A DNA stretch of 64,000 nucleotides. Origin: Tricharina praecox. Lineage: Eukaryota. Below the pieces are notes generated by a model. The model did no database searches. It was not told the DNA's origin and saw only the letters and a list, made by a program, of their open reading frames with translations. The stretch lies in NCBI RefSeq assembly GCF_024521635.1, contig NW_026250410.1:1178001-1242000 (forward strand), written 5' to 3'. The position numbers and the translations under genes are program-made. Of the stretch, positions 1 through 64,000 are shown one piece after another (position 1 is the first letter of the stretch; each line of letters starts with the position of its first letter).

Positions 1-208
1 CCCTCCGCCCCCTACCCCCCGCATGTTTACAGCCTGTATATAACTGGCTGGATTCCTGCCCTCATGGCCGCTGCATCTCCATCTTCATCTCAACATAAGC
101 CTTCCTCACTCTCAGACAAAACACCTCAATCAGTCCCAGTCCTATCCAATCCACTCCACTCCAATCCACTCCAATCCACTCCGGTCTCTTACTTCAAACT
201 CCATCAAC

Positions 209-1009
209 ATGTCCACCACCACCCAAGTCGACGACAGCAAGCAGTGGGACCGTGCCCAGAGTGTCGACAACATCAGCAGCACCCCGACAGGCGTTACCGG
301 TGTCCCCCTCGAGTACTTTGAGAAACTCCATGGCGCCCGTTTCAACCCCGCCAAAACATTCGGTAACCCTGCACCAGTAGCTCTCGCCGGCCTGGTCATG
401 TGCTTGACGCCGCTCTCCTGCCAGCTCATGGGATGGCGAGGCTCGGACAGCAGCGGAGCGGCCAACAACGGTGCCCACATCTTCTGCGGAGGACTGCTCC
501 TCCTCCTCGGCGGTATCCTCGAGTTCTTCCTCGGCCACACCTTCTCGTTCGTCGTCTTCTCCGCGTACGGAGGATTCTTCTTCGCCCTCGGAGCCACCCT
601 GATGCCCTTCTTCAATGCCACTCCCCCCTACGCCGGTGCCGAAGGCGGCCTGACCACCGAATTCTACAACTCGTTCGGCTTCTTCTACCTCTTCATCGGC
701 CTGCTCTCCGTCCTCTTCCTGGTCTGCAGCATCCGCACCAACATCGTCCTCGTCGTCCTCTTCCTCGCCTACTCGATTGCCTTCCCGGTCCTCGCTGCTG
801 CCGACTGGCAGCGCGGCCAGCACAACGAGGCGTCCGCACACACCCTCGAGGTCACCGCCGGTGCCGCTTGCTTCGTCGTCTCCCTCTGCGGCTGGTACGC
901 ACTCGCCGCCTCCCTTCTCGACTCGGTCGACATGCCGATCTCGCTGCCAATGGGTGACTTGAGCAAGTTGATCCCTGCTCGTAAGGCGGTCGACGAGGAG
1001 TCCCGATAA
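209..1009 (+). CDS. GPR1/FUN34/YaaH (Ato/AlcS-like) acetate/carboxylate transporter, 266 aa
   Basis: Family motif FGNPAPVALAG, about 6 hydrophobic segments, 'FFLGHTFSFVVFSAYGGFF' and 'CSIRTN' motifs, strong C-ending codon bias, intronless. Confidence 0.93.
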   Translation: MSTTTQVDDSKQWDRAQSVDNISSTPTGVTGVPLEYFEKLHGARFNPAKTFGNPAPVALAGLVMCLTPLSCQLMGWRGSDSSGAANNGAHIFCGGLLLLLGGILEFFLGHTFSFVVFSAYGGFFFALGATLMPFFNATPPYAGAEGGLTTEFYNSFGFFYLFIGLLSVLFLVCSIRTNIVLVVLFLAYSIAFPVLAAADWQRGQHNEASAHTLEVTAGAACFVVSLCGWYALAASLLDSVDMPISLPMGDLSKLIPARKAVDEESR

Positions 1010-1779
1010 TTTCGTGGTGGATTCTGATTATTATTTTTGCTGGTGTTACTGGTGGGGAGTGCGATGATGATGAATCTTTTTCCTTTGCTTGGGTTGTTTT
1101 TCCTTTGGGGTTTAATTGGAGCCACTGTATATAATAAAGGCTACAAAAGTTTGACTTTTTAAAACTTTCTTCTCGTTCGTTTCTCGTGAGAAGGTGTTTG
1201 CTCTACCTACGTGATCGTTTCAGTCCACTGGTGATATTTTTGACAACCGAAATCAAAACTCACGATGAAACTTAGAAGTCCAAGAGCGGAGACGATTAAC
1301 GCTTTCCATCTCATCGTCCGCTGTTGAGATCAAACACTTGACCAGACAGACAGGCGAACGATTGTCCCATTGCTGGCGTTGATGAAAAATTCGCCAGACG
1401 AAATTTAACCAGCCAGGCGGTTTGGTTTCTGGCGTTTTCGCCGTGGAGAACAACCCATAGTTGGTCCAATTGAGACCAATCTCGAGATCCTCGACCACGA
1501 GATTCAGATTCAACTCAATCTCGAAGGTCTCGGACTGCGGCTCGAAATCCATCCATGGAAACTTCAACTTTTACGCCTTGGAGCGATTCCGCAGGCAAAT
1601 GGAAACCCCTCAACACATAGGCGTGCCTTGTCGCAGCCCAGCCCAGCCCAGCCCTCCCTCCCTCCCGCTTGCTCAATCGGGTCGGAAGATAAACAACCCG
1701 CAAAAATCCGACCGGAGGTGCGGAGTTGTCCAGTTGAGAGTCTCTCGATACGGGATTGCCGCCAAAGATTGCGAACCAA

Positions 1780-2470
1780 GGCGAGTTGAAACCTCCGGCC
1801 GTTTCTCGCCACCGGGAGAGAAGCGGGAGCCGGAATTCCCCAGTTCAGTCCAGCCTCCCCACGACTCCCCACTCGCCACCGCCGTCGCCGCCCGTAGATA
1901 ATCGTTCAGCCCCCAGGTCTCTCCCCCCGCAAGGCCCAGTCCACAATCCGAAATCGTCCGGTGCCTAAGTTAATCGGCGACCAAACCCGTCCCCCCACGA
2001 AAACTATCCATCCACCCATCCATCCCACCCCACCCCATCCCTTCCAGCCCGCCCACACCCTGGTCGAAAGTCCCTGCGATATCGATTGCGCTAGTCAACC
2101 ACAGCAACTATAGTAGCGTGGACCACATATCGCATCGGTCGGTCCCAGAGTTGAGTTCTGGAGTCGACGTCTTGGCCAGCAAAGGATGGGAGCCGGTTGT
2201 CGTTGGGGGGGACGCGGAGTTTACTGCTTGATCCCGCCGCTATGGGGTAGCGGGGTTTGTATAGTACATGTGTGTAACTATGACATATGTACCTGTGTAC
2301 CTATGGTGTGTATGTACGGCGGGGCGGGGCTGGGCGGGGCTCGGTGTTTTTTTTGTGATGCATTGGTCGCTGTGGCTGGTGGGAGTGGGTGGTGGGTGTT
2401 CTGGAAGATTGTTCCGTGCTAAGAGCTCGGGGTCGGTGCGGCTGAGCGGGGCGGGGGAAACGGTACTCGT
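1780..2470. repeat. Degenerate spacerless palindrome (empty stem-loop), centre about 2104
   Basis: Collinear reverse-complement blocks: 2075-2082 TGCGATAT / 2127-2134 ATATCGCA; 1983-2020 / 2184-2222; 1799-1814 / 2447-2463. Confidence 0.7.
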
Positions 2471-5400
2471 AAACGGAAGAAAAAATTCTATAACCAGACA
2501 GCTGGAGCTGGCAGGACGTCCCTATATAATTATTGTATCCTCGTCCGCCGTCACGGAAGCGCCGCGTTGTGTCGAGCGCCTCACGCCTCAATTCGCCGTC
2601 CACATCTCTATCTACTATATCCTATCTATGCATTCGGCGACTGACCCCCCTCCCCCCCGCGCGTGCTCCCACAGGGCGACAGGTCGGCCGGCGCCCACTC
2701 TGAGTGGGTGGGTGCAGGTGCCGCGGACCGAGCCGCCACTACGGTAGGTAGCTAATCACTGTCCCCGAGATATGTACGCCGGCGCGCCGAAGGTGAGTTG
2801 CTCGTACGTAACGGAAACTGCGGTCCCGGGGTGGTGGGGTGTGGCGGATGCGCACCAGCCACGGCTAGGTAAGTGCACGGCATCTGTGGCACAGCCCGCG
2901 CCGGTGACACGTTGTTTTCAGGTAAACCACAGCAACGATGGAAATCCGTGGTCAGCCCGTCGGCCCGCCGAAAGAAAAGTGATGGAGGTGGGTATTGAAA
3001 ATAATCCGCGGTAAATCATGTCATCGCCCATCCCCCGCCCCCGCCCCCCAGCCATAATTGGGTATGTATGTTTTGGCTTTCTGTAATGCGATATCCAGAA
3101 TCCACAATACTGGTGAAGATGGGGGGCGGCCCCAAAATCACTACAGTGGTTGATCGTGTGATCAACTTTACAAATCTGCAACTTGGATCTTCGGGGAGAA
3201 GTGTGGGGAGGAGTCGAGTTTTTTCCGTGATGCCGGGGGGTCTCCCTCTCTTTCTCGTTTTTTTCCGCCGGAAATTTCCGGGACGCCGGCCACGCTGTTT
3301 TTCGCTGTGTGACGGAATACGGTACTAGTTATAGAGTATCCCCTTCGTTCATCGACGGCTCGCCGGACGGTAATTTCTCAGGATATTTCCGTGAAATTAC
3401 GACTGTGGCCGAGAATTTTGAGGTCTCGGGGCGGGTGGGCGGGTACTACGAGGGTGGACGAAGCAGAAGCAGAAGCAAGGGATCATTCTCATACATAGTC
3501 TTCTACTATTCTACAGCGCCGGCATTGCACTTCCCACTTCAGTCTGAGCAATCTGAGCAATCTGAAGCCGCTGCTGTCCACGAACAAACGAAAAATGCGA
3601 AGGCTGTCACACACGCGACCAGAAGTGATGTGACATGTTGGGATATTTAGGATGGAATTGATGGCGCGGTAACCGTCCCCAACTTCCCACTTCCCCATTA
3701 TTGCATTGCATTGAGAGATCAATTCATAGCATATCACCCCACGTGAGTGCTATACTATACTACACTATAGATACAACTAGCGAGCACTCAGCCCCGCCGA
3801 CCACTGGTTATCTGGTACCGTATCTGAAATTCGAACACGTAAACCGGGCGGGCCTCTGACAGATTATCCAAGTACACTTGTGTGAAGGGTTAGGCTCAAA
3901 CGGCAACTGGTTAAAAACCGACAGACTTGACGCACCAGCACCAACACCAGCACCAATACCAGCACCAGCACCGTGACCCACAAGCCATGGTAACTCCCCT
4001 AGGTATATGTATGTACCACAGCCCGCTCAATAACACCATGGCCCGCGGCTAGTAACTTCTGGACGAAACCCACGTAGAGTATCTAACGTACCTACGGAAC
4101 TCCTATATACATGTCCAGATGTCATTCCGGTTCCTCAGCAGAGCCGATTTCACACCACCTTATAGTCCAGCAACTCGAATCTCTTGCTGCCAGACAAATT
4201 TCACGGACGAGATGAGCGAAGCCAGAGTAGTGGTAGTTAACAACGATGCCAAAATTCAAACGCCACAACCACAGCCACAGCAGCCACACTCCACAGTGCC
4301 ACAGTGCCACACTCCACACTCCACACACTGGGTAGTAGGTACCTCGGTTGGCAAGTTGCAGCGAGTTGCAACAACCACCACCAGCCACCTGAGGATTTGG
4401 CTAAGGATTTGGTGTGGGGGGGGCTTGTGATTTAGCGTCAGTATGTATGCATATCAAGTACCTATGTATGCATATCATAGTAGTATCATATAGACATGCG
4501 AGCAGGACGCCACCATGTAACTAACATTGTGCAATGGGCATCGCACCCCACAGTCGAGTATGTAGGCACCTACTCTAGTCACGCGGCTGGAATTGAAATC
4601 GAAAACACGTGGAAGCCGACGCACACGGGCAACGGGGAAAAGCAGCCCTGCCGAAGCCGTGTCGGTCTGGCCGGGTGTCCGTCTGTTCGGTGTTCGGTCC
4701 GCTGTTCGGGATCATGTCTAATCAATCGGACGAAACGCTTTCTGCTTGCAGTCCAGGTATCACCGGGTTAACAGTGAACTCCCGTGGATGGGCTGGGCGG
4801 AGAGCAATATGGAACCCACATCGAGCTCACGGCCAGCAGTTGGAGACAGTGAGTGCAAACAGCTATAATCTGATAAGGTCGAATGCTATGAGACAAAAAC
4901 AAAAACAAAAAATCAGTGGCTCCCGTGTGCTCCTGATCGTTGGAAATGCGCCACCTTCCGCTTGTCTGCCTGCGAGTAGCTCAGCGTGAACGGCCCTCAA
5001 ACCCTCACCCCCCCCCCCACACACCACCACCACCACCGCTGCCGTCGACTTGAACTCATTGCAGAGTGACGTCCACTGCTCCCACTTCCGCCATTTGCAG
5101 GTTATGAGCTTTTACACAGGTAATAATTCAGCTACGGTCATAGAACCATGAACACACGGCTTCCCGTCCGCTCAGCCCTAGTTAAGCATGGTATCGCCAG
5201 GTTAGTACTGCAGTGGGTGACCATGCGGGAATCCCTGGTACCGTAGTTTTTTTCCCTCCCTTAATTTTTTTTGTTTTATCATACTCTTATTACACCTTCT
5301 TTTTTCCCCGGGTTGGGGTTCTGTTCCCAGTGTTTATGGTGTTAGGCACCTCACATGTGTGGTCAGTGATGTAATATCTCACTCGTTGCTTAGTCGCTTA

Positions 5401-5807
5401 CGTGGTCATGATGGCGGGAGTACTGGCTGCCTACCACGGCTCTTTTATGTCTTCTCTCGAGACTTTCATACTCTAAATAATACAACACTTATTCATACAT
5501 TCCAACAAGTGACGCAGAACCTCCACCCTCTAAGTCCAATTTCTTGCTAAGTCGTTCCGCTTGCAAAGTCGCGGGCTCCGGTGGAGCTTAGAGGGAAGGG
5601 GACAATATATAGGAACAGATCAAGCACGGTTCTCGGCCACACACACTACGTTTGCCGGTACGGTATCTAGGTATTTTCGGGGCAGAACTGTGCTTGGCTG
5701 CGGCCTGCGGGGTTGAGTGAAGGAACTCCTCCAGGCTTTGCGGATTTTGTGGTTGGATCATTGGTTCTACCTATTCACTTCTTCTTCGAAAAAGAGAGAG
5801 AGAGAAA

Positions 5808-6401
5808 TTCAATTTATGTCGCATACGCCGTCGGCCTTGTATGTACAGACTATGGCGATCAACTTCACGCCGGCGTTGTTGACTACCCTATCATCAGCAC
5901 GTCCCCATCCAGACGAAAAAGCAGACTCGGAGGCAACCGACTTATCACCGTCGGATCACCGTGCTTATCCTTCACGGCATTCGCAGTACTGACCACATCC
6001 GCGTCGTCCCTAACATTACATCGGAAATAGTGGATCCTCGGGTTCTGCTCCGCCTCGGCACGCAGCGGGTTCAGGTCGAGAACTACCACCTCCACCCCGC
6101 GCGCGGCAAACATTCCTGCCGCTGCGGCACCGACTCCACTGCTCCCGCCGGTCAATAGTACCAGTGGCGCTCGTCCACCGTCGAGCCGCCCGAGACGCCA
6201 GTTGTTGCGCGCACAGCGGTTCAGGAAGCCGTTGAGGTGGTAGACGATCCCGGCTGCTAGCACGAGCACGCTGGACGTCGGGTACGAGTGACGCAGGAAC
6301 CAGGCGGCTGGTGCAGTGAGAAGCGGGTTCAGGAATACCGCTGCAACGAGAGAGCACACGGTATCGACGAAGATGCCTTCACGGGGGATAAGAGGTGCCA
6401 T
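5808..6401 (-). pseudogene. Short-chain dehydrogenase/reductase, apparently 3'-truncated
   Basis: N-terminal TM segment, 'LLTGGSSGVG' Rossmann motif, 'VVVLDL', 'YFRCNV', 'HGDPTV'. After a probable intron (about 5876-5941) comes 'NNAG', then an early stop. I could not find a YxxxK exon downstream. The 3' boundary is approximate. Confidence 0.65.
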
Positions 6402-6705
6402 TGTCAACGATGGGGGTATGGTTCGGAGGAGTAAGTGGTAATGGGAATGGGAAATGGAGCAGTGTTATATTTAACAACCGGGCTAAGCTGATGTAATGCA
6501 AGACGTGGGATAAATATTAAACCGTCATGAGCGTGATCTGCACTGCTATAGCCTGATCAAGACAGGTACCTCACTGCCCAGTGCCCAGACATAATCTCGA
6601 GTGATGGTTCGTGAGACACATTAAAATAGATGTTGCAGTTGCGAGTTGCGAGTGCGACGTCAAGTCGAAACAAGCACATTCAATAACCTGGTTGCGAACA
6701 AATCC

Positions 6706-7041
6706 TTACGCCACAACGCCATCCAAGGATCCCCTCCAAGGATCCCCTCCAACGCTCTCAAGCAAAGAAAATCCCAACCAACCCCAACCCCAACCATCTA
6801 ATCCCACCTCGCCCCGCCTCTCCCTCTCCCACTTCAACTCCTTCTCGAGCGCATCGCGGCCCTGCTTATACTGGCGCATGACATCTCCAGCGCTGGGCCC
6901 GCCCGTACGTATACCCTCCAACCCCCGCCTCAGCGCCGCCTCCCGCCGAAGGCTCTTTTCTAACTCTTCGTACAGTGCCCGCTGCAGCTTCTTCTCGTCT
7001 TGCAGCTGGGCGTGGAGGATGGCCTCTGTGGGGGTGGACAT
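6706..7041 (-). CDS. Small hypothetical coiled-coil protein; 3' end may be spliced
   Basis: ATG in AAACAATG context; heptad-like E/K/R/L-rich sequence (LQDEKKLQRALYEELEKSLRREAALRR) with coding-like codon usage. Confidence 0.45.
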   Translation of the reverse strand: MSTPTEAILHAQLQDEKKLQRALYEELEKSLRREAALRRGLEGIRTGGPSAGDVMRQYKQGRDALEKELKWERERRGEVGLDGWGWGWLGFSLLESVGGDPWRGSLDGVVA

Positions 7042-9130
7042 TGTTTATTGGCCACCTACCTAATATGCTGTTGTTTTGTTGTGTTGTGGTGTCTGGCGGT
7101 GTGTGGTTGTGTTGTGGTGTCTGGCGGTGTGTGGTTGTGTTGTGGTGTCTGGCAGTGTGTGGTTGTGTGCGTGCGAATGTGCGTCTTGTAGCGAAGCCGG
7201 AAGAGAAAGTCAGCGCGAGGTTAAGGAGGTAGGGAAATAGTCTGGAAATAGCAGAACGGATCCGCGTATTCAAGTTATACATATCATACAAAGTACCCGC
7301 ACGCACACACTACCGACGTGCGTCCATATCCCCACAAACACAAAAGCTACCATAGATATAATAGCCTTGACCAGAAGATCCAAAGCATAGACTGACGACG
7401 GATCCGCCGACGACGAGGAGGAATAATAAGTGCATCCGAGTCCCGACGACTCGGAACCCGGAACTAAGCCGGCAGCGGCGAGACACACCCACTTCAGCGA
7501 TCTCCTCGACCCGTCGTCGCGGTACACTCCCGCCCACGTTCGAGGATGCCGTTCAATCGAGAGAGAAGATAAACAGCGCATCGATTTCTACTACCTAGTA
7601 GTCACCTAGTACATCTAGAGAAGCGACACCACCTACCGAGTGAGCACTGGTGCTGCCAGCTCCGAATCCCCGGCATGGGTTGGAAATACGGTATAGTGAA
7701 GTATCGTATGGTATTTTCAAGCGCTTGGAAATAAGAGAAAGATAGAGTCGTATGCGGCTTTCCTGGACCGTGGCGGCGCCTGGGACATGATGCGGCGCAC
7801 TCGAGTTCACCGCGGTCTGAAAACAGAGACGAGTGATGAGCAGTGCAACACGGTTTACTAGGTACCGCTGGGGATAGTTGCTCTACTATTGTTATCTAGT
7901 GTACTCTACTAGGTATAGACATCTCAATACCACCAGCTGCGAAACATTCCGTCCAAATACCGTACCCCCTCGTCCACGTCGTTCCCGTCGTCCCATCCTC
8001 CGGATGTGTACTCTACGTGCGAGCTTCGATACCGTAGTTTACATGTGCCACTTCCAGTCAGCTCGCACCGCCTGCTGCGATGCGTGAGCCAGCACTTGAT
8101 CCGAGCAGCGAAGACCCAGGCAGTTCCGACGATGTGATCGGACTCCGGAGACGGAGACGTATCGTGATGGATCATGGAAATGGAAATTGGAAATGACAGC
8201 GAAGATGGTGGATCATAGGTGCCGGGTATGCGCATGTAGGCAGGTGGGTGGGTATGCTGTTGTTTCCCATCCAGCCAGCTCACGGCCAGGCAGATGAGAT
8301 GGGCGGAAAAATAAGTGAGGGACCAGCACACCTTTGTATGCATACACAAATGCACACCTAAGGAAGTAGGTAGGTAAACCTTGAACGTGTTGGAACTTGG
8401 CCAGGCGTGGTCAAATACCTGGGTACTTGTAGGTACCGGTATCGCAACTTTGGCCACCGCCGTGGTTGTATGTACCCAAGAACCCGACACCATAGGTACT
8501 TGTCACATCCGAACTCAAACGTGGTCGGGATCTCTCCGGCGGCCTGATGTGTCGTTGCACTACCAGAGTAGTCTAGTAAAGGCGAGTTTGCGGACGCTCG
8601 GGTTGTCGCCGGCATAGGTACCAGGTACGCACTCTGCATGACCGGCGTGGTGGTGGTCCGCTTACTCCACATACCGGTGCTTTGGTACCTAGGTGTGAAT
8701 ATTTCAAATCCCTCACTCGAAGGGCTTATTGCACACACAACGTCGAATTCTGCAGAGATGTTTAACTAAACTAAACAAAAACGCAAGGCAAAACAGCAAA
8801 AAAGCAAAAAAGCAAAGAAAGAAGAAAAAAGAAGAAGAAGAAAACGAAGCGTGGGAAGGATCAACGACAGCCAGGTAATTTACTAGCAGACGTGCGCTGC
8901 GAGTCTGCGAGTCTGCGACAGCTCATTGGCATTACAGGCGATCGCCCATACAGATGCTTTGTGGCCACCCCTCACTGCTACGACAGTCTCACTCACACGC
9001 TGACACTCGTCGTCATGCGGTAAATCGTCGACTGCCGCACACTGCACACTACTTACAGTGCGTGCAGCGTATGCCAGCGCAGCTCAGAACGCACTCCCGT
9101 CACTCTGCTCGTTACTCGTCATTCGTTACT

Positions 9131-9239
9131 GAGCGCTGTCTCTGGCTCGTTACCGGAGCGCCGTCTCTGGCTCGTTACCGGAGCGCTGTCTCTGGCTCGT
9201 TACCGGAGCGCTGTCTCTGGCTCGTTACCGGAGCGCTGT
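9131..9239. repeat. Minisatellite, 25-nt unit GAGCGCTGTCTCTGGCTCGTTACCG, about 4.3 copies
   Basis: Read directly; one substitution in copy 2. Confidence 0.95.
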
Positions 9240-9280
9240 ATCAGACTCCGCGAGAGAGGGGGCGAGAGAGAGAAAGAGAC

Positions 9281-9348
9281 AGCCAGTCCAGCCAGTCCAG
9301 CCAGTCCAGCCAGTCCAGCCAGTCCAGCCAGTCCAGCCAGTCCAGCCA
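9281..9348. repeat. Tandem repeat (AGCCAGTCC), about 7.5 copies
   Basis: Read directly. Confidence 0.95.
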
Positions 9349-10787
9349 CTCTTCCGCCACGAGCTCTCGATGCTGCTTCTGATGCTGATGCACCTGCCAT
9401 CACGAACCTGCATGCATGTGATCGTTTCGTTGCGGCGCAACTAGCTCCCGCTGCATGACGTCAAACTCAAAGAAGTCAGAGCCCCCTCGCGGCGAACTCG
9501 GAGGTATTTGGCCATCGGTAAGTTACAACCCCCTCCCCGCCAAAACATCATCCAAACTGCACACAGGACGGCGGGAATCCACGGACTCGGATGGGATCGT
9601 CTCGCGTCGCCGCTGCGTGGACTGAGGGGAAGCTGACTCAGTCATGCCGCTCATCGGGTCGGCGGGAAGTGCGACTGCGAGTGCTCTCTCGACGTCGAAT
9701 CGGGTCGCTTGGATAGGGGAGAGGCAGAGAGAAAGAGCTTGAAAGCTCGAGGACGCACGCGAGTACTTATTCTGGTGAGGAGCGTGTAGATCCGTGGCCG
9801 TGGCTGCAGGAATCGAGTTACGACAATCCGTGGCTGCAGGAAACGAGTTACGACAATCCGTGTTGGCCTTCAATATAAAGATGCAGATTGGGCGCGGGCA
9901 GATAACCAGCACGAGCAGGCATCTTCTCCACCCATACCAGACCGAGATACATGCTCTGCCACTCGACTTCCTGCCAAGCCCCTCGAGAAAGACACCGGAA
10001 GAAAGTCTTCCAGAGGACTCTTCCACCGTCGAGAAGCACCTCACCCCGCCCACCACGCGGCGAACCCGCCTGTCTATGCCCTCTCGGTGATCTACTATAC
10101 GACATGGCATGCCTCCACTCTAATCCGGCGAATTGCGCGTGAGTTGTCCGGGCTGGTTGACGATGGCGCCACTAGGGTCGCGTCAAAGTAGTTGCTCAAT
10201 GTGCCCAGCGAAGTGCACTGACACTGCTCTATCATGGAGATCCCCCTCTCTTTTCCCCACCTACTTATCATACCCATTCTGCTCTCCATGTCCCTCCGCT
10301 GCGGGTGAGGAATTCTCCTCTGTCGGCGTCCTACCCAATCTACCGTCCGTGCGCAATCACAACCTGGCCACCGCTATGTGCTCTGTATGCGTGTGTGAGG
10401 TATGTATGCACTCTACTCTACCCTACTCTACTCTACTCTACGGCCGGCCGGCCAACCCGCCTGCTGTGTGCTCTGCGCTGCGCTGCACGGCTCTCGCCAC
10501 CCCCATGGCACTACAGCCTGAAGACGTCGACACACTCTCCGAGATGCAGCAGCATCACCACTACCACCACCACTACTTGACGCGCACGGATCTCAAGCCC
10601 CTCCCAACGCCCCCCGCCCCTCTTTCCCCGCGTTTTTGCATGATTCCGGGCACACAGCGCACCTCGCACCCACCACCGCAGAGTCCACGACCATCACTAG
10701 GACGGTGGACCAGAACCACCTAGAGTGATTTGCATCCATCCATACTGCCACTACTCTACGGACGCTGCCAGATACTCACTCACCCGG

Positions 10788-10823
10788 CCCAGCCCAGCCC
10801 AGCCCAGCCCAGCCCAGCCCAGC
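10788..10823. repeat. (CCCAG)n microsatellite
   Basis: Read directly. Confidence 0.9.
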
Positions 10824-11333
10824 TCGTCCCATTCATGTTGTCGTAGAGCGCTATCGATCCGCCTCTGCTGTCCGCCCTATTGCTTTTCCTTCTCCTCCGC
10901 CTAACACAGCTCCCCCACTCAACCTATTACCATACACACTCCACCGCTACGTCCCGAGATCCACCCGATACAACCTTACCTTAACCCAGGCAGGCCCTTG
11001 CTTCTTTCATCATACCCACCGACATCTGCCTCCCTCCCTCCCACCCACCGTCCAACCACGCACGGCACCCCCGGACCCGCGGAAGGAAACGAGTCCTGGT
11101 ATATCCCCTGTGCCTATCGGATAGAGAGGAGCCATACCTATTTGCCTGCCGCCCCCTCCTCCTCCCCCTCCCCTCAGATACCGACGTAAAAAAGCAAAGC
11201 CGCCACCTATAAGCCCCCCACCCCGCATACCGTCGTCGCTGCGCCCGAACCCTGACCTCCGATCCAGGGTCCTCGACCCCCAAACCGCCCAAACCAAGCA
11301 GCAAAAGCAAAGACCCGTGCGCCTCTACCCGCC

Positions 11334-12080
11334 ATGTCCATCTCCCTGCCGCCACGACCAACGGCCACCACCTCCCCCCCGACGGCAGCGGAACACTATG
11401 CCGCGCTCTCGGCCCTGCACACACACTACCGGGCCCTCGTCGCCGCCGAGCGCGACACCATGGTGCGCGAGCGCCAGCTGTGGGAGGACGAGCGGAAGCT
11501 CTACGTGCGGCGGATAGAAGAGCTGGAAGCCTCGACGACGACTGCCGGCCCGCCGCCACCCGCTCCCACCCAGCCCGTCGAGTGGTCGCCACCTGCCCAC
11601 CAGCCCCCAACGCGGGACTGGGCTCCACCACCGTACATCGCCGCCGCCGCCGCGGCTACGATCGCCGGGTCACAACAGCAGCAACAGCAGCAGGAGAACT
11701 CACGCCCCGTGCCGCCCGCACCGCAACCGCCGCCGCCGCCTTCACAACCCGCCGCCACGACCAACAACAGCAACGCCAACAACAACGCCACCTCAAAACC
11801 GGTCCTAGCCCTCGACGAAGACGACGAGGACGACGAGATCTCGCCGGAGGAGATGGCGCAGCTGCTGCGCGAGGCGACACGGATCGTGTATCCCATCAGC
11901 CATGCGCGGCCGCGGGGCCGGAGTCTGGCGGAGCCGGCACACGGCGGCGCGGCTAGGGGTCGCCAGCCAAAACCGCATCATGAGAGTGAGCCCGAGGAGG
12001 GCAGCGGCGAGGAGGAGGTCGAGCTTAAGCTCAAGAAGACGAGTAATTTTGGGATGGACTTTGGGAAGTGGCGGTATTGA
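11334..12080 (+). CDS. Hypothetical fungal protein, 248 aa, with N-terminal coiled coil and C-terminal LKLKKTSNFG..FG motif
   Basis: GCCATG start, coiled coil (ERDTMVRERQLWEDERKLYVRRIEELE), P/Q-rich linker, coding codon bias. The C-terminal motif resembles one I recall from uncharacterised ascomycete proteins. Confidence 0.8.
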   Translation: MSISLPPRPTATTSPPTAAEHYAALSALHTHYRALVAAERDTMVRERQLWEDERKLYVRRIEELEASTTTAGPPPPAPTQPVEWSPPAHQPPTRDWAPPPYIAAAAAATIAGSQQQQQQQENSRPVPPAPQPPPPPSQPAATTNNSNANNNATSKPVLALDEDDEDDEISPEEMAQLLREATRIVYPISHARPRGRSLAEPAHGGAARGRQPKPHHESEPEEGSGEEEVELKLKKTSNFGMDFGKWRY

Positions 12081-13962
12081 TGGGGTTGTATGGTTATGGG
12101 GGACTGTGGGATTATTGCAAGCGAGCACGCTTCTTCTTTTTTTTCTCTTCTGATTTGAGTTTCATTTGGAAAGCTGGAAGTTGGAAAGTTGGAAAGGTCG
12201 ACGAATTCCGCTCTTGTTTGATTTCGTTGCGTTTTGTGTTATGATGCATGCGTGCGTGCATGCGTGCGTGCGTGTCTGTGAGTTACCGAGTTACCGTTAT
12301 TGAATATACCTGGCGCGATGATACCTTGAGACAAGACGAGACTCGAGGCGAGACTCGATGTGTGGCGTGTGGTGTGCGAAGTGTGGCGTGGTGTGTGGCT
12401 TGTGGTGTGTGGTGTGTGGATTGTGGCGTGCGATGTGCAAAGTGCGAAGTGCTCGCGGGCCGGTGGAGTGCTTGCTGCTGCAGCGGCGGCGGCGGGGAGA
12501 TGGATACATGGTAAGTGCCGCCGACTATCCGCCTGTCTGCTGACTTTCTCGGAGGCCTCGGAAGTGGTGGGGGGTTCACCGAGGAACCGACACGACTCAG
12601 GTACTCTACTTTCCGCTGCAAATACGACGATATCTATGCAAGAGCGGGTGCAAGAGCGGATGCGAAAGCGATGACTATACCGGTAGCACTCCAGATTCGA
12701 AACTTCAATCACCAGCCGAAGAGAATCGCTCCACTCGGTAACGGTAACAACCCGCACACGGCGAACGAGTGAGGGATACGAGTGAGGAATAGGTAAGGAA
12801 GAGTCACACCGGAGCAGCCACCTACGGGAGGCAGGGGCGGATAGGATAGAATGGGACATGATCGAGTGTATGTACATAACCAAATACTTTGAAAACTCTC
12901 ACCAAATCTCACGGTCGAATGGAAGAGAAAAGAATGAGAATGAAAGCGCAGGATTGGATGTGATTCCGGAGTTGGCTTTCGTATGTGTATAAGATGTACC
13001 TACTCGTGACCCGAATCCAAAGCTCCGGCGGTCAGTCCCGAGAGTCCTGAGTGACAAGCTATACGTGAGTAGCCCGCGCCCTGCTGTAGGTACTCTACTC
13101 TACATGTCGTCTACATGTCGTCCACATGTCGTCTACAAGTCTACCGGTACGATGTAGTCCACCAGTACAATACAATCGCAGTAGACCTAAAGCCCGTACA
13201 CAAACGGGTACATACCGGTACCATACTGGTAGAGCTGGATGGAGTTGGCTGGCGGAAGTACCTAGAGTAACTAGAGTAGAGCTGCTCTGCTCTGCTTGTG
13301 ATATCGTGATATCAAGTTACCTATGCGCCTCCATCGGTCCGCCGAACTGGGTACATATGTACTATTATAAGGAACTCCCGCTCCCGGTCCCGCTCCCGCA
13401 CTCGTCCGGTTCGTGATGATGTGTGTATCATAGTTGATCGAAAGGTGCGGGATAGAGCGGCGGGATAGAGCGGCGGGAAAGAGCGGCGAGTCTTCGGTAC
13501 CGGTGTGCGATGTAGGATGTAGGATACCCACCGGTACCTACTCTAGGCAATGCGGGGCACCTTGGTACCTACCGGCACAATATTCTGGCAGAGTTGGCTG
13601 GTAGTGACGAGTTCGGGGGAGATCTTTAAGGTTATATAGACCCCCTCCCTCCTGCAAGGCCCACCACTCGCTCAGCTGTCCCCGACCATGTGCGCGGAGT
13701 GCCGAAGTCTGGGCATGATGAATAACTAATCGCGATTCACGATGTACGGTACGATAGACGATATGATACATACGGCAGCCTGCGGGTAGATTGTGGCTAC
13801 AAAAGTTTCGCCTACTCTACTCCACTCTACTCAGCTCTACATACTCAGTAATATACTCAGCTCTCCTCGCTCTCTTCAGTACTCCACATAACTACTCTGC
13901 TCAGTTAAACAGTTCAGGCGCGCCGTGGCAGGCAGCGGCAGGCAGCGTTTAGTTATATAGCA

Positions 13963-14038
13963 GTGGTGGTGGTGGTGGTGGTGGTGGTGGTGGTGGTGGT
14001 GGTGGTGGTGGTGGTGGTGGTGGTGGTGGTGGTGGTGG
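13963..14038. repeat. (GGT) microsatellite, about 25 copies
   Basis: Read directly. Confidence 0.95.
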
Positions 14039-14749
14039 CGCAACTGACCGCCCGCGCTGACAACCCGTTACCTGCCAGCCCTGCCAACCTAACAACATGA
14101 CATCACTCGGAACTCCGATGCACGGCCACGGATTCATCAGCAATTACCTCTGCCACTCCGCGCCGCCCCACGCCTTTCAGGCTTCCCCCCCCCCACAAAG
14201 TCCCCGGGCGGGCGCAAAGCCCCCAGGCACACAATGACCCCGGCCGCAAAAAGTCCCCGGAGTAATATCAATTAAGGAATACAAGGAACGCAGGGAATGT
14301 AAGGAGGACGTACAGCAACACCGTTACTCCGGCGTCAACGCCGTCGGCGGGAGTGCTCCAACGGGGTGTCTCCGCACCGCCGCGCACGATCGGGGTGCAG
14401 AGTTGTTCCGAGCGGGCCAATTAACCAGCTAGTCACGTACCAATAATGCCATCCATACTACCATCCAGCATAGGTGTTAGGAGTTAGGTAGCCTGAAGGT
14501 AGAAGATGATGGAAGCCTAACGATGTGGGGATGGGTGGGTGGATGCAACTTTTGACGACGGAACCGCGGGTTCGTGTGGCCAAAAAGTCGTGATAAATAG
14601 CAAAGTTTTCCTTCCTCTTCTTTTTTTTTTCATCATCAGCAGCTCATCCACTCCACCGCATCCACTCCACACACACATACCAATTCCCAATCCCAACACC
14701 ACCAACACCACCACACACAACCACAACCACACAACCCCCCACAACAAAA

Positions 14750-15259
14750 ATGACCACCATCACCGTCCCCAACGACTACGGGTAACTCCCCTCCTCCCTC
14801 GCCCCTCCCCCTCTTACCGCCGCTAACCCCGTCCGCAGCTACGTCCTCGGCGTCCTCATCCTGACTGGCATCGTGAACCAATACCAAGGCTTCCTCGTCG
14901 GCAGCGAGCGCAGGCGAGCAAACGTTGCGTACCCGGCAGCATACGCCTCCAACAAGGAGGCGGAGACGGACATTGCGAAGTACCGCTTCAACTGCGCGCA
15001 GCGCGCCCACCAGAACTACCTCGAGAACCTGCCGACCATGATCGTCACCGCGGCGATCGGCGGGCTGACGTACCCCGTTGCGAGCGCGGCGCTGGGCGCC
15101 CTCTGGTTGGCGGGCAGAGTCGTCTATGCTAAGGGATACATTGCTAGCACTATCGAGCAGAAGGGCAGTGGGAGGTATAAGGGCGTCTGGTACATCCTGG
15201 GTCAGCTGGGACTCCTGGGAACCGCTGGGTACACGGTTTATTCCATGGTTATGGCTTAG
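14750..15259 (+). CDS. MAPEG family microsomal glutathione S-transferase 3-like, 150 aa; join(14750..14781,14839..15259)
   Basis: MTTITVPNDYG|YVLGV..., 57-nt GT..GCTAAC..CAG intron, signature FNCAQRAHQNYLE, 'GRVVYAKGY', 'RYKG'. Confidence 0.95.
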
Positions 15260-16824
15260 GTGCGGGTTTGCTGTCTGGCTTTGTTGTGCTTGCTTGCTTG
15301 CTTGCTTGATGGTCCGTCGCGCGGGGTTGGAGGTTGGGGTGTAGGTTATGTACTACCTAGATGAGAGGGCGGCCGAGGGATGAAAGAATAGTTTCTCTCC
15401 AAAATTTTGAACTGTGTGCGCGCGTGATGGGGTGCGGTTTATATATATATGTGTGTGAACGCATTGTGGATGGGGATTGTGGATTATGCAACCGACGTGG
15501 GGTTGTTGCGCCATCGATCTGCCGCCACCACCACCACCACCACCACCACCCCCACCACCACCCCCACCACCACCACTCCATAGTAAATACAAACCTCGTT
15601 CATAAGGCTGTAGAGTACGTACTTCCGGTAGGTACTTACTCAGGTACTTGCGTACTTGGGCACTTATGTATCTGGGCATCTACTCTCGTTACTCTGGAGT
15701 AGGTACTGTGTAAGTACCGGTCGGTACCTCGCAGTGCCCCGCATTGCCTAGACTCTAGAGTAGGTACCGGTAGGTATCCTACATCCTACATATCTACAAA
15801 CATCGCACACCGGTGGAGTACCGGTACCGGTACCGGTGGAGGTAGGTATGCTGCCGGTATGCTAATCGGAATAAAGGCGCTCCACAAGACTCGCCGCCCT
15901 TTCGTGCCGGAGGCCCGGAGGCCCGGAGCGGGAGTTATGTACATAATAGGTAGTAGTTCGGCGAGACTAATGGCGGTCGATATCACGAGCAGGTGTACAG
16001 TGTACTCAACTCTAGGTATCAGATGTATGTACATGGAGGTACCCACCTGGAGTACTCAGTAGCCATCGTCTGAATCTCCCGTGGAACTTGGGAGACTGTG
16101 GCCAACTGAGTACCTACGGATCGTGGGGCATTCTCTGCATGGTGGTGAGCTGCGGGAAGGGGAAAGTAACTGCGGGAACTTCGAAGACGAAGGAGAAAAC
16201 GGAAATGGAAAAAAGGAGACAGGAGATCCAGTTGCACAGTGACAGAGCACATATCGGACCGGAAAGTTGAAGGTTCGGTTTGGATCGTTGTTTATCCGCG
16301 AGGTAAGGTGCGAAGGAAGGGATTGTGATTTGGGGCGAGGAGTGCGGTTCAAAGTTCAATCGAATACCTACCATGATGCCGTGATGGAGATACGGTATAC
16401 ATGAATCTGCCCGAGTACCTACACCTACACCGCCCCTCCACTCTAGCCGCAGCACATCTCTACTCTCAGACCTCGACCGTTCATGAGGAGAATGGATCGA
16501 CGCCGGGATCACCGCTGGTCAATGGTTGATCGTCAGCATCATCTAATCTAATCTTTGATCATCAGATCAGATCCCTCCTCTACGTCTTGGAACCTTGGAG
16601 GCGACCGGTTTCTTTCTTGCGCAGCAGCGGCGATTTCCACTGCCAGTCCCCCCACTCAGACTCAGCACTCTGCACTCCTCAACAGTCTGGGACACGCTCC
16701 GAGACTTTGCGGAGCGCTCGGACTTTACTATACTGGTAACTCACTAGAGTGTATGCGACGTGCGTAGTACGTGTATGTATGGTACGGTACGGTACATCTC
16801 GTAAAGATCGACGAAGATGATGAG

Positions 16825-16868
16825 GAAGAAGAAGAAGAAGAAGAAGAAGAAGAAGAAGAAGAAGAAGA
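16825..16868. repeat. (GAA)n microsatellite
   Basis: Read directly. Confidence 0.95.
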
Positions 16869-17503
16869 GGAGGAATAAGACAAGCAGATGAAGCTGCAAT
16901 GAGGAAGAGCACGAGCAGGACGAGGAGAAGGAAGCTTCCGCTACCATCCACGATGCGGGGCGGTTGCGACTCGCGATTTGCGGAGAAGTGGCCTGGCATT
17001 GCTCTCTACCTGAGACTGACATTCCCGGTCCTCACTGCCCAAGCTCGGAGGAGGAGAAGGATCAGGACGGGGACGAGTGGTGAATCGTGAATGGTGTGGT
17101 GATGGCAACGGCTGATATTATTTTTGACAACTCATCCATCCATCCACCCTGGCGCCATGCACAGAAGGTTTCAGCGGCTCCGGAATGCAGCTTGCGCGGT
17201 GGCCACGGTCGTCCTCATTGCTCGAGGCTCATGGCTCTGGTGGCCCCTCATATGTGCGGCCATTTACCACGCGTGCTGCTCCAATGAACACGGCGGGCGA
17301 AGGCGCCTCTCTCGACTCGAATCTGCTTCACTCCACCGTGCTGGCGATGCCACTGGCCATGTGTCTGCTCTGGGCAGTTACTCTGCTCCATGGGATGGCA
17401 GGCACCTCATCATCATCCTCATCGCCACCTGGCCAGCTCCCCCTCCCCGGCAAAGAAAATTCACCGTGCATACTCTACGGACGCACGACTGCTACGTATG
17501 CAC

Positions 17504-17580
17504 TTGCTTGCCTGCTTGCTTGCCTGCTTGCTTGCCTGCTTGCTTGCTTGCTTGCTTGCTTCTTGCCTGCTTGCTTCTTG
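17504..17580. repeat. Imperfect (TTGC/CTGC)n microsatellite
   Basis: Read directly. Confidence 0.9.
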
Positions 17581-18653
17581 CCCTATCACTCCGTTCCCCG
17601 AATTGTCCACTCATCTTTGATCGATCAATCAATCCTCTCTCCACCTCTCTCACTACTCTAGCCATCGAGTCTCGTGCGGGGGGCGTGACCACCGACCCGA
17701 ACCGAACAAACGAGATCGCGATCCCCATCTCTCGTCCGCCTTCCAGCCACCACCTGGCACCTACCACCTACCACCTTCTCACTTACCCACTCACCCATTA
17801 CCCGACCCAACCCAACCCCTCCCACGCTTACGACTTTATGACGATGCATCTCTAGCGATAACTTTCGATATCGACTTCTATACCAAGTATTTTCACAGAC
17901 ACCGTGGTCTTGACGGCCGAACCGAACCGAACGACCTGACTACCGAGAAAGGAAAGAAAAAACAAAAAGCGAGCCGTTCGTTACCAGCCGATCCGAACCC
18001 GGTAAGTCACGGTGATCGATATTGAGCCTCCTCTCTTCCTCTCTCTCTCCCCGCGAGGCTGGGCTGGGATGAAAGCCGGCGACGAATCATCGCATAGCGG
18101 CCGTTACCAACTCGAATCGGTGCACTCACCACCACTACCACCGCCACACGGCGACCTGAGCGGAGGCTGCGAAGAAGATCACGGCTGTCATCGAGGGGCT
18201 AAACTCCTGTGAGGTACGCTTGGGGGAGGAGGAGGAGGGAGGGGAAACGGGACGCTCGGGTCGGGACCGAGGCAGAGGTGGAGGAGGAGGAGCATTGCGG
18301 GAAAGAGAGTGCGGAAAGCAGCAGCAGCCCAACAGCGGAGGTGGACACATCATCGTCGATAGTACCGAAAGCAAAAAAAGCAGACAGAACATCACCGTCG
18401 AGAGTCCCGCCACCCCTCTCGCTACATACTCCAACGGCTACGGTCTGTATGAGAGCCCTCTCCTTCTGCCTTCTGCTCTCTGCCCTGCTTTGTGTCCTGC
18501 TCTCCGTGCGCCTCCTCCTTCTGCTCTCTGCCCTGCTTTGTGCCCTGCTCTCCGTGCGCCTCCTCCTCCTTTTCTCCTCTTCTCCTCCGCCTCGGGCCTC
18601 GATCCCTCACGGCCTTTGACGCTACAGTCGCCTGGCTGGTGTCACTCCACGAT

Positions 18654-18688
<35 letters not shown>

Positions 18689-19116
18689 CCTTCGGTGTTG
18701 GATTAGGTGTTCCCCCGGCGATGCCTGCCCGTCCGGGTCATGTCGCACTCCCCATCCCTCCATCCACCATCCATCCCCTCACACATCACCCCCCTCCCTT
18801 CAGCCTTCCTGGTGCCCATCCACTCACCGCATCGCTGGCGAAAAATAATAATAATACCATTTCCTTCTTCCTTCTCACCCCTACAGCCTCCTTTCCCGAA
18901 TCTTTTGTTCCTGTCGCCTTCTCGTGTCCTGCCTGCCTTCAAAAAAAAAACACACGCAACCCACACGGAAACGATGACGCTGACTCCGCTCTGCGCCTCA
19001 CAGCTTCCGCCAATAACCACTCTCGACACAACTAGCTCGGTACTTCCTATATCGCGCGCGATTTCCCCCGCCACCTGAATGCGACTCGAAGCACATCGTC
19101 CTCGACCAGAGAAACT

Positions 19117-21990
19117 ATGTGCTTTCCAGCTCCACGAAGTCGTCCACCGCAACCGTCGCCTTCGAGACACCACCATGCCGAGAAGGACAAGTTTCGATCG
19201 GGCTCCTCTTCGGGCTCGGCCACCGATGCATCCTCCCCCGATATCCGCAAGCGCGACGTCCACCGATCGGCTTCCTCGGCCAACAACGAAGACCTTCCCG
19301 TCGGTCGCATAGCCACGGCCCGCTCCGGACCGGGCTCCTCGCATTCGAGATATCCTCCGTCATCGCAGCCGTCGAGTCGCCGGAGATCGAGTCGACGACA
19401 AGAGAGCGTAGGTAGTGATGGTGGAGGTGGAGGGGGCCGACCGCGAGCGCCATCGGCGAGGAAGTCATCATCGAGGAAAGGCAGCGTTCCGCCGAGCCCG
19501 GCTATGAACAAAGACTTGACCCACCAATTATCCGGGATGACGCCGCGAGCGAAGCAGGTGCCGATCATAAAACGGACGCCCGCCGTTTCCACGCAGACCA
19601 CCCCGCGAATCGGCATGTCGAAGAACCCGACACCATCCGGGTCGCCGAAGAAGGGCACGGGTTCGAAGGCGTTCAGCTCGACTTCTTCGGGAAAACTTTC
19701 CGTCGCAACCGCCGATGCCTCTTCCCTCGCGGCTTCCACTTCGCCTCTTTTGAGACCCGGCGGGAGTAGTAGAGGGAGTAGTGACGCTGGCAGCAGTCGC
19801 TCCGGAAGTGTTTCGCGAGAGCGCAGCAAGCGGTCGGGCAGGACCAAAGCGATGGATATGGGTGGGTTGGGTGCGAAAGGGGGAGTGATTGGGCTGGGCA
19901 TAATGACGGAGGCGGCGCCAAAGAAGAGGAAGAGTAAACGGTCCTCTTCTGTCAAGGCGCCCGTGCGCTCACTGACTACTACTACTACCGCGACAGTCAT
20001 CACGACGATCGCATTCCCACCTCCACCACCTCCGACCATTACCATACACGCGGCCAGCTTACCTAAGGTGTCTGCTACAGCAGCGCCCGTCTCCATTGCA
20101 GCACCTCGACCCACACCGGCCCCTTTAAAGGTTCCAGCTCCAGCACCAGCACCTGCGCCAGCACCAGCATCAATTCCACCTCCGGTCTCGGTTCCAGCTC
20201 CAGCACTAGTCCCACCTCCGGCTTCGGCTCCAGCTCCACCACCTGCGACCGCGCCTGGACCTGTACCTGTACCGGCGGCAGCAACCCCGGCTGTATACGT
20301 ATACACCCCCGTCGTCGTTCGGCCGCCGCAGGTCGCAGCTGCACCGGCCAAAGATGTCGTTACCGCGCCCACCATCGCTCCCGCCATCGCTTCCGCACCC
20401 CCGCAAAGACCGCCAATGGTACGGAAGAGTGCCTACATCACAGTTCCCGTTCCGCAACTCAGGCGAAAAGATTCGTCGGCGTCATTGAATTCGCAGTATT
20501 CGATTTCATCAGTTTCTACGGATTCGACGGTCGAGGCCCCGGCACCGGAGCTGACAAGGAGGAGGCCTAGCACTTATGCCTATAGTCCGAAGAAGCCCGC
20601 GCCGGTTCCACATACACCGAAGATGATCCTTCCGGCTACGGAAGAGTCGAGTTCGGAAGAGGAATCGGACGAGGATTCCGAAGATGATGACTCGGACGAG
20701 AGTTGGGAAGAGACGACCGAGCAGCCACCACCACCACCAGCAGCGCCGAAGATGGCGCCACCGAGGGAACGGACAGCTGCACCCAGCAAGATTCCAACAG
20801 TGTACGCTACGAGACGGCGCGAACCGGTGAAGGAAAGGTATCAACCACCTGCGCCCGAGCGTGAGCCTGAGTTAGAGCCCCTGCCACCGGCCAAAAAGTA
20901 CTCGCCAACGCGAGACGCGCGCCCTTCGTCGCGAGCCTCGGTGGAAACTGTGGACTATGCTACTTTTGTTGCCGAGAGCCAGCTGAAGAAGAAGCAGCTG
21001 AGGCTGAAGTCACTCCTACCAGATATGAACGACTCTCCCCTCGTCAAAGCGAATGCTCGACGATCGGCGATTCCGGTCAGCGCTAAAGTTGCCATGTTCT
21101 CTACGCCCGTCTCTCGGGAAGCAAAGGCTCCAGCCCCGGCCAGGCCCAACCTGAGAAGACTCAACACACCGTTGGAGGATGCAGAATATCAAGCCCGCCA
21201 ACAGGCTCTCGCTCTGGTCAAAGCCGAGGTGGAATCCGATGACGAGGTCGAAGAAGAACGACCGGAACACCAAGAATCGGATGAGGAATCGGATGCAAGC
21301 ACCGTCAATTCCTCATTGGCCCCTGCTCCGGATCGGGAGGTTCCTCGTCGGCAGGTCCAAAGCAGCGCTCTACGTCGGCTGAAGAAAGAGGAGCACAAGA
21401 AGCCGTACGACAGTGAAGCATCCTCGATGCTTTCCTGCCGCATGGATGGGAACATGCCCGAGGCCCCGGCGCCCCCGCCTTTTGCGCCCAGTCCTCCGCC
21501 GGTGCACAAACGGCGACGCGGGTCCACCAAGACGGATTACTCGCACCTGCCGCCGCAGGGCGCTGCCGAGAGTTGGTACCCCGAGACCGGCGCCAGTCCG
21601 TGGGAGGTTGAGCAGGATTGGCAGAACGCGGGCGAGATCTGGGAGGAGGATCCATACCTGCCCGAAGCGCCGAGCCCGCCTCCCGGAAGTGACTTTATGC
21701 CGCATCAGGAGAATCGGGAGATGCCGCCGCAGATGCCGCCTCGACGAAGACGGCGCCGCGCACCGGCCGAGCACATGCCGACTCACATTGAGCACATGAG
21801 TCCCCATCCTGAGCACAGAAGCCCACATCCTGTACATCGCACACCGCAGCCTGCGCAGCGCACACCGCAGCCTGCTCACCGAACGCCGCAACCTGCTCAC
21901 CGAACTCCGCAGCCCGCGTACAGCAACGTACAGCAGCCAGGCAGTCACCGGGAGAGCGGATATTACGGTTACGTGCATCCCGGATATTGA
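19117..21990 (+). CDS. Hypothetical Ser/Pro/Ala-rich, probably disordered protein, 957 aa
   Basis: 2.9-kb uninterrupted ORF with acidic tracts and C-terminal HRTPQPA repeats, followed by a T-rich 3' region. No domain recognised. Confidence 0.75.
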   Translation: MCFPAPRSRPPQPSPSRHHHAEKDKFRSGSSSGSATDASSPDIRKRDVHRSASSANNEDLPVGRIATARSGPGSSHSRYPPSSQPSSRRRSSRRQESVGSDGGGGGGRPRAPSARKSSSRKGSVPPSPAMNKDLTHQLSGMTPRAKQVPIIKRTPAVSTQTTPRIGMSKNPTPSGSPKKGTGSKAFSSTSSGKLSVATADASSLAASTSPLLRPGGSSRGSSDAGSSRSGSVSRERSKRSGRTKAMDMGGLGAKGGVIGLGIMTEAAPKKRKSKRSSSVKAPVRSLTTTTTATVITTIAFPPPPPPTITIHAASLPKVSATAAPVSIAAPRPTPAPLKVPAPAPAPAPAPASIPPPVSVPAPALVPPPASAPAPPPATAPGPVPVPAAATPAVYVYTPVVVRPPQVAAAPAKDVVTAPTIAPAIASAPPQRPPMVRKSAYITVPVPQLRRKDSSASLNSQYSISSVSTDSTVEAPAPELTRRRPSTYAYSPKKPAPVPHTPKMILPATEESSSEEESDEDSEDDDSDESWEETTEQPPPPPAAPKMAPPRERTAAPSKIPTVYATRRREPVKERYQPPAPEREPELEPLPPAKKYSPTRDARPSSRASVETVDYATFVAESQLKKKQLRLKSLLPDMNDSPLVKANARRSAIPVSAKVAMFSTPVSREAKAPAPARPNLRRLNTPLEDAEYQARQQALALVKAEVESDDEVEEERPEHQESDEESDASTVNSSLAPAPDREVPRRQVQSSALRRLKKEEHKKPYDSEASSMLSCRMDGNMPEAPAPPPFAPSPPPVHKRRRGSTKTDYSHLPPQGAAESWYPETGASPWEVEQDWQNAGEIWEEDPYLPEAPSPPPGSDFMPHQENREMPPQMPPRRRRRRAPAEHMPTHIEHMSPHPEHRSPHPVHRTPQPAQRTPQPAHRTPQPAHRTPQPAYSNVQQPGSHRESGYYGYVHPGY

Positions 21991-24125
21991 AGCTGGCATC
22001 CGGTTTTTCTTTTTTCTTTCTTTTCTTTTCTTTTCTTTTTTTGTCTCTTTTTTTTTTTTTTTTTTTTGAGTGGTCGACATAACGCCTGCACATTGCAATC
22101 AACGAGTACATCTTCCCAGATTAGCCCTGGGGGAGGGGATTCCCTTCCTGCATCTGCATCTACATCTATCTACATCTACATGCTGCTCCGATTGTTTTTT
22201 TCCCTTCATCTTTCTTTCACATTTCATTTGTTCTCGGCGCGAAGCGGGCATAGGTTGCTGGGGTTCTGGTTGGTTGGGTTTTGCCTTTGAGCGGTCGGTT
22301 GGGTATCTCTCACACGTTGCATGCTGTATGTTGTACATGTTGTTTGTTCTCTGTGTGTCTCTTTTTCCTTTTGGCTTTCACCTTCTCGGTGCTGCAACTC
22401 GATGTGCATGTTGCATCTGGCTTTACCTCACGACGACCACGACCACGACACGCTTAGTTAGACGCAGATGGGATAGATGTATGTATGTGCCTTGTTGCTT
22501 GCTGCTTGTATTGGCTCCACTCGGTCCGGTGCGTACATACGTGCCTTGTTTGCTCGCATGCATCCGACTAGCGGCTTTGCACGTTTACCTTACCGTCCTT
22601 TTCTGTTTTATCCGTTTTCTGTTTTCCGTTTTCCTGTTTTCGGCTTTCGTTTTATTTTGTTGTTTTCTATTTTGTGGACCCCCCCCCCCCCCCCTCCCTT
22701 TCCGCCTCTCGCCTTTGTTTTTTTGGCTGCCACGACTTACTGGGGCGGGCCGGGGAACATGTGCATGTACCTAGGAGGCGGAGGTGGTGGTGGCGCGTAT
22801 CATAGCAGCAGCAGCAGCAGCCACGTTTGCTTTTCTTTCTTTCTTTCTTGCCTTTTTCTTTTTACTTCTTACGGCTATTTACGGGCGAGCTGAGAAGAGC
22901 TGGGGGACTTGGGGAGCAGTGATGATGATACACCGTGCTATTTGGAAAGAAGAGAGAGAGAGAGAGAAGGAAAGGCACACAAGAAGTATGTAAACAAGCA
23001 AAGTAAGTAGCACTTGAGTAGCAAGACGATGAATGAGAGGAAGAGGGAAGGAGTTGGTTGAGCTTGCTTGGGTGCTGTCGCGATCGTGAAGTGATGGGAA
23101 CCCATCCCCGCTGTGAGACGGCGAAACTTTTGGGAAGGTGGGTTTCAACTTTCGTCGTGATTAGCCTTTCACAGTTCGAAGCAAAGAAAGAAAGAACGGC
23201 CAGCCGGAACAAGTCGACTTGAAAGACGAAGCCAAAGCCATCAATGGGGGCCTAGACTTCGGATGGCATGGATGGATGATGGATGATGGATGATGGATGA
23301 TGGATGATGGATCGCGTCTCCGACTTTGCGGAGGAGGGGAAGGAGGCCGAAACAAGAGTGCTGGGTCCGGGGTCGTGGAGCATGCGCTGCCAAGCTGAAC
23401 TGAGCTGTGGCAGGGTTGCTGTTGGTCGATATGTTCACGGTTCATGGGTGGTGGTGGTTGTGCTGGTGGTGGGTTGCTGTTGCTGGTGGTGGAGTAGAGT
23501 GCCGTGGTGGACAGTCGAAAACAGAGCGGACCCAGGATTCTCGCTTGCTGCACACAGACAGAACGGTAAGCTCACCCACTACCTAAACTCACTAACCCAC
23601 CGACACTCCGGTACCCCTCCCTCCCCCGTCATCCTCCCTCCCCCAGTTGTGTGGTGAGCTAGACACACAACTCCTCGCTATCCTCTAGCCCTCCCTCCTT
23701 GCGCGGATCCATACAATAATCAACTGCACTTTCCTTCCGTCCATGCCATGTAACCAACTACATAGGACGCTCTTCTCTTACATACTTCTCTCTTGCGAAC
23801 CTCTACAAACTAGCTATACTCCACTTCCGTCGCCGTCGCCGTCGTCGCCCTCGCTCGCTCGCTCTCTCCTTCCCTTCTTCCGACCTCCGCCCTTCCTCCC
23901 TACACCTCAGAGCTACAAAGCTAGCTACCTACCCACTGGCAACAGCCTCGCAGACCACCCCATCAAATAGCGGTAGCGAAACGGCGAAACGACGAAACGA
24001 ACGATCCTTCAAAGTTTGACTCTGGTGGTCTGCTACACTAGTTGGAACCCACGGAGAGAGGTGGAGGGGGAAACTCTGCTTGGGTAGCTGGCGGACCGAC
24101 GCCGCTTCTTCAACTACAGCCACTG

Positions 24126-24300
24126 CGACTACGACTACGACTACTACGACTACTGCTTCTTCTTCTATACGGCTACTGCTACTACTACTACTATTATTAC
24201 TACTACACTAAAACTATTACTGCTACTGCTACTGCTACTGCTGCTACTGCTACTGCTACTGCTGCTACTGCTACTGCTACTGCTACTGCTACTGCTACTG

Positions 24301-24331
<31 letters not shown>

Positions 24332-24332
24332 C
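24126..24332. repeat. Compound (CTACGA)/(CTA)/(CTACTG)n microsatellite
   Basis: Read directly. Confidence 0.93.
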
Positions 24333-24687
24333 ACTTCGCCTTCTTGTTCTTCTTCAGCTTCTTCTTGTGCTTCCTCTATTCTTCATCTCTTCTTGTTTTT
24401 GTTCTTTTCGGGGAACAAACACACCTGCACGCGAATATTCCTCGACTACACAACCAAACACGACGGGGAAGGAAGCTGGGCTGTGTGAGTGGGGGTTGTG
24501 GATCGTGAGTCTCCACTCTGCGGGGGAAGGAGGGGAGGGGGGGGGGGAAGGGAGGGGGGGAGGGAAGGCGCCGACGGGGATAGCTAACCGCTAACTAGGG
24601 AGCGTACATAGGTGCCAGTGCCCAGGTCACGAGGGTATCGCAGCCGACGATCGCTCGAAGCGTGGAGCTACACATCTCTCAAGCGCG

Positions 24688-26277
24688 ATGGTCAGCAAGG
24701 CGGATCTACAAGCAAACTTCCAAGAGATCTGTAGAAAATCGATGCTGCATCGTCCTTTCCCGTCGCGAACGCTGCCAAATCCGACTTCGGTTGCCAAGCT
24801 GCCCGCGCTCCCGAATGAGCTGCTGCTCATGCTCGGCGACCGTTTGTCGCCGAGAGACCTCAACGCGCTGCTGAGGACGTCGAGGCACATGCATGCGCTG
24901 TACAACGACTACCTCTACAAACTCACCGTGCGCGAGAATGGCAATTTCACCCTGTTCTGGGCCGCCATCAAGGGCCAGCCGACCGTTGCGCGCAAGGTGC
25001 TGGCTATGGGTGCCCAGGCCGAGGCCGAGTGCAGGGGGTTTTACCAGCAGTTGACGGCCTACGGGAGTGTCCATGAGACGCCGCTGCTCACGGCTATCGC
25101 GCACAACAGGCTGGACGTCGTCAAGGTGCTGGTCAAACACGATGTCGACATCAATGTCCAAGGGTCCGGGAGGCTGATTCCGTTGGATATGGCTACCAAG
25201 GACGGGAAGGAGGATATAGTAGAGGAGTTGTTGAAGCGCGGAGCGAACGTCAATCAGACCTCAGACCTCCGCCAGACGCCGCTGCACTCGGCGGTCACCG
25301 GTAAGCACAGTCCGAGCTTGATCAGACTACTGCTCGCCCACAAGGCTCGTGTGGACGCAGTCGACGGTGATAGGAACACCCCGCTGCACATGGCGTACGA
25401 CAAGGAGACGGTCGAGATACTGGTCAAGGAGAGTGCTGGGATGATTGACGATGCCAATATCTGGGATGTGACGCCGCTGTCGATCGCCGTCAAGGCGAAG
25501 GACAAGGAGCGAGTGCGGGTGCTCCTCGAGAATGGCGCCGGAGTCAACATTCCCAACCAGAAGGGCGAAACCGCTCTGTTCTGGGTCGGCAGGAAATGGG
25601 ACAACATGCGACATCCCCCCATCAAGATCTCGGATGACTCGGATGTCGAGATCGCGCGGACGTTGCTCGAGTTTGGCGCCAACATCCACCACACCGATAC
25701 CAATCTCAGCACCGCGCTCTTCAGCATCGTCGAGCTCGGCGACATCCCGACCGTCAAACTGCTCCTCGAGAAGGGCTCCAGTGCGGCCGTCCGCAACCGC
25801 AAGGGTCTGACCCCACTCCACGTGGCGGCAGAGGAGGGCTGGCCAGAAATCCTAGAGCTGCTACTGACCCACCACGCCAACGTCAACGCCATGAACTACT
25901 ACCGGTCCACCTCTCTGCACCGACTGACCTCCATCTCTAAGAAACGGATCCGTGGCAGCCAGGACCGCTACCTCAAAGCCATGGCGGTGCTCATCAAGAA
26001 CGGCGCCAACTTGAACATGCAGGACCGCATCGGACAGACTCCGCTGATGAAGTCGGCCTACCACGGCTACTGGGAGTTCGTCACCCAGCTCATGGCCTCG
26101 CCCGGTATCGACCTGGCCATCAAGGACCGCCGCAACAAGACGGCTAGCGAGCTCTCGAAGGATCATGGCTCGGAGAGTAAAATGCTGCTCGACGCTACTA
26201 GGAAGGCGACTGAGATGAAGAAGTCGGAGGGGGACGAGGCGCGAATGGCCCTGGATGGGCGGGTTGACAATTATTGA
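24688..26277 (+). CDS. Ankyrin-repeat protein with N-terminal F-box-like motif, 529 aa; a 5' extension via a probable intron at about 24485-24611 is possible
   Basis: 'LPALPNELLLMLGDRL..RDLNALLRTSR' F-box-like motif; more than 10 ankyrin repeats (TPLL, TPLH, GA.VN). Confidence 0.92.
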   Translation: MVSKADLQANFQEICRKSMLHRPFPSRTLPNPTSVAKLPALPNELLLMLGDRLSPRDLNALLRTSRHMHALYNDYLYKLTVRENGNFTLFWAAIKGQPTVARKVLAMGAQAEAECRGFYQQLTAYGSVHETPLLTAIAHNRLDVVKVLVKHDVDINVQGSGRLIPLDMATKDGKEDIVEELLKRGANVNQTSDLRQTPLHSAVTGKHSPSLIRLLLAHKARVDAVDGDRNTPLHMAYDKETVEILVKESAGMIDDANIWDVTPLSIAVKAKDKERVRVLLENGAGVNIPNQKGETALFWVGRKWDNMRHPPIKISDDSDVEIARTLLEFGANIHHTDTNLSTALFSIVELGDIPTVKLLLEKGSSAAVRNRKGLTPLHVAAEEGWPEILELLLTHHANVNAMNYYRSTSLHRLTSISKKRIRGSQDRYLKAMAVLIKNGANLNMQDRIGQTPLMKSAYHGYWEFVTQLMASPGIDLAIKDRRNKTASELSKDHGSESKMLLDATRKATEMKKSEGDEARMALDGRVDNY

Positions 26278-26804
26278 ATGCAGCGAGAATGCCAGTGGGG
26301 TGTGAACAGGGAAGGGGGGTGACGGGGAAGGGAAGATGAGTGTGTTACGATATGATTTGATGTCTTGCGACGATGACGACGATTGGTATAGAAGGTGTTT
26401 GCTTGCTTTCTGTGCTTCTGGGGGGCGGGGATTGGGGGTGCTTGGTTCTTTTTTTCCTTCTTTTTTTTTGTCCCCTTCGGTTTACTACGGAACTTACTTT
26501 GTTTTACGGGTTGGTTGGGATTCTGATTTTTTGCGCTGCGCTTTGCTTACGTTGCTTTGCTTGTCTTGTCTTGTCTTGTCGTGTGTTGTGTTCTTTTTCT
26601 TTGCTTGGCTTTGCTTTCGGTTTCGAATTTGATTGATTGATGCGTTTCCTGGGTGTTTGTTCTACATGGTGTTTTGGGCGGATCGGATTTGGCTGGGGCT
26701 GGGTTGGGTTGGGGGCTGGATCGGGTGCGGTAAATGCGTTTTTTTGACTTTGCTGTCGTTATGTGATTTTTCTTGTCGTTTCCTTTTCCCTGCGCTTGTG
26801 ATGC

Positions 26805-27004
26805 GATGTTGATGTTGATGTTGATGTTGATGTTGATGTTGATGTTGATGTTGATGTTGATGTTGATGTTGATGTTGATGTTGATGTTGATGTTGATGTT
26901 GATGTTGATGTTGATGTTGATGTTGATGTTGATGTTGATGTTGATGTTGATGTTGATGTTGATGTTGATGTTGATGTTGATGTTGATGTTGATGTTGATG
27001 TTGA
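26805..27004. repeat. Perfect (GATGTT) hexanucleotide microsatellite, about 33 copies
   Basis: Read directly. Confidence 0.97.
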
Positions 27005-27559
27005 CGGAGAGGGGATGGGGGGAGGTGGTAGAATGTTGATGGGTGTTGGTTGTTGAAGATGTCTTTTGCGGCGTTGTACGTAAAGGAAAAATGGAGAGGA
27101 AGAATGGAATGATGTTGTAGTTGACTGGTTGACTGTGGATGCGTGTGGATGCGTGGTCCTTGAGGTTGAGGTTGAGGTTAAGGTTGAGGGTGCGTCCAAG
27201 TCGGAGTCAGAGGAGGCGGTCCGAGTTCGGAGTCAGAGTCAGAGGAGGCTGTCTGGCCAGTACCAAGCCGAGCAACGGCAACAAGCCCAACAGTGCTAAG
27301 TATTAGCCAGCACAGGTAGGGAGTCGAACCCATAGAGACCCATGGAGGGGAGGGGAAGCTACATGGCTTTTTTGTTTAATCTACATAGTGGCGGAACTCT
27401 GAGTGATATCGGGTGCATAGACGGCGGAGAGTGAGGCCATTGAAGCGGTATCCCAGCGTGCTACAACGAACTACAACACAACGTCAAGCCGGAATGGAAA
27501 TTGGAGACAAATTTACAGGTAGGCTTCCAAGTAGGCTGGGAGGCTGGCGGGCGCTGGGA

Positions 27560-30500
27560 AGTGTGCGCTGGGTGCACGGAGTACTGGGCACAGTATATCA
27601 CTCGTGCACAGCACCGGCTGAAGTTCACGGGGTGGGCAATACCCTATGAGGAGGTGCCGAAGAGCTCGCACGGAAGCCAAGACAGACGGAGCTACATTGC
27701 ATTTAAGGTACGGACGTGCCATCCTTTCCTACCACTACTATACATATAGGTAGCCGAGTCACTCTTCCCACACCGGGGATGGACGCGGCAGATACCGCTA
27801 TTTAGTCGGCGATCTGGAGTCTAGATTCTGCAAAGTTTTTATCGTCACGCTCGTGCTCGTGCACAACTCCAACTCTATGTAACTCAAAATACTTTGTATC
27901 AGAATATTACGCAGATCTTATAGGGCCGTGGGCGCCTAACGTCACTCGTCACTCATGTGCTCGCCGCCCCCTGGATTCAAAATGTATTCACCTGCCGGCC
28001 AGGAATAGTATACGTTTTCCACACGAGCGGCAAAGAGGATCTCATAAAGACAGCGATAGAGTAGGTAGCCCGTTCGTGGAAGGCAGGAAGTCATTATCGT
28101 TACCACCTATGCATACCGACCTTCTCCATAATGTATCGGCCGCACCATTCATCGCCACTATCGGCACCGGCACCGGCACAAGACGAGAACAACCTCGGCC
28201 ATTCCCCAGCACAGCGGCGGCAGGACCTCGATGCAAAATCCGCAATAAGTGAAAGCCCGACCCAGCGAGACGCCCGCCGGTGGCCGCTCTCCACGTTATT
28301 CACACCGACCGTCGTTAGCTGGCGGCGGCCGTTCACGCGAGCGGGCGGCGACTGCACGCCTTCCCCTCCAACGGAAGCCGGCTGGCGCCCACCCACGCTA
28401 ACCACGCCGTACATCCTGCTCTTCTCCCTCATCACGCTCGGACTTGCGGGCGCGCTCGAGTACCTAGTGCAACGATCGAACAGTCGGGGAGCTGTGGTTT
28501 TTGCCGAGGTTTCGTATCTCCTTGAGTTCGCGCCGATGCTGGTGGCGGTGCTGTGCGGGCTGCTGTGGGCGGGAGTCGATCATGATGTTAAAAGGTATGA
28601 TGAGTGTGCCGGGTTTCTACCGGGAGGTGGAGGGTGCATTCGCTCGCTGTGGATAGTGGGACTGCGAACCTGAGCTAGGCGGCGTTTTCTACGTGCAACG
28701 AACTTGCCCCTATCAATGATCTCATCTGATCCTATTCCATGAATTCTCACCGATGCGAGGTGGGGTTGGAGCGATATGCAGATGGATTATGATTAGTCTC
28801 TTGCTCCGGTCTCCCGCCCTCTGCACCCTTTCGCTCCCTCCCCCCTTCTTCCGTAAACTGGCGCCTTCGAAGGCCCCGCCCGCCTCGTAGCCATCTCTGG
28901 ACGCTGATGCTAGAGGGTTTCTACTGTTTTTGTATTGTTACTCATGTGATCTTGTCCAAGGGAGCTGTCACCGAGTCCGAGAGGCGTTGAGAACGTGAGG
29001 CCGCTGGCCTGGTGAGATTGACCGCTCATCGCTAACATGACCGTGCCGCAGGCTCGAGCCATACTTCCAACTATCGAAGCCCGGAGGTGTCACCGCCGAG
29101 CACTCGCTATTCCTCGAGTACCCGTACAGCTTCGCCTTATTCGCTCCCTTCATTTCTCTACGCAAGCGGTATGCACATGTCATCTTCCGCGGACCGAGTC
29201 TCCGCTGACACTGTATTCAGCCACTGGGTAGTTCTCTGTTCGTCTCTAATCCTCGTGCTCATCCTGAACGGCGTAACGCCACTGATGAGCACCCTCGTCG
29301 TGAAGAGACCCGTGCAGCGCACCGTCTCCTTCCCGGCCGAAAGAGCACGTCTATACTCACCCTCTTCGCAGCCGGCGACGCTATCCACCGCGTTCTCGTA
29401 CATTGCGTTTTCGCACCAGTACCACAACGGGATGCTACCGCCGTTCACCACCGCGGACTTCGCGGTCCTGCCCTTCCGCGCCCCATCTCGGAGCGGCACT
29501 CGCGCGGGTAAAGGCGACATCTTCCGCGGCAGCTCGATCCTGTACGAGGCACGGCTAGACTGCAGCCTCGGCGCCCTCAGCGAGCTGCCGGAGGACATGC
29601 GGGAGCTGGACTTCCCGGGGCGGAACTTCCGAATGGGATTTGGGCGCTTCACGGACGCGGCCGGACACAGCCCGTACCGCAGCGAGGTGTACAGCTACAG
29701 CAGCTTCGATGGCTGGAATAGAACCGGGATGGGCGAGTTCAGAGAGGATATGCTGGTGGTGTTTTTTGGCCGCAATGGCTACCCCGATGGGCCCGTGGCA
29801 GAGTTTAAGCTCAACTGGGGGTACATGAACTCGACGGCCATATACTGCGTGCCCGTGCACGAGCAGCAGGAGGTCGATGTGCTTGTTGATGCGGACAGCA
29901 TGAGCCTGCTGAACTGGACGAGGAAGGGGGCGAAGACGCGGTTCACGGGGATCAAAATTCCGCACTGGACCGGCGTGTTGACGGGGCAGGTATCCTCCGC
30001 GTCTTTCCCGGCGCTCCATTCCACGCCCACGACGCCAACATCGGGAATGGTCTGGGGCCTGCCGGACCACACCTCGCAGCTGGCCAGGAAGCCGCAGTTC
30101 CACACGCTCATGGACGAGTATCCGCGCGCCCGCGAGTTCCAGCCCATCAATGTCAACTTTGCTACGCCGCAGACGTTTAGCCCGTTTGTGCTCGCGGGGC
30201 AGCAGGAGCTCGAGGAACTGTTCGATGGCACGGGAAAGGCGCTGATGCAGAGGTACAGCGAGGGGTACCGATATATGTTCGCAATGGCTATGGCACATGG
30301 CTTCACGGCGTATGCGAGCGACGTGGCCGACAGTGTTGCGCCCAGTCTTGTCGATCCCGTGGGAATTGAGAGTCTGCAGCCGGCAGTGAGGGAGTTCCTG
30401 GAGGATGGATACGTCGTGGACGAGCTCTGGACACGGATCCTTCAGACGGCGCTCGTGGCCATTCTGGGCCTTAGTATTGTGCTGGCTGGTCTCGTAAGGA

Positions 30501-33500
30501 ACCGCAGGTGTGAGCTGGTTAGAGAACCGGGTACTATCGTCGAGGCTATGATCTCGCTGGACGTGGATGGTAGTGTGCTGCAGGACTTTCAGGATTCGGA
30601 ATTCTTGAGCCCAGCAGAGTTGAAGAAGGTGTTGACCGTGAGGAAGCACCGGTATTCTTTGCGGGCACAGAAGATCTTTGTCCATCGGGATAAAGACACC
30701 AGTTGCAATCCTTGCGCCAGTCCAGCCATCGATCGAGACCGCGTCACACTTTCCAAGTCGTGGGAGCTAAGTCGATATCTCGGATCGACTGTGACTGCAT
30801 TCCTCGTCGGATGGGTCACACTGCTTGTCGTCCTATTTGTGCGTGCGAAGGATGAAGGATTTGCTGTTCCCGCCGGTACCTACCTCTACGACGCGTATGC
30901 ATCCTACGCACCGACCATCGCCGCCACCTCGTTAGAGTCATTCTTGGTCCTCCTCACCTCGCAAGTCGCCCTCCTCTTCCCTTTCAAGCAGCTCAGACGG
31001 GGGAATGCCAGTGCCAAGAACTCCATATCCGTCAACTACGACCGGAGACCGCCACATTTGCAGGTTGTCAATGGCATACGAACCCGGAATCCGCTGCTCA
31101 CCGTCTTGAGCACGAGTATCCTGCTGGCTAATGTCCTTGCCGTTGCGGTCGGCGGGTTGTTCCACAAGAGCACCGTGGAGGTTCGGTATCCGGCAAAGGA
31201 ACTTGCTCTGCTGGGATCGCTGGAGACGCTTGAGGCATATAATGCTTCGTCGGAATCATTGATCAAGGGGGACTGGGACATTCCGTACGAGTCGTTCTAC
31301 GTTGCGGCAGGCGACCTAATGGGCTTCCGACGGCCACCGTGGACTACCGATGAGCTGTTCTACATGCCGTTCACCGACTCTCGCAACCAGACCGACGACC
31401 GCGGCGCTAAGTACATCACGGAAACCTTCGGGATGGGCGTATCCATGAAGTGCGAGGAGGTCCCTCCGGAGTTGCTCAGCACGTGGACAGCACTCAGCCT
31501 CCGTGCCAACGAGACGGCCACCGCCAGCAAGCACCGCAGCTTCTCGTTCACCACTTTCGTCAATAGAACGATGCATTTTGGTACTTCCCGCTACGACACG
31601 TTGCTTTTTCCGGACATCGGTGCGTACGCCAGAGACAACATGTTCGAGCAGGAAGAGAAGTTCGTCAAAACGTTCTTTCCTGGGGAAATCATCAACGGGA
31701 CCAAGAAGTACCTGTATGTCGAGTATGGTCCTAACCCGTACCCGGAGACACTCGCGGACAAGCAGGACTGGGAGTTCTCTGCATTCTGGCATCAATACGA
31801 ATACGACCCGAACCGACGAGGCACGATCAACGACTCGTTCTGGGAATCCAATGTCACCGTCAATAAGAATTTCTTCGACAGCGACATCCAGTATCTCAAC
31901 AAAACAGTGGAGGGGCCATCGATGTTCATTCTTTCCCGCGTCGGTCTCCGCTGCCAGCCCACTCCCCATCTAGTCCGCTCCACGCTCACCTCCGACCTCT
32001 CGGGCCACATCATCAGCCACACTGACACCTCGCTCCCCTTCACCTCGTCACCCACCACCTCCAACCAACCCACCGGCCTCCCAGGCCTCGTTTCCATTTT
32101 CATGCGTACCGTCATGCCGCGCGTAACCGCCAAGTACTCCGCCCACAACAGCGACAAGCTCTCTCCCTCCTCCTCGCCCGGCAGCTGGCTATCCCTCCTC
32201 CTCTCCGACGAAGCGCGCGCGCTTACTCCAGGGTTCACATTGTACACGCACCCCGCCCAGTCCGCGCGCGCAATGGAAGCGGTGCTCCAGCGCACCTTCG
32301 CTATCTTCCTGCAGCTGAACGCCGACACAATCTTTCGCCCTCCCAGCGCACTCCTGTCCGTCGGCACGAGGAACGGTACGCTGCTCAGAGCGGAGGAGCG
32401 CGTGCTGATCCGCCCGCTGGCACTGAGAATTGCAGTCGCCATACTGCTGGCGTTTGTCCCAGCGATTGTCGCGGCGTATGTCTGCCTCGCCGATGCGAGC
32501 CTTGTCCATCAGCCTACGACGCTGGCGGGGCTGTTTTCGGCGGTTTATGCGTGTGATTTTGATGCGGGCGCTGTTGCGGGGGATAAGAGGGGTAAGAGGG
32601 GTAAGAGAGGGAAAGAGGGTTATGTGTACGGGTATGGGTGGTTTGTGGGCAGGGATGGGAGGAGGCATGTTGGCGTTGCGAAGGAGCCATTGGGGGACGG
32701 TAGGTTGGACGTACCGTAGTCTGGGATTGGAGCATGCGGGGAATACTACGGGATCTGTGGGTTTTATGGGTTTTATTAGTGGAGAGAGAGGGAAAGGCGG
32801 ATGTGGTTAGAAACCACGCAGGAATAAGATACGGCCACGGAATTCTGGTTAGCGGTATGGAGGAGGGATCATGATAGGGAGGGCCCATAACGATACTCTA
32901 GCCAGACAAGCTCACCGACAGCCTACAGGCCACACAGGGACACGTGCGTGGGAGTAGGTCGGTGGGAGGGAGGGGAAGGAATAGATATGGAGGACGATGA
33001 AAAGAAGCTCGAAAGTGCCACATTACATGTTCCTCAGGGCACATGGGGACCACCCGTATGCTGCCGTGGTCGACAAGCCCGTAGGCTGTTGCTGTTGCAC
33101 TTACTAATGCTGGCGCGCCATGGTTATAATCTGCATCACCCTTCCTCCAGTACGGAAAAAAACCTGCGCGGCCAAGCGGTCACGCACCCGGTAGAGTTAG
33201 CATGGACACTGCAGCGGTCTATCTATCGGGGTTTCCAAGCCACCCCACCAGGGGTGGCGAAGGTTTTTGGTTCGAGCCAGGGTTCGGCTTTCGTTTTATT
33301 TAAGCGGTGTGTTTACTTACAGCCTAGGCACTCGTAGATCATGGAAATATAGTCACGGTTTGGCATCGTCACGGGTTATCACTCTATCACTCGCTGCGTG
33401 AGATCGCGTGCCTAGCTAGACCCTGCTCTTGTACGTCCGAACTGGGATCATTCGTTTCCCAGCTGTTTGCGTTCCAATTCGGTTCCGTGGTTCATCTAGC

Positions 33501-33845
33501 TACTCTGGCTTTGTGTGCTGTCAGGTTTGAGGCGTCTACGTGAGCGTGCGATTCGGTAGATCCTAGGTAGTAGTATCCGTAGCCGTTAAGTTTACCAAAT
33601 CAATGTAGACTCCGTCTGGATAGGGAAAAAGGCTATGGTGCTACATAGCATTCCAAAAGATCTTCGTCCATTCGAATTCCGGAGTAGTGCGAGTGATCCA
33701 TTATGACCGACCCTGGTCCCCAAAGCCGTGTTGCGGTTGCTATGTTCTCTGCAGCATCTTTCTGGATCTTAGTTTCGATCAGACAAACGACTGCACCGAA
33801 GTAAAATACAAGTGACAGTTACTACCCCCCCTCCGCGCACACCAC
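27560..33845. repeat. Degenerate inverted-repeat pair enclosing the DUF3433 gene
   Basis: 27683-27699 CAGACGGAG-CTACATTG vs revcomp 33601-33618 CAGACGGAGTCTACATTG; 27597-27604 / 33690-33697; 27561-27595 / 33806-33842. Confidence 0.75.
28131..32719 (+). CDS. DUF3433 family multi-pass membrane protein; join(28131..28594,29052..29168,29221..32719)
   Basis: Spliced motif DHDVKR|LEPYFQLSKPGGVTAEHSLFLEYP; second repeat 'LLFPFKQLRRGNASAKNSISVNY'; C-terminal 'YGYGWFVGRDGRRHVGV'; GT-AG introns with GCTAAC/GCTGAC branch sites. Confidence 0.9.
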
Positions 33846-34129
33846 CGTGACCGCGGTACCCCGTCTCGGCTCAGGCCTGGGTTACTCTACTCTAGATAGT
33901 GTTCAATACTGCTACAATACTATTATAGGCAACCTAACATACAACTCAGTAGATGCGTCTTCATCAAGATCGGCGAGCGAGAATTAGGGGTTGAGGACAA
34001 GATTTCATAGGTAGCAGTGGTGGTCGAGTACCTACCCATGACCTACCTATGTTCGCGGAAAGACGTGAAAATCACGCCAATCTGCACTTCTGCATGGAAA
34101 CTGTACTTTCTCATCTTGCTGATTGAATT

Positions 34130-37100
34130 TTGAGAGTCTTCTTGCGTCGCGGAGAGACAAGCATTTTGAAGACGATTATGGACCTTCGGCGCGCTATGGT
34201 GAGTCCATGGGATAGGAGATGGATGATACAGCTTCAAGTGTGGGGAAACTTGTTCATTTTTTTTTAGTGAAATGGGGAGGACGTAATCACAGGAGACAAC
34301 ACAACTACTTCCTCCATGTACAGATGCAGGTGTTCCATCGTTGGAAGTTGGAACTTGGTGCGACCATCTCTCCTATTCCAATTTCGGTCGGGCCCGTAAC
34401 TTCGTATTGGATGGAACACTGACCAGTCTCGCAGTTATTGCAGCAAATGATATTTCACATGCTATTATATAATTGCCGTGTAGTATGTTCATCTCAATCA
34501 CGATGACATGGTTATTCACGGCCACGGCCACGGCATGCGAACATGACATGTCCTCTCACTCGTCACCTCTAGTCCAACCTCCGATCACAAGCCAATACCA
34601 GGGAGTACTACTAGGTAGGTATATACTCTCGCCCGGCGCACGGAGTGCAATCTGCAGACGTCCTTTGACCGCACTGAATTTCGCGAGCATATCCATACCC
34701 ATCCATACTTACATAATCCATACCTCTCGTCTCGACATCCATCATCCATGCATGCCATACGAGTCACGACGCCCATTTGGCCGCTCCGTGACAAGGCGAT
34801 CGGCCGGCGCCGACGACGCAGTACTCTACTCTATGTAAGTACATATATAGAGCACCAACACCGACACCGATATGTAGGTAGGTAACCTTCTTCAAGCGGG
34901 GATGCCGAGCTCGCTCGCGAGGATCCCGGATCCCCCTGGCTCATTTCTTCCAAGCGTGGCCGTATGTATGTAAATGTCAAACGTCTACCTACCTACCTAC
35001 CTAGCTAGTTAGATCCAACCAGCCAGCCAGCCTTCCATCATGCTCGGTAATGTACTAGGTAATGTGGCCGACGGTCGACCAGGACGGGGCTGGACGGGGC
35101 TGGGCCAGTTCGACAGGGGAGTCGGAATGCTTGATTCCCGTGGGACGGGGCTGGGCTGTGATGGGCTGTGATGGGCTAGGTATCTATGAGGCTGGTTACC
35201 TATTTCATTTCACCTCGTTCGAACTTCGATACGGTTCCCGGGAGCCGAGCGCTGGAAGGCTGGTACCTATCATCCTCACCAAGAGTACCTACTACCGTAG
35301 TAGGCGACCACTATTCCAGCCGCCATAGTTAGGTATCTGCTGTGTGATACGCCAGATATTCATTTCGGCGCATTCACTTCTTGAGCCGAGTTTTTTTAGT
35401 GGTTTCGAAGGGCCAGAAGCCTGGAACATCTCCACCGGCAATCGAGATGGGCCACTCTGCCTATCAGCCAATCGCTTTGGCGAGTCCGGGGTACAACGTT
35501 ATATTGCTCTGGAAAGAACTCTGCCGGATAGGTATTGCGATCCCGGACGGCCGCCGGGGGTGGGAAATAACGACAGTGGAGGGGATTGTGAGGTCTAAAC
35601 CTCGGGATACCTACCTACCTATGCTGTGGGTAGGTATGTAGGAGGTAGGTAGGCTTGCGTGGTGATATTTCATGTAGGCAGTGGATGAAGGAAAGAAGGA
35701 AAAAGGGCGGGTCCGTGCTTCGAGGTTGATGCTCGATGCTGAACGTTGAGAGGCTGCAGTCTGCAAGCAGCGAAGATTAGGAGTGTGGAGATATCTAGGC
35801 GGTCGCACCATGACGGTAAGTAGTAACCATAGAGTAGGCAGGTAGCCGGGGCGGGCAAGCGTAGTTACTCAAGATATTCGCTTCCCCCATCCCTCACGCC
35901 TCGAGCCATCACCGTTAGCCATCCCTTAAGCCATCCCTTAAGCCCCCCATCAGCAATCCGTTCCAGTTCAGTTCGTTTCGCTTCGTTTCGTTTTGCGAAA
36001 TACCACCGGCTTGCGTAATGTGCGAAGCTTTCTTCCTCCATCGAATCGGCTGGACTACATGATTATCCGCTCAGGCGCCCGCATTTTCGGAGGCATTCCT
36101 GCACTGCCATTGGCTGTGCCACCCCGCAGCTCATTGGCGCCGGGTGCAAAGCTGGAACCGCAAGCTAGTAGGTCGTTACTAGTAGTCAAGTCGTTGCCGA
36201 GTAGCCTTCCCCTGCAGACACAACAGCAGACGTGGAGATACTCTACTAGTACCATGGTAGGCAGTACCGGTATGTTTGCATGTATGTAGGTAGAACTCTG
36301 CAGAGTACCAGGTACCGACTTACGTCTCCGTTCCTCAAGCGCTCGGTTGAGTCGGAAGCGGAAGTGGGCGGGCAGCGCTGAGCGGACAAGTCGGGATTAT
36401 CGACTCTATTCCTATCCAAACAGCTGAAGCCTGAAGTGGAGGCTGCAGTCAGATCACAGATGCACCGGCGAGTAGGTACGTACGATGTCGCGCTCGGTTC
36501 GGTAGAGGGCGGCACTGTGCGATCGACTGTTCGCGCCAATGCCCAAGAGAAGATCGCGACTCCCTACCCTGCCGTCTTAGAATAGAGCCCCCGATGGAAA
36601 CGGGGTCATGCAAACTCCGTATGTAGAGTATCTACGTACGTGTACACTGCACAGGAGAGTCGCAGGCAGGCAAGTCATCGTGCCGTGCCCTAAAGTATTC
36701 GTTGGGTGCCGTAGCTGCCGTAGCTGCCGTCTCGGCCGCGTCGACACGCGCAAGTGAACACAGCCCTGCGGGGTAAACGGAGGAATGTGGCGCAGCACAG
36801 CCACAATGCGCACGATCCGCACCTGCACTGTGAGATCAAGATTCCAATGGCCTGGTTTCGAATACCCAGTTGCCGGACAATAGAATAGCGAGCGAGAACA
36901 CGGCATTGTGGCCAGCAGGGCGGGGGGCTGCTTGCAGGAAAGGAGCGGACGGTACCGAGATTGGGTGGCAGATTCATGCGTTCGAACAGACGAAGGACGG
37001 GTGCACATGCGATTATTCGACGCAAGGAATCCACCCCACGATTGGGCTCCGCAGAGTAAGTTGTGTTTGTTATTTGCTTCATTTTCTTCGTTTTCCTTGC

Positions 37101-40100
37101 ACCTTTCATCTTCTGACTGACAGCCCTGGTGCGGGCTCTGCCGTGTGATCGACTGGGTGATTTCAACACTCGCCAGCGCGACCAAGTTGCTCAAGAGCAC
37201 TAGTTGCCGTAGGAGGGTGACTACCCCAGCGTAGTTACTCCAGTTGGCAGTGTGGCTGGCGGAACATTCTGGTACCTACCCCTGTCGGTACGCGATCTCC
37301 CCAGTTCCCACGGGCGGCCGCTAGTTTTCGGACCAACCATCATCGCCAGTCCTTCGTTGGAGCAAATCATCTCAGCCCGTGGAATCGAGCTCGACGCCGG
37401 CCCCCGACCAAGAATCTTCGACATCCTGCGGACCTGTGGGTTCGAGCGTCACTGCATGATTGGTTCCTGCTTCGCCGACAAGCTTTTTCGACATGGCATG
37501 GCCCCCGGCATGCGGTTTCATCACACGCATTCCTTGCAGTGGAAAGAGGAAAGAGGAATCCCTCCCCCGCAGCTGAAAGAATTTTCGTTTTTCTTTATTC
37601 ATTTATCGCAGTACCAGCTAATCGTTCTACCTACTCTGCTCCAAGTCATGGCGATTGGGGTTGAGAAGATCAAATCGCACGTGGGCGTGAGTGGTGTCGG
37701 TGCGAGTGATGGGGGGGGGGGGGGGGGGAAGAGAGCGAGGGAAAGTCCACACGAGTGTGCAGCGACGCAGTGGTTCTGCTTGCGCCGTCGTCATCGCATC
37801 TACCTACCTGCGCCGGTGTTGAGTCGATCAGCCGGACTGCATACGGGCCGCTATGTATGATAGACTTGTATGTAGAGTGGTTACTCGGAGTAGAGTAGTG
37901 GTAGTCTGGTCAGCAGAGTATGTATTCCCGCCCGCACACGGCCACTTCCGAGGTGCGCAAAGGTCGGACTTGCCTCTCAAACAAAGACACTGTGGCGCAA
38001 AGACAAATAGAGAAGCCGAACAAAATTCCCCTAGGTGCAGGTGCTCGAGAGTACTGTAGTCATAAGGAGAATATTCCGCCCATGTGGACGGAACCCGCCT
38101 AGACCTCAGATCTGAAACAATTCTCACGAGCAGCTCGGTAGGCCTTCGACCATCACAGGCATCTGACTGGCCCCGAGCGAAACAAGCCGGGCCCCGATTC
38201 TTGGGCGGATCTGTTTTTTTTTCCTCCTCCTGCATGAGAACGTCACACATGGGTCTTGCAGCCGCGAAGGCTGGGCGATTAGTTTTCCAGGTTGTGATTG
38301 GCCGGCGGCTGTTGCTGGGACGTTACAGCTCGCCTTGCTCAGGAACCAGTGGGCCAGCCGGATTGGTTGGGCATCTCACGGAGGGGATGCATCCCTTGCA
38401 CATCGGCCTGCCCCTCTCCTCTCCCTTCCACACCTCCACACCAGGGCGTCCCGGCGTCCCTCTCTTTCTCGTCTTGCTTCTTCTTCATCTTCTCCTGATT
38501 CTCGGCTGGACTGAACCCCTTCCCTTCGTCCTTGTCCTGTTCCTGCAGGGGCGAGAAGGGCGTCGTCGTCGTCTTCGCGATGTGGTGTGCTGCCAACTAC
38601 TATACCCAGGCACTCTGCTAGTAGAGTTGCAGTTACCGGTCCTAGGGCCTCGTGAGAAATCCTGTTGTGCAGAAAAGAAAAAAGATGGTACCTGCGTATG
38701 GAGGCGTGGGCGGCGCAATTATTCAGCCCCCTCCAACCCTCCCTCCGTCCCTGCCTCCTCGTCCTCCTTCCTTGTGACGGTGGTCTGCCGTCGGATTGCC
38801 ACCGTTCGCGCGGACATGGGTGCGGTGCTTAGTGTTGGAGCTGCGGCAGGCTGCTGGGTGGTGGGTGGTGGTGAGTGGTGGTGAGTGGTGGGAGGTGGTG
38901 GGTGGTAACTAGCGGGGGGGGGTGGTGGGCGGTGGTGGTGGGCATGCTAGCTCGCAGCGATAGCTGCTCCTCCTAGCGGCCCTATTCACGCTCACTATTC
39001 ACACTACATCCCCATCACCGGTTAGTTATAAGAGGCGCCAGCCCTCACGATATTCTTTCGGTTCCTCATCCTTCACGGCTCATTCACTCTCTCACCCCCT
39101 CTCTCTCTCCCTTGCGACGACAACCTTCGACAGGTTCGGACTTTCTTTGACACTACACGCCTGCGGCACTGTACTCCCTTGATTGCTATTCTGTGAATAA
39201 CATCAGCCTCGTTCTTTTTACTCGCTCCAATCCCGTCAAAGTTTACTAGACATTCCTGTGAGTTGGCTCTTGCCCCATTCCACTCCCCATTCCACTGCCC
39301 ATTCACCCTCAATCGCCTGATCCAAAGATACTGACTGCTACGATAGTGTTGAAAACGTACCGGTTACGTCGCTTTACATTGTCTTCAATCATCATCCGAT
39401 AGAAAAAAAGTCCTACCTCGCAAGTTCGCAAGCTTAAAAACCCCATCTACAAACATCACATCAACACATCAACACATCAACATGCAGTTCACTTTCTCCA
39501 CCATCGCCGCTGTGGCCGCCCTCATCGGCTCGTCCGCCGCCCACATGATCATGGCCGACCCCCCGCAGTGGGTTGTTCCCGGAGAGTCCCTCGGTCCTCT
39601 CGACCCCTCCGGATCCGACTTCCCCTGCGCGAACGGTGTTGCCGTTACCACCGCCTCCCGCACCTACACCGCCGGCGAATCCGCGATCCTCCAGGTCCAG
39701 GGCTCCGCCGTCCACGGTGGTGGTTCCGGTCAGATGCTCATCACCTACGACATGCCTCCCACCGCGAGCAGTGTCTGGCGAGTGATGGTCTCGTTCGAGG
39801 GTGACCACCCCGTCAAGGCCGACGGCAACCTCCCCGCCGACCCCTACCTCCTGCACGCACCCATCTCGTACACGATCCCCGAGGGCCTCCCCTCAGGAAC
39901 CGCCGTCGTCGCCTGGTCGTGGTTCAACAGGGTCGGAAACCGTGAGATGTACATGAAGTGTGCCACCGTCGCCATCGAGGGCAAGACGGCGTCCGTTTCC
40001 AACCTCAGCGACGACCCCGCCATGCTCGCTCTCCCCACCTTCTTCCGTGCCAACAGCGGCAACGGCTGCACCGTCCCCGAGGGCATCGACGCCATCGCCT

Positions 40101-43100
40101 TCAAGTACCCCGGCACCCAGGTCGACCGCAAGGGCGGCTACACCGCCATTGCCGTCGACTGCGACGACTCCCAGCCCGGCACCGGCTCCGGCGACGAGAC
40201 CCCCGCACCCACCACCACCGCCGACGTTCCCGATGCCACCAGCACCGACGAGCCCACCCCCACCGACGAGGCGCCCGAGACCTCGGCGACCGCCTACCCC
40301 ACTGATCCCGCCGGAGGCGACGAGGAGTCCGGCGGCGACGAGGAGGCCGAGCCCGTTCCCACGTCGACTGCCGCGCCCACCGTCACCAACCCTTCTCCCA
40401 CCACCACCGGCTCGCCCACCTTCCCGCAGCCCACTGCCACCGGCTCGCCCACCTCCCCGCAGCCCACTGCCACCGGCTCGCCCGACTCCGGCACCTGCGT
40501 CGAGGGCGCCGTCTACTGCCACGACGACCGCACCTGGTCCATGTGCGGATCCGGCCGCATCCAGCTGATCGGCCAAGTCCCCGCGGGCATGAAGTGCGTC
40601 GACGGTATCTTCTCGGCCGACAAGAAGCGGTCCATCCGGTTCTCGTCCGAGCACATGCGCCACCGCCGCCACTAGATCATCACTCACTCAGTCGTGATTG
40701 GTTTACGGGTTCGAGTTTCTTTGTACATCTAGATTGGGTTTCTTGGGAAAAAGGGGCTACAGGACGGGGGTTGTATATACACGGTTTGGGTTGGTTCGGA
40801 GGAGTTGGGTCTGGTCTGGTTCAGTCCTTCTTACGGTTGTCTGCTTTTTTTATTATCGGGTTTGGGTTTGGGTCCGGGTTTCCAGCGTTTTGAGAGCGGT
40901 TGGGATGGTATTGAATGAGTGTGTCTGTGCTGTTTTCCGTTGTTATTGTTTACCGGTGTGGTTTTTCCTCTTACTCTCCTGTCCATAAAATTACAAAAGG
41001 TCGTCAGGGTCGCGTTATCTGTAACTTGTAACTTTCCACGTAACTAACTAACGAACTACATGTTATCTATGCATACTTCCAACCATCGTGAGCGTCTGGC
41101 TGGCGACAAAAGTGAAGAAGTGAAGTGACATATGCAGGGGTGGGGAGGTTAGGCCAGTTGAAGTTTTTGCTTTTTTTTTCTTCTCATCTTTGTTTCTCCA
41201 ACTTGTGCACGCCTCGAATTCTCCACACTCCACAATCCTGTCCTGAGTCCACCCCACAGACCCGCGCCGCAGCGAGAGTTTGATGTATGTGCCCAAAGAC
41301 GTCCCGTTAATGTTTCGAACTTTCGCCAGCAAGCCTCCGCTCTCCGTCTCGCCGCCCGCCCGCCTTCCACCCGCCGTCCGCCCGTCGAACTTCGGTACCC
41401 AAGACTCAAGTATCCACTAGCATGTACATAGTCTACCGACCGACCGATCGGACAGCGCCGACACAGAACGCACCAGTGCTCACACGAAACTACGCTTGCT
41501 TGTTTCACGTTTCACGATCGAACAGGGGAGGGGCGGGGACGAACGAGGGGGGGAGGGGGTGCTGAAGAATTTTGAGGTTTGCGCGACCGACTGGTTCTCG
41601 GGATAGGTACGTACGTAAAACATACAAATATACACAAATACGCAAAACAAACATGAACATAACACAAACATGAACATAACATAAACATGAACAAACACAA
41701 CAGACACAAACACAAACCGTACCTGCATAACCACATCGTTAACCGCCACCGCTGCGGTTGCTATGCACATATGCTCTGCTATGGGATGCTGTGCTATGCA
41801 TGCGATACGACGTGATGCGATGCGATGCCTCGCTAGCGTACGTAGGGCAGACCCAAGTTCCAACCCCCAGACCCAACCCCCCCGGAGTCAGGAGCCAGGA
41901 GTCAACGCATGCCTGATCGCTCGGACGGATCCCCCGGACGGAGGACGATACGGCGATACGTGCTTACGTACGCTGTGCTCCCTCCCCTGTTTCCTGTCGA
42001 CTGTCTCCTATGTCATGCACCGACTCCAGCCTCCGGTGCGCGTAGGTATGTATGGTAGGGAGCAAGGCTGTGGTAGGTATCGATGCGCACCCACCCACCC
42101 ACCCACCCCTAGGCACGACGGCGGCGGCGGCGGCGGCGGCGGCGGTGGTGGTGGTGGTGGTGCGCGGGTATGTAGGGGTGGTTGGGCGTGTGTACTGGTA
42201 TATATGTAGAGAACTGGTACCGGTATGTACCGGTATGTACGTAGAGACGTAGAGTACGGTACGTACTTGCACTGATGTTTGCTGATGTTTGCTGATGTTT
42301 GCGTGTAGGTATGCTACATACCTACCTACCTTGCACATAGTTCTGGTTACTTGATCATTGACATACCACGCGTCGACAAGGACAAGGACAAGGACAAGGA
42401 CAGGGTGCGTGAGCGGTGGCGAGTCGCGAGTCACGACGTGCTGGGTTTCTGCCACTGGGTTTCCTGGCCTGGGCGATGGATGTCGGTATGTGGGTATGTA
42501 CCTAGAAGGTCCACGCCGGTCCGCGCCGGGCTGTGGGGGCGGCTGGGGTCGGGGGCAGCAGGGGGAGGGGGGAGGGGGGAGCGGGGCGAGTGAGGGGCGG
42601 CGGCGAGTGAGGGTGTGTGCGTGGGCTGTTTGGGGTATATGGATACCTGTTACCGGCTTCGTGGGAGGGAGGGGGAGGCCTGGGAGGAAGGTAGGGCTGG
42701 CTGGCAAAAGTCAATGTCAATGTCCCTTGAGACGGTGGCGAGAAGGCTCAAGGTGACCGTGGGATTTAAGGACTACCTACGGTGGGGGGATGGGGAGCGT
42801 TGTATCGGTAAGTAATAGGTGGCGGTCGGACTGAACCTGGAACCTGGAAAGTCGATACTTCCTATATAGAACTCTCAGCGGTAAATAAGAAAAAATGAAA
42901 ACGGCGACTACCTGTTTGAGGCTTTGAATTTTGAGAAGAATTTGGACACCTGCACCGCTTCTGTGACTTCCAAGTTCCCACGACATGGCAGCTGACGGGG
43001 TGACGCTCGGGATGCAATAGAGCAGTGTCGTAAAGCAAAATTGGTGAAATTTGGGCTTCCAGGTCTAGTTTTAAGACGTCAGGGGTGCGATTTATGTTTC

Positions 43101-43975
43101 TGCCATGTTTGATCGAGTGATATACTGTGCGACGGAATTTTGGCACTCGAAGTCAAAATCTACGATCCAAGGGATAGCTACCACCTCAACCTCCAGTGTT
43201 CACGAGCTACAGTACCTAGATATAGTGGCACAAAGTAAGATGCGATTGATACGGGAATAATACCGCAGTCATTTGAATACGGAAGAACTACTAGATTTGT
43301 GTTCAATACGTATGCCCACTTTTAGAATAGTCCAAAGGACACGTATTTCCATAACGATAGGAGCCGTACCGTATCGAACAGTAATACGTCGTCTACAGAT
43401 AATGAGAGTTCTACAGTGTTGCAATACACTGCGTAACCATATCAAGCGTGTAGTTGCAGGCTCGTCCTATAAACAAGACGGCGTGTTTAGTTCACTTCAG
43501 TAGTACTGGGTACGTGAGTTTCGAATTAATATGACCTGATGACTACGGTATCACTACTGGAAGACTTCCGTGCTTGCAGAAATCGGTTCTCACCGGTACT
43601 TTAGGGTCTGTACGATTCGATCTTTTGGAATATCATGTGTACAGTGCTTCCTCACCGCGTTCATCAACACCCGATGAAATCTGAAATCCTTTCCCCATTC
43701 CCCCTACCACTGTCAAATCCACCTCCAACTCCATCGCCAATACCACCAAACTCCGGCGCCCTACTCCTCAGTGCTCACCGTAGCTGCATGTCCATCTCGT
43801 CACAGAATCACGAATTCTCACCCGGTATACTAGTATCATCGTCGGCGGTGCGTTTGCGACGATCGTTCGGAATGTTGTCTGGATCCAACTTCCAAGCAGT
43901 AGAGTCCACCCGCAACTCCTCGCGGTGTTCGGAGTTCCGAGCTGCACTAACTTTTGCGTGACGCCAAGAGGAGAA
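34130..43975. repeat. Multi-kb degenerate inverted-repeat pair enclosing the AA11 gene
   Basis: 34341-34352 / 43884-43895 (12/12); 35225-35235 / 43368-43378 (11/11); 35865-35915 / 42732-42815; 36303-36328 / 42244-42267; collinear. Confidence 0.8.
39482..40675 (+). CDS. AA11 lytic polysaccharide monooxygenase with Thr/Pro linker and C-terminal 4-Cys (X278-like) module, 397 aa
   Basis: Signal peptide followed by His1 (SAA|HMIM), DFPC, GSAVHGGGS, WSWFNRVGNREMYMKCA, LP..F.AN..NGC; C-terminal CVEG..YC..WSMC..G..VPAGMKC. Confidence 0.95.
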   Translation: MQFTFSTIAAVAALIGSSAAHMIMADPPQWVVPGESLGPLDPSGSDFPCANGVAVTTASRTYTAGESAILQVQGSAVHGGGSGQMLITYDMPPTASSVWRVMVSFEGDHPVKADGNLPADPYLLHAPISYTIPEGLPSGTAVVAWSWFNRVGNREMYMKCATVAIEGKTASVSNLSDDPAMLALPTFFRANSGNGCTVPEGIDAIAFKYPGTQVDRKGGYTAIAVDCDDSQPGTGSGDETPAPTTTADVPDATSTDEPTPTDEAPETSATAYPTDPAGGDEESGGDEEAEPVPTSTAAPTVTNPSPTTTGSPTFPQPTATGSPTSPQPTATGSPDSGTCVEGAVYCHDDRTWSMCGSGRIQLIGQVPAGMKCVDGIFSADKKRSIRFSSEHMRHRRH

Positions 43976-46593
43976 CTTGGAAGACCTCGTGCGTGCACTC
44001 GCCTCGTGTCGTCACACCGAGCCAGTGTACTAGTCATTGAATATCGGAGTTGATCCGTAAGGAAGGAAGAATGGTTACTCTAAAAGAAACTGTCGAGACC
44101 CGAGAGCAGTCCTTAGATTTGGATCGGAATCACAGTCCCTGGAATCACAGTTTCTCACTTAAAAGTTGACGCACGTTTTTTTTCCTCTCCGGCTGTTGCC
44201 ACGGCCATTGCACCAAGCGGTCGGAGACAGTGGGGAAGAACCGGATGTGTACTACAGCCATGATCTACTAAGGTCGAATGCTAAGATGATTATACAAAAA
44301 AAGGTCACTGCATCACTGCACCAACTAAAGTATATCATGGGCAGCGGGGTCTCTTATATACAGTATCCAGAATCGGTCCGGGGGAGATCTCCGGTAGGCT
44401 CAAGCAGTGATCCGGTCCAGTCTGGTTCGCGCATTCTCCGGGTAGACAGTGCCCCGGCCCGCTCCGTACATTCTTCGGTCGTCCAATACCGGACAGTTAG
44501 CTTCTCCCGACTCGTCACTCGTCTTTTGCACGTATGTAATCCATGGAACCTGGTAGTTGTGGTGGCGGCAATGGGCGTCAACGTACGATATGGCAGCTTC
44601 ATGCGGGCTCACGTCGCCATAGAGTAGAATTGACGTTCCGAGCCTGATAGCCAGTCGATCGCATCGAGAACTGCTCAGCAGCGAGCAGCACTTTGGAGAA
44701 AAGCCGCCCAAAACCTGCGCCACGGTCCGTCAGCCGGCGGAGGAGCCGGATGCTTGAACACGAAGTGGAACGACGTGGACGGACGTGGAACGGTTGGGGC
44801 GCTCCGCGCTCGTGGAAATGTGGAAATGTGGAAATATGGAGATGTGACAGCAGACGTGGCCTGTGGATATGCCATTGCCCCCCATGGCAATGGACCCATG
44901 GGCCCTGCCTAGCCACCTGATGCGCAGCGGCCTAAGGGCCTGGAGCTGGAGGACAGTTAGCAGAAGGGCTACAAAAGCTAAAAATTTAAGAAACTGGATC
45001 CAACTCAGAGTCTTAGAGCAGACCAGACCAGAGATCGCGGGCAGGAGCAGCACTGCAGCAGGGTGCTTTCGGTTCATGCCTGGCCAGCACCTGAGATTTG
45101 AAGTAAATCGTGGACGACCATTGCCTGTTACCTACCTACTCGTTTCCGGTGGTGGTGGTGGTGGTGCGATCCCAAGATTATCATGACTTGCTGCACGCGC
45201 CAACGGCCAGCGGCCAGAACCCCGAAAGTTAAAGCACTTGTTCGTTCGAGCACCCCCGCAGTTCGGAAGTTCCAGTGCGTTAGGAGGAAATGGCAAAAGG
45301 ACACAGGCCCACGAGATGGGGATCACCCGGCTTGTGACGGATGAATGGGAGGTGCAGTTTGGTGAGCCTGACCTCCCTACAATTTATGTACATACGCATC
45401 ATGGTCCACGGGTGTTGGTCGGCTGGTCTGCTGGCTGGCTGGCGTGTGAGGTAGAAAAAGGAACGGCTGGCTGGCGAGGACTTGGACTTGGACTTGGAGG
45501 AGAGCGCGGAGAATGAAGAAGAAGAAGCGACGGGCAAGCGAGGGAAGTGGAAGAGAAAAGAGAAGGGGCAATAGATGGTGGCGAGGTGGGCGCAGCTTTT
45601 GTCTTGCATTTCCTTTCCCGAGTCAGTCACTCTTCTTTCGAATCGGTGATCGTAGGATGCGGGGTCACTGTATGTCACATGGTCTAGATAGGCTGTACGG
45701 CGACAAGGAGTCAAAAACGTAAGCAGGCCATCCTCAAAGCTCACACAGAATGCAAGGTAACTCGGCGTTGCACACGTTTATCACTCGCCCCACGTTTTCT
45801 GATATTCCGCCCCCGCCATATGCATGACATCGGCTCGTGCTTCGATTCAGAAGCATTCGGCTGACTGGCTGTATGCATATGGGTAGGATCTGAAGTCGCC
45901 ACCGCTGTTGCAAACTTTTGATCAGGTCGATATGAGCTCCGTATCATACGAGATTCGGCGACCTGTTTCTTTGTTTGTACTTACGTACACACGCTGCTGG
46001 ATCTCGATCTTTCGACTCCGCCGACCCGGTATCGATTTTTTGTGGCGAGCCAGAGATCTGATATTGAGAGACGCAAGAAAATGAAGGGCCATCTTCACCT
46101 GGCTCGTAATGCACAAAGCGAAGCGCCTGCGAGCACAGTGGTGGGATAGCGGCCTTGATTCCGCCTGGTGGTTATTACCCAACGGAATCAAGACGGCACT
46201 TTGCTTTTACTGCATGTGGCCATCAATGACGGGTGCAGATGCGTATGGGACCATAGGGGTGACGTGAGTAAACTTAAATCTCACATTCCTCATGGCATGA
46301 TACAAGACTTAGCTACACCTGGCACTCCTGGCACTTGCGATGTACGGTACGCCACTCTGGCAGAACCGACACGAAGACGTCTTCTTGGTCTCGTCCAACC
46401 TGCTACGGCCAATCTCCGGGCATGAGTGTATGATACCATCATCTTTGAATTCCTCGCTTCATTTCCACAAGAAATATCGCCACTGTAACTATGCTGCTCT
46501 CTTCATTCGCCTCGAAACGGCACTAAACAAGAACGATACCCACTCCAGTCTCCCATGCACCCACCCCCAAAAAGCCAAAACAAATCCCGTGCT

Positions 46594-47196
46594 CTACAGT
46601 AGCGTCTTGGGACTGAACTCGAAACTCCTACCGCCACCTGCACTTCTCCGTCTCACGAAATCCCACCTCACAGCGCTCCAACACGGTCCACCCTCGCCCT
46701 CGCCCTCCCCAGCGGCAACCTCCGCCATCTCACTGAACCCAGGCAATTGCATCTTCCCCTCCGCTCCCCCCGCCCCCTCCTTCGGTGTCGGCAGCTTCAG
46801 GTCTGCCGTTCTGGGCGTGGTGATGCCAGCACGGTACGTGTGCCTGCACACCCTGGGATCCCCGGCGACCTCGAGCACCCCCAGCTTCTGTTTCGGGACG
46901 GTGATCGGTGCTATGCGCGAGCTCGCCAGGCGGCTTGTTCGCTTGCTGAAGGAGGAGGGAACACGGTGGGCGGGGCCAAATTCCGAGCCGCGGTGAGAGA
47001 AGGAGGGGGGAGGGAGTGGGCAGGGCTTCTTGTGGGACCGGTCGGTCCAAGAAGCGGGCGAGGACCGCTTCAAAGACGACGGTGTATTGGCTGAGTGGAC
47101 GTGGGCGGCGGGCTCTGAGGGATCGCGGATCGAACAGGGTACGCCTGGACGGGGTGCGGACTCCGATGGGTGTGTCGCTGAATATTTTGGGGCCAT
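46594..47196 (-). CDS. Hypothetical protein, 200 aa
   Basis: CACCATGG start context, Ser/Pro-rich, short 'LPGFSEM' motif. It is flanked by its own inverted-repeat pair, like the recognisable genes. Confidence 0.5.
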   Translation of the reverse strand: MAPKYSATHPSESAPRPGVPCSIRDPSEPAAHVHSANTPSSLKRSSPASWTDRSHKKPCPLPPPSFSHRGSEFGPAHRVPSSFSKRTSRLASSRIAPITVPKQKLGVLEVAGDPRVCRHTYRAGITTPRTADLKLPTPKEGAGGAEGKMQLPGFSEMAEVAAGEGEGEGGPCWSAVRWDFVRRRSAGGGRSFEFSPKTLL

Positions 47197-48867
47197 GGTG
47201 AGTGAACTTCTGGTGGCTGGAAATTTTGTCTACCTACCTCAAGGCTCACTCCCTCTCGCTTCAGCTCTTAAAATACCTCTCAACAAGCCTCCCAGCTCTC
47301 CAAACAGCGTCTCATAGCTTGCAACCTAAAACATCTCGAGTGACTGGCTGTGTCTCGCAATCAAAGAATCGGACACCTGTCAACCGCAAACCCAATAAGC
47401 ACCATCAGTACCATCAGCACCGTAACCCGGTAACCTTTCTTTGTCTACCACGCCAAGCGTTTTGGATTGAGGGAGGGAGGGCGGGCTCGTCTGCCGCGGA
47501 CCGGAACTCCATGGCGTTTTCGCGACAGTCCATTAAACCTCAACCCTTCTCCGTCGAGTCGTCGACTCATCCCTCGCGTCGCTGTTTGTTACACCTTTTC
47601 TGTCCAGTCGAAGCAAGAGGGAAATCCGAAAGCTAACTGTGATTGTGGATGAGGCACAAGAATCAGACCGGAACTTTTTCCCATTGCCAACGGATCCGTG
47701 CGAGCTGGTCTACGTACCGTAGGCCCGGCCAGGCCCCCACGGCATTTACTCTACCGCACACCCTCTACCTATCGCACACCGTCCACCGCCTGCGGCAAAG
47801 GCGTCGGCTATTTTCTGTCGTCCCTCCCTTCGTTCCACCCATATCCGTCAACCCGCCAATCGTCCGTCCGCCTTCCATCTGCGAGCACACCCTCACCCTC
47901 ACCCTCATCACCACCGAGAATCCCAGCGTCCCCCCTCTCCCTTCCCCCGCACACGTAATCATATCTCCTCTCCGAATCCCCGCATTTCCACCGATTTTCA
48001 CGAGATGGCCTACTTAGTGATGCAAGGGGGTGAATTGACAGCGGCGCAGAAAGATTAAAAAAAACCCCAGAAAAGAAAAAGAAAAGAAAAGAAAAGAAAA
48101 GAAAAAGGAAAAGAAAAACACGAAGCAACCGAGCCACTACTCTACCCAGAGTAGATATTGGATACGCGTGGCTGACAGCTGTGCGTGGACCGTGGACGAG
48201 TCCGGTTGAGTAAGCGTGTGGTGGTGGTGAGCGTATGCATTGGGCAATTACTTATCCCCCCTTGATCGTGTCCGAGCTCCCCCGCCGTGTTTTGGCTCTG
48301 CTCTGCTCTGCTCTGGCCGCGCAGCCCCACCATCGAGATCTGGGCGGTCTCCTGTTCAGGTCATTTCCATTCCAGCCTAGTAGGAGTCTTGGGCGGTGGG
48401 CGGATGGTGGGATTTCATTACCAAAATCCTTGAAATCCAGCGAAGGGATGGGTTGGGGTTTCCAGGAAGTAAGGTGCTACCCATATTAGAAGCGGGCGCG
48501 TTTTTGAGGATCATTTCGTGATTCGTGAACGGAAAAGTGAGCCGGACGATGTGTTACAATAGTAGGTAATGGTAATGTGAATTCAATGGTCTTTACAGTA
48601 GCTACACGAACGAGATTACGGAAAAACCCAAAGGAGAGCGAGAGCAGAACGGAAACAGGTATGCATAAGAAAAACCGATTTACCCTAAAGTAAGTACGTA
48701 AAGAAAGAAGGAAACAAGGACTAGAATATTTAAGCTTGCAAGAAAGAAAGTACACCTGCAGCCAGCCAGACAAAATGAAAATGAGCGAATGCGAATGCGC
48801 CACATAAACGAGTGATACCCCGTGTCCAACAGGTCCCACACCATGCACACCATTCGAAAGGAAATGA

Positions 48868-50088
48868 TTAAAGATAGAAAGCTAGCCACACTTTCAGCCT
48901 CCCGGAGGGGTAGACCCAACACCACCCGCAAGACACACACCCGTTGTTGCCATACACCGGAGCATGATATCCATAGCCCGGGTCTCGGTACCCACCATTC
49001 TGCTGCTGCTGCTGCTGCCAGCCCTGCGGGTACACCGGCGAAGCTGGAACCATTGCCGCGGTCCCGTACGGCAGGCCCTTCCTGTCCGCAGAGTGTTCCG
49101 CCGCGGCGGCCAGGAGCATAGCATCGGCATTGACATTCTCGGCAATAGTCCAGACCCTAACGCCGACGCCGCGGGCCTCGACCTTCTCCACGAGCTCCAG
49201 GATCGCCTTCCACGCCGCCGCATTCGCAACCGCCTTCTTCCCGCGCGCGCGCGTCCACCCATTCGCCTTCCACGTGTACACGCAGCTGGACAGCGCATGC
49301 ATCACGCGGCGCGAATCCGTCACGAGCACCACGTTCCGTGCGGTGGGCCACTCGCCGCCGCCGTCCGCCCCCGCGCCCTCGTGCTGCAGCAGCGACAGCA
49401 CCTGCGCCAGTACCTGCTCTGTGGCGTAGAGCTCGGCGTGCAGGCGCGTGCGCGTGCGCTCGTTCGCGCCGTGCGGGACCACGCCGGAGAGGTTGCGCGC
49501 GCTGCCCGGCCCGTGGAAGATCCCGTAGGTGAGGGTGTTCGTCGCGGCGTTCAAACGGCCCACTACGCTGACGATGATGCAGGACGGGTCGATGTACGTG
49601 TCTAGGCGGCTGTGCGCCGCGGATCGGAACTTGGATTTGTGTGGGAAGCTGGGGGTCGCCGGCGTCCAGAGTGTGTGTGAGAAGCCGGTGCACGGGCTGT
49701 AGGAGGTTACTACGGACGGGTCCACGATCGTCTGCGGGAAGCCGAGAAGTCGCGAGGTGAATGTGCGGGTGTACTTTTCGGGGTAGGAGACGGACCCAGG
49801 GGAGGTGTGGTGCCGGTAGTGGGTGGCCGATAGTGGCGGCGAGGTTCCGCTGGTGTCGGAGGATGAGGAGGAGATGGTTGAGGCATCGGAGTCCACCAGC
49901 GATGGCGGAGCGTGTGGTGAGTCCGGCGGCGTGGCGGTCTCTGCAATGTCCGAGTAGATGGAGTGTTCCTCCGTGACGGTATCCGCCATGTCCGCGTACA
50001 GGGAGTGTTCCTCCGTGTAGTCATCTTCAATGTTGTTTACACGGTATCGTGAAAGCGGAGGAGCAGATGAAGGTCTGATTGGTGACAT
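48868..50088 (-). CDS. RNase H-like domain protein, probably catalytically inactive, 406 aa; 3' end may be spliced
   Basis: YGIFHGPGSARNLSG, HAELYA, VVLVTDS, WKANGW..GKKAVAN, N.DA..LA motifs of fungal RNase H1-like proteins. Confidence 0.85.
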   Translation of the reverse strand: MSPIRPSSAPPLSRYRVNNIEDDYTEEHSLYADMADTVTEEHSIYSDIAETATPPDSPHAPPSLVDSDASTISSSSSDTSGTSPPLSATHYRHHTSPGSVSYPEKYTRTFTSRLLGFPQTIVDPSVVTSYSPCTGFSHTLWTPATPSFPHKSKFRSAAHSRLDTYIDPSCIIVSVVGRLNAATNTLTYGIFHGPGSARNLSGVVPHGANERTRTRLHAELYATEQVLAQVLSLLQHEGAGADGGGEWPTARNVVLVTDSRRVMHALSSCVYTWKANGWTRARGKKAVANAAAWKAILELVEKVEARGVGVRVWTIAENVNADAMLLAAAAEHSADRKGLPYGTAAMVPASPVYPQGWQQQQQQNGGYRDPGYGYHAPVYGNNGCVSCGWCWVYPSGRLKVWLAFYL

Positions 50089-52649
50089 GACAACTGACTA
50101 TTTTTGATGGCCTGGAGTCTCTGCCGGATGGGATGATGAAGTGTAGATAGGACAATTTACAATTGAGAGGGGGAGTATAGCAGTTCAGTGGAAGAAGGGA
50201 TTGATCAATTGTTTGAAGGAGCCCAAGCTGGGGGGAGTGTTCAGTGAGGGTGAGGATCAAGCATCACTTTAGTAGTGCTCCTTTTATCTCTGGGCCATGC
50301 AGTTGCACGCATGCTATGGTTATCGACTGACAGGTGCTTTCTGTCCGACAGACGGACGGGATTGGCCCATTGAGACGCCCCAACCTGGAGTTTTCCTGGT
50401 TCATTCCCGCCATCGTCTGTCAATACGGTCCAACACGGGAGGGAGGGGGGGATCAGAACGGAGTTGCTGTGATGGGGTGGTGGTGGTGGTGGATGCATGG
50501 AGTATGGAGTGGGTGTGCGCCAGTGTCTGCCCTGATTACCTTTCTCGGCCGGCCAATGTCCATCGATTAGTTACGGTAACGCCTCGGCTTGCTTTTTGTC
50601 TTCCTTTTTTGTCTTTCTTTTCCGCCGATGGGTGAGTTGCGAGTGCGATAGTTAGCCCTCTTCGCCGCGTGCCGCGCTTGTGATATCTACCGTATGCGTC
50701 TGTCACATCTTGTTTGTATGCATTATACATCATATATGCATAAGAGTACGGAGTATGTAGTGTATCGGAGCTCTTCAGGGAGCTACGGTAGCAAAACACG
50801 ATCGATCCGAAGCAATGCACTCCTTCATTCATGCTCCCGCGTCTCCAACTTCTCCACTCGTTCCAATCCCCCCAATCCCCAACCGACCAGTCGTCAGCCA
50901 GCCAGTCAGCTTCGAGCGAGCGTGTGCTGTGCTGCTGTGCTGCATGTGCCATGACTGCGAGCGAGAAAAACTCCTCCCTTGGCACTATTCACAAGTGCAA
51001 AAGGTAAAAAGTAAAAGCAAAGGCAAAAGCAAAGGCAAAAGCAAAGGCAAAAGCAAAGGCAAAAGTAAAAGCAAAAGCGAAAGGAAGAGCAAATGCAAGA
51101 GCAAATGCAAATCAGAATTTTTGGGTTTGGACAGATTGACGGATGGAAAGATGGAAAGACAGACAAAGGGCGGCGAGAACGAACGAGCCAGCGAGAGAGA
51201 GAGCACCTGCTGCCACGCAATTTTCCCCATGGCCCCACTCCACCACCCCACCCACCACACACACGTCTCAGGGCATCTCTGCGCCGCCGCCGCCGTTCAT
51301 GTTCCAGAATTATCGTCTGGCTTCTGGCTTCTGGCCGGCCGTTTCTGTTGCGGGAGGCGAAGGTAGCCACGCTCCCGCTCCCATCCACATCCACATCCAT
51401 CCACATCCGCCTCTGCCTCTGCCTCTAGCTCTGGCTGATGAACATGAGGGGTTCGATGCTAGCTAGGTAGCCGGCTAGCGCGTGCATCTGCAGTTGAAAC
51501 TTGCGGGGGGAAATACCGTTTGCACTGAGCAAAGCAGAGCACTCCGTCTGTTCGCGGCAAATGCTGGCGCTTGGTGGTGTCTCCTGGGTCCTCTCCTCTC
51601 GGTGTCAGCACCTACATATGTAGTAGAGTACCGTAGGTACGGTAGGTACCATAACTACTGCAGGGAGCGCAAGAAAACTGCAGAAAGTCTCTCCCTCCGC
51701 GCTCGAGTCTCGCCTATGCAACCAACTATGTGAATCCCGGGAATGAATTGAGTTTCACGGGTGCTTACTGTCGGATATGTTTACCGGAAGATTCGCTAGC
51801 CAGTAGCGACCATCCATCCATCCATCCATCAATCTCCAGCCAGCCAGAGCATGATGCACGGGCTTTCTGCTAGTTATGATCGCCAACTAACCACTGTGCA
51901 TCGTGGTGGATCAGATATCAGGTTTACATTCACGTTCACGCTCTCTCCCTCCCCCTCCCTCTCCTCTCCGCCGCATACGTAACTCGAGGAAGGAAAAAGA
52001 AAAGAAAGAAAACAAAAACCCGGTCTGGCTCCGTTAGCTAACCCACGCGCGCGCTCGCTCGCACCGGCGATCATCAGCATCCTGAACGAGCGAGGGTGTC
52101 ACACAGTGCACACACGGAATCTGCAGTTCTCCTCACCTTCTTTTCACGTGGGAACTTGGAAGGGTTGAGGGACGGTTTCCATCGAATCCATCTTGAAAAG
52201 AAAGCCTGAGTCTTGATTCGGCTAGAGGGAGTGGCGGCGGGCGGCGGGAAAGTGCACGTCTGAAGACTTAGGTAAGACATAAGACAGGCTGGAGTAACCA
52301 GTTTGAGCGGAGGATGAGGAAGAGGAAGAGGAAGAGGAGTTGAAAGCGAGCTTTTAGTCGAGTGTTGGACTGACTGTACTGAGTGTACTATATTGACTGT
52401 ATTGACTGACTGTATTAACTGTCTATACGATAGCTTTTTTCAGCATAAGGCGGTTAGGTTCGTCGTATGTCTATAGCAGAGCGTGAATGAGAGTGAGTGA
52501 GTTTGAGAAGTGGGAATGAGAGTGAGTGAGTGGTGGTGGCGTCGGCGTGGCTTTATTGTCCAGTCCCCTTCCTCTCCAGCCCCTGCGGGCCACACCATCT
52601 ATCCACGTCCACTCCACGTCTATGGACGGAAGTGGTTCCCGCCAAGCGA

Positions 52650-52932
52650 GCGTCTGGTGGCTTGTGGCGCTCCTGGTTGTCTCCTAGTCGTGCGATATAA
52701 ACGGAAGCTATTGACGTCTGAAGCGACATATGATAGCACGGTGAAGGAGAGAAGAAGAGCGAGAATAATAGCCACCGCCGTCTCGCGGCTTGCGGCTTGC
52801 GGCTTGCAGCGCTCCACCTCCCAGTTGCAATATAAACGGAAGATACTGAATTCTGAGGCGTTGCCGCTATCTACCTATGATAGCAAGGTGAAGGAGAGAT
52901 GTCAAGAGCGAGAATAATAGCCACCGCCGTCT
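52650..52932. repeat. Diverged tandem duplication, unit about 135-150 nt, 2 copies
   Basis: ATATAAACGGAAG..TATGATAGCA.GGTGAAGGAGAGA..AAGAGCGAGAATAATAGCCACCGCCGTCT occurs twice, ending at 52783 and 52932. Confidence 0.9.
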
Positions 52933-53429
52933 GACCGGGAGCCATTTCCACGACGTGGAGGTGCGCGCCGCGAAGCTCACGCTGCGTCGAGGGGGGGAGA
53001 TCGAGGAGATCAACCTCCAAGGGATCGTCTAATGCGTCTACCATGATAGGAAAGCACTTAGTCAAGGATTCCGTCCGTCTTTTAAGCCACCGGTACCCGC
53101 GAAACGGCTCGGCTCGGCGTGGTGAATCCACGCCGCGTTGTGCTGGAACCTACCTATACGTCCGAAAGACATCCCACGAACATCCACATACCGAAGCTGT
53201 GGAGGATACATAAGACGAACTGCCTTCTAGAAAAACAGCAGAGTGCAGATGATGGTGATAGCGTTCGGTAATAACCATCAGTATAACTGCCATTCTCTTC
53301 ACAATACTTACGATTCAAAATCCCGCCGCGCCTCTAGAATCTAGCCTGCAACAACTGGCGGCGGCGGCGCACGACTCATTACCTTCTTCGTCTTCTTCGA
53401 AGAAAGTTGATATGATTTGTGTACGACCT

Positions 53430-56400
53430 CAAGTCCACTGTCCACAAACTTTTTGCTTTCGACTTTCGGCCTAGCCAGCCAGCCCGCCGGCTGCAAACTA
53501 CTCTAGTTGGACGTTGTGAACGCCCTCGTTTCCCCGCTCTCGTTTCCCCCGCTTCTTGCAAGCCCGCAACCACAAGCCCTCGCCGACAGCGAACGGCACA
53601 CAGGACGCCCATTCCGTCTGGAGGACCGGTGATTAAACGTTAGGCCATGCCTAATCGGACGCCAGGCGACGAGAATAAGCCTTTTCTTATTGGTAGACGC
53701 CCCCACACGCCACGCGCCACGTCCGGCCATTCCTTCCTTCATCCCTAACCATCACAGACGTTGCCGGCCCGCGCACCCCCCCTCAACAGACTACAGACTA
53801 CAGCCAGACCCTTGTAGATGTTTTCGAGGCCATCTCCACCATTTTTCCGAATCACATGCGTCGTCTTCCGCAAGCAGGTGGATGCCTGCCCGCCTGTCTA
53901 TCTGCCTGCCTGTCTAGACGCAGCTCGAGCATCGCCTGCATCGACAGTGGTCAACGCAAAACGCAAAACGCCGTTCGCGTCGGGATCAATGCTTCTGGCT
54001 CTGGTAATTCCCACGTCCTCCGGGGGAAATCACGTCCTCCGGGGGAAAGGAGAAAAAGGTCAAAATCCCCCACGAGATGAGATGAGATGTGTCTGCAATC
54101 GGCTGGTGAGAGGTGAGAGATGGGAGCCAAGAGGACTACGGCGATGCGGTGCGGGGCGCTTCTCTCGCATCCTGTCGCATCCGCGGCGGAATGTATGCAT
54201 GTACTATTACAGGTATAGCCGCGCTCTGGATACTGCTATGCAGTACGTACATACTATGAGCACACAAACGCTCTCGACGGACAAAAGTCCAGCTCGGCCG
54301 CTAACTATGTACTTACTTTTGGAATTTTAGTATATCCTAACCGGGCCTCTGGAGACTATGAGGAATCGAATTCGGAAATGGATGTATACTTCCATCCTTC
54401 GGGGTGAGGTCCCCTTCTACCAACTCCCTCGCAGTAGAGCTTAGGATTTACCGGTAGCGGTGAGCACTCAGTACCGTACCGTCACACACGAGGGCAAGTT
54501 CATGACCCCGAAAGACCGACTCTGCACCTTTATCACACTCAGAGCTGACGCAGCGAGGAGCCCCCCTCAGTCCTGTGGATCCAGCAGAAAAAGGCTCCGG
54601 CGCAAGGCAAAGCCCCAAGGTCTAAAGGGTGAGAGCGTGAGTGCGCATTTGGGAGAGTGGAAGCAGATGGACAGACAGCTACCATACGGTTCTCAATTAC
54701 CGGTACATATACGTCCGAAATTTGCTGCTTTTTTGCACTGCAATCATAGTATGGTGGGAATAATTGCCAGTGGCCTCTGACATGCTGGAACGATATTCCG
54801 AGTTTGGGGATGGTGGGCGCTGGGCAGCTGGGTGGAAGGGAAGGGAAAATACGAGGATGGAAGTGCCCGCATCGACTGTGCGCCCCAAGATCGAACACTG
54901 CACAAATGTGTCGTGTCGGTCGCCGAATTGAATTAGTGATTTTCTCTATCCTCAAGTCAGATGGACGGCAGATGCAGATGCAAAAGAGCCCAGACGAAAG
55001 CCCTCGCGTTAGCCTTTGCGCGAGTGAGAGGATGTGCAGTTAACGGCTGCTAGTTGGGTCACTGGGTGATATTCCATGAGATAGTGGCCTGTCGTCCACG
55101 GTCGACCGTGATGTTATCGTGTTGGAGCTAGAGTAGATAGAAGCCGGAGAAGTTGCAATCGTCGATGATAATATGTACTGGTATTGTACTCTGCTAAGTG
55201 GCGCTGTATATCCAGTCGAGTGGTTGTCGAGCGTTTTCGCTTCCCAAAATCGGCAAGCATAACTCAGCCCAGCATCCAGAATGTTTAGGGTTGCTGTAAG
55301 TTTAGCGTGCTTAGGTTTCTTAGCGCCGCAGAGCCGCTGTGCAACGTCAAAAAATCACGCCGATCTCCCAACAGGCGAGGGCGGTTTTCCACCGTTTGCG
55401 CAACAAGGACAACACTCATCCTCCGCCCATTGTTCCACCGCCAAACCTCAGCAAATCCACCCAGCGATGCGTTTACTGATAGGCGACGATGTCGGTCAAG
55501 CTAAGGGTATGAGCGCTCTTCTCGCCTCCACCATCCCCCAATCGCTACTCAATCCAGCTAACAACATATCGCGAATAGTGATCGAGACTTCTGAAGGGAT
55601 CGACACCACGCTTCCTTCGTCCGCGCGCGCAACGACTACTTCGTTCTTCCCGCCTTCTCGGACACGGCCAATCCAATATGCCCTGCGTGTGCGGTATATG
55701 GGTCGAGACGGCCTCGTAATTACCCACCCGCCACTCCCCCGATCAAATTCGAAATCTAACGTGACATTCCTTCCAAAGGTAGCAGTCCTCTCGAAAGGCG
55801 GACTCCTCCGCATCTTTGATCCCAGCTCGTCCCCCAGCAGCCCCGAAATCCTCTTCTCCTACACCCTCCAAGTCCCTGCCGAAACCAACACCGTCGCACT
55901 GGGCACCGACTCGGAACACGCCACGCTCTACGCCGCCACGGCAGAGGGAGTCGTCCTCTTTCTCGATCTGACCAGCGGCCACGAGCGGATCGTCCAAGTG
56001 CCCGGCCCCATCAGCACTTTCGGCGCATCACCCGATCTCACGGCAGTCGCCACCGGCGGAACCGGCAAGGACGTGGAAATCTACACTTGCGCTGCGAAGG
56101 GCGAATGGGCCTCCGCCTGGAAGGCGCGAAACGTCAAGCTCACACACCTCAAGCTCGAGGTGCCCGTGCACCCCAGCCAGATCCATTTCCTACCGGCGCA
56201 GCAGGGCACGTGGCGCATGGTGGTGGCGACCAACTACGGACACGTCAGGGTCTACGACACCGCCGTGTCGAGACGGCCGGTGTTTACCGCCGAGCCGTCG
56301 AAATCTGCCATCAAGGCGATGCGGATACACCCCGACTCGGAGATCCCGGATCCAGCGCTGCCGCTGGTGGCGACGAAGGGTCTGGAGGCTGAGAAGGCGT

Positions 56401-59400
56401 GTCTGGCTGCGGATCTGATGGTCGTCTACGCAAATACTTCGGCAACGTTTAGCACTTACAGTCTACGCGAGCGCAGGGAGATGGGGCTCTTCAAGGGACT
56501 GGACGGAACGGTCAATGGTATCTCGGTGGATACGGACAACGGTCTTGTTGCGGGTGTCGGCTTCGGAAGGTACCTGGCCGTGTACGATGCTTCAACGCGT
56601 GAGCTCAAGTCGCGGGTATTCGTCAAGACCGCGGGCTGCTGTGTCGTGGTTCTGGATGGCGAGGACGAGGCCGTCGAGGAACCGGAGAAACGGGACGAGG
56701 AGGAGGACGTGTGGGAAGCTATGGAGGAGGTCAAGACCGCACGGCAGCTGGAGGCGGAGGCGGCGGAGGAAGAGGGGGATCGCGTCATCAACGTCCGTGT
56801 CAAGAGGAAAAAGGATGGCGTGAGACAGGAAGCGGGGAAGAAGCCGAAGATTTCCGAGGACCAATAGGGTGGGCGAACTTGGGGGAATTAATTTTCGGCG
56901 TCTCTGTCGTTTCATTGTAACCTCTTGTCTTGTTTTCTTTGGCATCTGATTGCGAGACTTCAAACTTTACATATCATATCATGACTGCTGGCTGGCTGGC
57001 TCTGGAGACAAAAGCGAGGTGAAGACGGGCAGACATGTCACATGTGCCGGTCCGACTGTCGACTGTCGACTGTCGAATGTCCGATGTGACGCATGGGGGT
57101 GATGTATCCAAGAAGTAATAATTACTGCGTTCGATTGAACGGCTTTTTTCCATGGATTCATTGGTCCGGCTTGTTGGGAAACCTGCTCCACAAGCGATCA
57201 CTCATTCCACCCATCAAGCCTACCTACCCTAGATCTTCCTTTATCCGCCAGCGTTCCGGACGCCGCGCTGAGGCGGTGGTGGAGCGTGACTGGGCCGTTT
57301 GTATGTAATTGAGCGCTGGCGGCTGCACAGTGCAGCGAAGTGGTGCTGGAATTTCCAACGGAGACGGATATGGGCGAACGCCGTATCCTCGTGGGCCTAG
57401 GTGGTATGTAGCAGGATAATCTACATACATTGACTCACAAGGTACGGTACTCCTCTCTTTGCCATTCGGTGCAAAGTGGTGCCTCAACGGACTGTTGAAC
57501 GGCGAGGTCCCTCCATACGGACAGGGTAGGACATGACAGGACAGGCAATATTTTATGAACCGTTGGTGCGTTCGCCAAAGTCTATGTCTATAATGAAAAG
57601 GCCGTATGCGAAACAAAATCTATGACCCCCGAAGCGTTCCATCAACGTTCTGGAAACCTCTCAAACACCTACAAGGTAGGTATGCTTTCCGGACCGACAG
57701 GCGACAGGCGACAGGTCAAGGCACGGCATGGCATGCACTCACGCACGGCATCCACGGTCCACCCTACGCAGTCCACCATGCCGTCCCCCGACGGCCTACC
57801 CGCATGGACAGGGTGGCATACTCACTCTACATACCTACTCGCCTTGTCCTGCCCTGACGTGATATCCAGAAATCCTACATACCACGGTATACACAAGGGG
57901 AGGTGGGCGGTTCGGCAGCCACCGGGCCCGAGAACAGCCCTACGTACCTAGGTACTCTGCTATATACACACGTATGTACTTAATGTATGTACATGTGTAA
58001 GTACATGTGTATTTCCGGGCTTCTAGAAAAGAGAAAGAAAAAAAAGGTGATGTAACTAAGCACCGGCACGGGGCGGAAGGCTGGGAGGCTGGGATCAGCT
58101 CGTTCGAACGAAGTTATTCCCTTCCGGTAGCTAGGGGCGAGAGATTGTGTGTGTGTGGTGCGTGCGTTGGGCGCGTGTGCGTGTGTTAGAGACCGGGTTA
58201 GTGGGACGGAGGCGGCGGAGCGGCGGAGGTCGCTATGCTACTTACATGTACGTATTACGAACTGCCGGCCGGTGGGTGGGGTGCTTGAGTAAAGCAATGA
58301 GAAGGGCTCGGCGGGCTTGGGTGGCTTGGAAGTTGGGTGGCTTGTAATTGGGTGGAAGTTGTGTGGTCGTCTGTGGAAGTTGAAGGCTTGGAGCATCGTG
58401 ATATCGCATGGTGGATTAACCATCAAGGCTAGAAATAAATGTTCCCCCTTCGGTCACCGATCATACGTTATAGTTAAGCCGTATGCGTAAAAACGGGCTC
58501 AGGCACATGCACAGGCACAGCCTCACAGGCACAGGTGGTTACATATCTCCACTTGATAACCCGCAAAACATCCGAAAGCACATAAAACCCACCAATGAAT
58601 CTTCCCCGTTCCGCCGAGAAAGAAAAACTCAGATCGAGTGACGTCCCGAGATTGCGTGTGCGGTGCGCAAGTCGGCAGTTGATATTCGGAACTAACTAAC
58701 GTTAGTTACCCCGGAAGTAAGCTGCGAACGTGAATGTGAACGCCGGATCTCCCAACAGAACCATATATTCCTGCACGCCGTACCTGCCCGCCGTACCACT
58801 ACATACCTGCCCGCTGACAGGCGCTGACAGGCGGCAGCGGAAGCAGGTACACTACATTTCGCGCGGCATGTGCCAGAGCAGAAAAGAAAGAAGAAAAAAT
58901 AAATCTGCGGGATTTTGCGAGTTGGCAGGATGTGTTGACGGCACCGAACGTGCAGACCCAGGCACCGGAGCTGCACATGGACGTCTGTCGGTCGGTCGGT
59001 CGTGCTGATCCCTGTGCAGCAGGCCGGATTCTTCCTCCCACGTAGAGTTAGTAGGTATGGCCGCGCACATGCTGGCACTCGTTGCGTGCTGCGTGTCGAG
59101 TGTGTGGTGTGTGCGCCCGCCCGAATCGTGTTAATCGATCATCGCGGCGACCTGATCTTCCCGCAGACTAGGAGGCGGGGGAAGAGGGGAACACCTTGAT
59201 CGGCCAACCGGGCGCGCAGAAGATTGCCGTTAAGTTGAAGCCAGGTACTCTACATAGGTATGTAGGCGGTGGCTGATCAAACTCCAGAGTCCGGCCATGG
59301 CCGTGCAAGTCTCCTGTGCAAAGCCGTGCTCTCTTAACAAACCGTGGGGGTAACTACCTGGGTATATCCACGCCCAATACCGACACTTACGGGTGCTTCT

Positions 59401-59425
59401 AGAACTCCAGCTGTGGACCATGGTC
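53430..59425. repeat. Degenerate inverted-repeat pair enclosing NSA1
   Basis: 53528-53558 / 59169-59192; 53865-53917 / 58814-58843; 54470-54480 / 57441-57451; 54692-54700 / 57305-57313; 55155-55177 / 56968-56988. Confidence 0.75.
55467..56867 (+). CDS. NSA1: Ribosome biogenesis protein Nsa1/WDR74 (WD40); join(55467..55506,55579..55715,55779..56867)
   Basis: Start MRLLIGDDVGQAK, 'ATGG.GKDVEIY', 'WKARNVK..HLKLEVP', 'T.YGHVRVYDT..SRRPV', 'G.GRYL.VYD', acidic/basic tail with 'EDVWE.ME'; two introns with CTAAC branch sites. Confidence 0.9.
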   Translation: MRLLIGDDVGQAKGMSALLASTIPQSLLNPANNISRIVIETSEGIDTTLPSSARATTTSFFPPSRTRPIQYALRVRYMGRDGLVITHPPLPRSNSKSNVTFLPKVAVLSKGGLLRIFDPSSSPSSPEILFSYTLQVPAETNTVALGTDSEHATLYAATAEGVVLFLDLTSGHERIVQVPGPISTFGASPDLTAVATGGTGKDVEIYTCAAKGEWASAWKARNVKLTHLKLEVPVHPSQIHFLPAQQGTWRMVVATNYGHVRVYDTAVSRRPVFTAEPSKSAIKAMRIHPDSEIPDPALPLVATKGLEAEKACLAADLMVVYANTSATFSTYSLRERREMGLFKGLDGTVNGISVDTDNGLVAGVGFGRYLAVYDASTRELKSRVFVKTAGCCVVVLDGEDEAVEEPEKRDEEEDVWEAMEEVKTARQLEAEAAEEEGDRVINVRVKRKKDGVRQEAGKKPKISEDQ

Positions 59426-62400
59426 TGATTCTACCGGCTCAGGGGTTCACTTCTTTCACATACGGTACCCACAGTAGGTGTCTAACGCAAGACATCGTCC
59501 TAGGTATCTAGTTACCAACAACTATATCTGCCGTGCACACGGGTCCGGTAACTACTCTACACCACTCGAGCACGTTTTTGCCACGTGGAGTGCACAGGAA
59601 GCTGGATTCTTAGCCGGGTGGAGACGGGCGTGGGTGATCGAGCGCGTGGGCAGTGGGCGGTGGGGCCGTAGTTACGGGGGGAGGAAACGAGAGGTTTCTT
59701 ACGTAGTCCGTGTACAGGACAAAGGCTGATGATGACTGCAGTTTGACTTGTGGCTGCCGTGTTTCGGGAGAGTGTAGAGTACTCTACCGGTAATCTAGTT
59801 ACTACATACCTAGCTGATATAATAATAATCCTGCGGACAGATTTGTGGCTGGTGAGCATGGCGTTGTCGGCAGGATTGTTTGATGAGCATTTGCGGGTCC
59901 CGACTCCCACCGGCCGCATCCGAAGTCAAATGTCTGAGTCGTAAGCCTGCCACCATCAGCATGGCCTGATTCTCGTCTCTTACCAGCGGTTGAATTACCA
60001 GAAAATTCCTGACAGGTGTCTGCTTTTTTTTTGTTGCGAGTGTCTCGAAAATCGCATGATCCCATCGCTTAGGTTTGCCAGGGTTGGTTGGTTTTGGGGG
60101 TGGCCATAAAACTGTCCTCCGTCTCGTCCGCCAGCCAGGGAGGCTAGCAGGGTAGAATCGTAGATCTTTCGTTAAGGGAAAAATTTAAAATATCCCGGCC
60201 GGTGTTGAAACTCCGCTGGTGGTTGTGGAGGCTGAATGAAATGCTTGGGGTGATTGTGTTCGTGACTCGACTGGCAGGAGGGCATCATGAGATCCGGTCT
60301 CCAGACTTATGGATAGTTAGCAGCTCATGTTTCTACGAAACACGGTGATTGACCAGCGAGGCAACTCCCAGTGTCGCTGGAGTGTTACAATTGCATTGGA
60401 AAGTACTCTACGTATTGTTGCGAGGCAAAATCTTCGCCGAGAAATTGTGTATGCAGACATGAGCTGACATTCGGTAATCCGTCCATAGCCAGGCCAGCCC
60501 CCCCACTCCTCGCCTGTAGGAGTTTCCGCAGCAGTCCGTTCGCCGCGCTCATCATCGAGCCTTTGGCGAAAGAAACCTGTGGAGGCTTCAGATCTACTGT
60601 CTCCAGAACCCCTAGATCTGCTGTTTCCACTGCCCTGTATGAGAGGCAACTGATTCTCTCGCCGTAACTAGTATGTACGTAGGCCGGTGAGGCGTGATGT
60701 AGCTCAAATTCACGACACGTGGAGAACGCGCGAGCGACTTGCGTTGCGGGTTCCCTGAGTGGATCCGGCCTCCAGTGTCCAGGTATATAGAGAATCTACT
60801 TTTACTATGGCTGGGTCTCGCCTGCAGACAGCATATTGGTGGTTGATTTGGTGGTTTGGGACATGCAAGTTATGTACGTACCCAAGCAAAGACATCTACA
60901 GAATATGTCAACGGATTCCTTACGTAGCATGGATCCCTGATGACAGTGATGTTGTGCGATGCGACTAGGCTCCTCAACCCGACATCGCAGCTCAACAGTG
61001 CTAGCATTACGGATGAGGCTCGGTGGTCTTTTGTTCTCCATCTACATGCCATATGTAGTATAGAATTTGGATCTTCACGATAAAAGACCACGACAAACCA
61101 AACGAACCACCCCGCGAGCTTTGACCGAAGATCCGCAAAACGTTAATTGATCATAATATAACTTGGCTACGACGGCCATTTAAACACTCCAAAAACTCAA
61201 GCGTGTCGTATTAATGGGAACTATAGAAACACCGCCGACAACGGTGCATAGGGGCTTCGGACTTTTGGCGGATGAACTGAACAGGGTGGTGTGCCGCAAT
61301 GGTAGGCATAAATGCTGGAGGAGAGACATATACATGTATGAATGCCTCGATAAATAGATACTGTTAGTCTGTTTGAGCTGCCGGGACATTGACTGCCCGG
61401 ATTTTAAGGGCTTCAAGGCACATCGTAGACAGTCAATACATATAGTAAAAGTCCGTGGCATTGGCCAATCCATCTAGAATATGGACGGTCGGTCTTCATA
61501 ATGCTTCCGAGGTTCTACTCTACCGTCCGGAGAAGCCCAAAGGAAGGGAAAAATCCCCAAACACAAAGCCCGGAAAATGGGATAAATGGCGGGTACCGGA
61601 CCAAGGATCCAGAAGCGAGTTCGATTCGTCGACCCAATGGGTGCAAGAGTATGGTAGAGTAACAACTACCGCTTGACTGCGTCAGATGCCGACCTTTCTC
61701 GACTTTCTCGTATGATTCCCATCTCAGGCTCCAGACGGGATTTGTCGGGAAAGCCCACAAGCGCTGGAAAGAGAGGCTCCGAGAGGTTACCGATACCTAT
61801 AATGGTGGTTTTTAAAATTTCCGTACTGTGTGGATCGATCCAGCCGCTTTTTCGTTTCCGCACGGCTTCCGCTGTAGCTGTCATGAGTTAGGTATGCGCG
61901 CAAGGCTAGTGCTTGTATCTGTCCCGGATGAAGTGGCGTGTCCTCGGTTTCAAAGCACCATGGGTGCCGGATGGCTACCCCTGCTGTATTTTTTTTATTC
62001 CTAGGCTGGAGATTCCTCGAACGACATGCCATCGGTGCATCGGTAAATCGGTATCGTAGGAGCTCTCGAGGTAGCGTACAGTTGTACATGCTTAAGGACA
62101 GTGAGGTCGGCAGCTTATTGCAACAGCTCGTCCCTGTGGTTTTTTGAATCGCTCCCAGCCAACTATTCCGGCAAGCCACAACCGCACAACAAATAAGTCG
62201 TTTCCGATTCCGAGTGCCTACCATACGTACTGCCTAAAGACGGAATATAAACACTCACACGGCCCTCCTCCTTTTCTTGCTAGCCCTACTAGTCTCCCGC
62301 AAGATACATACTACATAGCTTTTCGCTCGCCATCTCCAATCTAATACATACTTGGCTCAACAGTACGAACATCCTCCTCGAGCAAAAGACATACCGCATT

Positions 62401-62473
62401 CATTGGACGTCCTCCTTGACTATCGATTCCAGTGGTGCTTTCGTTCTTCTCTGAAAAAGACGAATACTTTTGT

Positions 62474-63539
62474 ATGAAAGACAACATGTGGGCCGACTAT
62501 CCATTCCCGTTAATATCCACTCCGGCTGTTGACCGCGGCGTATGATCTCCTCCTCCTCCCCTTCTTCTGTTTTCCGGGCATATGGCTAATCGTTTTTGTG
62601 GATATTCAGTACACCGACCAATTCGTCAAATCCTCGTCGAAAATGGCATTAACGCACAACGTCCTGATCCGAGGCATGAACGCCATGTACCTGCAGTGCG
62701 AATACGTCACGCCCGACACGACCTACGACTTTCTGACGTTCTGCCAATGCTGGAGCGAGATGCTGCACAACCACCACGAGTGCGAGGAGATGGCGTATTT
62801 CCCGGTAATAGAGAAGGCCGTTGGCGTCGAGGGACTGGCGGAGTCGAATTTGGACGAGCATGAGGTGCGTACTCTCTCTCTCCCTCCCGTCCTCGGATTT
62901 CGTGTGTGTACAGTCGATGTCTGACGAACGTTTCCATCAACACAGGCCTTCATGCCCGGACTCCGTAAGTTCGACGACTACGTCTACAACGCCACGCCCT
63001 ACAATTTCTCGGGCCAGAAGCTCTACCAGATCCTCGACTCGTTCGCCGCGGCCCTGCAGATGCATTTGACCGACGAGATTGTGTGGATCCTCTCGCTCAG
63101 CAAATACAAGCACCTGGACCTAGCCGCGATTGATGTCCAGCACGGCATGTACGTGAAAGCGCACTCCTCGCGCCTCCGGCTGCTCCCGTACCTCCTCACG
63201 AACCACGACCTCACCTACGAAGGCGGGATTCACTCCTGGTGGCCAACGGGCAACAGAGCCCGCGATATGTTCCTGCGGTATATCTGCACGCTGTGGAATC
63301 GGGGCGCGTGGAAGTACAGTGCCTGCTCGCTCGGCGGGAAACCGAGGCGGCTCCAGGGGATAAAGTGGGATAAGCTCGACGACGTCACGGTCGAGACGGC
63401 TATGGTGGAGCTGGATATCGAGATCGGTCCCAAGCCGCCGGATAAGGCGTATACCAGGATTTCGAAGGAGGTGCCGCATGTCACGCATAGCCCGAGTGAA
63501 AGCCAGTTCAGCTCGAGGAGTGTGACGAGGCTAGTTTGA
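62474..63539 (+). CDS. Hemerythrin/HHE cation-binding domain protein, 304 aa; join(62474..62539,62610..62864,62946..63539)
   Basis: 'WADYPFPLISTP', 'MALTHNVLIRGMNAMYLQ', 'HNHHECEE..YFP', 'EHEAF', 'HLTDEI'; two GT-AG introns that restore the frame. Confidence 0.92.
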
Positions 63540-64000
63540 GTGAAGATACGAGTTTGAGAGGGTCGGTTTCGTTGGCGTTTTTCTTTTCTCATTGGGGAGG
63601 GGTTTGTTTTTGTTTTTGTTTTTGGAAAAATGGGGGTGTTACGTGATATAGAAACTCAGCTTTGTGATAGACGGCAACAAACGGTCGATTTTTTTTACCT
63701 AAATAGTTACATATTTACTTACTATAATAGTACAAGTACATACATGAAAACGCAAGATTCGAAGCAGAAGACGACCACAAAATTTCTCCCGTGAAGCCAT
63801 GAAGATGTGAGGATGATGTACCTATCATAGTAGGTGTGTCATAATCTTGCCACAACCGATCAGATATCATGATCACGAACATGCGCAGCAAACAACCGTC
63901 CAACCGTCCACTACTCCACTTTGGTTACGTGGGGCGCGGCAAATCCAACAGATAGTGAACGTATACCGGAGTAGGTAGTATTCCTACCTATGTACTTTAT

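Follow-up and report, generated by a model that had tools for sequence, protein, structure and literature searches.

Inverted arms of unique DNA around a MAPEG gene in Tricharina praecox, the probable footprint of a one-gene inversion

Under the staggered-break model, non-repetitive sequence becomes doubled, in inverted orientation, at both ends of an inversion that separates species, and the inversion-associated duplications of Drosophila have a median length of 321 bp and an identity of about 88%, often being derived from one breakpoint region only (Ranz et al. 2007, PMC1885836). The arms of the Saccharomyces flip/flop (FF) region are 4 kb long, almost identical, gene-bearing and continually homogenised, and both orientations are found within species (Salzberg et al. 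2022, PMC9731477). In Dothideomycetes, simple repeats are statistically associated with the breakpoints of mesosyntenic inversions (Ohm et al. 2012, PMC3516569), and in yeast, imperfect arms of short inverted repeats are homogenised by template switching from one to the other, which is also able to flip the spacer (Abraham and Hazkani-Covo 2021, PMC8604942). Here, we describe a locus of Tricharina praecox in which a single gene is bracketed by mirror-image, non-coding arms of roughly 300 bp each. The locus lies in a stretch of 64,000 nucleotides (contig NW_026250410.1, positions 1,178,001 to 1,242,000), hereafter the window, from whose first letter all coordinates are counted.

Inverted arms around the MAPEG gene

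The left arm (13259..13575, plus strand) is unique non-coding DNA made up of an outer block (13259-13399), a middle block (13471-13494) and a core (13499-13575); its inverted partner, the right arm (15717..16018, minus strand), comprises the corresponding core (15717-15814), middle (15886-15909) and outer (15906-16018) blocks. An earlier note on this DNA had reported that 13542-13560 is the reverse complement of 15734-15752, that 13510-13546 matches 15755-15791 at 36/37 and that the similarity runs outward to about 13260/16018, and all three statements proved correct: the first match is 19/19, the longest exact match between the arms being 19 bp, the second is indeed 36/37, and exact 9-19-mers line up in a near-collinear antidiagonal between 13259/16018 and 13575/15767. 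In block shuffles, the scores of the outer part and of the core were each reached in 0/500 cases (p=0.002) and that of the middle block in 2/500 (p=0.006), and the DNA outside the arms (p=0.87) or inside them (p=0.75 and 0.43) is not alike. The description of the arms as near-identical holds locally, with 73/77 identical columns in the core (69 of 70 consecutive aligned columns), but not overall, since identity is 88% over 206 alignable columns when two unalignable inserts of ~70 bp are left out, and drops to 79% (255 columns) with the inserts included; the outer blocks agree at 108/129 columns, and the core itself contains 12-bp and 7-bp indels. (A MAFFT global alignment put the arms out of register and was left out of the results.)

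Two mundane sources of such similarity have to be considered, namely chance resemblance within GTAC-rich intergenic DNA and an assembly artefact. Self-complementary GTAC words are indeed frequent in the arms (16-27 per kb vs. 4.4 in the window). However, BLAST of the dust-masked window yields one inverted match at E<0.01, the arm pair (E=2.7e-14), which also has the highest inverted Smith-Waterman score, 106, among 3358 window pairs (mean 23, sd 4.8), and independent contigs reproduce both arms, those of X1 without substitutions over the covered part and those of X2 with few. Together with the block shuffles, these results rule out either source, leaving it a negligible probability, and confirm that the inverted arms around the MAPEG gene are genuine. 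The next-best inverted pairs in the window score 47-61, the value of 61 being found in windows with TG/CA-rich simple matches. The expression "best-preserved unit" in the earlier note implied further units of the kind; none was found in the window by BLAST, exact-match listing, Smith-Waterman or the comparison of flanks in ten targeted cases, whose best scores were 24-37.

Each of four diagnostic arm patterns, searched with up to 2-3 mismatches or gaps allowed, gave one forward and one reverse match in the 38-Mb genome, at the arms only. Hence, the arms are locus-specific, and the dispersed repeat (e.g., a MITE) that the earlier note had named as the refuting case can be set aside. It is also conceivable that two opposite-facing copies of a rare or extinct mobile element recombined and thereby flipped the gene, or that the unit as a whole represents the decayed remains of an element bounded by long terminal inverted repeats. 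A blank DNA search for arm copies is no proof of rarity, and the genome does hold such a case, at L111, where two ~430-bp copies, 89% identical and with terminal repeats of their own, flank an ORF. Nonetheless, we consider an element origin quite unlikely, given the two-arm specificity of the four patterns, the lack of any arm match with E below 0.005 in a sample of 73 further stretches (ten kb each, about 2% of the genome), and the enclosed gene being a single-copy syntenic orthologue; further, neither terminal inverted repeats within the arms (end-to-end scores 10-14) nor a convincing target-site duplication was found, the longest flanking direct repeat being 6 bp and ~14 bp off the arm ends. 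Among the 73 stretches, 7 contained an inverted match at least 500 bp apart and 12 a direct match, and no genome-wide pattern of arms like those described here was seen in this sample: L022, L111 and L156 match other sampled stretches, L103, L122, L141 and L152 are 22-35-bp pairs, and none of the four cases that were aligned (L022, L103, L111 and L122) resembles the MAPEG-flanking arms.

Orientation of the gene and its breakpoints

The gene enclosed by the arms (14750..15259, plus strand) encodes, as the earlier note had it, a MAPEG protein (microsomal glutathione S-transferase 3-like, 150 aa; PF01124, E=2e-24, 86.5 bits vs. a curated cut-off of 23.4). It consists of two exons (14750-14781 and 14839-15259) separated by a GT-AG intron (14782-14838), is intact, gives a single match in the genome, and is present as a spliced contig in run X3. 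Upstream, an element at 14097..14124 (plus strand) accompanies MAPEG in L024/L025 (27/29, E=6e-4), and a proximal block at 14560..14615 (plus strand) is common to the relative L023. The 3' flank at 15315..15400 (plus strand) shows weak similarity to its counterpart in L024 (p=0.02, uncorrected, in one out of 32 comparisons) and thus probably lies within the inverted segment. The neighbours, both on the plus strand and without a Pfam family, are gene A on the left (11334..12080, 248 aa) and gene B on the right (19117..21990, a 957-aa ORF), which served as the orientation reference for synteny. No Rfam match at E<=0.1 was found in 12000-17200 and no tRNA gene in the window.

The relatives available for comparison represent only two outgroup lineages, L024/L025 being one species and L026-L028 another, at 79% and 60% protein identity. 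In both lineages MAPEG is single-copy and in the same place but reversed relative to its neighbour, that is, divergent from gene B instead of in tandem with it as in the window, and the order A-MAPEG-B-ankyrin is retained in L026-L028. Therefore, the segment between the arms is inverted relative to both outgroup lineages. Gene B shows 79% amino acid identity between the window and L024, and 55% and 56% between each of these and L026; L024 being closer to the window than either is to L026, parsimony would place the flip on the window's branch. Gene A is a neighbour of MAPEG in L026-L028 as well, where it faces the other way with respect to gene B; given this further difference in orientation from L026, single-gene flips may be common in this lineage.

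Collinear anchors delimit the inverted segment. The upstream element at 14097-14124 travels with MAPEG, and a weak anchor at 16494..16514 (no strand assigned; E=0.045 in L024) and stronger ones from 17094 outward (17094-17174, 17432-17489, 17586-17725 and 18062-18102) remain with gene B, outside the inverted segment. The breakpoint intervals are accordingly 12080-14097 and 15260/15400-16494, 1-2 kb wide, and one arm lies inside each. The only bound on the left breakpoint is gene A, through L026, because L024/L025 do not extend to gene A; their 3' flank, too, is short, at about 580 bp.

The same intervals contain a second inverted pair, formed by a (GGT)n microsatellite of 24 perfect units (13963..14039, plus strand), a candidate second breakpoint, and its inner inverted partner, an imperfect (ACC)n tract (15522..15576, i.e., (GGT)n on the minus strand). 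Over 55 nt the two are ~95% complementary. Tracts of this kind are rare, 794 kb containing 9 of them, these two included. Ectopic recombination or microhomology repair between them could have inverted the gene, with the outer arms as a separate event or a by-product of repair, and every detected gene-linked anchor lies between the tracts. There is, however, no anchor between arm and tract for testing this scenario, which by itself does not account for the ~300 bp of unique DNA that is alike, in inverted form, outside the tracts; a second flip nested with the first would have returned the gene to its ancestral orientation, whereas its net state is inverted. We regard the tracts as an improbable origin.

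The inverted repeat itself was not detected at the relatives' loci (0/5 by self-BLAST), the best inverted score being at most 34 in L024, L026 and L027 vs. 106 in the window. Nor was a single copy of the arm found in the flanks of L024 (8 comparisons, all p>0.29; a distant relative with a short 3' flank); one weak match (L024 6848-6867 to window 16350-16331, 18/20, E=0.13) misfits a single clean flip. The arm divergence (JC 0.13) falls between the divergence among strains (16 SNPs listed in X2) and the fourfold-site distance to L024 (0.58-1.03), and hence the arms can be younger than the split from L024.

We favor the hypothesis, at a probability of roughly 0.55, that the arms are the footprint of a single in-place inversion of MAPEG in the window's lineage, since unique-DNA arms stand on both sides of the gene and within the two intervals where gene order switches sign relative to the relatives. 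Under this hypothesis, a segment of ~1.5-2.7 kb with the gene, its promoter and its 3' flank would have been excised by two breaks and rejoined in reverse; because one break was staggered, or a flank was copied during repair, ~300 bp of single-copy intergenic DNA would have been placed at both ends in opposite orientation. The two copies would later have decayed by substitutions, short tandem duplications and deletions, and a single patch of gene conversion may subsequently have covered the ~70-bp core.

Homogenisation and present-day orientation

Alternatively, in line with the homogenisation raised in the earlier note, the arms may be an older inverted repeat that gene conversion refreshes periodically and within which crossovers re-invert the gene, a slow flip-flop in which the core, the outer blocks and the microsatellite pair represent layers of different age of a formerly longer (500-800 bp) repeat. 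One argument is the clean core: its 69/70 identical columns give a permutation p of 0.005 (0.027 at 60 columns), it exceeds the outer blocks by Fisher's test (p=0.026, for a split chosen after looking), and with the inserts kept, 0/226 identity-matched simulations attain the observed 59/60. The rare (GGT)n pair placed symmetrically inside the arms and the left-arm base at site 15722 in X2 point the same way. However, the permutation p rises to 0.08-0.12 at 40-50 columns, 12-14% of the simulations that assume uniform decay at about 88% identity produce a 60-column window as good as the best one observed, the core carries two indels and its exact matches end at 19 bp, and no significant similarity was seen between the flanks of one microsatellite and those of the other (p=0.17 vs. 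406 control pairs from 29 tracts). The recent, patchy homogenisation that the note proposed is thus only suggestive (p 0.005-0.14 by test), and recurrent re-inversion appears doubtful.

Population contigs also argue against it. The contigs of X1 and X2, from two soil populations, run through the right arm in the same orientation as the reference, although contigs hide rare forms and break at microsatellites, and no strand-change joint was found in four runs, whose coverage is partial (the share of the arms seen in X3 and X4 is too small to be informative). The right-arm differences of X2 have no visible mirror on the left arm, which is partly covered there, a complete pair of arms being available only once, and co-varying polymorphisms are not supported. 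The orientation of 14047-15514 depends on the assembly, as neither microsatellite is bridged by an independent contig. In short, inversion of the enclosed gene is borne out between species, relative to two outgroup lineages, and is not supported for the present day. A live one-gene flip-flop, with conversion-refreshed arms or recombining inner GGT tracts and both orientations segregating in nature, seems unlikely; if it were true, MAPEG would alternately share or not share an upstream region with gene B. The locus is most likely an ordinary one-gene inversion scar rather than a genetic switch.

Comparison with known systems

The open-licence literature gave no description of such a single-gene inversion scar for this fungal class; the process is already known, and the MAPEG locus is a fresh example of it, a single-gene inversion in a Pezizomycete whose breakpoint DNA is still legible. 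The locus suggests that genes of these fungi can be reoriented one by one in a process that duplicates unique DNA in inverted form and involves no transposons, and it would carry greater weight if populations had both orientations or if arms as short as these evolved in concert.

Similar to the FF region as described in PMC9731477, the locus has an inverted repeat around genes in an ascomycete and an orientation that varies between genomes. However, its arms are far from kilobase-scale near-identity (0.3 kb, 88%) and non-coding, and within the species only the reference orientation is seen, across the right arm in X1 and X2. The template switching described in yeast (PMC8604942) is a candidate route to the clean arm core and to a two-base change in X2, although the case described there involves short repeats in coding DNA and the spacer at the MAPEG locus is 2.1 kb. 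As in the mesosyntenic inversions of Dothideomycetes, where local inversions shuffle gene orientation and simple repeats lie near breakpoints, there is a simple-repeat pair, (GGT)n, at this locus; duplicated unique arms are not part of the account in PMC3516569, as excerpted. The Drosophila cases (PMC1885836), for their part, are multi-gene inversions, as opposed to a single gene in a Pezizomycete whose ancestral single arm copy was not recovered from the L024 flanks, but the arms described here are non-repetitive, ~300 bp long and 88% identical, and in these respects they resemble the Drosophila staggered-break duplications.

Extent and uniqueness of the inverted arms

The gene at the center of this locus (14750-15259, +) encodes a 150-aa MAPEG protein (PF01124), the one MAPEG match returned by a protein search of the genome, and its single 57-nt intron was confirmed by a spliced contig of sequencing run X3 (14681-15404) that lies within the arms; this run also has low-depth contigs, RNA or DNA, on non-coding 12503-12854 and 13586-13910. 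The window sits in a 1.29-Mb contig of the 38.4-Mb genome (104 contigs), and its NSA1-like WD40 gene (55281-56867) has its best named relatives (58-65%) in Trichophaea, Sphaerosporella, and Pyronema, all Pyronemataceae (Pezizomycetes). A 406-aa ORF at 48871-50088 (-) that weakly matches RNase H (E=4e-6) is perhaps a retroelement remnant.

The MAPEG gene is flanked by inverted copies of non-coding DNA, the left arm at 13259-13575 and the right arm at 15717-16018, with an inner inverted pair of microsatellites, (GGT)n at 13963-14039 and (ACC)n at 15522-15576. The pairings proposed in an earlier note proved exact (13542-13560 vs. 15734-15752, 19/19; 13510-13546 vs. 15755-15791, 36/37), and the outward similarity it had traced to about 13260/16018 was borne out by exact blocks of 9-15 nt prolonging the antidiagonal to 13259/16018. 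Among 500 block shuffles, none reached the outer-part or the core score and two reached the middle-block score, and by the same test the arms showed no likeness beyond 13250/16045 (p=0.87) or inside 13580/15720 (p=0.75); the arm limits follow from the significant blocks inside and the lack of likeness outward or inward. Further, with the window dust-masked, the arm pair is the sole inverted BLAST match below E=0.01, and it has the top inverted score among 3358 window pairs; that it reflects chance or artefact is hardly credible. Arm identity is 181/206 columns (88%) with 13 internal gaps when two unalignable inserts of ~70 bp are excluded, or 79% of 255 columns when these are included. Several gaps resemble short tandem duplications, and differences of this kind also set runs X1 and X2 apart from the reference. 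Elsewhere in the window there is a 140-bp tandem duplication (52650-52932, 74% identity) and a (GATGTT)n tract of ~200 bp (26805-27000), and stretches nearby (L014-L017) hold many local direct duplications; short tandem duplication seems to be a common mutation in this region.

Alternatively, the arms might descend from a lost mobile element that inserted twice, and double insertion is seen in this genome: in stretch L111, two ~430-bp element copies (1348-1780 and 4778-5241), 89% identical and in opposite orientation, flank a cysteine-rich ORF. That element, which we take to be PIF/Harbinger-like, has sharp ends, terminal inverted repeats of its own, and a further match in stretch L117, whereas the arms have neither terminal repeats of their own nor a convincing target-site duplication. 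Each of four patterns drawn from the core, middle, and outer blocks matched the genome once forward and once in reverse, both times at the arms, with 0 control matches, which sets aside the multi-copy dispersed repeat (e.g., a MITE) that the earlier note had named as refuting its proposal. A DNA search with each arm returned its partner alone, blanks in such searches being no proof of rarity. Hence, we regard the lost-element origin as quite unlikely.

A distant inverted match occurred in 7/73 sampled ten-kb stretches, and a direct one in 12/73; the four inverted cases inspected were repeated elements or short terminal-type pairs and, as far as sampled, gene-flanking arms are not a genome-wide habit. 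Short inverted pairs (22-41 bp, 0.5-3.3 kb apart; L103 1953/5250, L122 3545/4245, L141 6806/7715, L152 6779/7430, L156 2450/3063) resemble the termini of non-autonomous DNA transposons. A short dispersed element (L022 5100-5259 and 9406-9524; window 33228-33272) occupies at least five sampled places, one copy holding a tRNA-like stretch, as judged by eye.

Orientation of the gene in relatives

A metagenome scan gave 228 loci that encode relatives, and six of the best 80 are close. L023, at 1 kb, does not reach far enough for synteny; L024 and L025 belong to one species (79% aa) and L026-L028 to another (60% aa). At each of the five informative loci the MAPEG gene is divergent from its right neighbour, gene B (19117-21990), whereas both are on the + strand in the window; an inversion of the enclosed gene, for which the earlier note had proposed a test, is seen between species. 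The order gene A (left neighbour), MAPEG, gene B, ankyrin gene is retained in L026-L028. Since gene B identity (window-L024 79%, window-L026 55%, L024-L026 56%) puts the window nearer L024 than L026, the state common to the latter two is ancestral by parsimony.

Non-coding anchor 14097-14124 travels with the MAPEG gene (E=6e-4), and 15315-15400 does so weakly (p=0.02, one of 32 comparisons). Anchor 16494-16514 stays with gene B (E=0.045), as do four blocks of greater strength, 17094 to 18102. These anchors place the left breakpoint between gene A and 14097 and the right one between the MAPEG 3' end and ~16494. Each interval contains one microsatellite, and equally one arm; recombination between the GGT tracts has, in our judgment, a slim chance of being the cause. 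Simple repeats close to fungal inversion breakpoints are already known (PMC3516569). One weak match of the L024 3' flank to 16331-16350 (E=0.13) counts against a single clean flip and is probably chance. No inverted repeat was seen in any of the five relative loci (three rechecked), of which L024/L025 end ~580 bp past the stop.

Gene A (11334-12080, +; 6800-7350 in L026-L028) keeps its place beside MAPEG yet, compared with L026-L028, is likewise reversed relative to gene B, and two adjacent genes thus differ in orientation with order kept; no arms were found around gene A or around any other gene tested. The NSA1-like gene lies ~4 kb past gene A in L026 (11150-12373) and ~43 kb in the window, which points to an additional, larger local rearrangement. 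Two genes that adjoin in this genome ~50 kb from MAPEG (L021 3113-5719) lie, in the more distant loci L029, L032, and L035, on either side of a MAPEG gene of 46% identity, an arrangement that suggests earlier movement of the gene within its neighbourhood.

Variation within the species and between the arms

Four of the five listed runs were compared with the window; X1 and X2 (a different strain) come from a single study, rare forms are lost from contigs, and neither microsatellite is bridged by any contig. X1 matches the reference without substitutions, one contig covering the entire right arm (15583-16062) and two the left arm save for a 15-bp gap, and X2 crosses the right arm in the reference orientation. 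Among the joints listed for the four runs none changes strand; their contigs stop short of bridging the microsatellites, with GGT-pair flips outside coverage. A live one-gene flip-flop appears unlikely. The X2 right arm bears the left-arm base at 15722 and two small indels within the outer block; its two-base change at 15750-15751 is uninformative on co-variation because a 7-bp insert of the right arm itself can accommodate it.

Of the patchy homogenisation proposed earlier, the cleaner core stood (73/77 vs. 108/129 in the remainder; Fisher p=0.026 for a split made post hoc). In uniform-decay simulations, 0/226 runs matched to 79% identity reached 59/60, whereas 12-14% of runs at ~88%, the fairer match, reached the observed best window. 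Mismatch permutation gave p=0.078, 0.12, 0.027, and 0.005 for 40-, 50-, 60-, and 70-column windows, and the core-vs-outer contrast is also inflated by misalignment in the slippage-rich outer block. One gene-conversion patch is plausible, and template switching (PMC8604942) is a possible route for local clean-up. An older repeat maintained by conversion and re-inverting the gene is rather doubtful. The JC divergence between the arms (0.13) is far under the distance to L024 (0.58 and 1.03, fourfold sites).

A probable case of a known process around a single gene

We favor, at a probability of roughly 0.55, a single inversion in place, accompanied by an inverted duplication of the unique DNA beside it and followed by decay. 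The arms, their uniqueness, the reversed gene, and the position of the arms inside the breakpoint intervals are observed; under this hypothesis the duplication would have arisen together with the inversion, presumably by staggered breaks, and the copies would later have decayed, with or without a single conversion patch.

In the open-licence literature on such systems and on Pyronemataceae inversions, neither this locus nor a fungal system of gene-flanking repeats like it was found described. We do not assign it to the FF-type flip/flop (PMC9731477), which has the long near-identical arms that the MAPEG locus lacks. Ranz et al. 2007 (PMC1885836) report inverted duplications at 17/29 inversions (median 321 bp, ~88% identity), and the MAPEG locus shares three of the four features of that class; on the fourth, a single ancestral copy, arm sequence was not found in the L024 flanks, the 3' one being ~580 bp long. 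The arm pair is real, locus-specific, and most likely accounted for by a known process, of which it represents a new, fairly clean example around a single gene.
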